Shown here piece after piece: positions 1 through 64,000 of a stretch of DNA of 64,000 nt (the stretch's first letter is position 1; the number at the start of each line of letters is the position of its first letter). A program made the translations under genes and the position numbers. Below the pieces are notes generated by a model. The model was not told where the DNA came from, ran no database searches, and was given only the letters and a program-made list of their open reading frames with translations. The stretch is from Octopus vulgaris (Eukaryota), in contig OX597819.1 in the NCBI GenBank assembly GCA_951406725.2, positions 89,652,001 to 89,716,000 on the forward strand, in the 5' to 3' direction.

Positions 1-166
1 TCCTAAGGCTAATTAGACGTTATTAATATTAAACGTTATTTAATTTAATCTTAAGGCTAATTAGAAGATAGAGTATCTGAAAAATTATTAACAATATTAA
101 AACAATATTAAACGTTATTTAATTTAATCTTAAGGCTAATTAACAATAATTATTAACAATATTAAA

Positions 167-1294
167 CTATATTAAACGTTATTTAATTTAATCCTAAGGC
201 TAATTTGACGGTATCAATATTAAACGTTATTTAATTTAATCTTAAGGCTAATTAGAAGATAGAGTATCTGGAAAATTATTATATCGAGAACAGTTATTGA
301 AAATGTAAACAAACCAAATGACGATCGCAACTTTAACTAAGATGTGGGCCTAAGTGAAAGATAAAATAGAATAATAAATAAAATATGAAATAGATGAAAT
401 TGATACTTAATCCAACAATGTGGTCTGGATAATTTTTTTGGTTTACGGGATTTTTTTTCGGGAGAGATGCTTCTTTTTCTTTCTTGCAGGAGATAACTTG
501 ATTCAGTTATTTTTGCACCATGTGCGTTTCGGCGAAAACTATATTAAACGTTATTTAATTTAATCCTAAGGCTAATTTGACGGTATCAATATTAAACGTT
601 ATTTAATTTAATCTTAAGGCTAATTAGAAGATAGGTATCTGGAAAATTATTATATCGAGAACAGTTATTGAAAATGTAAACAAACCAAATGACGATCGCA
701 ACTTTAACTAAGATGTGGGCCTAAGTGAAAGATAAAATAGAATAATAAATAAAATATGAAATAGATGAAATTGATACTTAATCCAACAATGTGGTCTGGA
801 TAATTTTTTGGTTTACGGGATTTTTTTTCGGGAGAGATGCTTCTTTTTTTCTTTCTTGCAGGAGATAACTTGATTCAGTTATTTTTGCACCATGTGCGTT
901 TCGGCGAAAACTATATTAAACGTTATTTAATTTAATCCTAAGGCTAATTTGACGGTATCAATATTAAACGTTATTTAATTTAATCTTAAGGCTAATTAGA
1001 AGATAGAGTATCTGGAAAATTATTATATCGAGAACAGTTATTGAAAATGTAAACAAACCAAATGACGATCGCAACTTTAACTAAAAGATGTGGGCCTAAG
1101 TGAAAGATAAAATAGAATAATAAATAAAATATGAAATAGATGAAATTGATACTTAATCCAACAATGTGGTCTGGATAATTTTTTTTTTTTTTTTTGGTTT
1201 ACGGGATTTTTTTCGGGAGAGATGCTTCTTTTTCTTTCTTGCAGGGAGATAACTTGATTCAGTTATTTTTGCACCATGTGCGTTTCGGCGAAAA
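167..1294. repeat. Tandem repeat, ~372-bp unit x3
   Basis: CTATATTAAACG...GTGCGTTTCGGCGAAAA starts at 167, 539 and 911. Copies are nearly identical apart from homopolymer lengths and small indels. Confidence 0.95.
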
Positions 1295-1456
1295 TGAAAA
1301 GTACTGTGTATATGTATATATTTATATATATATTTTTTTAAAAATATTTTTAACCAAAGTGTTGTAGTGATCTCTATGACTTAGAGTTTTACGTTTTACA
1401 ACTACAGTGGGTTATTTCGCCGTTCTATGCAGACTTTTTCACAGAGCAAAGGCAAT

Positions 1457-1463
1457 CACGTCT
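1457..1463 (-). promoter_or_regulatory. Candidate internal-promoter motif AGACGTG (DPE-like)
   Basis: AGACGTG on the minus strand at about +22 to +28 from the element/(TA)n boundary. It resembles the downstream promoter elements of non-LTR 5' ends. Confidence 0.3.
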
Positions 1464-1484
1464 TTCTCTGCTGAAAACGGAACC

Positions 1485-4560
<3,076 letters not shown>

Positions 4561-4562
<2 letters not shown>

Positions 4563-6503
4563 CTCTTGAGCTTTCTACAGGTATGCCAAAGAAACAGCTA
4601 CAGTGCACTGTAGAATAGGGCCACTCCTCGAAAAGGATGGCACACTTACAGGAAAACCAATGAGGGTAAGTGAAATACTGAATGAGCAATTCAAGAGTGT
4701 TTTCACTCCACCCCTTGGGCATCTCCAAATCACCAATCCAACTGACTTTTTTACCACTGCAGATATAAAATCAGAGGCGGCGACGATAGATTACATCGAT
4801 ATAAAGGAAGACGATGTAACCAAGGCTATAGATGAAATGAAAACAGACTCAGCTACTGGCCCCGATGGATTCCCGGCAATCCTCCTAAAAGCATGTAAGA
4901 GAGTCCTAGCAAGACCACTGCAGTTCCTCTTTCAGAGCTTCCTTGCAGCTGGCAAACTTCCAGGAAAACTGAAGGAAGGTAAAATATGCCCCATTCATAA
5001 AGGAGGTAGCAGAGCGGAAGCCAAGAACTATAGACCTATCTCTCTGACCTCACACATCAGCAAGGTCATGGAACGAATAGTCAGAAGGAAGCTGATCACC
5101 TTCCTTGAAGAGAATGACTTGCTGCCGACACCCAACATGGTTTCCGACCAGGGAGAAGCTGTTTAACTCAGCTCCTACAACACTATGACTGGGTGCTGAA
5201 ACGGCTGCTCAACCACTCAAATGTGGAAGTGATATATCTCGACTTTGCAAAGGCCTTTGATAAAGTCGATCATGGAATGATATGTCACAAACTGCGTGAT
5301 CTCAACATAGTTGGAAAACTGGGAGAATGGCTTCATGACTTTCTGAAGGATAGAAGTCAGGTGGTAGTAGCCAATGGGGCCACCTCCATTAACACACAAA
5401 TAGTGAGCGGTGTTCCGCAGGGCACTGTTCTGGGACCACTACTGTTCATAATGGCCCTCTCAGACATGCCCTCAGCCACGCAGAGAGCCACGATCACAAG
5501 TTATGCAGATGATACAAAAGTTTCACAGGCAATACAGAACCCTGAGGACACTAAACACCTGCAATGTGAGCTGGACGAAATATACAAGTGGGCTGAAAAG
5601 AATAGCATGCAGTTCAATGCTGGAAAGTTTCAAGCTTTATACTATCAGCATGCAAAACTGAATGCAATACCCAATGAATACACTGGACCCGGAGGGATTG
5701 CAATCCCAGAGGCACAATCAGTGCGTGACCTGGGTATTCACATGAGTGATGACGCGACCTTTCATGTACATGTTGCTAAACTGACAATGAAATGTAGACG
5801 GCTGGCTGGATGGATTCTTAGAACCTTTAGAACAAGAGAACAAGAAACCATGATGGTCCTCTGGAAGACACTTGTCCTAAGCCACTTTGACTATTGCTCT
5901 CAGCTATGGTCACCATCCAGTGTCAAGTTGATCACAGAACTTTGAGGCGATCCAACGAAGCTACACAAAGAAGATAGCCTCTATGCAGAATGTAAGCTAC
6001 TGGGAAAGACTCAAGAGATTAAAATTATATTCCCTGGAGCGTAGGCGGGAAAGATATGCCATAATATACATCTGGAAGATCCTGGAGGGAAGTGTCCTGA
6101 ACTTTGGCATCGAGAGTTACGCAAATGCCAGAACTGGGCGCCACTGCGTGGTGCCTAGGACTCCAAACCTGCCATCAAGATGTAGGACAAGATACTGTGA
6201 TAGCCTGGGCTTCCGAGGCCCACAGCTCTTCAATATCCTCCCGAAGAACCTGAGAGACCTGCATGGGGTGGATACAGATGTCTTTAAAATGAAGCTGGAT
6301 CTCTTCCTGTCAGGTGTCCCAGATGAACCAACTTCACGGCAGGAGGGGCAGATGAGGGCAGCTGCATCGAACTCTCTCATGCACCAAATAGCAGCTGCTA
6401 GAAAGCCTCCATGAAGTGGAAACCAAGTAGCAACACAAAATGGCAGTGCCCCAGCATGGCCACAGCTCATAAGCTGAAACTAGAATCAATCAATCAATCA
6501 ATC
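4561..6503 (+). mobile_element. CR1-like LINE family A, 5'-truncated copy: RT domain, C-terminus, 3' UTR and (AATC)n tail
   Basis: Motifs KNYRPISLTS, YLDFAKAFDKVDH, GVPQGTVLGPLLF, YADDT and LYSLERRRERY. The ORF is split by two 1-bp homopolymer indels (about 5125 and 5941). Both flanks are (TA)n. Confidence 0.93.
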
Positions 6504-8315
<1,812 letters not shown>

Positions 8316-8317
8316 AC

Positions 8318-8582
<265 letters not shown>

Positions 8583-8717
8583 TGTGCAAATGTATGGAGT
8601 GTGTGTATAAATAATTTATTTGATGATATTATGAGTGTGTGAAAGTGTGTGTGTGTGTGTAAACAATACAAATAAATGTATAAATGTATAAAGTGTAAAA
8701 GAAATAGCAGATGTATA

Positions 8718-8752
<35 letters not shown>

Positions 8753-9014
8753 TCTAATTATTTNNNNNNNNNNNNNNNNNNNNNNNNNNNNNNNNNNNNN
8801 NNNNNNNNNNNNNNNNNNNNNNNNNNNNNNNNNNNNNNNNNNNNNNNNNNNNNNNNNNNNNNNTAACAATTTGTAGTTAAATGAAAACGTACTTACGGGT
8901 TTGTAGGCAAACACGTGGTTACAAATATATATATATTTAAGGTCAGTTAGTTTTGAAGCTGTGTAGCTTGCTACTGACTCGGGAGAGAAACAAATAGACG
9001 TCCGTCCAGTTCAA

Positions 9015-13214
<4,200 letters not shown>

Positions 13215-13740
13215 AAGATGTCACACCCATAGTACTGTTGACACACTCAAACTCAGTCTGTGACACACTGATAGTACACATGAAACAACCGAAAATAGTA
13301 ATATGTGTCACATATCGGCCACCAGACACCCCTAGTCATGAAGGAGTGTTTGAAGATAGCCTCAGAAGAATAGAAGAAGTCCTGGACAAACTGGACCAGG
13401 GTAACACCATTCTACTGCTGGGAGATTTTAACCTTCCGAAAGTCAAATATGGCCATCTCCTATGAATGACATCACTTGAACAGAGACAGACAGAGTCCTT
13501 GTTGGCTCTCACACGCAAGTTTTTCATGGAACAAGCAGTGCTTCGGCCAACAAGAGGTGAGAATGTCTTGGACCTCTGTTTCACAAGCAACCCGATGCTC
13601 ATCCACAACATATATGGTAACACCTACAATTCTATCAGATATATACTTAGTAGAGGTAATGATATATGGTATGAGAGAGTTAGTTGAGACGCAGCCATTA
13701 GAAAATACCACAGGCCTATCCAGTCTAAACTTCCATAGAT
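13215..13740 (+). mobile_element. CR1-like LINE family A, apurinic endonuclease fragment
   Basis: Encodes [19 protein letters not shown] and RPTRGENVLDLCF, with frameshifts. Nearly identical to 19426-19881. Begins directly after (TA)n. Confidence 0.88.
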
Positions 13741-14058
13741 ATTTCCGGTTTTCTTGGGAAACGGCGGTGTTTTCCTTCTCTCTCTTCAAAGAATCCAAAA
13801 TCCAAACGAATCCTCTGCGTTCTGCTAGTGAAACTTTACGATAAGTATATTTTTATTAACGTAACATATTAAGACAACTTTTTTGATATATTTGACATCT
13901 TTTCATGAAAATTGATAACATTTTTCCTCGTTTGAAAACGCACGCGTGTTTATTTTCGNNNNNNNNNNNNNNNNNNNNNNNNNNNNNNNNNNNNNNNNNN
14001 NNNNNNNNNNNNNNNNNNNNNNNNNNNNNNNNNNNNNNNNNNNNNNNNNNNNNNNNNN

Positions 14059-14614
14059 TTCCGTGCCAACAGGAACCTCTCAGGTAGAACATACACACCC
14101 GTGTGCACTGTTTGGTTCCATCCTTTGCGGTTCCACTTCTACTCCTGGTTGTTTCACTCTTTGGTCCTGCTTGAGCTTTTTCTTTTCCTTTAGCTCTTCC
14201 AGTCCTTCTTTTAGTTCTTCTTCCTCCCTCTACCTCTTCACCGGGTTCTCCGTCTCCATGGCCCTTGCTGCCGGTTGGAGAACTTGCACCTGGGTTCACT
14301 TCCCGGGCAGGTTTCTCATTCAAAACCTCCTCCTGGGCGTCCACCAGGTGGGGGTGACTTCTTTCATCGTCTCCATTCTTGCCATCTTTGCCCCGCTCGT
14401 TCTCAAAGATGGCATCAAGTGCGCCAATGTGCGACCGTACAAGCGCATATGAGCGCACGAATTCCTGTCTCTTTCGCTCCATCTGAGCCGCTGTCCTCTT
14501 GTAGCCTCTGCTCTTCAGCGCAGCCGCAATCACCTCGCTAGGGCTATCTCCGCCGGCGCACTCCCATGCTCGTACGAATAAATCCAGCTCGTCACGTCTC
14601 CATGCTCTGGACAT
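14059..14614 (-). CDS. Putative LINE ORF1: N-terminal Myb/SANT-like (trihelix) domain, basic linker and start of a CCCH zinc finger; truncated by an N gap
   Basis: ATG at 14614. WRRDELDLFVRAW...IAAALKSRGYKRTAAQMERKRQEFVRSY fits the trihelix/Myb_DNA-bind_4 pattern, and VCMFYLRGSCWHG fits the start of a CCCH finger. The GC-rich frame stays open for about 185 codons up to the gap. Confidence 0.7.
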
Positions 14615-14675
14615 GCTGGATAATCCGTCTATCCGTTTATCTATCTAATTATGTTCGAGAGAAGACAGGAAGATA

Positions 14676-15519
14676 TTAAGGCTAATTAGAAGATAGAGTA
14701 CTTGAAAAAGAAATATTAACAATATTAAAGTTTGTGTAAAAACGTTATTTGGGTAAAAACGTTATTTAATCTTAAGGCTAATTAGGAGATAGAGTATCTG
14801 AAAATATATTAGCAATATTAATATTATATTAGAGTGTGGGTAAAAAAACGTTATTTAATCTTAAGGCTAATTTGGAGATAGAGTATCTGAAAATATATTA
14901 GCAATATTAATATTATATTAGAGTGTGGGTAATATTAAACGTTATTTAATTTAATCTTAAGGCTAATTAGAAGACAGAGTATCTGAAAAATTATATATAC
15001 AATATTAAGCAATATTAACCGTTATTTAATTTAATCTTAAGGCTAATTAGACGTTATTAATATTAAACGTTATTTAATTTAATCTTAAGGCTAATTAGAA
15101 GATAGAGTATCTGAAAATATATTAGCAATATTAATATTATATTAGAGTGTGGATAAAAACGTTATTTAATCTTAAGGCTAATCAGGAGATAGAGTATCTG
15201 AAAATATATTAGCAATGTTAATATTATATTAGAGTGTGGGTAATATTAAACGTTATTTAATTTAATCTTAAGGCTAATTAGAAGATAGAGTATCTGAAGA
15301 AGTATTAACAATATTAAAACAATATTAAACGTTATTTAATTTAATCTTAAGGCTAATTAACAATAATTATTAACAATATTAAACAATATTAAACGTTATT
15401 TAATTTAATCCTAAGGCTAATTAACAATAATTATTAACAATATTAAACAATATTAAACGTTATTTAATTTAATCCTAAGGCTAATTAACAATAATTATTA
15501 ACAATATTAAACGTTATTT
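14676..15519. repeat. AT-rich hierarchical minisatellite (~40-90-bp variants) upstream of ORF1
   Basis: About a dozen copies of AACGTTATTTAAT(TTAAT)C(T/C)TAAGGCTAAT with variable spacers (AGAAGATAGAGTATCTGAAAA, AACAATAATTATT). The same motif occurs at 1-300. Confidence 0.9.
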
Positions 15520-15619
15520 NNNNNNNNNNNNNNNNNNNNNNNNNNNNNNNNNNNNNNNNNNNNNNNNNNNNNNNNNNNNNNNNNNNNNNNNNNNNNNNNN
15601 NNNNNNNNNNNNNNNNNNN

Positions 15620-16827
15620 AACTGCGTGATCTCAACATAGTTGGAAAACTGGGAGAATGGCTTCATGACTTTCTGAAGGATAGAAGTCAGGTGGTAGTAG
15701 CCAATGGGGCCACCTCCATTAACACACAAATAGTGAGCGGTGTTCCGCAGGGCACTGTTCTGGGACCACTACTGTTCATAATGGCCCTCTCAGACATGCC
15801 CTCAGCCACGCAGAGAGCCACGATCACAAGTTATGCAGATGATACAAAAGTTTCACAGGCAATACAGAACCCTGAGGACACTAAACACCTGCAATGTGAG
15901 CTGGACGAAATATACAAGTGGGCTGAAAAGAATAGCATGCAGTTCAATGCTGGAAAGTTTCAAGCTTTATACTATCAGCATGCAAAACTGAATGCAATAC
16001 CCAATGAATACACTGGACCCGGAGGGATTGCAATCCCAGAGGCACAATCAGTGCGTGACCTGGGTATTCACATGAGTGATGACGCGACCTTTCATGTACA
16101 TGTTGCTAAACTGACAATGAAATGTAGACGGCTGGCTGGATGGATTCTTAGAACCTTTAGAACAAGAGAACAAGAAACCATGATGGTCCTCTGGAAGACA
16201 CTTGTCCTAAGCCACTTTGACTATTGCTCTCAGCTATGGTCACCATCCAGTGTCAAGTTGATCACAGAACTTGAGGCGATCCAACGAAGCTACACAAAGA
16301 AGATAGCCTCTATGCAGAATGTAAGCTACTGGGAAAGACTCAAGAGATTAAAATTATATTCCCTGGAGCGTAGGCGGGAAAGATATGCCATAATATACAT
16401 CTGGAAGATCCTGGAGGGAAGTGTCCTGAACTTTGGCATCGAGAGTTACGCAAATGCCAGAACTGGGCGCCACTGCGTGGTGCCTAGGACTCCAAACCTG
16501 CCATCAAGATGTAGGACAAGATTCTGTGATAGCCTGGGCTTCCGAGGCCCACAGCTCTTCAATATCCTCCCGAAGAACCTGAGAGACCTGCATGGGGTGG
16601 ATACAGATGTCTTTAAAATGAAGCTGGATCTCTTCCTGTCAGGTGTCCCAGATGAACCAACTTCACGGCAGGAGGGGCAGATGAGGGCAGCTGCATCGAA
16701 CTCTCTCATGCACCAAATAGCAGTTGCTAGAAAGCCTCCATGAAGTGAAACCAAGTAGCAACACCAAATGGCGGTGCCCCAGCATGGCCACAGCTCATAA
16801 GCTGAAACTAGAATCAATCAATCAATC
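15620..16827 (+). mobile_element. CR1-like LINE family A, 3' portion with intact RT/C-terminal frame and (AATC)n tail
   Basis: ORF 15691-16743 is nearly identical to the copy at 4561-6503. It starts at an N gap and is followed by (TA)n. Confidence 0.93.
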
Positions 16828-16830
16828 AAA

Positions 16831-18486
<1,656 letters not shown>

Positions 18487-18606
18487 GACGCTTTCTTTCT
18501 CTCTTCCTTCAGCTCTCATATCCCAAAAACACAACAACAAACAAACACACAAAAACCTTTCTATATATATATATATATATATAATATATATTATATTCAT
18601 ATATAC

Positions 18607-18638
<32 letters not shown>

Positions 18639-19048
18639 AAACATATATATATATCACACACACTCACACACACACACCACCAACAAACACAACACAACAC
18701 AAAACACAGAGAGAGAAACACAAACACCAACCACACACACAAACACACACACACACACCACACGAAAAACACACACACACTACAAAATATACTATACATA
18801 AATAAAACAAAAATATATAAGAAAAATAGTGGACAACCGTCCAAAGGAAGAAAAAAAGAGGAATGTCCAAAAACTCCAGATAACATAAATTAAAATATAT
18901 AAAGAAATATATATATATATATTCATATAAACATTATCAAACCACACACCAAAACACACACCACAAAACACAACACACAACACCACCCCCAGAACAAACA
19001 CAAATGCCCCAACAACGCACACACACACAACAAAACAGCAGAACAAAC

Positions 19049-19109
<61 letters not shown>

Positions 19110-19199
19110 ACTCACAACATATATATACACACAATATATACACACACACACCACCCCCCAAGGTGCACACACACGTCAGCACTTTATTGACACCCCGGT

Positions 19200-22632
<3,433 letters not shown>

Positions 22633-22721
22633 ATAATAAATATTAGGGAATAAATCCAAATTTACAGGAAAAAAAAAATCAGATTTAGGATTAAATCCAA
22701 TTTTATAGTAAAATATTATAA

Positions 22722-22904
22722 AATATTATTAGAGACAAAACCACTATTTTGCAAAACAAACAAGGAAAGACCTAATCAATACATAAAATTTTAATAAATA
22801 GTCAAAAAACCGCCACATTTTTTGACTATTTATTAAAATTTTATGTATTGATTAAGTCTTTCCTTGTTTGTTTTGCAAAATAGTGGTTTTGTCTCTAATA
22901 ATAT

Positions 22905-22905
<1 letters not shown>
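22722..22905. repeat. 88-bp-arm near-perfect palindrome with an 8-nt loop
   Basis: 22722-22809 is the reverse complement of 22818-22905 with one mismatch. The loop is CCGCCACA. Confidence 0.93.
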
Positions 22906-22947
<42 letters not shown>

Positions 22948-23071
22948 GTATATATATATATATATATATATNNNNNNNNNNNNNNNNNNNNNNNNNNNNN
23001 NNNNNNNNNNNNNNNNNNNNNNNNNNNNNNNNNNNNNNNNNNNNNNNNNNNNNNNNNNNNNNNNNNNNNNN

Positions 23072-24426
23072 AGGACAGATCCCTGTGGTACACCCGATGA
23101 CATCTCATATGGTGTAGAGTGCTGTCCTAGAACTGTGACTACCTCCTTTCGGCTGAGGATGAAGGATTTCAACCAGTTAAAAAGGTCATCCCCCACACCC
23201 ATTGCAGAGAGTTTCACCATAAGCCTTTTGTGTGGCACAGAGTTGAAAGCCTTAGCAAAGTCAAGGTAGACAACATCCACCCATGAGCCACTGTCAGTAA
23301 TCTGAGTAATGTCCTCAAGGAACTCGACAAGCTGGTCACTGCAGCTGGAGTTAGGGACAAATCCATATTGTGAGGGTCGGATGAGACTGTGAGAGCTCCA
23401 GAAGTTCCAGAGTGTTTCTCTGACACACGATTCCATCAGTTTTGCAATACAGCTAGTGAGACTGACTGGGCGATAGTTGACAGGTGATGTGCGGTCGCCC
23501 TTTTTGAACAGAGGAATGACACTGGCAGTTTTCCACTGCTCCGGAGTAGCACCATTGTTGAGACAGTACTGGAAGAAAATAGAAAGCTGGTGTAAAAGGA
23601 AGTGCCTGCCACGTTTGAGAAGCAGGTATGTAACTCCATCGAGACCAGGGGAGGCATAGTTGTGCTTATTTTGAAGGTGACGTCGCAGCATTGCAGGTGT
23701 AAATTCCATAGTTGTTATGGAGTTTGCTGTTAGTGATGGTGAAGATGGTACATTTTGACTTTCAACAGTGAATATGTTTGCATAGCACTCGGCAATGAGT
23801 TCTGCGCATTCCTTGGGGTCGTCAGTGATCTGGTTTGTGTGAGGGTTGCGAAGAGGGCCCACTGGAGAGTGAGGTCTCTGCTTTGAGTGCACATATTTCC
23901 AGAAAACCTTGCTGTCAGGATTGGCTGCTATGCACTGTTCAAATTCAAGCACTGCTTTTTTTGTCACTTGCTTGAGATGGTTGGAGGATTTATTCCGCTT
24001 CTTCCTGTTGGTGTCTGATTTATGCAACCTGTATTCCCGTTCAGCAGTCCGACGTTCCCTCCTGGCAAGTCGGACCGCTGAAGTTTCCCAAATTGCCCTT
24101 TTGGGGCGGTTCTTCTTTTTTGTTTACGTGGCACTGATGCTGCACATGCTGCCCATATTGAGTCCAGGATACTCTGGAGTATAGTATTCACATCTCCAGA
24201 GTTGTAGAATTCACGCCAGTTTGGGTGCTGTAGTTCAGTGTGGTACAGGTTCCAATCTGCTCTCTTCCAATCGAAGGAAGCAGATTGGAGATGGTTCAGG
24301 TTTTTGTTGCCCGCAAGAGCCAGATTGGCGATGATCATAGCATGATCAGAGTCGCCTAGAGGTTCCTCCGTAGTACAATTGATAACCGCTTCAAGAGTTG
24401 TGGTGAAGAGAAGGTCCAAGGTGTTG
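23072..24426 (-). mobile_element. Distinct CR1-like LINE (family B), endonuclease end through RT; bounded by N gaps
   Basis: NTLDLLFT and LGDSDHAMI (endonuclease end), then VNYRPVSLTS, QYGF, VVYLDFAKAFNSVPH and SGVPQGSV. One frameshift near 24030. Confidence 0.9.
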
Positions 24427-24526
24427 NNNNNNNNNNNNNNNNNNNNNNNNNNNNNNNNNNNNNNNNNNNNNNNNNNNNNNNNNNNNNNNNNNNNNNNNNN
24501 NNNNNNNNNNNNNNNNNNNNNNNNNN

Positions 24527-25420
24527 GCAGATGACACAAAAGTCTCCCACACAATACAAAACCCTCAAAATATTGTACATCTGCAACGGGAGTTGTATAC
24601 AATATACAGGTGGGCCGAGGACAACAACATGCAGTTTAATGCAGGGAATTTCCAGGCCCTGCGCTACCGGCACACAAAGGTAAATGACATGCAGACCGGA
24701 TATTCAGGAATTGTAATTCCTGAGTCAAAATCAGTGCGTGACCTGGGCATTGACAAGTGCAATGATGCATCTTTCCAAGTGTATATTACTAATTTGGTAA
24801 TAAAATGCAGTCTGCTAGCTGGATGGATTCTCCAAACTTTCAGAACAAGAGAGAAGGAGACACTGATGGTCTTTTGGAAGACATTCGTCCACAGCTACTT
24901 GGACTACTGCTCCCATCTATGGTCACCACACAATATAAAGTTAACAGCAGAATTCGAAGCAATTCAACAAAGCTACACTAAAAAGATCATCTCAATGCAA
25001 CATATCAGCTACTTGGAAAGACTGAAAGTATTAAAACTCTTCTCCCTGGAGCGAAGGTGGGAGAGATATGCAGTGATATACATCTGGAAAATCCTGAAGG
25101 GTCTTGTCCCAAACTTTGACATTCAAAGTTACCCCAACAGCAGAACAGGGCGCCACTGCATGGTACCAAAGATTCCAACATCACCATCAAAATATAGGAC
25201 CAGATACTGCAACAGCTTGGGTTTCAGAGGACCACAGCTCTTCAACATTCTTCCTAAATGCCTAAGAGACCTGCATGGTGTGGATATGGATTTCTTTAAA
25301 ACTAAACTGGATCTCTTCTTGTCAGGGATCCCAGATGAACCTACCTCTTGGCAGGAAACACAGATGCGGGCAGCGGCATCGTACTCCCTTATTGATCAAG
25401 TGCCATGTCATGTATCATAG
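24527..25420 (+). mobile_element. Older diverged relative of family A, RT C-terminal part
   Basis: ADDTK...SVRDLGI...LFSLERRWERYAVIYIWKIL...RGPQLFNILP aligns to family A with many substitutions. Confidence 0.88.
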
Positions 25421-25947
25421 ATAGCTTCTATGCAGAATGTAAGCTACTGGGAAAGACTCAAGAGATTAAAATTATATTCCCTGGAGCGTAGGCGGGAAAG
25501 ATATGCCATAATATACATCTGGAAGATCCTGGAGAGAAGTGTCCTGAACTTTGGCATCGAGAGTTACGCAAATGCCAGAACTGGGCGCCACTGTGTGGTG
25601 CCTAGAACTCCAAACTTGCCATCAAGATGTAGGACAAGATTCTGTGATAGCCTGGGCTTCCGAGGCCCACAGCTCTTCAATATCCTCCCAAAGAACCTGA
25701 GAGACCTGCATGGGGTGGATACAGATGTCTTTAAAATGAAGCTGGATCTCTTCCTGTCAGGTGTCCCAGATGAACCAACTTCACGGCAGGAGGGGCAGAT
25801 GAGGGCAGCTGCATCGAACTCACTCATGCACCAAATAGCAGTTGCTAGAAAGCCTCCATGAAGTGAAACCAAGTAGCAACACCAAATGGCGGTACCCCAG
25901 CATGGCCACAGCTCATAAGCTGAAACTAGAATCAATCAATCAATCAA
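25421..25947 (+). mobile_element. CR1-like LINE family A, short 5'-truncated copy with (AATC)n tail
   Basis: Nearly identical to the 3' ends of the other family A copies. Followed by a TA tract. Confidence 0.93.
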
Positions 25948-25980
25948 TACAAATATATATATATATATATATATATACAT

Positions 25981-26013
<33 letters not shown>

Positions 26014-26016
<3 letters not shown>

Positions 26017-26151
26017 TTTCCCAACTTCCACTCATAGAAACTTATGCACACGATCGCAAAGCATTCCATCTCAAATCCTGTCTTTCTTTCTGCCGCCTAA
26101 AAATCTCATCTTCTCCCATTGCGCGGTGTCGTTTTGTCCCTCTGTTATCAC

Positions 26152-26190
<39 letters not shown>

Positions 26191-27160
26191 ATGTGGTGTC
26201 GGTTTCTCCCTCTGTTATCACTGTCTCTCTCTCTCTCTGTATATATATCTCGCCTTCACTCGCTTCCACAGGCTTAGCCAATACGCAGGATGAAAAATAT
26301 CAGCTAAGTCCTGTTCCTTCTTTTCATTGTTTTTGCAAGTATCATCATCACCATCAAGCCTTCTTCTTATTATTGTTTCCCCATATATTGGCGTTATCGT
26401 TGTCTTTCGTCTCAAATGCTAGCTGAAGCATATAAACTTTCATTCACAAAAACTTCGCAAAAACATCTCGTCTCAAATTTGGTCTTTCTTTCTGTCGCTA
26501 AATTCTCTAACCCATTTTTCCCAACTTCCACTCATAGAAACTTATGCACACGATCGCAAAGCATTCCATCTCAAATCCTGTCTTTCTTTCTGCCGCCTAA
26601 AAATCTCATCTTCTCCCATTGCGCGGTGTCGTTTTGTCCCTCTGTTATCACTATGTCTCTCTCTCTCTCTCTCTCTCTCTCGCTCTCTCTCTCTCGCTAT
26701 GTGGTGTCGGTTTCTCCCTCTGTTATCACTGTCTCTCTCTCTCTCTGTATATATATCTCGCCTTCACTCGCTTCCACAGGCTTAGCCAATACGCAGGATG
26801 AAAAATATCAGCTAAGTCCTGTTCCTTCTTTTCATTGTTTTTGCAAGTATCATCATCACCATCAAGCCTTCTTCTTATTATTGTTTCCCCATATATTGGC
26901 GTTATCGTTGTCTTTCGTCTCAAATGCTAGCTGAAGCATATAAACTTTCATTCACAAAAACTTCGCAAAAACATCTCGTCTCAAATTTGGTCTTTCTTTC
27001 TGTCGCTAAATTCTCTAACCCATTTTTTCCCAACTTCCACTCATAGAAACTTATGCACACGATCGCAAAGCATTCCATCTCAAATCCTGTCTTTCTTTCT
27101 GCCGCCTAAAAATCTCATCTTCTCCCATTGCGCGGTGTCGTTTTGTCCCTCTGTTATCAC

Positions 27161-27197
<37 letters not shown>

Positions 27198-28722
27198 CTC
27201 TCTCTCTCGCTATGTGGTGTCGGTTTCTCCCTCTGTTATCACTGTCTCTCTCTCTCTCTGTATATATATCTCGCCTTCACTCGCTTCCACAGGCTTAGCC
27301 AATACGCAGGATGAAAAATATCAGCTAAGTCCTGTTCCTTCTCTTCATTGTTTTTGCAAGTATCATCATCACCATCAAGCCTTCTTCTTATTATTGTTTC
27401 CCCATATATTGGCGTTATCGTTGTCTTTCGTCTCAAATGCTAGCTGAAGCATATAAACTTTCATTCACAAAAACTTCGCAAAAACATCTCGTCTCAAATT
27501 TGGTCTTTCTTTCTGTCGCTAAATTCTCTAACCCATTTTTCCCAACTTCCACTCATAGAAACTTATGCACACGATCGCAAAGCATTCCATCTCAAATCCT
27601 GTCTTTCTTTCTGCCGCCTAAAAATCTCATCTTCTCCCATTGCGCGGTGTCGTTTTGTCCCTCTGTTATCACTATGTCTCTCTCTCTCTCTCTCTCGCTC
27701 TCTCTCTCTCGCTATGTGGTGTCGGTTTCTCCCTCTGTTATCACTGTCTCTCTCTCTCTCTCTGTATATATATCTCGCCTTTTTTTTTTTTTTTTTTTTT
27801 TTTTCACTCGCTTCCACAGGCTTAGCCAATACGCAGGATGAAAAATATCAGCTAAGTCCTGTTCCTTCTTTTCATTGTTTTTGCAAGTATCATCATCACC
27901 ATCAAGCCTTCTTCTTATTATTGTTTCCCCATATATTGGCGTTATCGTTGTCTTTCGTCTCAAATGCTAGCTGAAGCATATAAACTTTCATTCACAAAAA
28001 CTTCGCAAAAACATCTCGTCTCAAATTTGGTCTTTCTTTCTGTCGCTAAATTCTCTAACCCATTTTTCCCAACTTCCACTCATAGAAACTTATGCACACG
28101 ATCGCAAAGCATTCCATCTCAAATCCTGTCTTTCTTTCTGCCGCCTAAAAATCTCATCTTCTCCCATTGCGCGGTGTCGTTTTGTCCCTCTGTTATCACT
28201 ATGTCTCTCTCTCTCTCTCTCGCTCTCTCTCTCTCGCTATGTGGTGTCGGTTTCTCCCTCTGTTATCACTGTCTCTCTCTCTCTCTCTGTATATATATCT
28301 CGCCTTTTTTTTTTTTTTTTTTTTTTCACTCGCTTCCACAGGCTTAGCCAATACGCAGGATGAAAAATATCAGCTAAGTCCTGTTCCTTCTTTTCATTGT
28401 TTTTGCAAGTATCATCATCACCATCAAGCCTTCTTATTATTATTGTTTCCCCATATATTGGCGTTATCGTTGTCTTTCGTCTCAAATGCTAGCTGAAGCA
28501 TATAAACTTTCATTCACAAAAACTTCGCAAAAACATCTCGTCTCAAATTTGGTCTTTCTTTCTGTCGCTAAATTCTCTAACCCATCTTTTCCCAACTTCC
28601 ACTCATAGAAACTTATGCACACGATCGCAAAGCATTCCATCTCAAATCCTGTCTTTCTTTCTGCCGCCTAAAAATCTCATCTTCTCCCATTGCGCGGTGT
28701 CGTTTTGTCCCTCTGTTATCAC

Positions 28723-28759
<37 letters not shown>

Positions 28760-29235
28760 CTCTCTCTCTCGCTATGTGGTGTCGGTTTCTCCCTCTGTTA
28801 TCACTGTCTCTCTCTCTCTCTGTATATATATCTCGCCTTCACTCGCTTCCACAGGCTTAGCCAATACGCAGGATGAAAAATATCAGCTAAGTCCTGTTCC
28901 TTCTTTTCATTGTTTTTGCAAGTATCATCATCACCATCAAGCCTTCTTATTATTATTGTTTCCCCATATATTGGCGTTATCGTTGTCTTTCGTCTCAAAT
29001 GCTAGCTGAAGCATATAAACTTTCATTCACAAAAACTTCGCAAAAACATCTCGTCTCAAATTTGGTCTTTCTTTCTGTCGCTAAATTCTCTAACCCATCT
29101 TTTCCCAACTTCCACTCATAGAAACTTATGCACACGATCGCAAAGCATTCCATCTCAAATCCTGTCTTTCTTTCTGCCGCCTAAAAATCTCATCTTCTCC
29201 CATTGCGCGGTGTCGTTTTGTCCCTCTGTTATCAC

Positions 29236-29272
<37 letters not shown>

Positions 29273-29748
29273 CTCTCTCTCTCGCTATGTGGTGTCGGTT
29301 TCTCCCTCTGTTATCACTGTCTCTCTCTCTCTCTGTATATATATCTCGCCTTCACTCGCTTCCACAGGCTTAGCCAATACGCAGGATGAAAAATATCAGC
29401 TAAGTCCTGTTCCTTCTTTTCATTGTTTTTGCAAGTATCATCATCACCATCAAGCCTTCTTATTATTATTGTTTCCCCATATATTGGCGTTATCGTTGTC
29501 TTTCGTCTCAAATGCTAGCTGAAGCATATAAACTTTCATTCACAAAAACTTCGCAAAAACATCTCGTCTCAAATTTGGTCTTTCTTTCTGTCGCTAAATT
29601 CTCTAACCCATCTTTTCCCAACTTCCACTCATAGAAACTTATGCACACGATCGCAAAGCATTCCATCTCAAATCCTGTCTTTCTTTCTGCCGCCTAAAAA
29701 TCTCATCTTCTCCCATTGCGCGGTGTCGTTTTGTCCCTCTGTTATCAC

Positions 29749-29785
<37 letters not shown>

Positions 29786-30268
29786 CTCTCTCTCTCGCTA
29801 TGTGGTGTCGGTTTCTCCCTCTGTTATCACTGTCTCTCTCTCTCTCTGTATATATATCTCGCCTTCACTCGCTTCCACAGGCTTAGCCAATACGCAGGAT
29901 GAAAAATATCAGCTAAGTCCTGTTCCTTCTTTTCATTGTTTTTGCAAGTATCATCATCACCATCAAGCCTTCTTCTTATTATTGTTTCCCCATATATTGG
30001 CGTTATCGTTGTCTTTCGTCTCAAATGCTAGCTGAAGCATATAAACTTTCATTCACAAAAACTTCGCAAAAACATCTCGTCTCAAATTTGGTCTTTCTTT
30101 CTGTCGCTAAATTCTCTAACCCATCTTTTCCCAACTTCCACTCATAGAAACTTATGCACACGATCGCAAAGCATTCCATCTCAAATCCTGTCTTTCTTTC
30201 TGCCGCCTAAAAATCTCATCTTCTCCCATTGCGCGGTGTCGTTTTGTCCCTCTGTTATCACTATGTCT

Positions 30269-30300
<32 letters not shown>

Positions 30301-30790
30301 GCTATGTGGTGTCGGTTTCTCCCTCTGTTATCACTGTCTCTCTCTCTCTCTCTGTATATATATCTCGCCTTTTTTTTTTTTTTTTTTTTTTTTTCACTCG
30401 CTTCCACAGGCTTAGCCAATACGCAGGATGAAAAATATCAGCTAAGTCCTGTTCCTTCTTTTCATTGTTTTTGCAAGTATCATCATCACCATCAAGCCTT
30501 CTTATTATTATTGTTTCCCCATATATTGGCGTTATCGTTGTCTTTCGTCTCAAATGCTAGCTGAAGCATATAAACTTTCATTCACAAAAACTTCGCAAAA
30601 ACATCTCGTCTCAAATTTGGTCTTTCTTTCTGTCGCTAAATTCTCTAACCCATCTTTTCCCAACTTCCACTCATAGAAACTTATGCACACGATCGCAAAG
30701 CATTCCATCTCAAATCCTGTCTTTCTTTCTGCCGCCTAAAAATCTCATCTTCTCCCATTGCGCGGTGTCGTTTTGTCCCTCTGTTATCAC

Positions 30791-30839
<49 letters not shown>

Positions 30840-31814
30840 ATGTGGTGTCGGTTTCTCCCTCTGTTATCACTGTCTCTCTCTCTCTCTCTGTATATATATC
30901 TCGCCTTCACTCGCTTCCACAGGCTTAGCCAATACGCAGGATGAAAAATATCAGCTAAGTCCTGTTCCTTCTTTTCATTGTTTTTGCAAGTATCATCATC
31001 ACCATCAAGCCTTCTTATTATTATTGTTTCCCCATATATTGGCGTTATCGTTGTCTTTCGTCTCAAATGCTAGCTGAAGCATATAAACTTTCATTCACAA
31101 AAACTTCGCAAAAACATCTCGTCTCAAATTTGGTCTTTCTTTCTGTCGCTAAATTCTCTAACCCATCTTTTCCCAACTTCCACTCATAGAAACTTATGCA
31201 CACGATCGCAAAGCATTCCATCTCAAATCCTGTCTTTCTTTCTGCCGCCTAAAAATCTCATCTTCTCCCATTGCGCGGTGTCGTTTTGTCCCTCTGTTAT
31301 CACTATGTCTCTCTCTCTCTCTCTCTCTCTCCCTCGCTCTCTCTCTCTCGCTATGTGGTGTCGGTTTCTCCCTCTGTTATCACTGTCTCTCTCTCTCTCT
31401 GTATATATATCTCGCCTTCACTCGCTTCCACAGGCTTAGCCAATACGCAGGATGAAAAATATCAGCTAAGTCCTGTTCCTTCTTTTCATTGTTTTTGCAA
31501 GTATCATCATCACCATCAAGCCTTCTTATTATTATTGTTTCCCCATATATTGGCGTTATCGTTGTCTTTCGTCTCAAATGCTAGCTGAAGCATATAAACT
31601 TTCATTCACAAAAACTTCGCAAAAACATCTCGTCTCAAATTTGGTCTTTCTTTCTGTCGCTAAATTCTCTAACCCATCTTTTCCCAACTTCCACTCATAG
31701 AAACTTATGCACACGATCGCAAAGCATTCCATCTCAAATCCTGTCTTTCTTTCTGCCGCCTAAAAATCTCATCTTCTCCCATTGCGCGGTGTCGTTTTGT
31801 CCCTCTGTTATCAC

Positions 31815-31859
<45 letters not shown>

Positions 31860-32339
31860 CTCTCTCTCTCGCTATGTGGTGTCGGTTTCTCCCTCTGTTA
31901 TCACTGTCTCTCTCTCTCTCTCTCTGTATATATATCTCGCCTTCACTCGCTTCCACAGGCTTAGCCAATACGCAGGATGAAAAATATCAGCTAAGTCCTG
32001 TTCCTTCTTTTCATTGTTTTTGCAAGTATCATCATCACCATCAAGCCTTCTTATTATTATTGTTTCCCCATATATTGGCGTTATCGTTGTCTTTCGTCTC
32101 AAATGCTAGCTGAAGCATATAAACTTTCATTCACAAAAACTTCGCAAAAACATCTCGTCTCAAATTTGGTCTTTCTTTCTGTCGCTAAATTCTCTAACCC
32201 ATCTTTTCCCAACTTCCACTCATAGAAACTTATGCACACGATCGCAAAGCATTCCATCTCAAATCCTGTCTTTCTTTCTGCCGCCTAAAAATCTCATCTT
32301 CTCCCATTGCGCGGTGTCGTTTTGTCCCTCTGTTATCAC

Positions 32340-32376
<37 letters not shown>

Positions 32377-32853
32377 CTCTCTCTCTCGCTATGTGGTGTC
32401 GGTTTCTCCCTCTGTTATCACTGTCTCTCTCTCTCTCTGTATATATATCTCGCCTTCACTCGCTTCCACAGGCTTAGCCAATACGCAGGATGAAAAATAT
32501 CAGCTAAGTCCTGTTCCTTCTTTTCATTGTTTTTGCAAGTATCATCATCACCATCAAGCCTTCTTATTATTATTGTTTCCCCATATATTGGCGTTATCGT
32601 TGTCTTTCGTCTCAAATGCTAGCTGAAGCATATAAACTTTCATTCACAAAAACTTCGCAAAAACATCTCGTCTCAAATTTGGTCTTTCTTTCTGTCGCTA
32701 AATTCTCTAACCCATCTTTTCCCAACTTCCACTCATAGAAACTTATGCACACGATCGCAAAGCATTCCATCTCAAATCCTGTCTTTCTTTCTGCCGCCTA
32801 AAAATCTCATCTTCTCCCATTGCGCGGGTGTCGTTTTGTCCCTCTGTTATCAC

Positions 32854-32896
<43 letters not shown>

Positions 32897-33372
32897 CTCT
32901 CTCTCTCGCTATGTGGTGTCGGTTTCTCCCTCTGTTATCACTGTCTCTCTCTCTCTCTGTATATATATCTCGCCTTCACTCGCTTCCACAGGCTTAGCCA
33001 ATACGCAGGATGAAAAATATCAGCTAAGTCCTGTTCCTTCTTTTCATTGTTTTTGCAAGTATCATCATCACCATCAAGCCTTCTTATTATTATTGTTTCC
33101 CCATATATTGGCGTTATCGTTGTCTTTCGTCTCAAATGCTAGCTGAAGCATATAAACTTTCATTCACAAAAACTTCGCAAAAACATCTCGTCTCAAATTT
33201 GGTCTTTCTTTCTGTCGCTAAATTCTCTAACCCATCTTTTCCCAACTTCCACTCATAGAAACTTATGCACACGATCGCAAAGCATTCCATCTCAAATCCT
33301 GTCTTTCTTTCTGCCGCCTAAAAATCTCATCTTCTCCCATTGCGCGGTGTCGTTTTGTCCCTCTGTTATCAC

Positions 33373-33411
<39 letters not shown>

Positions 33412-33887
33412 CTCTCTCTCTCGCTATGTGGTGTCGGTTTCTCCCTCTGTTATCACTGTCTCTCTCTCTCTCTGTATATATATCTCGCCTTCACTCGCTT
33501 CCACAGGCTTAGCCAATACGCAGGATGAAAAATATCAGCTAAGTCCTGTTCCTTCTTTTCATTGTTTTTGCAAGTATCATCATCACCATCAAGCCTTCTT
33601 ATTATTATTGTTTCCCCATATATTGGCGTTATCGTTGTCTTTCGTCTCAAATGCTAGCTGAAGCATATAAACTTTCATTCACAAAAACTTCGCAAAAACA
33701 TCTCGTCTCAAATTTGGTCTTTCTTTCTGTCGCTAAATTCTCTAACCCATCTTTTCCCAACTTCCACTCATAGAAACTTATGCACACGATCGCAAAGCAT
33801 TCCATCTCAAATCCTGTCTTTCTTTCTGCCGCCTAAAAATCTCATCTTCTCCCATTGCGCGGTGTCGTTTTGTCCCTCTGTTATCAC

Positions 33888-33924
<37 letters not shown>

Positions 33925-34400
33925 CTCTCTCTCTCGCTATGTGGTGTCGGTTTCTCCCTCTGTTATCACTGTCTCTCTCTCTCTCTGTATATATATCTCG
34001 CCTTCACTCGCTTCCACAGGCTTAGCCAATACGCAGGATGAAAAATATCAGCTAAGTCCTGTTCCTTCTTTTCATTGTTTTTGCAAGTATCATCATCACC
34101 ATCAAGCCTTCTTATTATTATTGTTTCCCCATATATTGGCGTTATCGTTGTCTTTCGTCTCAAATGCTAGCTGAAGCATATAAACTTTCATTCACAAAAA
34201 CTTCGCAAAAACATCTCGTCTCAAATTTGGTCTTTCTTTCTGTCGCTAAATTCTCTAACCCATCTTTTCCCAACTTCCACTCATAGAAACTTATGCACAC
34301 GATCGCAAAGCATTCCATCTCAAATCCTGTCTTTCTTTCTGCCGCCTAAAAATCTCATCTTCTCCCATTGCGCGGTGTCGTTTTGTCCCTCTGTTATCAC

Positions 34401-34453
<53 letters not shown>

Positions 34454-34915
34454 ATGTGGTGTCGGTTTCTCCCTCTGTTATCACTGTCTCTCTCTCTCTC
34501 TGTATATATATCTCGCCTTCACTCGCTTCCACAGGCTTAGCCAATACGCAGGATGAAAAATATCAGCTAAGTCCTGTTCCTTCTTTTCATTGTTTTTGCA
34601 AGTATCATCATCACCATCAAGCCTTCTTATTATTATTGTTTCCCCATATATTGGCGTTATCGTTGTCTTTCGTCTCAAATGCTAGCTGAAGCATATAAAC
34701 TTTCATTCACAAAAACTTCGCAAAAACATCTCGTCTCAAATTTGGTCTTTCTTTCTGTCGCTAAATTCTCTAACCCATCTTTTCCCAACTTCCACTCATA
34801 GAAACTTATGCACACGATCGCAAAGCATTCCATCTCAAATCCTGTCTTTCTTTCTGCCGCCTAAAAATCTCATCTTCTCCCATTGCGCGGTGTCGTTTTG
34901 TCCCTCTGTTATCAC

Positions 34916-34952
<37 letters not shown>

Positions 34953-35428
34953 CTCTCTCTCTCGCTATGTGGTGTCGGTTTCTCCCTCTGTTATCACTGT
35001 CTCTCTCTCTCTCTGTATATATATCTCGCCTTCACTCGCTTCCACAGGCTTAGCCAATACGCAGGATGAAAAATATCAGCTAAGTCCTGTTCCTTCTTTT
35101 CATTGTTTTTGCAAGTATCATCATCACCATCAAGCCTTCTTATTATTATTGTTTCCCCATATATTGGCGTTATCGTTGTCTTTCGTCTCAAATGCTAGCT
35201 GAAGCATATAAACTTTCATTCACAAAAACTTCGCAAAAACATCTCGTCTCAAATTTGGTCTTTCTTTCTGTCGCTAAATTCTCTAACCCATCTTTTCCCA
35301 ACTTCCACTCATAGAAACTTATGCACACGATCGCAAAGCATTCCATCTCAAATCCTGTCTTTCTTTCTGCCGCCTAAAAATCTCATCTTCTCCCATTGCG
35401 CGGTGTCGTTTTGTCCCTCTGTTATCAC

Positions 35429-35463
<35 letters not shown>

Positions 35464-36448
35464 CTCTCTCTCTCGCTATGTGGTGTCGGTTTCTCCCTCT
35501 GTTATCACTGTCTCTCTCTCTCTCTGTATATATATCTCGCCTTCACTCGCTTCCACAGGCTTAGCCAATACGCAGGATGAAAAATATCAGCTAAGTCCTG
35601 TTCCTTCTTTTCATTGTTTTTGCAAGTATCATCATCACCATCAAGCCTTCTTATTATTATTGTTTCCCCATATATTGGCGTTATCGTTGTCTTTCGTCTC
35701 AAATGCTAGCTGAAGCATATAAACTTTCATTCACAAAAACTTCGCAAAAACATCTCGTCTCAAATTTGGTCTTTCTTTCTGTCGCTAAATTCTCTAACCC
35801 ATCTTTTCCCAACTTCCACTCATAGAAACTTATGCACACGATCGCAAAGCATTCCATCTCAAATCCTGTCTTTCTTTCTGCCGCCTAAAAATCTCATCTT
35901 CTCCCATTGCGCGGTGTCGTTTTGTCCCTCTGTTATCACTATGTCTCTCTCTCTCTCTCTCTCTCTCTCGCTCTCTCTCTCTCGCTATGTGGTGTCGGTT
36001 TCTCCCTCTGTTATCACTGTCTCTCTCTCTCTCTGTATATATATCTCGCCTTCACTCGCTTCCACAGGCTTAGCCAATACGCAGGATGAAAAATATCAGC
36101 TAAGTCCTGTTCCTTCTTTTCATTGTTTTTGCAAGTATCATCATCACCATCAAGCCTTCTTATTATTATTGTTTCCCCATATATTGGCGTTATCGTTGTC
36201 TTTCGTCTCAAATGCTAGCTGAAGCATATAAACTTTCATTCACAAAAACTTCGCAAAAACATCTCGTCTCAAATTTGGTCTTTCTTTCTGTCGCTAAATT
36301 CTCTAACCCATCTTTTCCCAACTTCCACTCATAGAAACTTATGCACACGATCGCAAAGCATTCCATCTCAAATCCTGTCTTTCTTTCTGCCGCCTAAAAA
36401 TCTCATCTTCTCCCATTGCGCGGTGTCGTTTTGTCCCTCTGTTATCAC

Positions 36449-36485
<37 letters not shown>

Positions 36486-36961
36486 CTCTCTCTCTCGCTA
36501 TGTGGTGTCGGTTTCTCCCTCTGTTATCACTGTCTCTCTCTCTCTCTGTATATATATCTCGCCTTCACTCGCTTCCACAGGCTTAGCCAATACGCAGGAT
36601 GAAAAATATCAGCTAAGTCCTGTTCCTTCTTTTCATTGTTTTTGCAAGTATCATCATCACCATCAAGCCTTCTTATTATTATTGTTTCCCCATATATTGG
36701 CGTTATCGTTGTCTTTCGTCTCAAATGCTAGCTGAAGCATATAAACTTTCATTCACAAAAACTTCGCAAAAACATCTCGTCTCAAATTTGGTCTTTCTTT
36801 CTGTCGCTAAATTCTCTAACCCATCTTTTCCCAACTTCCACTCATAGAAACTTATGCACACGATCGCAAAGCATTCCATCTCAAATCCTGTCTTTCTTTC
36901 TGCCGCCTAAAAATCTCATCTTCTCCCATTGCGCGGTGTCGTTTTGTCCCTCTGTTATCAC

Positions 36962-37006
<45 letters not shown>

Positions 37007-37471
37007 GCTATGTGGTGTCGGTTTCTCCCTCTGTTATCACTGTCTCTCTCTCTCTCTGTATATATATCTCGCCTTCACTCGCTTCCACAGGCTTAGCCAA
37101 TACGCAGGATGAAAAATATCAGCTAAGTCCTGTTCCTTCTTTTCATTGTTTTTGCAAGTATCATCATCACCATCAAGCCTTCTTATTATTATTGTTTCCC
37201 CATATATTGGCGTTATCGTTGTCTTTCGTCTCAAATGCTAGCTGAAGCATATAAACTTTCATTCACAAAAACTTCGCAAAAACATCTCGTCTCAAATTTG
37301 GTCTTTCTTTCTGTCGCTAAATTCTCTAACCCATCTTTTCCCAACTTCCACTCATAGAAACTTATGCACACGATCGCAAAGCATTCCATCTCAAATCCTG
37401 TCTTTCTTTCTGCCGCCTAAAAATCTCATCTTCTCCCATTGCGCGGTGTCGTTTTGTCCCTCTGTTATCAC

Positions 37472-37508
<37 letters not shown>

Positions 37509-38493
37509 CTCTCTCTCTCGCTATGTGGTGTCGGTTTCTCCCTCTGTTATCACTGTCTCTCTCTCTCTCTGTATATATATCTCGCCTTCACTCGCTTCCA
37601 CAGGCTTAGCCAATACGCAGGATGAAAAATATCAGCTAAGTCCTGTTCCTTCTTTTCATTGTTTTTGCAAGTATCATCATCACCATCAAGCCTTCTTATT
37701 ATTATTGTTTCCCCATATATTGGCGTTATCGTTGTCTTTCGTCTCAAATGCTAGCTGAAGCATATAAACTTTCATTCACAAAAACTTCGCAAAAACATCT
37801 CGTCTCAAATTTGGTCTTTCTTTCTGTCGCTAAATTCTCTAACCCATCTTTTCCCAACTTCCACTCATAGAAACTTATGCACACGATCGCAAAGCATTCC
37901 ATCTCAAATCCTGTCTTTCTTTCTGCCGCCTAAAAATCTCATCTTCTCCCATTGCGCGGTGTCGTTTTGTCCCTCTGTTATCACTATGTCTCTCTCTCTC
38001 TCTCTCTCTCTCTCGCTCTCTCTCTCTCGCTATGTGGTGTCGGTTTCTCCCTCTGTTATCACTGTCTCTCTCTCTCTCTGTATATATATCTCGCCTTCAC
38101 TCGCTTCCACAGGCTTAGCCAATACGCAGGATGAAAAATATCAGCTAAGTCCTGTTCCTTCTTTTCATTGTTTTTGCAAGTATCATCATCACCATCAAGC
38201 CTTCTTATTATTATTGTTTCCCCATATATTGGCGTTATCGTTGTCTTTCGTCTCAAATGCTAGCTGAAGCATATAAACTTTCATTCACAAAAACTTCGCA
38301 AAAACATCTCGTCTCAAATTTGGTCTTTCTTTCTGTCGCTAAATTCTCTAACCCATTTTTTCCCAACTTCCACTCATAGAAACTTATGCACACGATCGCA
38401 AAGCATTCCATCTCAAATCCTGTCTTTCTTTCTGCCGCCTAAAAATCTCATCTTCTCCCATTGCGCGGTGTCGTTTTGTCCCTCTGTTATCAC

Positions 38494-38530
<37 letters not shown>

Positions 38531-39006
38531 CTCTCTCTCTCGCTATGTGGTGTCGGTTTCTCCCTCTGTTATCACTGTCTCTCTCTCTCTCTGTATATAT
38601 ATCTCGCCTTCACTCGCTTCCACAGGCTTAGCCAATACGCAGGATGAAAAATATCAGCTAAGTCCTGTTCCTTCTTTTCATTGTTTTTGCAAGTATCATC
38701 ATCACCATCAAGCCTTCTTATTATTATTGTTTCCCCATATATTGGCGTTATCGTTGTCTTTCGTCTCAAATGCTAGCTGAAGCATATAAACTTTCATTCA
38801 CAAAAACTTCGCAAAAACATCTCGTCTCAAATTTGGTCTTTCTTTCTGTCGCTAAATTCTCTAACCCATCTTTTCCCAACTTCCACTCATAGAAACTTAT
38901 GCACACGATCGCAAAGCATTCCATCTCAAATCCTGTCTTTCTTTCTGCCGCCTAAAAATCTCATCTTCTCCCATTGCGCGGTGTCGTTTTGTCCCTCTGT
39001 TATCAC

Positions 39007-39043
<37 letters not shown>

Positions 39044-39519
39044 CTCTCTCTCTCGCTATGTGGTGTCGGTTTCTCCCTCTGTTATCACTGTCTCTCTCTC
39101 TCTCTGTATATATATCTCGCCTTCACTCGCTTCCACAGGCTTAGCCAATACGCAGGATGAAAAATATCAGCTAAGTCCTGTTCCTTCTTTTCATTGTTTT
39201 TGCAAGTATCATCATCACCATCAAGCCTTCTTATTATTATTGTTTCCCCATATATTGGCGTTATCGTTGTCTTTCGTCTCAAATGCTAGCTGAAGCATAT
39301 AAACTTTCATTCACAAAAACTTCGCAAAAACATCTCGTCTCAAATTTGGTCTTTCTTTCTGTCGCTAAATTCTCTAACCCATTTTTTCCCAACTTCCACT
39401 CATAGAAACTTATGCACACGATCGCAAAGCATTCCATCTCAAATCCTGTCTTTCTTTCTGCCGCCTAAAAATCTCATCTTCTCCCATTGCGCGGTGTCGT
39501 TTTGTCCCTCTGTTATCAC

Positions 39520-39556
<37 letters not shown>

Positions 39557-40540
39557 CTCTCTCTCTCGCTATGTGGTGTCGGTTTCTCCCTCTGTTATCA
39601 CTGTCTCTCTCTCTCTCTGTATATATATCTCGCCTTCACTCGCTTCCACAGGCTTAGCCAATACGCAGGATGAAAAATATCAGCTAAGTCCTGTTCCTTC
39701 TTTTCATTGTTTTTGCAAGTATCATCATCACCATCAAGCCTTCTTCTTATTATTGTTTCCCCATATATTGGCGTTATCGTTGTCTTTCGTCTCAAATGCT
39801 AGCTGAAGCATATAAACTTTCATTCACAAAAACTTCGCAAAAACATCTCGTCTCAAATTTGGTCTTTCTTTCTGTCGCTAAATTCTCTAACCCATCTTTT
39901 CCCAACTTCCACTCATAGAAACTTATGCACACGATCGCAAAGCATTCCATCTCAAATCCTGTCTTTCTTTCTGCCGCCTAAAAATCTCATCTTCTCCCAT
40001 TGCGCGGTGTCGTTTTGTCCCTCTGTTATCACTATGTCTCTCTCTCTCTCTCTCTCTCTCTCGCTCTCTCTCTCTCGCTATGTGGTGTCGGTTTCTCCCT
40101 CTGTTATCACTGTCTCTCTCTCTCTCTGTATATATATCTCGCCTTCACTCGCTTCCACAGGCTTAGCCAATACGCAGGATGAAAAATATCAGCTAAGTCC
40201 TGTTCCTTCTTTTCATTGTTTTTGCAAGTATCATCATCACCATCAAGCCTTCTTATTATTATTGTTTCCCCATATATTGGCGTTATCGTTGTCTTTCGTC
40301 TCAAATGCTAGCTGAAGCATATAAACTTTCATTCACAAAAACTTCGCAAAAACATCTCGTCTCAAATTTGGTCTTTCTTTCTGTCGCTAAATTCTCTAAC
40401 CCATTTTTCCCAACTTCCACTCATAGAAACTTATGCACACGATCGCAAAGCATTCCATCTCAAATCCTGTCTTTCTTTCTGCCGCCTAAAAATCTCATCT
40501 TCTCCCATTGCGCGGTGTCGTTTTGTCCCTCTGTTATCAC

Positions 40541-40577
<37 letters not shown>

Positions 40578-41052
40578 CTCTCTCTCTCGCTATGTGGTGT
40601 CGGTTTCTCCCTCTGTTATCACTGTCTCTCTCTCTCTCTGTATATATATCTCGCCTTCACTCGCTTCCACAGGCTTAGCCAATACGCAGGATGAAAAATA
40701 TCAGCTAAGTCCTGTTCCTTCTTTTCATTGTTTTTGCAAGTATCATCATCACCATCAAGCCTTCTTCTTATTATTGTTTCCCCATATATTGGCGTTATCG
40801 TTGTCTTTCGTCTCAAATGCTAGCTGAAGCATATAAACTTTCATTCACAAAAACTTCGCAAAAACATCTCGTCTCAAATTTGGTCTTTCTTTCTGTCGCT
40901 AAATTCTCTAACCCATTTTTCCCAACTTCCACTCATAGAAACTTATGCACACGATCGCAAAGCATTCCATCTCAAATCCTGTCTTTCTTTCTGCCGCCTA
41001 AAAATCTCATCTTCTCCCATTGCGCGGTGTCGTTTTGTCCCTCTGTTATCAC

Positions 41053-41086
<34 letters not shown>

Positions 41087-42069
41087 CTCTCTCTCTCGCT
41101 ATGTGGTGTCGGTTTCTCCCTCTGTTATCACTGTCTCTCTCTCTCTCTGTATATATATCTCGCCTTCACTCGCTTCCACAGGCTTAGCCAATACGCAGGA
41201 TGAAAAATATCAGCTAAGTCCTGTTCCTTCTTTTCATTGTTTTTGCAAGTATCATCATCACCATCAAGCCTTCTTATTATTATTGTTTCCCCATATATTG
41301 GCGTTATCGTTGTCTTTCGTCTCAAATGCTAGCTGAAGCATATAAACTTTCATTCACAAAAACTTCGCAAAAACATCTCGTCTCAAATTTGGTCTTTCTT
41401 TCTGTCGCTAAATTCTCTAACCCATTTTTCCCAACTTCCACTCATAGAAACTTATGCACACGATCGCAAAGCATTCCATCTCAAATCCTGTCTTTCTTTC
41501 TGCCGCCTAAAAATCTCATCTTCTCCCATTGCGCGGTGTCGTTTTGTCCCTCTGTTATCACTATGTCTCTCTCTCTCTCTCTCTCTCTCTCGCTCTCTCT
41601 CTCTCGCTATGTGGTGTCGGTTTCTCCCTCTGTTATCACTGTCTCTCTCTCTCTCTGTATATATATCTCGCCTTCACTCGCTTCCACAGGCTTAGCCAAT
41701 ACGCAGGATGAAAAATATCAGCTAAGTCCTGTTCCTTCTTTTCATTGTTTTTGCAAGTATCATCATCACCATCAAGCCTTCTTATTATTATTGTTTCCCC
41801 ATATATTGGCGTTATCGTTGTCTTTCGTCTCAAATGCTAGCTGAAGCATATAAACTTTCATTCACAAAAACTTCGCAAAAACATCTCGTCTCAAATTTGG
41901 TCTTTCTTTCTGTCGCTAAATTCTCTAACCCATTTTTCCCAACTTCCACTCATAGAAACTTATGCACACGATCGCAAAGCATTCCATCTCAAATCCTGTC
42001 TTTCTTTCTGCCGCCTAAAAATCTCATCTTCTCCCATTGCGCGGTGTCGTTTTGTCCCTCTGTTATCAC

Positions 42070-42106
<37 letters not shown>

Positions 42107-42581
42107 CTCTCTCTCTCGCTATGTGGTGTCGGTTTCTCCCTCTGTTATCACTGTCTCTCTCTCTCTCTGTATATATATCTCGCCTTCACTCGCTTCCACA
42201 GGCTTAGCCAATACGCAGGATGAAAAATATCAGCTAAGTCCTGTTCCTTCTTTTCATTGTTTTTGCAAGTATCATCATCACCATCAAGCCTTCTTCTTAT
42301 TATTGTTTCCCCATATATTGGCGTTATCGTTGTCTTTCGTCTCAAATGCTAGCTGAAGCATATAAACTTTCATTCACAAAAACTTCGCAAAAACATCTCG
42401 TCTCAAATTTGGTCTTTCTTTCTGTCGCTAAATTCTCTAACCCATTTTTCCCAACTTCCACTCATAGAAACTTATGCACACGATCGCAAAGCATTCCATC
42501 TCAAATCCTGTCTTTCTTTCTGCCGCCTAAAAATCTCATCTTCTCCCATTGCGCGGTGTCGTTTTGTCCCTCTGTTATCAC

Positions 42582-42616
<35 letters not shown>

Positions 42617-43091
42617 CTCTCTCTCTCGCTATGTGGTGTCGGTTTCTCCCTCTGTTATCACTGTCTCTCTCTCTCTCTGTATATATATCTCGCCTTCACT
42701 CGCTTCCACAGGCTTAGCCAATACGCAGGATGAAAAATATCAGCTAAGTCCTGTTCCTTCTTTTCATTGTTTTTGCAAGTATCATCATCACCATCAAGCC
42801 TTCTTATTATTATTGTTTCCCCATATATTGGCGTTATCGTTGTCTTTCGTCTCAAATGCTAGCTGAAGCATATAAACTTTCATTCACAAAAACTTCGCAA
42901 AAACATCTCGTCTCAAATTTGGTCTTTCTTTCTGTCGCTAAATTCTCTAACCCATTTTTCCCAACTTCCACTCATAGAAACTTATGCACACGATCGCAAA
43001 GCATTCCATCTCAAATCCTGTCTTTCTTTCTGCCGCCTAAAAATCTCATCTTCTCCCATTGCGCGGTGTCGTTTTGTCCCTCTGTTATCAC

Positions 43092-43128
<37 letters not shown>

Positions 43129-43603
43129 CTCTCTCTCTCGCTATGTGGTGTCGGTTTCTCCCTCTGTTATCACTGTCTCTCTCTCTCTCTGTATATATAT
43201 CTCGCCTTCACTCGCTTCCACAGGCTTAGCCAATACGCAGGATGAAAAATATCAGCTAAGTCCTGTTCCTTCTTTTCATTGTTTTTGCAAGTATCATCAT
43301 CACCATCAAGCCTTCTTATTATTATTGTTTCCCCATATATTGGCGTTATCGTTGTCTTTCGTCTCAAATGCTAGCTGAAGCATATAAACTTTCATTCACA
43401 AAAACTTCGCAAAAACATCTCGTCTCAAATTTGGTCTTTCTTTCTGTCGCTAAATTCTCTAACCCATTTTTCCCAACTTCCACTCATAGAAACTTATGCA
43501 CACGATCGCAAAGCATTCCATCTCAAATCCTGTCTTTCTTTCTGCCGCCTAAAAATCTCATCTTCTCCCATTGCGCGGTGTCGTTTTGTCCCTCTGTTAT
43601 CAC

Positions 43604-43640
<37 letters not shown>

Positions 43641-44115
43641 CTCTCTCTCTCGCTATGTGGTGTCGGTTTCTCCCTCTGTTATCACTGTCTCTCTCTCTCT
43701 CTGTATATATATCTCGCCTTCACTCGCTTCCACAGGCTTAGCCAATACGCAGGATGAAAAATATCAGCTAAGTCCTGTTCCTTCTTTTCATTGTTTTTGC
43801 AAGTATCATCATCACCATCAAGCCTTCTTATTATTATTGTTTCCCCATATATTGGCGTTATCGTTGTCTTTCGTCTCAAATGCTAGCTGAAGCATATAAA
43901 CTTTCATTCACAAAAACTTCGCAAAAACATCTCGTCTCAAATTTGGTCTTTCTTTCTGTCGCTAAATTCTCTAACCCATTTTTCCCAACTTCCACTCATA
44001 GAAACTTATGCACACGATCGCAAAGCATTCCATCTCAAATCCTGTCTTTCTTTCTGCCGCCTAAAAATCTCATCTTCTCCCATTGCGCGGTGTCGTTTTG
44101 TCCCTCTGTTATCAC

Positions 44116-44152
<37 letters not shown>

Positions 44153-44627
44153 CTCTCTCTCTCGCTATGTGGTGTCGGTTTCTCCCTCTGTTATCACTGT
44201 CTCTCTCTCTCTCTGTATATATATCTCGCCTTCACTCGCTTCCACAGGCTTAGCCAATACGCAGGATGAAAAATATCAGCTAAGTCCTGTTCCTTCTTTT
44301 CATTGTTTTTGCAAGTATCATCATCACCATCAAGCCTTCTTCTTATTATTGTTTCCCCATATATTGGCGTTATCGTTGTCTTTCGTCTCAAATGCTAGCT
44401 GAAGCATATAAACTTTCATTCACAAAAACTTCGCAAAAACATCTCGTCTCAAATTTGGTCTTTCTTTCTGTCGCTAAATTCTCTAACCCATTTTTCCCAA
44501 CTTCCACTCATAGAAACTTATGCACACGATCGCAAAGCATTCCATCTCAAATCCTGTCTTTCTTTCTGCCGCCTAAAAATCTCATCTTCTCCCATTGCGC
44601 GGTGTCGTTTTGTCCCTCTGTTATCAC

Positions 44628-44664
<37 letters not shown>

Positions 44665-45139
44665 CTCTCTCTCTCGCTATGTGGTGTCGGTTTCTCCCTC
44701 TGTTATCACTGTCTCTCTCTCTCTCTGTATATATATCTCGCCTTCACTCGCTTCCACAGGCTTAGCCAATACGCAGGATGAAAAATATCAGCTAAGTCCT
44801 GTTCCTTCTTTTCATTGTTTTTGCAAGTATCATCATCACCATCAAGCCTTCTTCTTATTATTGTTTCCCCATATATTGGCGTTATCGTTGTCTTTCGTCT
44901 CAAATGCTAGCTGAAGCATATAAACTTTCATTCACAAAAACTTCGCAAAAACATCTCGTCTCAAATTTGGTCTTTCTTTCTGTCGCTAAATTCTCTAACC
45001 CATTTTTCCCAACTTCCACTCATAGAAACTTATGCACACGATCGCAAAGCATTCCATCTCAAATCCTGTCTTTCTTTCTGCCGCCTAAAAATCTCATCTT
45101 CTCCCATTGCGCGGTGTCGTTTTGTCCCTCTGTTATCAC

Positions 45140-45174
<35 letters not shown>

Positions 45175-46133
45175 CTCTCTCTCTCGCTATGTGGTGTCGG
45201 TTTCTCCCTCTGTTATCACTGTCTCTCTCTCTCTCTGTATATATATCTCGCCTTCACTCGCTTCCACAGGCTTAGCCAATACGCAGGATGAAAAATATCA
45301 GCTAAGTCCTGTTCCTTCTTTTCATTGTTTTTGCAAGTATCATCATCACCATCAAGCCTTCTTCTTATTATTGTTTCCCCATATATTGGCGTTATCGTTG
45401 TCTTTCGTCTCAAATGCTAGCTGAAGCATATAAACTTTCATTCACAAAAACTTCGCAAAAACATCTCGTCTCAAATTTGGTCTTTCTTTCTGTCGCTAAA
45501 TTCTCTAACCCATTTTTCCCAACTTCCACTCATAGAAACTTATGCACACGATCGCAAAGCATTCCATCTCAAATCCTGTCTTTCTTTCTGCCGCCTAAAA
45601 ATCTCATCTTCTCCCATTGCGCGGTGTCGTTTTGTCCCTCTGTTATCACTATTCTCTCTCTCTCTCTCTCTCTCTCTCGCTCTCTCTCTCTCGCTATGTG
45701 GTGTCGGTTTCTCCCTCTGTTATCACTGTCTCTCTCTCTCTCTGTATATATATCTCGCCTTCACTCGCTTCCACAGGCTTAGCCAATACGCAGGATGAAA
45801 AATATCAGCTAAGTCCTGTTCCTTCTTTTCATTGTTTTTGCAAGTATCATCATCACCATCAAGCCTTCTTCTTATTATTGTTTCCCCATATATTGGCGTT
45901 ATCGTTGTCTTTCGTCTCAAATGCTAGCTGAAGCATATAAACTTTCATTCACAAAAACTTCGCAAAAACATCTCGTCTCAAATTTGGTCTTTCTTTCTGT
46001 CGCTAAATTCTCTAACCCATTTTTCCCAACTTCCACTCATAGAAACTTATGCACACGATCGCAAAGCATTCCATCTCAAATCCTGTCTTTCTTTCTGCCG
46101 CCTAAAAATCTCATCTTCTCCCATTGCGCGGTG
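26014..46133 (+). repeat. Satellite-like tandem array: 115-bp partial unit plus 39 full units of 507-529 bp
   Basis: The same marker ORF recurs 39 times (ends 26415 to 45920). Length variation comes from internal (CT)n and poly-T runs. Confidence 0.98.
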
Positions 46134-47025
46134 CGCCCGCCCTCCCACCCCCACCACCAATACCACCACCAATACCACCACCAATACCACCACCAATACC
46201 ACCACCACCACCAATACCACCCCCACCACCAATACCACCAATACCACCCCCACCACCAATACCACCCCCCCCACCGCCAATACCACCAATACCGGTGAAC
46301 ACTGTTCTCACCATCTACACCGGATACTCCCTCCTCCTCCCCCACCACCCCTTCCTACCCCTTCTCCTCATGCTTTCACTGAGAAAAGACAAGCTGCTAG
46401 CGTCTCAGCTCATCAACCGCCCTCTGATCTTACGCTTCCTCCTGTTTTGAATCTGACACTGCCTCAATCCTACTATCCCCTTCCAGTCCCCTCCATGCCT
46501 CGTAATATCCTACGTTTTTATTTCTTACGAACCTGCACCAACCCTTCCTGCCATCGTTCCTCCTTACCCACCCAACCTTCCCCACACCTACCCATATATA
46601 TACACATCCTACGTTTATATTTCTTACGAACCTTCACCAACCCTTCCTGCCATCGTTCCTCCTCCCCCAACCTTCCCCACTGGTGCTCCCCTATATTACC
46701 TGCACCCCTTTACTATCTCTCCCTCTCTTTTCACTGGTGAAACCTTTCTCAGCTGGACCCCCCCCAACTCAACTCTACCCCGCATCCCGTTGCCCGAACC
46801 GATCGTGACCGATGCCGGACCCCCGGCCCCTGTGCAGGTGGCACGTAAAAAGCACCCAATCCACTCACGGAGTGGTTGGCGTTAGGAAGGGCATCCAGCC
46901 GTAGAAACTCTGCCAGAATCAGACTGGAGCCTGGAGCGGCCCCTGGCTTCCCAGACCCCGGTCGAACCGTCCAACCCGTGCTAGCGCGGAAAACGGACGT
47001 TAAACGATGATGATGATGATGATGA

Positions 47026-47029
<4 letters not shown>
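46134..47029 (+). mobile_element. C-rich body and RTE-type 3' tail of composite non-autonomous element 1
   Basis: (CCACCACCAATA)-type repeats at 46145-46292, then a pyrimidine-rich body. It ends in GTGGCACGTAAAAAGCACCC...GTTGGCGTTAGGAAGGGCATCCAGC...GGACGTTAAAC(GAT)n, which matches the 3' UTR of the RTE at 49339-50320. Confidence 0.85.
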
Positions 47030-47104
<75 letters not shown>

Positions 47105-47180
47105 TATATATAGATACATATATTATTTATATTATTATTTAATTGAATGCCATTTAAGGATTTAAGGATATATGTATATA

Positions 47181-47216
<36 letters not shown>

Positions 47217-47224
47217 TTTATGTG

Positions 47225-47425
47225 TGTGTCTTTGTATCTGTGTTTGTCCCCATCATCACTTGACAACCGATGTTGGTGTGTTTACATCCCTGTAACTTAG
47301 CGCTTCAGCAAAAGAACCCAATAGAATAAGCCTTAAGGTCAGTTTCTTTGACTTTAAAAAAAATAACCTTTAAAGCAGTGCTCCAGTATGGCCACAGACA
47401 AATGACTGAAACAAGTAAAAGAATA
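47225..47425 (+). mobile_element. SINE 3' half with a CR1-family-A-like tail
   Basis: Ends in GCAGTGCTCCAGTATGGCCACAG...CTGAAACAAG, similar to the LINE 3' UTR GCGGTGCCCCAGCATGGCCACAG...CTGAAACTAG. Confidence 0.65.
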
Positions 47426-47451
47426 CTGATACATTTGAGACCAAAAGTATA

Positions 47452-47594
47452 CAAAACCAAACACTATCCATCCATCCATCCATCAATCCATCCAGCCATC
47501 AAACCATCCATCCATCCACCCACCCACCCATCCATCCATCCATCCCTCTATCCATCCATCCATCCATCCATCCATCCATCCACCCACCCATCCA
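47452..47594. repeat. (ATCC)n microsatellite
   Basis: Seen directly. A similar copy with the same AAAACCAAACAC leader lies at 48259-48438. Confidence 0.9.
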
Positions 47595-48258
47595 ATGACA
47601 CTATGTAGGACTGGATTGTAACCATCTGTAAACCAGTATCAATGAGCTCTGCATTCCATGGACATACATATGCTTTACTAGTCTTCTTGGCCTCTCCTGA
47701 CTTGACCATGTTCTGAACAGAGACATGTCGAAGATTTACAGCATTCCCCTGATCAAGATGCAGAAGCACTATTATGCTGGCTGGCTGGCTGGCATAGCCA
47801 CAGACTCTGAAGTGATGATGAAACTGGCAAAAACTAGATTCTGGCTAAACTAAAGAAACAGTGACTGGACAAGTTGACCAAGGGCATGAATATTATCATT
47901 GTTGCCCACAAGTTACCAGTGGCATTCTGCAGATGCCACAATTAATGCACAATAATTGAGAACATGCAAACAAGCAGACCAAGCAGTATAAACACTCAGG
48001 ATAAGAAAATACAGGCACAATAGTGATAGAAGACACAGTCACTGTAATAGTAGTATAATTACAATGGTTATAAGGATAAACATTTAGATTAACAAAAATA
48101 ATCTGGTAATAGGCTTAAACCCTACAGTAGACCTTAGGAAAGCTACTGCACAGTAATAGCATCAGTCTAAAAAGATGGAATTAGAAACCACTCCATCATT
48201 GCTAATAGTGGTACTGGCTATATAAACAATTGTTCCAACTATATGTAAGTGTGTTTTC

Positions 48259-48438
48259 AAAACCAAACACCATCCATTCATCCATCCATCAATCCATCCA
48301 TCCATCAAACCATCCACCCATCCATCCATCCACCCATCCATCCACCCACCCATCCATCCATCCATCCATCCATCCACCCATCCATCCATCCATCCATCCA
48401 TCCTTCTATCCATCCATCCACCCACCCATCCATCCATC
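48259..48438. repeat. (ATCC)n microsatellite
   Basis: Seen directly. Confidence 0.9.
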
Positions 48439-49013
48439 AATGCCTAGCATATAAATGTGTGTATATGCATGTAGGTAAATGTGATCATGTTTGTATGTGT
48501 GGACATGAGTGTGTGTGCATGTGCATAATTGTATATGTACATTAGTGGTGATAGTGTATACATGTGTGTGTGTGTATGTGTGTGTGTATACATATATATA
48601 TCTGTAATGTCTATACCTATGATGTTTCTACAAGCCACAGAAGTCAGTGCTTAATTCTGAACTCTGTGGCATTTAGAGGATGTAAGATGAATGAATTGTT
48701 TAGGTTATTGCAGGTAACATTTTGTGAAAATCCAGTACCATTCGAGAAATTCAGGAATGTATATACATACATGTGTGTATGTATGTGTGTGTGTGCGTGT
48801 GTGTGTGAGTGTATGCATGCACACACATATGTATTCATCAAATGCTTGCAAAAGATTAGAGCCACGTCTGCATTGGATAAGCTATATAAATCCCTTGTGT
48901 ATTTCTAAAACTTTAATTAATGCAAACAAACACACATGCATGTGTGCACATGTGTGTGTATGTGTGTGTCATAGGAATGTAACATGTACATCAAACAGTC
49001 TTTAAGATCTTAC

Positions 49014-49099
49014 CTTGATAACAGAACTGTATTTGAAAGGCATAAAGGAAATCGGTGAAAGAGATCAGATACTCCAGTGCATCGTCCAACATTACAATG
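49014..49099 (-). other. Candidate 86-nt exon
   Basis: Acceptor TTTTGTAG and donor AG|GTAAGA on the minus strand. Two frames are open. No recognised protein. Confidence 0.3.
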
Positions 49100-49241
49100 C
49101 TACAAAATATAATACATAACTATATACATATATAATTCATATTTATCGTATAATACATATAATATAATGCATATTTATGTAAAGCTTCCCTGGGGAAGAA
49201 ATATATCTTGAAGTCATTTCTACAAGCTTACAATTTACTAC

Positions 49242-49274
<33 letters not shown>

Positions 49275-49338
49275 TACATACATATATATGCATATACATA
49301 TATACACATATATATATACATATACATATATACATATA

Positions 49339-50320
49339 TCATCATCATCGTTTAGCGTCCGCTTTCCATGCTAGCATGGGTTGGATGGTTCAACTGGGTT
49401 CTGGGAAGCCAGAAGGCTGCGCCAGGCCCAGTCTGATCTGGCAATGTTTCTACGGCTGGATGCCCTTCCTAACGCCAACCATTCCGTGAGTGTAGTGGGT
49501 GCTTTTTACGTGCCACTGGTACAGGTGCCAGACGAGGCAGGCAAACGGTCACGATTGGATGGTGCCTTTTACGTGCCACTGGCACAGGGGCCACCAGGCG
49601 CTAGCAACGGCCACGATCGGATGGTGCTTTTTATGTGCCACTGGTACGAGGCTAGTCGGGGCGGCGCTGGCAACACCCACGTTCGGATGGTTCTCTTAGG
49701 TGCCACTGGCACTGGTGTCACAGCTGCAACTTCCATTGATGTTGATCGATTTCGATTTCGATTTTGATTTTCACTTGCCTCAACAGGTCTTCACAAGTAG
49801 AGTTTTGTGTCCCAAGAAGGAAAGGTATGCATAAGTGGACTGGCTACATCCCATGTAGAGGCCACGGGTTATGGTCTCACTTGTCCTGCTGGGTCTTCTC
49901 ACGCACAGCATACTTCCAAAGGTCTCGGTCTCTAGTCATTTCCTCCATGAGACCTAAAGTTCGAAGGTCGTGCTTCACCACCTCGTCCCAGGTTTTCCTG
50001 CATCTGCCTCTTCCACAGGTTCCCTCAACTGCTAGGGTGTGGCATTTTTTCACACAACTATCTTCATCCATTCTCGCCATATGATCATACCAGTGCAAAC
50101 ATCTCTCTTGCACACCACAACTGATGCTTCTTAGGTCCAGCTTTTCTCTCATGGTACTTACACTCTGTCGAGTATGAACACTGACATTACACATCCATTG
50201 GAGCATACTGGCTTCATTTCATGTGAGCTTACGCATATCCTCAGCAGTCACAGCCCATGTTTCACTGCCATGTAGCATGGCTGTTCGTACAGATGCGTCA
50301 TACAGTCTGCCTTTTACTCT
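49339..50320 (-). mobile_element. RTE-clade LINE, 5'-truncated: ORF C-terminus, 3' UTR and (GAT)n tail
   Basis: RVKGRLYDASVRTAMLHGSETW and VEGTCGRGRCRKTWDEVVKHDL...RDRDLWK are RTE C-terminal motifs. The 3' UTR has repeated GTGGCAC(G/A)TAAAA(A/G)GCACC units. Confidence 0.9.
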
Positions 50321-50347
50321 GTATACATACACACACATATATATATA

Positions 50348-51235
50348 CATCCAAGACATCCGCCTTGCCAATGACACACCGGTCTTATGCCATTTCCGCT
50401 CCACAGGTCACTCCTTGCAACACCTGCCTGTTTTCGGATTGTCCTTGCACAGAGGCCATCCGGATTCCTGCTTGCGCCGTGAACAGGGATTAATCTTCTT
50501 TCTTCGCTCTTTTACACCATTTGGTCTCAACTCTCCCCCGCTTTTCATCTAACCTCCCCCCCCCAACTCCTACTCCTCTTCAGTCCTTCATCTTTTCACC
50601 CCTACTCTTCCCTTCTTCTTTCTTCTTCCCTCTTCCCCTTCTCTCTTCCTCTCTGCTCCCTCACTCCCTTCCTCCCCCTTCCCTCCTTTTCCCCCTCATC
50701 TCCTCTCTCTTCCCTCCTCTCCCCTTCTCATTCTCCTCTCTCCCCTACCCTCTCTTCTCTCCCGCTCTCACTCTCCCCACAACCCACACGGGCTTTCCCC
50801 ACTCTATCCCCCCACCTCCCCACAACATCACACCACACTACACTACACCATACGACATTACACATCAAATCATACATACATACACACGTCCAGACCACCA
50901 GCCCTCTTTCACACGCACATACATACTCTCTTATACACACACGCACCTTCATGTTGGGGTGAGGTCACTTGACCCTGTTATCTTCCCTACTATCCCTCTA
51001 GCGTCTAACGTCTGACCTCCGATCTCTGACTTCTGCCTGAAATCAGAACGCCATGTTGGACCGTTAGCTCCGACACGCATTTTTTTCTCTCCTTGTTACT
51101 TTTCTGTGTATCTTATGTCGAAGAGCGTAGGCTCGAAACATATTGTTTTATTTCTATTCCTGAGCGCCATACTAATACAATTGTTTGTTTGTACTCCACC
51201 TGCCTGCGTCTTGTTTATTTTCGTAAACCTTCCCG

Positions 51236-51237
<2 letters not shown>
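50348..51237 (+). mobile_element. Penelope-like element 3' end: GIY-YIG endonuclease C-terminus and 3' UTR/pLTR
   Basis: DTPVLCHFRSTGHSLQHLPVFGL...RREQGLIFFLRSFTPFGLN* matches the Penelope endonuclease tail (HF..GHS..RE..I..L....P.GLN). A hammerhead-like remnant lies at 51111-51140. Both flanks are TA-rich. Confidence 0.8.
51111..51140 (+). ncRNA. Degenerate minimal hammerhead motif
   Basis: TCTT-ATGTCGA-A-GAGC GTAG GCTC-GAAAC. The stem II hairpin is intact but the core is altered. Confidence 0.45.
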
Positions 51238-51292
<55 letters not shown>

Positions 51293-51635
51293 CATATACA
51301 TATATACATATATATATGCATATATACATATATATATACATATACATATATACATACATATACATATATACATATATATATACATATATGCATATATATA
51401 TACATATATATATACATATATATATATATATACACATATATATATATACATATATGCATATATATACATATATGTATATACATATATGTATATACATATA
51501 TATATATACATATATGTATATACATATATATATACATATATGTATATACATATATATATAAACATATATATGTATATACATATATATATATATATGCATA
51601 TATATATATACATATAAATACACATATATATACAT

Positions 51636-51700
<65 letters not shown>

Positions 51701-51769
51701 GATAACAAATGGAGCAATAGTAACAGTGGACCATTGGTGTTTTAAAGTCATTTAATAAAGATGAGAGTA

Positions 51770-51849
51770 TGCTTACAGCTGTTTCAGTATATCAAGCAGG
51801 GGTAAATTTACATCTACCTCGTTGCAATTGATAGACATCATCAGAATTA
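51770..51849 (-). ncRNA. Type I hammerhead ribozyme-like motif with extended stem II
   Basis: Minus strand: CUGAUGA, long stem II (GUCUAUCAA/UUGAUAUAC and GGUAGAU/AUUUACC), GAA, palindromic stem III ACAGCUGU, then A. Stem I is weak. It lies about 75 nt from a (TA)n-bounded end, which suggests a Penelope pLTR. Confidence 0.6.
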
Positions 51850-52869
51850 TTATATGGCAAAGGTAAATAGAAGGAAAACAGAAAGAAGGTATTAAGGAAA
51901 GGAAAGGAAAAAAATAAATGTTCATTAATTCAATAATCTTACATTTTAGTGAGGTCCATAATTCAATATATCAGTTGGAAGATAGAAGAGAAGAGAGTTA
52001 GTTAAATCCAAGGTCTTATAATTAGCTACTTTTATAATTCCACGTGTCGAAGGTTCTAACATCTGGTGCTATTGGCTAGTTGACCGCCGGTGTAATCCGA
52101 GGGAGTTATCGCTATTGGGGATATCCGATGTAGTTAACTGGCCCTATGTGACACTAATTTATAGCCTGTAAGTTAGTTCCTGTATTTTCAAAGGAAACTG
52201 TAGTATAAAGCTAAAGTTATTATTTAAAATATGTATGAAAATGTGCGTACAATGGGCTAAGTAAAGGAACAATAGAAAAGGTTGAAGAGTGCACAGAAAA
52301 ACAATAAGATCTAAGGGATAGAGGTATCCAAAGGCACTAGCAAATATGATGACATTCCATATGATTACAGAGATGTGGAAATACTCCTGGTTGCTGTCAG
52401 GGCACACAGTAAAATCAATGGGAGTGAGGGACTCCTAGTTGTTGTCACAGCATCCGCCTAAGAGAGGGACACACTGATGCAAAACCTGTGGATTTATGTA
52501 ATTATTGGTTACCTAACTTTGGCCAGCCACTAGGTATTAATCATGGACACTGAAAATTTGGTAGTCATGCTGTACAAGGGTTTATCATTGATGTCTCTTT
52601 ATGGTAACCTCAATTGTGATCCCATCTCCTAAAAGTCCTGCAGCAATAGAAGAGTGGCAATGTGTACAAACCTAACCAGTTGGAAGTGCACAGAAAGTTA
52701 TAACTTTTATCAGTCACCAATGCTTCAAGCCATGCAGATCTGCAATGGACTGAAGAGTCAACTGAGAGGTCATAGATGGAAAGTCAGAAATACTATAAAC
52801 AATGAGGAAGCACAAGGAGACGGCAAACATCTATGAAGATGGAGCAATCACTATGTAGATATGTATATA

Positions 52870-52902
<33 letters not shown>

Positions 52903-52904
52903 TT

Positions 52905-53112
52905 GTTTCCTTGTCTTGGAATCAAGTGATACAGTCAGTGTTATTCATTTCCAATATTCTGTGAAAAGATGTCTGGCCATGGGAATATATTACCTTACTC
53001 AAAAATAGGTGAAGGTTGATGACAGGAAGGGCACCTGGGCATAGAAAAATCTGCCTCTATAAACTCTGCTCAACCCAAGAAAAAGAGGACATTAAAATGA
53101 TGATGATGATGA
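52905..53112 (+). mobile_element. Old SINE/LINE 3' part with an RTE-type tail
   Basis: Reads GACAGGAAGGGCACC...GGACATTAAAAT(GAT)n. Confidence 0.6.
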
Positions 53113-53134
53113 TATTTATATGTGCAGGAATTAT

Positions 53135-53350
53135 ACTGCTGTATAGTTAAGAAGTTCACCTTGTGACTATATGGTTTTGGATTCATTTCCACAGTATGGC
53201 ACCTTGGTCATAGTTCAAATTCCACTAAGATCGACTTTGTCTTTCATCCTCTTGGGGATCGATAAAATAAGTACCATTTGAACGCTGGAGTTGATGTAAT
53301 TGACTCATCTCCGCCCCCAAAATGCTGCCCTTGTGGCAAAATTTGAAACC
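53135..53350 (+). mobile_element. tRNA-SINE fragments: a head fragment plus a second SINE body
   Basis: B-box GTTCAAATTCC, central GACTTTGTCTTTCATCCTCTTGGGGATCGATAAAATAAGTACC and end CCTTGTGGCAAAATTTGAAACC. Homologous to 60792-61010. Confidence 0.7.
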
Positions 53351-53384
53351 ACTTTTGTTGTTTTTGTTGTTATCATCATCTTTA

Positions 53385-53448
<64 letters not shown>

Positions 53449-53465
53449 CATCATTATTATTATTA
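53385..53465. repeat. (TTA)n microsatellite
   Basis: Seen directly. Confidence 0.95.
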
Positions 53466-54171
53466 GCATCAACATCATTTAAAAACCAAATGTGTGAATC
53501 ACAAATCTGTTTTTTTTTTTTTTTTTTTTTGTTTCTGTTTGTATATGTTGTGTGTCTTGTTTCTGTGTATTTGTTTGCCTGCTTTTATTTTATTCTTATA
53601 TTTGTAAAACAAACATTTACAGCAAAACAAAATAGCATGATGCCCAGAAGATTATTGGCAAATCTGTAGATTTAATGTGTAGCTATAAATTGCAAACAAT
53701 CTCAAAAGAATACATTGAGAGTAATACTGCTTAAATACAACTAAATCAAACTTGCTGTGACAGCAGTTTAGTAGCTTAGTACAAACAGCACAGACATGTC
53801 TTTGTATTGATTTTTATAATGCAGAACTGATGGATATGGTTGGTATTTGGTATCTATCTAGCATGTACAGAAGATGACTAATTATTATATACCGAAACGC
53901 AAAATATATTGTAAAGTAATACATAAAGTTAAGTATATGACACCCTTGCATATTCTGGTGTATTTAATATGTATTGCGAAATGAGAAATCTATCAACAGA
54001 ATAATTCTCAAAAAATTGCTTACCGAATTTTTACAACTTCATTTCCAAGAGGGAGAAAGAAAAAAAAAAAATTGATGTTGGTGATGGCTGGGATTCTAAA
54101 AACATCACAAGATAATCTACTTTATGGGTACGTGTGTGCAAACATATGCAAACGTATGTGGCTGTGTGTGT

Positions 54172-54299
<128 letters not shown>

Positions 54300-54578
54300 T
54301 GAGATGTATTGTCTGTGGGTGAGAGCTGTAGGTGTTTTTGTTTTACAAATAGGTGTGTGTATGTGAGTGCATACTTAATGTGAATGCGCATGTATCAGAA
54401 TGAGTTGACATGCAAATGTGCCTGTATGCTATGTGTGTATGTATGTGACTCAGTGTTTTATGCAGATGTATTATTTATGCAAATATATGTTATTTGCAAG
54501 TATATATATGTGTGTGTGTGTGTATGTGCATATGCATATATTTGTAGGTATGTGTATATATACATAAATATATATGTG

Positions 54579-54630
<52 letters not shown>

Positions 54631-54731
54631 TATGTATATATATGTATGCATATATATCTGCATGTGTATGTGCACATGCATGCATATATTGTGTGTAGTG
54701 TATATATATGTGTGTGCATACATCCATACAT

Positions 54732-54766
<35 letters not shown>

Positions 54767-54800
54767 CATACACATATATACATACATATATATATATACA

Positions 54801-54834
<34 letters not shown>

Positions 54835-56538
54835 CTCGCCTCGTTTTGCATATTCTGTATAATTCACTAGTTATCGTTATAGATATTTTAAGATCTATCT
54901 CCCTTATAGAAATTGGCTGCCGATTCTTCGCGGGGTTTTTCTTTTCTCTTCCCTTCTCTCCCCCTCTTGTTACATTGTCGTCTGTCTGGACTCCTCTCTT
55001 CCTACCACCCGCCATGGCTATGCATACTTAAGCTAGTAAACTGCCTCATTCTTGATTCCGAATTCCTTTTGCCAAGTCTGTCCGTAAACGAAGTGATCTC
55101 AAGATAAGAAATCTTTGAACTTTAATTCATCCGTATCTCTATTTATTATTATTATTTATTAATTATTATTATTCTGATCCCCCTAGTCGCCACTCTGTTT
55201 ACTATTTCAGCCTCGCCTCGCCTCGTTTTGCATATTCTGTATAATTCACTAGTTATCGTTATAGATATTTTAAGATCTATCTCCCTTATAGAAATTGGCT
55301 GCCGATTCTTCGCGGCGCGCCCGCCCTACCCACCCCCACCACCAATACCGGATATCTCTATTTTGCTCCAACTATACCGGATGTCGTTTTCTCCCACCAC
55401 CATTATAGGTGTCTACTCTTTGAACCCCCTCTTCAATACGCTATTTCACCATGCATTACCCCTCTCTCGATATCCTACGTTCTACTTGCCTAGAACCTGT
55501 CCTCTGGACCACCCCTCCCACTGGTGCTCACCCCTCCCACTGGTGCTCCCCTATATTTCTGCATCCCCCCACCACCATTATAGGTGTCTACTCTTTGAAC
55601 CCCCCTCTTCAATACGCTATTTCACCATGCATTACCCCTCTCTCGATATCCTACGTTCTACTTGCCTAGAACCTGTCCTCTGAACCACCCCTCCCACTGG
55701 TGCTCCCCTATATTTCTGCACCCCCCACCACCATTATAGGTGTCTACTCTTTGAACCCCCTCTTCAATACGCTATTCACCATGCATTACCCCTCTCTCAA
55801 TATCCTACGTTCTACTTGCCTAGAACCTGTCCTCTGAACCACCCCTCCCACTGGTGCCCACCCCTCCCACTGGTGCTCCCCTATATTTCTGCATCCCCCC
55901 CACCACCATAATAGGTGTCTACTCTTTGAACCCCCCTCTTCAATACGCTATTTCACCATGCATTACCCCTCTCTCGATATCCTACGTTCTACTTGCCTAG
56001 AACCTGTCCCCTGAACCACCCCTCCCACTGGTGCTCTCCTATATTTCTGCACCCCCACCACCATTATAGGTGTCTACTCTTTGAACCCCCTCTTCAATAC
56101 GCTGCTCCCCTATATTTCTGCACCCCCCACCACCATTATAGGTGTCTACTCTTTGAACCCCCTCTTCAATACGCTATTTCACCATGCATTACCCTCTCTC
56201 TCGATATCCTACGTTCTACTTGACTAGTACCTGTCCTCTGAACCACCCCTCCCACTGGTGCTCCCCTATATTTCTGCACCCCCCCCATAAAAAGCACCAT
56301 CCGAACGTGGCCGATGCCAGACCCCTCTGGCACCTGTGCAGGTGGCACGTAAAAAACACCCACTACACTCGCGGAGTGGTTGGCGTTAGGAAGGGCATCC
56401 AGCTGTAGAAACACTGCCAGACTAGACTGGAGCCTGGGGCAGTCCCGAGCTCCCCAGACCCCGGTCGAAACCGTCCAACCCGTGCTAGCGCGGAAAACGG
56501 ACGTTAAACGATGATGATGATGATGATGATGATGATGA
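54835..56538 (+). mobile_element. Composite non-autonomous element 2: 99-bp partial plus one full 382-bp monomer, C-rich junction, VNTR body and RTE tail
   Basis: 54835-54933 repeats at 55217-55315. The junction reads CGCGG|CGCGCCCGCCCTACCCACCCCCACCACCAATACCGG. It is followed by ~160-180-bp tandem units (55390-56285) and an RTE 3' tail with (GAT)n. Flanks are TA-rich. Confidence 0.85.
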
Positions 56539-56579
56539 CATACATATATACAGACACATATAGACATACATATATATAT

Positions 56580-56690
56580 TATCATCATCATCATTGTTGT
56601 TTAAACTCCGCTTTCCATACTGGCATGGGTTGAACGGTTTGACTCAAGACTGGTGAGCCAGAAGGCTGCACCAGGCTCCAATCTGATCTG
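56580..56690 (-). mobile_element. Short RTE 3'-tail fragment
   Basis: Reverse complement of CAGATCAGATTGGAGCCTGGTGCAGCC...AACCCATGCCAGTATGGAAAGCGGAG...(GAT)n. Confidence 0.75.
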
Positions 56691-56797
56691 TATTTATATA
56701 TATATATATACATATATATATGTATATATGTGTGTATATATATATATGTGTGTGTGTGTGTATATACATATATATATACATACATATACATATATAC

Positions 56798-56922
56798 AGA
56801 GCGTAGGCTCGAAACGTTAAAGACTTGTTTTATTTATATTTCCTGAGCGCCATACTAATACAATTGTTCATTTGTTTTCCACCTGCCTTCGTCTTTTGTC
56901 TATTTTCATAAAGCTTCCCGTT
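56798..56922 (+). mobile_element. Penelope-like 3' end fragment truncated within the hammerhead
   Basis: AGAGCGTAGGCTCGAAACGTTAAAGAC...CTTCCCGTT is homologous to 51122-51237. Flanks are TA-rich. Confidence 0.75.
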
Positions 56923-56980
56923 ATATATATACATATATATATACACTAACATATATATATATACATATATATACATACAT

Positions 56981-57013
<33 letters not shown>

Positions 57014-57043
57014 CATACACACACACATATAAATACATACATA

Positions 57044-57075
<32 letters not shown>

Positions 57076-57343
57076 CACACACACAGACACACACGCACAT
57101 ATATATACATATACATATGTACGTACATACATACATAAGTGTGTATTTGTGTGTATGTTATATGAATATGTATGTATGTATGTGAAAGCATGTTTGTGAA
57201 TATGTATATTTGCAAATGTGTCAGGTTGCATGTATATGATTAGAGAAATAGAAAGAGAGAGAGGAAGCAGGTGGGAGAATGGGGTCAAAAAAGAAAGTGA
57301 GAGAACAAGATAGCTAGATGGATAGAGAGATAGATAGACAGAC

Positions 57344-57390
<47 letters not shown>

Positions 57391-57550
57391 GACAAACAGA
57401 GACAAAGAAGAATATATGGAGTCATACAAATGCTGATACATGTAAAACATCATAGCAAATATAGGTTTGATACAGTCTGCAGGACTGGGTTCAATCCTCT
57501 ATGACAGCAATGTTTTTTTCTATCCACTCCCAACCCCCACCAACACTCAC

Positions 57551-57731
57551 CACAGGAATTGATATATTCCTTTGGAATGGTGTTGCTGTCAAATACAAAT
57601 ACGACAAACTACAGTTATCTCTTATTATGTCCATCAGATGCAGTCAAAGTGGTGGCATTGGACATGGTGTATTGCTGTGCTGCTTACATCTAGATTGCAT
57701 ATAATGTGGTTGATGAAGCACTTTCGACCTC
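57551..57731 (-). other. Candidate 181-nt exon
   Basis: Branch-like CTAAT, acceptor CCTTTTCTGTCAG and donor G|GTGAGT on the minus strand. All three frames contain a stop. Confidence 0.3.
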
Positions 57732-57926
57732 CTGACAGAAAAGGAATTTCATTAGAAACACAGAGAAAAAAAAGAGTAAAAGAAAAAGAGTAAAACAAAA
57801 GACAAAACAATAACTGACAGATTAGACAGCATGAAGATAACATAAGTCTCTATAATTGCCTGTTTGTATAAATTGTACAGATTACCAGCTGTGCTTCTCC
57901 ATATAACAATATAAACACATACATAT

Positions 57927-57994
<68 letters not shown>

Positions 57995-58097
57995 CCACAC
58001 ACACATATGCATGTGTGTGTGTTTGTGTTTGTGTGTGTTTGTGTTTGTGTGTGTGTGTGTGTGAGTGTGTGTATCTGTCTATCTATATATCTATCTA

Positions 58098-59587
58098 TAT
58101 CATCATTTAATGTCTGCTTTCCATGCTAGCATAGGTTGGTTGGTTTGAGAGGAGCTGGCTAGGCAGAAGACTGCACCAAGCTTCACTGTCTGTTTTCACA
58201 TCGTTTTTATGACTGGGTGCCCTTTCTAACAGCAACCACTCCACAGAGAGGACTGAGTACTTTTTACATGGCACAAGCACAGGCGAGGTCAGTTTTGGCA
58301 TAGGTTTTACAGCTGGATGCCCTTCCAAATGCCAACCACTTTCCAGTGTGAACTGGATGCTTTTTACATGGCACCAGCACTGGCAGAGTCACCAAGTAAC
58401 TTGCAAGACAAAAATCCTTTGAGAGGAGAGGGGGAATTGGAGGAGGTGATCTTGTGCCAGGTGTGACAGAGAGACAAAAACAGATGTCTCGCAGTAGAGG
58501 AGAGAGAGAGAGGCAAGGAACAGGTGTATTGTTGTAAAGGAGATACATGGTTAACCAGTCAAAGGGAGAGAGCAAGAGAAAAAGAGAGTGAGAGAGAGAG
58601 GCAAGGAACAGGTGTGCTGTTGTAGAGGAAATACATGGTTAACCAGTCAGAGGTAGAGAGAGCAAGAGAAAGAGAGAGAGAGAGAGTGGAAGAGAGCAGG
58701 AGAGAGATGGTATTGAATGGCCAGGGTATGCTCACAAGCAATGGGGATCAGAATGTAAATGGGATGGGAGAGAAGAACAAGGGAGAGATAAATGATGGCA
58801 AATTGGAAGGGCACACCCTCAAGATACAGGGTCAGAATATAAATGGTAGAGAATTGCCATAAGTGGATAAGTAGGGAGTAGAGACTTCACATGAATGCAT
58901 AGAGTGTGTGTGTGTGGGGGGGGAATACAGTGACTGTTAAAACATGGACATATAGAGGGGGTGGGAGACAGCAGGATAGCAATAATATAGTGAGCAGGGC
59001 ACTGAGGACAGAGTTGGGGAGCAAGAGATAAGCATAAGCATGAAAAGAGGAAAAGTGAGGAAGAGGAGAGATGTAGTTTGGTTTGTGTGAAAAAAAGTTT
59101 TATTGTTGTTACATATGGAAGGAAACCTCAGTGCTTCTACAACTCAGTTTTGCTGAAGTGGGCAGGTGTTCTCAAGAACCTCATATCACCAGACATCTTG
59201 GTCCATTGCCATCTTCTCCATGAGGCCCACTTCATCCCATATCTTAGTCCTCTCCACTTCATCCCATGTCTTCCTGGGTCTCCCTCTTCCACAGGTGCCA
59301 GCCACTTTCAGAGATTGGCACTTCATTATTCAACTGTCTTCATTCATATCCATCACAAGTCCAAACTAACGTAGTCTTCTTTCTTGCATGTTACATCTAA
59401 TTCCTCTTACGCCCAACTTTTCTCTTATCACATTTGCACTGTCATACATGCACACTGATGTTGCACATCCAATGGAGCATACTACCTTCATTCATCTCTA
59501 GCCTACACAAGTTTTCTGCATTCAGAGCCCAGGTCTCACAACCATGGCGTATAGCCGTTTGTGCGATCTACCTTTCACTCTGAGAGA
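58098..59587 (-). mobile_element. Older RTE LINE 3' portion with a ~1-kb pyrimidine-rich 3' UTR
   Basis: Degenerate VAGTCGRGRPRKTWDEV motif near 59255-59305, with the stop near 59142. A C/T-rich UTR and duplicated RTE tail motifs end in (GAT)n at about 58100. Confidence 0.75.
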
Positions 59588-59887
59588 TTTGTTATTGTTT
59601 GTATTGTATTGTATTGTTATGTTTTTAAAAAATTTCAACATCAACATCAAATAAATTATTCATACATCCATCTTTGTCCATTTACTTTCTTTCATTGTTA
59701 ATTATATGTATTACTATAATAATCCCTAACATATTGCAGATATTTTCGCATTATATGATAGTGATTAACTAGTGGAATCCTTTGGTTTATATAATTCTTA
59801 ATGTGGATGTAACTTCCTCGAATTGACCATCCATCCATCCATCTATATCTATATCTATAGCTACATCTATCTATCTATCTATGTATC

Positions 59888-59957
<70 letters not shown>

Positions 59958-59998
59958 GTATCTATCTATCTATGTATCTATCTATCTATATATATTAT

Positions 59999-60030
<32 letters not shown>

Positions 60031-60791
60031 TATATATACATATATACATTCATATATGTACATACCTACATATATATGTATATATGCATGCATATATGGG
60101 TACAGGATATAAAAAAAAACGTTGACAAAATGTGAACCGAGAACATAAAAAACAAAAACCTAGAAAACGAACTTTTTTTTCCGAATAACGAAAGAAACAA
60201 ATAGAGAAATGAGACAGGCAACATAAAGAACATTCCCTTCATCAGTTGTCCTCTGTTTTATCTACTCCGCGTTTCGAAGGTAGGGACAAGATGTGACTTC
60301 GTTAAAACAGTCCTTACATATGTATATGTATATATGTACATGTGTGTGTGTGTATATATATATATATATACACACACATAATTAACAGCAATGGAAGCAG
60401 TATTAATAACAAAAAGCAATCTTTATATTCAACTTAATGTAGATGTTGTGTTAGGACATCGAATATTGCAGATGATTCTTGTCTACGAATGATATAAATA
60501 TGCATCATGCACAACAGTTGCACATGTCAATCAAGTTCATAAAAATTACGAGAAGGAGAGATGACAACAGGCACACCTGCTAAAGTCCAATATACACAGG
60601 GAAAGGGTTTGACTTAGCACCATTTACCTGAACACAAACGTTTGTACAGAAACATCACGACAACCAGAAGTTGCTCATTAATCCCAAATGCTGGCCAAAC
60701 CCTCCACAGCATATCCTGATGCATGTAGTCATATGCCTCATTGAGGCCTACAATGTAAGCATACACCTCTTAGCAATATTCCCATGATTTG

Positions 60792-61010
60792 AAGGTAGTG
60801 AGCTGGCAGAACTGTAAGCATGCAGGGTAAAATACTTAGTGGCATTTCATCTGTCTTTGGGTTCTGAGTTCAAATTCCACCAATGTTGACCTTGCCTGTC
60901 ATCCCTTTCAAGGTCAATAAAATAAGAATCAGTTGGACTCTGGGGTTAATGCACTTAACTTATCCCCTCTACTGGACTTGTCAACCTTGTGCCAAAGTTT
61001 GAAACCAACA
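60792..61010 (+). mobile_element. tRNA-derived SINE, full-length and degenerate
   Basis: A-box-like GAGCTGGCAGAA and B-box GAGTTCAAATTCC. The central and 3' parts are homologous to 53210-53350. Confidence 0.75.
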
Positions 61011-61019
61011 TTCCCATGA

Positions 61020-61800
61020 TTTCTTGAAGACCTGCCATAAAGTGAATATCTCATCAACTGTGCTGCATCCAGAACAAAAGCAACGCTGTTCTTCAGCTTG
61101 CTTGGGCTCACTAATTTCTCAACATCTCTTTTTCAGATGCCTTGCACAGACTTTACCAAGGAGGTGCAACAAGCGGATTCCTCCATATTTACAACACTCT
61201 CTATTGTCTCCCTTTTTAAAAATTGGGATCATCACCCTTGATTGCCATAACCTTGGTGTCTTTCCAGATGTCCAAGTCACTGACTCAGCCAGAGAATACT
61301 GTCTCTGTTTAATGTTTTAAAAAATCTCAGGACAAATTTCATCCTTTCCAGCAGCTTTACTACACTTGAATGCTTTAATCACCTCTATGATTTCAGCGTC
61401 TGTTAGGTCAGCCTTCACTCCTGGATGTACTTCATGCCCTCCAGAATATCATCTTTTGACCAGATTTAGGAGGTCAGTAAAGTATTCTCCCCACTCCTTA
61501 AGGATGCCCTTCTTTGTAGAGATAACCCCTGCTAAATGACAGATGTGAAAGAGGGCTTCTAGTTACAACGTTAGTAAATGATTTGCCAGAATACTTTATT
61601 GGCCAATCTTAAGTCAGATTCCAACTTAACTCCAGAGTCCTCTCATACCTTCATTTTGGGATGTTTTTACTGTCTCTTCTGCAACTTTTCACACCTCAGA
61701 GTACTGCATGTACAAAACAAGAGACTTGTTCCAAAGCCTAGCTTTATAAGCCTCCTTCTTTGCCCGCATGGCATCTTTAATTTCCTGGTTAAACCAGGGG
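61020..61800 (-). mobile_element. Decayed RTE-like RT fragment
   Basis: Manual translation gives KAAGKDEICPE and WQSRVMIPIFKKGDNRECCKYGGIRLL, with stops and frameshifts. Confidence 0.7.
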
Positions 61801-62180
61801 CTTTTTTTACTACCTAATGCTATGCCAAGCTGCTGTTGTCCACAGCATCATGCAGTCAAAGAAGAAACTGCTGAACTAAACAATCTTCACTCCATTTCGA
61901 CCTTTTCAGTTTGATCAGGATAAAAGACCCCTTTCAGTCATGAATGAATATGGGATTGCACTTAGTAAGTTACTCTCCAAGACACAAGTCTGGGCAAGAT
62001 TGTTTATGGAACATCAACAGTTGCCAGGATTCTTCAGTTGCAGACATCCACTAGGGACATAACAGCTGAATCTCACAGATGAGATGTCCTCTCAAGGTAA
62101 ATAATGCAGTATTCGATGTTCTAACACAACATCCACATTAAGTTCGATTGCCTTTTGGTATAATACTGCTTCCATCACTG

Positions 62181-62245
<65 letters not shown>

Positions 62246-62310
62246 CATATACATATATATATATATATATACATACGCACACACACTCATGTACATATAT
62301 ACATATACAT

Positions 62311-62363
<53 letters not shown>

Positions 62364-62636
62364 TAGATAGATAGATAGATAGATTGTCAATTCGAGGAAG
62401 TTAAGTCCACATTAAGGGTTATATAAACCAAAAGATTCCACTGGTTAATCACTATCATATAATGCAAAAATATCTGCAATATGTTAGGGATTATTATAGT
62501 AATACATATAATTAACAATGAAAGAAAGTAAATGGACAAAGATGGATGTATGAATAATTTATTTGTATGATATAAAAGATGTTGAAATTTTTTAAAAGCA
62601 TAACAATACAAAACAAATGTAAACAATAACAACAAT

Positions 62637-62955
62637 AACATGAGCACTCAGAGAGCGCAAACCTCCACCATGGCAACACCAACGTCCTCTTGATGATTAG
62701 CCAGAGAGGATATTTAAAATGAGAATATCTGAAATAAACATGACTGTTCTTACAAACAAGAACACTAAAATTGAACTCAATCGCTCTCAAAAATTAAGTA
62801 AAATAAACGCGGGAAAATTATCCAGAATCCTTGTCCGGTACTGGATTGATCCCAAAATCTAATGAGTTTATGGCAGTCATGAGGCCAGACATCTCTGAAA
62901 GTTTCATCCGAATCCATCCAACAGTTCTTGAGATATCTTGTCCGTGTTGGCAACA
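62637..62955 (+). mobile_element. Insertion resembling a non-autonomous Helentron/pearl-type element, 3'-truncated
   Basis: Absent from the inverted partner at about 59590. It starts ACATGAGCACTCAGAGAGCGCAAACCTCCACCATGG and contains AAAGTTTCATCCGAATCC...TTGAGATATC, typical of such elements. The family assignment is recalled, not tested. Confidence 0.45.
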
Positions 62956-62959
62956 AAAG

Positions 62960-63217
62960 GACTCTCTCACAGAGTGAAAGGTAGATTGCATGATGCTTGT
63001 GTATAAACGGCTATACGCCATGGTTTGAGACCTGGGCTCTGAATGCAGAAAACTTATGTAGGCTAGAGATGAATGAAGGTAGTATGCTCCATTGGATGTG
63101 CAACATCAGTGTGCATGTATGACAGTGCAAATGTGATGTGAGAAAAGTTGGGCATAAGAAGAATTAGATGTAACATGGAAGAAAGAAAACTACATTTGTC
63201 TGGACTTGTGATGCATG
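62960..63217 (+). mobile_element. RTE ORF fragment, inverted duplicate of 59350-59587
   Basis: Reverse-complement match including GAAGGTAGTATGCTCCATTGGATGTGCAACATCAGTGTGCATG. Confidence 0.85.
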
Positions 63218-63601
63218 TCCTCACCCTCTCTTCTTCTTCCTGTAAGGCCTCTTGGGCATTGACGCCACTGACCCTTTCTTTCCATTCACCTCATTCCCAC
63301 AAATCAAATAATTAGTTTCATCTTTCATTAAAGACTTATAATAGATCACCTTCCATGTAGAACTAGCAATGGAAAGTGTTCATTAGGTTGCAAGTGGTAC
63401 TACTTCATTCACATAATGATGAATGTTTGATAGCCTGGAATTAATGATCAGCAGTAAGCAATTTCTGATGATGCATTGTTACAATATGTACCTAGTTTGT
63501 TTATTTCATATTCCAAGCAGCTAAAAGGACTGTGGTTTAACCACGGGACCTAATTACACAGCAAGACTAAATATATATTTATTAAAGTGATGAGTAAGCT
63601 T

Positions 63602-63671
<70 letters not shown>

Positions 63672-64000
63672 TTATGAGAGAGATAAAAAGAGAGGAATGA
63701 GAAAGTAAAATATATTCACAACTCTACATTAGATGATGATCATGATGATATTAAAAATGATAATGCAGTGTGAATGATAACAACATTTATGACGTTGATG
63801 ATAACAATGATGATGACGACGACGATGATGATGATGACAATGTAGTCACATGATGTTAGTATATAAGTAACATATATCTATTCATTAATAATATATGAGA
63901 TAATAAGAAACCGTAGCTGTGTTAGTCAAAAATATAACAATTGTGTAAAGAGATAGTTTTTCCTTCTTTGTCTATTTATATCTATAAAATTATATATATT

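What the first reader, a model, noticed from the sequence alone, without database searches (positions are those of the whole stretch)
14059..14614. LINE-type ORF1 with a trihelix/Myb DNA-binding domain fused to a CCCH zinc finger
Seen in sequence: a W-x3-E…W…IAAAL.SRGY.RT..Q…K…Y pattern at the N-terminus, a basic linker, and then C-x7-C-xHG. Established: this Myb/SANT-like family occurs in Harbinger accessory proteins and GT trihelix factors, whereas LINE ORF1s usually carry RRM, CCHC, PHD or esterase modules. Inference: an ORF1 with a sequence-specific DNA-binding domain could autoregulate through its AT-rich repeated 5' UTR or help tether insertion to (TA)n. Linkage to an ORF2 is not shown because N gaps flank the contig.
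Basis: partly seen in the sequence, partly recalled or inferred. Interest (0 to 1): 0.7.

Follow-up and report, generated by a model that had tools for sequence, protein, structure and literature searches.

The report
Octopus LINE ORF1 with Myb-like head
This is the front half of a gene that is likely the RNA-packaging protein (ORF1) of an octopus LINE retrotransposon; it joins a predicted Myb-like DNA-binding fold to a CCCH zinc finger, a pairing absent from the ORF1 surveys read here, which would give the element a second way to grip DNA.

Summary
A 185-codon ORF (14614→14060, minus strand) runs into an N gap. It has a predicted three-helix Myb/SANT-like domain, a charged linker and half of a CCCH finger. 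Pfam scores are below cut-off, but two predicted models rank Myb, GARP and GT-1 folds first. It has 23 relatives; all 8 named ones are Octopus, on several chromosomes, and 3 hold the whole finger.

The LINE link is new evidence. Two relatives match, in order and on one strand, the degraded stretch just upstream of the window's family-A endonuclease–reverse transcriptase gene: a pre-finger motif at 18830 (2 of 500 shuffles) and the C-terminus at 19184-19222 (31 of 5000), which overlaps the ORF2 start. So the protein family is very likely ORF1 of CR1-like LINEs. This copy's own ORF2 is unresolved; a sister family is likelier than family A. No Harbinger transposase was found.

DNA binding, autoregulation and (TA)n tethering are untested. 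Verdict: new variant of a known kind; interest 0.5.

The parts
14060..14614 (-). 5' half of the ORF (185 codons), cut by the N gap; likely LINE ORF1
   Evidence: the start Met lines up with the first Met of several relatives
14378..14605 (-). Predicted Myb/SANT-like three-helix domain with a long third helix (residues about 4-79; helices 7-19, 26-35, 42-79)
   Evidence: PF13837 E 0.0044, sub-threshold; model pLDDT 76.8; VIA top Z 8.1, rmsd 1.6, 57 aligned, to ARR1; conserved columns
14105..14401 (-). Variable linker, acidic (residues 72-130) then basic (131-170, with RRTKRR); predicted disordered
   Evidence: charges and 21-33% identity to four relatives; pLDDT < 50 over the matching stretch of P0020
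14060..14095 (-). First half of a CCCH zinc finger (C174-x7-C182-WHG); the rest lies in the gap
   Evidence: PF00642 E 0.044; complete C-x7-C-x8-C-x3-H in P0004, P0017, P0020
14615..15519 (-). Putative 5' leader: 58 unique bases, then an AT-rich array of 64-89-bp units; 11 copies of the core TAATTAGCCTTAAG (up to 1 mismatch)
   Evidence: being a UTR is inferred from position only
1..1485 (-). Second copy of the same leader: AT-rich array (1-290, 91% identical to 15241-15487), three 372-bp units (164-1294) and a sharp end at about 1485 against (TA)n; likely the element's 5' end, with its ORF beyond the window edge
18830..18859 (+). Pre-finger motif WTTVQRKKKR of a family-A ORF1, inside a G-depleted, degraded stretch (18486-19170)
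   Evidence: best 12-mer of P0017 in the whole window outside the ORF; 2 of 500 shuffles
19184..19222 (+). C-terminus and stop of the family-A ORF1 (LLTPRYPTQCCC-stop), overlapping the ORF2 start in another frame
   Evidence: best of 4701 stop-ending windows for the P0004 C-terminus; 31 of 5000 shuffles
19171..21593 (+). Family-A ORF2: AP endonuclease (frameshifted near its start), gap, reverse transcriptase, short 3' UTR, AATC-type tail, then (TA)n
   Evidence: Exo_endo_phos_2 E 4e-13, RVT_1 E 2e-31
13216..13740 (+). Family-A endonuclease fragment to the left of the ORF contig, opposite strand to the ORF
   Evidence: 93.8% identical to 19426-19881
15620..16830 (+). Family-A reverse-transcriptase 3' half and tail to the right of the ORF contig, opposite strand to the ORF

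Best explanation
This is the front half of a protein with a predicted Myb-like helix-turn-helix domain and a CCCH zinc finger, likely the ORF1 protein of an octopus LINE retrotransposon, which likely packages the element's own RNA through the finger and would dock that particle on DNA through the Myb-like domain. Shown: the ORF, the multi-copy Octopus family, and the family layout (Myb-like head, variable linker, one C-x7-C-x8-C-x3-H finger; in P0004 and P0020 also a Y[AS]DAV motif, a shared helix and a Q/H/P-rich tail). Also shown: two motifs of relatives recur, in order, just upstream of a family-A endonuclease-RT ORF2. Inferred, about 0.88: the family is ORF1 of CR1-like APE-type LINEs. This copy is more likely a sister family than family A itself. 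Inferred from established knowledge: ORF1p is translated first, binds its mRNA in cis through the finger and the basic linker, multimerises through the C-terminal helix, and ORF2 is made from the overlapping frame. Inferred, about 0.65: the head binds double-stranded DNA, because its third helix keeps conserved basic and polar residues. Speculative, about 0.3, but the role I rank first: it holds the particle on chromatin or AT-rich DNA so that the endonuclease can nick, adding to the (TA)n bias.
For: Relatives: 23 at E<=0.001. All 8 named ones are Octopus; the 6 from O. vulgaris sit on 6 sequences of different length, 84-226 Mb. 20 of 23 lack a complete finger, and one is only a linker piece ending an O. 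sinensis lipin gene model (P0007): the pattern of dispersed, decayed copies. Head domain 32-47% and finger 27-60% identical to the four longest relatives, against 21-33% for the linker. Link to ORF2: the P0004 C-terminus scores best at the stop at 19220 among 4701 stop-ending windows (33, next 15; 31 of 5000 shuffles), and only 2 plus-strand stops lie in the 60 bases before the endonuclease start. The genetic code forces P0004's last residues to read [PS][MV]L[FLQ*][ILMV] in the overlapping frame, the register in which the window reads VLLL. P0017's WTTVQRRKKKQR has its best window hit at 18830, 130 codons before that stop (2 of 500 shuffles). Family A has APE and RT, and AATC-type tails against AT runs in 4 of 4 3' ends. 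Fold: Myb, GARP and GT-1 domains head both VIA lists. Helix 3 keeps R40 18/20, Q44 18/20, K48 19/20, K/R49 20/20 and Y56 19/20. Prior: O. vulgaris has 62 Mb of CR1 against 0.94 Mb of PIF/Harbinger (PMC13282606 supplement). Precedents: Myb domains bind target DNA in R2 (PMC12503042); HeT-A ORF1/Gag targets telomeres, and TRAS Pol has a Myb domain (PMC5537684).
Against: No contiguous ORF1-ORF2 was seen for this copy, and the ORF is antisense to the flanking family-A pieces. Both linking matches are short (10-13 residues) and post hoc: the first was seen by eye before testing, the second came from a scan of four proteins. Without stop anchoring, the P0004 C-terminal match ranks only 6th, behind low-complexity hits. 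Frameshift-tolerant alignments of P0017, P0004, P0020, P0005 and the query to 18486-19225 do not beat their shuffles. The C-termini of P0020, P0017 and P0005 do not match the 19220 stop. The head domain is not recognisable in the degraded family-A ORF1. Pfam scores are sub-threshold, Foldseek E-values are >=0.2, and Z 7-8 is within what common helical arrangements give. (TA)n already covers 34% of positions 1-26013, so adjacency to it is weak evidence of targeting. In several site-specific APE elements the endonuclease itself sets the target (recalled). No binding was tested.
Confidence: 0.6

Rival explanations
1. It is a LINE ORF1, but the Myb-like head mainly regulates the element's own promoter by binding the repeated units of the 5' leader.
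For: The leader holds 11 copies of a conserved core with two 6-bp palindromes (TAATTA, CTTAAG), and 6 more lie in the second leader copy. Four copies of GTGTGGRTAA contain the GT-factor core G-Pu-(T/A)-A-A-(T/A) given in PMC6358761.
Against: The motif copies are products of tandem duplication, so they are not independent. The core is 6 bp in AT-rich DNA. The domain lacks GT-1's tryptophan pattern, so a plant factor's site says little. 5' subunit arrays also occur in CR1-group elements without ORF1 (PMC13343379).
Confidence: 0.2
2. It is a LINE ORF1, but the head works as a protein-contact or RNA-binding module (binding ORF2p, import factors or chromatin proteins) rather than as a DNA reader.
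For: Harbinger Myb-like proteins bind their transposase and import it into the nucleus, and SANT/Myb/trihelix motifs bind proteins as well as DNA (PMC9392472). SANT domains and the spliceosomal Cdc5 Myb appear among the fold matches.
Against: The third helix keeps basic residues across relatives of median 38% identity, as expected of a recognition helix. The top fold matches are DNA-bound Myb, GARP and homeodomains.
Confidence: 0.25
3. This copy is family A's own ORF1, and the scaffolder inverted the small contig between two family-A pieces.
For: The contig lies between a family-A endonuclease piece (13216-13740) and a family-A RT piece (15620-16830), with 100-N gaps on both sides. Family A is young (RT copies 96.5-99.5% identical) and the ORF is intact.
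Against: The family-A ORF1 remnant has WTTVQRKKKR before the finger, like P0017, and this ORF lacks it. The query does not align to the remnant above chance. In the tree the query is not in the loosely supported group (87/83) holding P0004, P0017 and P0020.
Confidence: 0.25
4. It is the accessory Myb/SANT protein of a PIF/Harbinger DNA transposon.
For: PF13837 is the best Pfam hit. Harbingers encode such a protein (PMC9392472). O. vulgaris has 46 PIF/Harbinger families.
Against: No DDE transposase among the ORFs scanned, and no inverted partner for the end at 1485. Relatives lead into a LINE ORF2. PIF/Harbinger covers under 1 Mb of the O. vulgaris genome. The gaps could hide a transposase.
Confidence: 0.05
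5. It is a host transcription-factor gene or a domesticated copy.
For: Intact frame and domain-focused conservation; some relatives are annotated gene models.
Against: Many truncated, divergent copies on several chromosomes; one piece is captured at the end of a lipin model. The leader recurs within the window. No named relative outside Octopus, and the exact protein is in no database.
Confidence: 0.04

Closest known systems
ORF1 proteins of CR1/L2/Jockey LINEs (types I-V; PMC4120745)
   Same: Upstream ORF of an APE-RT element; modular layout with a zinc finger and a predicted helical multimerising segment; domains exchanged between lineages.
   Different: Table 1 of that survey lists PHD, RRM, CCHC, Transposase_22, esterase and zf/lz, with no Myb or CCCH. 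Here none of those domains was detected; a Myb-like head and one CCCH finger stand in their place. Formally type V (unclassified).
Harbinger Myb-like proteins, NAIF1/MSANTD (PF13837)
   Same: N-terminal trihelix-like domain with bulky aromatic residues.
   Different: Score is below the Pfam cut-off; fused to a CCCH finger; partner is a LINE ORF2, not a DDE transposase; no terminal inverted repeats found.
Plant GT-1 trihelix factors (PDB 2jmw)
   Same: Three helices with a long third helix; Z 6.7 and 7.3 (rmsd 8.3 and 9.3 over 75 and 78 residues).
   Different: GT-1 has three conserved tryptophans (PMC6358761); this family has two, flanking helix 1. Identity is 13-22%.
Myb domains of R2 and of TRAS Pol; HTH_1-type ORF1 of Coccomyxa L1
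   Same: Non-LTR elements that carry a helix-turn-helix DNA-binding module (PMC12503042, PMC5537684, PMC5203782).
   Different: In R2 and TRAS the Myb sits in the RT polyprotein, not in a separate ORF1. The algal ORF1 matches a LysR-type HTH and has no CCCH finger reported.

Membership tests
ORF1 of APE-type LINE (CR1 group) | Lies upstream of, or overlaps, an APE-RT ORF2 on the same strand (protein family level) | tested here: met
   Motifs of relatives P0017 (18830) and P0004 (19184-19222) precede the family-A ORF2 in order; short matches, see caveats
ORF1 of APE-type LINE (CR1 group) | The same linkage for this very copy | tested here: inconclusive
   N gaps on both sides; flanking family-A pieces are on the other strand
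ORF1 of APE-type LINE (CR1 group) | Partner ORF2 has AP endonuclease and reverse transcriptase | tested here: met
   PF14529 E 4.3e-13; PF00078 E 1.6e-31; nearest solved RTs are R2 and L1
ORF1 of APE-type LINE (CR1 group) | 3' tail of short tandem repeats; no C-terminal CCHC knuckle in ORF2 (CR1-group traits, recalled) | tested here: met
   AATC/AAAATC tails in 4 of 4 family-A ends; no CCHC pattern in 19982-21496
ORF1 of APE-type LINE (CR1 group) | Dispersed, mostly truncated copies | tested here: met
   23 relatives, 3 with a whole finger; 6 different O. vulgaris sequences
ORF1 of APE-type LINE (CR1 group) | RT phylogeny places ORF2 in the CR1 clade | not testable with these tools
   No Repbase, Dfam or RTclass reference set was available
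ORF1 of APE-type LINE (CR1 group) | RNA binding / nucleic-acid chaperone activity | not testable with these tools
   Needs biochemistry
ORF1 types I-IV (Khazina-Weichenrieder, as used in PMC4120745) | RRM, CCHC, PHD, Transposase_22 or esterase domain | tested here: inconclusive
   None found by hmmscan in P0004, P0017, P0020 and no sheet-containing domain in the P0020 model; the survey used more sensitive HMM-HMM searches
Myb/SANT-like DNA-binding domain (PF13837) / GT trihelix | Pfam gathering score of 27 bits | tested here: not met
   17.8 bits; best E 0.0041 among 20 members
Myb/SANT-like DNA-binding domain (PF13837) / GT trihelix | Three-helix HTH fold with a long third helix | tested here: met
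   Predicted only: H7-19, H26-35, H42-79; same pattern in P0020; Myb, GARP and GT-1 top in VIA
Myb/SANT-like DNA-binding domain (PF13837) / GT trihelix | Three regularly spaced tryptophans (PMC6358761) | tested here: not met
   W5 12/15 and W17 14/17 only; no conserved Trp in helix 2 or 3, with F/Y38, F52 and Y56 instead
Myb/SANT-like DNA-binding domain (PF13837) / GT trihelix | Sequence-specific DNA binding | not testable with these tools
   Needs SELEX or EMSA
CCCH zinc finger | Three Cys and one His with CCCH-like spacing | tested here: met
   C-x7-C-x8-C-x3-H in 3 of 23 relatives; the window copy shows only the first two Cys; Pfam scores below cut-off
PIF/Harbinger accessory Myb-like protein | Neighbouring DDE transposase | tested here: inconclusive
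   None among the ORFs scanned, but 7 gaps remain
PIF/Harbinger accessory Myb-like protein | Terminal inverted repeats | tested here: inconclusive
   No inverted partner for the end at 1485 beyond chance-level matches; the other end may lie outside the window

The most novel reading that the evidence does not exclude
A young octopus LINE lineage has replaced the usual ORF1 toolkit with a captured Myb/trihelix DNA reader plus a CCCH RNA reader. Its ORF1p bridges the element's RNA to (TA)n microsatellite chromatin, so target choice would be set by ORF1 and not only by the endonuclease, while the same head reads the repeated 5' leader.
Probability: 0.2. Interest if true: 0.8.

Novelty: new variant of a known kind. 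Interest (0 to 1): 0.5.

Why it matters
What ORF1p does beyond coating RNA is still open (PMC12503042), and known ORF1 modules bind RNA, chromatin marks or lipids. A separate ORF1 with a predicted double-stranded-DNA reader makes a direct test possible: does ORF1 choose or hold the insertion site, or control its own promoter? It would add a domain type to the catalogue of modular ORF1s and suggests gene capture from a DNA transposon or a host factor. CR1 elements are large and recently active in octopus (62 Mb; 787 recent insertions in 13 families; PMC13282606), so a microsatellite-seeking family could help shape these repeat-rich genomes. The element is otherwise an ordinary LINE, and the architecture may already sit unremarked in Repbase or Dfam, which I could not search.

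Tried and rejected
Word-based homologue search with the ORF: none of 148 candidates. With the alignment: only 2 already known hits at 37-650 aa and none at 651-2000 aa, so no ORF1-RT fused gene model was found; this is weak evidence. ESM Atlas gave no usable hit for the ORF or P0020. PDB sequence searches gave nothing credible. Foldseek gave no match at E<=0.001. Bacterial and archaeal genomes held no relative of the ORF or of family-A ORF2. Metagenome and viral contigs stayed unchecked, and no eukaryotic genome collection was available, so no gap-free copy could be fetched. tblastn of the relatives against the window found only the ORF itself. Frameshift-tolerant alignment to 18486-19225 was not above shuffles for any protein. 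No Rfam hit in the window. No second inverted end. A resemblance between the end at 1485 and the junction at 13741 was rejected: no blastn match at word size 7. Whether the C-terminal helix multimerises was not tested. Paper searches listed no paper that, by title or abstract opening, describes a Myb-like or CCCH domain in a LINE ORF1; the terms Myb and CCCH were absent from the main texts of PMC4120745, PMC11203168, PMC13343379 and PMC5203782. Subscription journals, Repbase Reports, bioRxiv supplements and 21 of 33 supplements of PMC10294476 were not seen and may bear on novelty.

Full report
Setting. The window is repeat-rich animal DNA with seven 100-N gaps. It is most likely octopus, an inference from the named relatives of the ORF. 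The first 26 kb hold fragments of three LINE ORF2 families among (TA)n and (TG)n runs. Family A is on the plus strand (4562-6505, 13216-13740, 15620-16830, about 19171-21593, 25419-25948; RT copies 96.5-99.5% identical). Family B is on the plus strand (24527-25392; 74% identical to A). Family C is on the minus strand (23072-24426; 38% amino-acid identity).

Observation. The ORF starts at ATG 14614 on the minus strand and stays open for 185 codons to the gap. Pfam gives Myb_DNA-bind_4 at E 0.0044 and zf-CCCH at E 0.044, both below cut-off. A single-sequence model of residues 1-91 has helices 7-19, 26-35 and 42-79 (pLDDT 76.8). Its best structural matches are Myb and GARP domains (ARR1: Z 8.1, rmsd 1.6, 57 aligned), though Foldseek E-values stay at 0.2 or above. 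A model of relative P0020 repeats the pattern, with LUX, GT-1 and ARR1 tied on top (Z 7.3-7.8). Such Z values are modest for small helical domains; the case rests on Pfam, two models and the conserved columns agreeing. The linker is acidic and then basic. The ORF is antisense to the family-A pieces on either side.

Family. An exhaustive phmmer search found 23 relatives. Eight are named, all from Octopus: six O. vulgaris models on six different chromosome-scale sequences and two from O. sinensis; 15 are unnamed. Three hold a complete C-x7-C-x8-C-x3-H finger (P0004, P0017, P0020). P0004 and P0020 continue into a Y[AS]DAV motif, a shared FL[ED]MAQRIV helix and a Q/H/P-rich tail. Most others stop in the linker, and one is a linker fragment ending a lipin gene model (P0007). 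Head and finger are conserved more than the linker. Head domains are a median 38% identical across 190 pairs, so this is an old, diverse, dispersed family, as expected of a transposon.

Link to ORF2. The most complete family-A copy has a G-depleted, degraded stretch upstream of its endonuclease (18486-19170; 4% G), probably poor read quality (inference). Two things survive in or next to it. First, an open frame ends LLTPRYPTQCCC-stop at 19222, overlapping the frame that reads VLLL into the endonuclease start; P0004 ends LLTPQGSHQCCS. Among 4701 stop-ending windows in six frames this is P0004's best match (33, next 15), and 31 of 5000 shuffled peptides do as well anywhere. The code forces P0004's tail to read a similar hydrophobic run in the same overlapping register. 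Second, P0017's pre-finger motif WTTVQRRKKKQR finds its best match in the window, outside the ORF itself, at 18830 on the same strand, 130 codons before that stop; the matching distances are 147 residues in P0017 and 169 in P0004 (2 of 500 shuffles). Against this: both matches are short and post hoc, the unanchored rank of the first is 6th, three other C-termini do not match, and full frameshift-tolerant alignments do not beat shuffles. Two colinear matches from two different relatives, at the expected place, still make it very likely (about 0.88) that this protein family is the ORF1 of family-A-type LINEs. The copy in question lacks the WTTVQR motif and does not group with P0004, P0017 and P0020 (weak support), so a sister family such as B is likelier than A. 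I recall CCCH-bearing ORF1s ahead of similar ORF2s in crustaceans; this is from memory and untested.

Leader and target. Upstream of the ATG lie 58 unique bases and an AT-rich array. The same array opens the window, continues into three 372-bp units and ends sharply at about 1485 against (TA)n. This suggests a second copy and a 5' leader of over 2 kb (inference). Family A's 3' ends meet AT runs in 4 of 4 cases and two 5' truncations also meet (TA)n, but (TA)n covers 34% of that region, so a preference is plausible but not shown, and nothing here ties it to ORF1.

Mechanism. By established LINE biology, ORF1p binds its own mRNA and ORF2p nicks and reverse-transcribes. Here the CCCH finger and the basic linker are the likely RNA-binding parts, and the C-terminal helix is a likely multimerising part (untested). 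The head's third helix keeps R40, Q44, R47, K48, K/R49, E51 and Y56, which favours DNA binding (about 0.65). I rank docking of the particle on DNA or chromatin first (about 0.3), then protein contact or RNA binding (0.25), then autoregulation through the leader (0.2). Harbinger (0.05) and host-gene (0.04) readings fare poorly: no transposase among the ORFs scanned, no inverted end, and little Harbinger DNA in O. vulgaris.

Comparison with what is known. It works like a LINE ORF1 and meets the testable membership features at family level, but CR1-clade placement needs a reference tree. The head resembles Myb/trihelix domains but fails the Pfam cut-off and the three-tryptophan pattern, so it is not filed as PF13837 or as a GT factor. 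What I saw of each paper: PMC4120745, passages, part 2 of 6 with Table 1, and a term search of 3 supplements; PMC13282606, part 1 of 3 and three supplement rows; PMC10294476, passages and a term search of 12 of 33 supplements; passages only for PMC9115989, PMC11203168, PMC13343379, PMC9392472, PMC5203782, PMC6358761, PMC12503042, PMC5537684, PMC3520747 and PMC8967140. None of these passages describes a Myb-like or CCCH ORF1. Precedents exist for Myb domains in R2 and TRAS polyproteins, for an HTH-type ORF1 in an alga, and for ORF1-led targeting in HeT-A. Ten searches listed no direct description; Repbase and Dfam were out of reach.

Verdict. A real feature: a new ORF1 architecture in an otherwise ordinary LINE, with an untested but testable DNA-binding role. 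Novelty: new variant of a known kind. Interest 0.5; 0.8 if ORF1-guided targeting proved true (probability about 0.2).

Noticed in passing
window 9269-9618: An 89-codon open frame with no Pfam hit ends in a 110-bp imperfect palindrome (9508-9618) next to (TA)n; possibly the end of another mobile element.
   Followed up: partly
window 26016-46133: Satellite of 39 copies of a 513-bp unit, 98% matched.
   Followed up: no
window 13741-13958: Unique 218-bp segment joined directly to a family-A endonuclease fragment; no other match in the window. Could be the end of another inserted element.
   Followed up: partly
window 18486-19170: Stretch with only 4% G after a long (TA)n run; it keeps traces of a family-A ORF1 and looks like read-quality damage in the assembly.
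   Followed up: yes
window 25419: A 5'-truncated family-A copy starts just after the end of a family-B ORF2, not inside a (TA)n run.
   Followed up: partly
window 23072-24426: A third, more distant LINE family (C) on the minus strand, 38% identical to A in ORF2; its ORF1 is not in view.
   Followed up: partly
P0007 (XP_036355764.1) residues 381-446: The O. sinensis LPIN3 gene model ends in a piece of this ORF's linker (79% identical over 33 residues): a mis-annotation or exonisation of a copy.
   Followed up: partly
window 51060-51236 and 56800-56925: Two related short repeats, one ending against (TA)n; they recall Penelope-type ends (recalled, not tested).
   Followed up: no
window 55393-56103: Tandem array with 154-177-bp and 331-bp periods, related by eye to 46480-46700.
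   Followed up: no

Follow-up and report, generated by a model that had tools for sequence, protein, structure and literature searches.

Exchange of tandem 5′ monomer arrays at a conserved junction of an RTE-like LINE family in Octopus vulgaris

The element at positions 54835–56538 of the analysed stretch of Octopus vulgaris DNA (64,000 nucleotides, called the window below) is best read, with a probability of about 0.75, as a young derivative of an RTE-like LINE from which the ORF has been deleted, whose 5′ array is likely a promoter and whose relatives exchange such arrays at a conserved junction. Exchanged tandem 5′ cassettes in the style of L1 are present both in this invertebrate RTE-like family and in its non-autonomous derivatives.

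The element and its autonomous partner

The bounds of the element were confirmed: it starts at 54835, just past a (TA)n stretch that adjoins it on the 5′ side, and ends at 56538 in (GAT)n. Since (TA)n is found on both flanks, target-site duplications cannot be told apart. All parts read on the + strand. The array amounts to 1.26 units only, namely the last 99 bp of a 5′-truncated class-B monomer (54835..54933), which agree at 100% with the terminal part of the full unit, and one full class-B monomer of 382 bp, a likely promoter unit ending in CGCGG (54934..55315). The motif at the end of this monomer has 581 exact matches in the genome, many of them in tandem. A weak collinear alignment to the core of the D-class monomer (Z 3–4) points to a likely promoter-core remnant at 55023..55108, where a TATA-like stretch (55023–55032), an initiator-like TCATTC (55046–55051) and AGATAAG (55102–55108) are found. 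The conserved junction follows (55311..55349); it contains a GC box and CACCC-like motifs, marks the start of the ‘tether’ of the LINE 5′ UTR and is the region in which swaps cross over. The body (55350..56288) derives by internal deletion from the 5′ UTR of the C/D LINE lineage and has expanded into tandem repeats (154–177-bp units at 55393–56175, detected with TRF), and it maps to +1..+400 of the autonomous copies L032, L033, L056 and L092 with 75–91% identity. The tail (56289..56509), which is the end of a LINE 3′ UTR, is 85–93% identical to autonomous 3′ ends and 99–100% identical to that of other copies with the same body and tail (chassis B); a terminal (GAT)n microsatellite (56510..56538) closes the element. 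No EN or C-terminal ORF matches were found in it.

Other identities were considered and rejected. For a head derived from tRNA, 5S or 7SL there was no Rfam match (E up to 1 in 43000–58000), the 117 Rfam matches obtained being driven by microsatellites. There was likewise no Rfam ribozyme match for a self-cleaving ribozyme of the HDV-like or retrozyme kind, although divergent ribozymes might escape such a search, and folding (z of –0.1 and –0.8) did not indicate a conserved hairpin at the junction.

The window contains a comparison element at 26014–47029, also on the + strand. Its array (26014..46131) is formed by ~39.3 units of a ~512-bp class-A monomer, with 40 unit ends spaced 500–529 bp apart, and, as a deletion relative to L122/L040 shows, is without the TATA segment found in autonomous A monomers; a junction with a C-lineage 5′ UTR body (46127..46798) and a tail with (GAT)n (46799..47029) follow. 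According to the original prediction, the two elements have junction, body and tail in common beneath unrelated monomers. The junctions do agree at 37 of 39 bases (55311–55349 versus 46127–46164; E 2e-12). The body motifs are real, but ‘same body’ was an overstatement, as they are patches (33 bp at 91–94% and 31 bp at 81%), the body at 55350..56288 consisting largely of a 154–177-bp repeat of its own; similarly, the tail is common to both, but with 90.6% identity across 234 bp (56301–56533 versus 46799–47029) ‘nearly identical’ was too strong. The 382-bp and ~512-bp monomers are as dissimilar as claimed: their local alignment scored 24 against a shuffled mean of 22.8 (63 of 200 shuffles as high), 50 of 200 shuffles matched the global score, and profile HMMs of monomers A and B gave no match in either direction. 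Both bodies match the first 400 nt of the long C/D 5′ UTR, after which the sequence continues directly with the final ~240 nt of the 3′ UTR; the two elements are internally deleted, non-autonomous, bipartite RTE-like LINEs, the term being used as in the available part of PMC5786205.

Collection of genomic matches to the junction, as proposed at the outset, gave 281 with a 16-base pattern in the 2.8-Gb genome and 0 with the reversed control. A sample of 122 loci was then analysed, made up of 100 of these 281 places, 20 others that came from a pattern without the GCGG requirement, and the two window elements; its genomic loci were all from contigs C1–C5. Of the 122 loci, 26 (13 of class A, 8 of class E and 5 of class C/D) have an EN domain that starts 0.28–0.87 kb downstream of the junction. 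In most of these the RT C-terminus lies near 2.5–3.8 kb and the tail near 3.0–4.4 kb past the junction, the autonomous order being array, junction, 5′ UTR, ORF, 3′ UTR and (GAT)n. Stop-free frames of 1035–1060 aa are present in L104, L112, L125 and L127; the two that were scanned (L104 and L112) contain PF03372 (AP endonuclease) and PF00078 (RT), whereas RNase H families gave no match at E 0.01. This partner LINE has a single ORF and no ORF1. It is labelled RTE-like by its architecture and by motifs that we take to be those of RTE elements; clade names were absent from the 120 listed homologues of the ORF.

The original prediction also offered an alternative in which both arrays lie within long RTE 3′ UTRs, to be checked by looking for an RTE ORF upstream of the array. 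LINE 3′ UTRs do contain tandem repeats, of 62–67 bp. However, all 26 ORF-bearing loci have the ORF downstream of the junction and the array upstream, and 74 of the 109 resolved 5′ ends, as well as those of both window arrays, abut (TA)n directly. Since the array precedes the junction and the ORF follows it, the arrays are 5′ modules, and a 3′ UTR location has a negligible chance of being correct. The predicted ‘conserved chassis’ exists, but it is the LINE's own 5′ and 3′ UTR, and the window pair falls in different clades of it.

Several other features of the partner family were observed. After the RT domain, residues 783–834 of the L104 ORF gave a weak PHD/C1 finger match, and PHD is annotated in many of the 120 listed homologues. 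A splice-acceptor-like sequence, TCTTCTTTTCAG|G, is conserved at the nucleotide level before the endonuclease in subfamilies A, E and C/D (~230 nt past the junction in L043 and L104; ~50 nt before the EN start in C/D), and L032 has TACTAAC upstream of it. As regards an intron before the ORF at this site, in-frame ATGs are present upstream, and contigs of four runs, guessed to be RNA, showed no splice joint at TCTTCTTTTCAG|G on L104. The – strand of the window bears, at 49327–50330, a 5′-truncated copy of the autonomous family (an ORF C-terminus with stops) that served as a probe; it has 62-bp tandem repeats in its 3′ UTR and the family tail at 83%.

Elsewhere in the window, near-identical 3′ parts of another LINE, presumably CR1-like and including an RT domain, occupy 4570–6480, 15620–16820, 19370–21590 and 24530–25950, most of which stop at very long (TA)n tracts, and another RT fragment is found at 23084–24123 (– strand). 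An AT-rich tandem repeat family with 372-bp, 87–89-bp and 64-bp units is found at 1–1294 and 14700–15520, the two stretches being 75–95% alike. It lies immediately 5′ of an ORF at 14057–14644 (– strand) with weak Myb/SANT and CCCH matches, below the cutoff; together, repeats and ORF may represent a second element whose 5′ region is tandem.

Exchange of arrays at the junction

The monomers were sorted into classes A (466–699 bp in autonomous copies, ~510 bp in non-autonomous ones and 344–405 bp in A1; GC of the A array ~41%), B (333–404 bp, with an older B2), C/D (314–420 bp), E (554–617 bp, in autonomous copies only) and F (224–267 bp). At the F unit boundary, for example in L132, CGCCATCTTG matches the YY1 motif GCCATCTT, which has been cited for mouse L1 monomers; CGCCATT occurs in C/D and E monomers. 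The sequences upstream of the junction, which might have proved to be flanks lacking tandem structure, contain at least one full unit in 67 of 91 non-autonomous copies and at least three units in 26 of them; the 23 autonomous copies never exceed 2.03 units.

A single chassis was found to carry different monomers. Chassis-B copies typically have a 140-nt body with 94–100% and a tail with 96–100% identity to the 54835–56538 element, two copies being more divergent than these ranges. On them, monomers B, B2 and F were present at 43, 3 and 11 loci, respectively, A1 was joined directly at 3 loci and stacked with F at 14, and the C monomer was found in L087 and possibly L020 (1–2 loci); 13 loci had no scorable 3′ end. 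Seen from the side of the monomer, A is carried by 13 autonomous A copies, 24 C-lineage bodies (including the 40-unit window element) and 17 chassis-B copies. A-bearing elements fall in three chassis clades, and their monophyly was rejected with the tail only (AU p 1.6e-11) and with body and tail combined (AU p 1.6e-72), as was that of C/D-bearing elements (p 0.00025); the trees contained hand-picked rows, 43 for tails and 34 for body plus tail. These results show that subfamilies have exchanged arrays at the conserved junction. Since the two window elements fall in different chassis clades, the pair by itself is no evidence of a swap; L1-style 5′ module swapping, as first proposed from that pair, is borne out genome-wide by the mosaics and the AU test and not by the pair alone. 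The swapped element in the window is the 40-copy one, an A-lineage monomer on a C-lineage body.

The stacked elements consist of an A1 array, a junction, ~70 nt of UTR, a 5′-truncated F, 0–3 more F units, a second junction and body B. In 17 of 28 F loci the A1 module stands in front of F, with one identical breakpoint, which indicates that the stacked form is one capture that was amplified rather than many; among the 11 loci with F alone there may be stacked copies that have been truncated. Certain A1+F tails are identical to B-element tails. A collapsed form, with A1 directly on body B, is found in L042, L070 and L083. A swap would likely start with an RT jump from the 5′-truncated copy of one element to the 5′ UTR of another RNA, and would end with a deletion between the duplicated junctions.

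These mosaics have to be weighed against an account without any foreign swap, in which one ancestral promoter unit, bound to its lineage, evolved fast by duplication and deletion. Between-class HMM scores are at shuffle level except for B2 versus the D-type monomer (E 1.8e-7), which links B to D, and weak collinear similarity joins the cores of A and E (Z 5–6) and of B and D (Z 3–4). An ATG...AG(C/A)TAAG-like core is common to all classes but F, and the ORFs of A and E (86–88% identical to each other) are 75–77% identical to that of C/D, so that A and C/D are old enough for alignability to have been lost. The classes, although unalignable, probably share a remote promoter core, and the A–E and B–D similarities suggest that they are ancient homologues rather than foreign recruits. 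A one-ancestor account fails, however, on the A1, F, B and C monomers that stand over 96–100% identical tails, on the tails common to A1+F and B elements and on the two-junction intermediate; as a complete account, which we regard as unlikely, it is refuted by the AU test. It likely accounts for how B itself arose, and perhaps for A versus E. Since B2 links B to D and chassis B stands next to the D-type autonomous L033 in the tree, the 382-bp B monomer is probably native to its own chassis and fast-evolving.

Promoter-like features and growth of the arrays

By analogy with rodent L1, the monomers are likely a repeated RNA polymerase II promoter. In autonomous A monomers, CCAAT is followed by a C-rich box, then by TATAAAA and finally by a short uORF; those of C/D contain CTTCCGG, TATTTAAA, TCATTC ~27 nt later and a 5-codon uORF. 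We take these motifs to be CCAAT, TATA, initiator and ETS elements. The 5′ ends of autonomous C/D copies begin 2–23 nt upstream of the uORF ATG, at TCATTC, in 8 of 18 cases (scan p 0.0006 for a 25-nt window, its width chosen after seeing the data); the set came from 30 of 67 genomic ORF starts, 18 of which had kept upstream sequence; L056 was added, L167 being unresolved. Non-autonomous A 5′ ends formed a weaker cluster (8/18, p 0.04), and no clustering was seen in B (scan p 0.46) or A1 (p 0.49). From the TATA/initiator-like motifs, and from 5′-end clustering in one class, we infer promoter function. In a sample drawn from the 281 matches to the junction and the 581 to the monomer end, none of 47 class-B copies, and none of another 6, had an ORF; as B also has no 5′-end cluster, its promoter role is assigned by analogy. 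Two candidate arguments were discarded: a 5-codon uORF common to A, B and C/D, which A and C/D do have but which in B lies away from the homologous position, the alignment to D setting the core at AGATAAG, and a B 5′-end test anchored on that uORF (12/40, binomial p 0.02), which is void given the scan-corrected value.

Were the monomers passive, they would be satellite-like hitchhikers, transcribed by read-through from host promoters and growing in DNA only. Such a role would fit the lack of a 5′-end peak in B and A1, the loss of the TATA segment from non-autonomous A monomers, which are nevertheless abundant, the block structure of the 39-unit array described below, and the copy number of internal F and body repeats, which varies too. 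It is nonetheless improbable given the CCAAT–TATA–initiator order in autonomous A and the ETS–TATA–initiator order in C/D, the clustering of C/D 5′ ends at the initiator, the longer arrays of younger copies and the presence of a monomer at this position in every sampled autonomous class. If the arrays are promoters, as we prefer, transcription would start inside a monomer, at the TATA/initiator core ~20 nt upstream of the short uORF, and with such an internal start the downstream units would supply each new copy with a complete promoter. The element RNA would likely be copied in trans by the autonomous RT via the common tail.

Units differ by 1.0–2.3 changes inside an array versus 3.4–11 between loci, and those of the same rank are no closer than those of other ranks. 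Most units are identical in arrays with 18, 33 and 44 units scored, 39 window units show zero isolated substitutions over 17.1 kb, and in some arrays variants rare elsewhere are fixed in every unit. The near-identity of the units and these array-private variants indicate that a single unit gave rise to each rebuilt array. Arrays are longer in copies that have no private substitutions (median 2.5 versus 1.5 units, p 0.004, n=79), and array length is negatively correlated with private substitutions (rho –0.27, p 0.017, n=79), six of the unit counts having been updated and the rest being lower bounds; the longer arrays of younger copies fit the idea that arrays are longest at birth. Singletons in array units amount to 0.33/kb versus 1.2/kb for private changes in body and tail (p 0.005), and the 39-unit window array has its indel variants in blocks, with ends alike; low singletons and block structure fit DNA-level expansion after insertion. 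We favour a course in which arrays are amplified upon insertion or shortly thereafter and recombine later; re-amplification from one unit would likely proceed by repeated RT jumps or early unequal recombination.

Two observations on individual arrays may be added. Three window units (27780, 28307 and 30370) have a common TT-to-T(20-25) expansion that marks descent from one unit. At G000:C2:55353865-55372449 (L189–L191), a ~48-unit A1 array has its first ~3.7 units inverted, possibly as from twin priming or as an assembly artefact; there is noise at the inversion point, and the array runs into a gap.

Related systems and significance

Rodent L1 is the best-known case of tandem promoter monomers that have been replaced repeatedly. 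In the available parts of PMC5381506 and PMC6454616, the rodent elements (L1Md A/F/G/T) resemble those of octopus in that a conserved tether connects the tandem monomers with the ORF, in a variable copy number that can reach tens of units, and in monomer types that lack homology, stand on related bodies and are exchanged between families. Truncation sites near the start site, another trait of the rodent elements, have a parallel in the octopus C/D class, a weaker one in A and none in A1 or B. How rodent arrays are rebuilt ‘remains unclear’ (PMC6454616). The octopus LINE differs in having a single ORF without ORF1 and a (GAT)n tail instead of poly-A, its monomers are 220–700 bp long with TATA/initiator-like motifs, and most array carriers are non-autonomous. 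Unlike the position-preferring L1Md subtypes of those texts, the sampled octopus arrays have no rank-specific monomer subtypes. Among vertebrate L1s, the promoter arms race has been argued to be mammal-specific (PMC5381506, part available).

The Nicotiana SolRTE elements are RTE-clade LINEs with a conserved body and 3′ UTR and with 5′ ends that have been exchanged repeatedly, and template switching has been proposed for their 5′ UTR switching (bioRxiv 10.1101/2022.11.04.512097, main text). The octopus system differs in that the exchanged unit is a tandem array and an intermediate is preserved; the main text of that paper does not use the word ‘tandem’. Bov-A, RTESINE1/2, WALLSI3 and MAR4_MD also keep 5′ and 3′ LINE parts with the ORF deleted, whereas the main text describing them mentions neither tandem arrays nor octopus (PMC5786205). 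RTE-2_OV, from Octopus vulgaris itself, is also a single-ORF EN+RT element (~1100 aa, with a zinc-binding motif), but according to the available part of PMC9115989 its 3′ microsatellite begins at the ORF end, unlike in the octopus array LINEs. Three RTE-2_OV primers had no match within 3 mismatches in 9 autonomous copies, and it is likely another family. The main text of PMC13282606 describes no such arrays and does not mention monomer, promoter, non-autonomous or satellite. No description of this system turned up among the papers listed in literature searches, although the repeat library and supplements of PMC13282606, and Repbase, may hold these families.

A more speculative idea, which we consider rather doubtful, is that the RTE-like RT builds arrays of up to 20 kb per insertion by repeated jumps on one monomer RNA and captures the promoter cassettes of other subfamilies likewise. 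If true, this would constitute a LINE counterpart of LTR regeneration, independent of rodent L1, and a direct path from a retroposon promoter to satellite DNA. In genome annotation, such arrays would be mis-called satellites. The presence of intact ORFs, very young copies, a swap intermediate and arrays of <1 to >40 units makes swap and re-expansion testable in this family, and the matching architecture in an unrelated, invertebrate type of LINE represents convergence.
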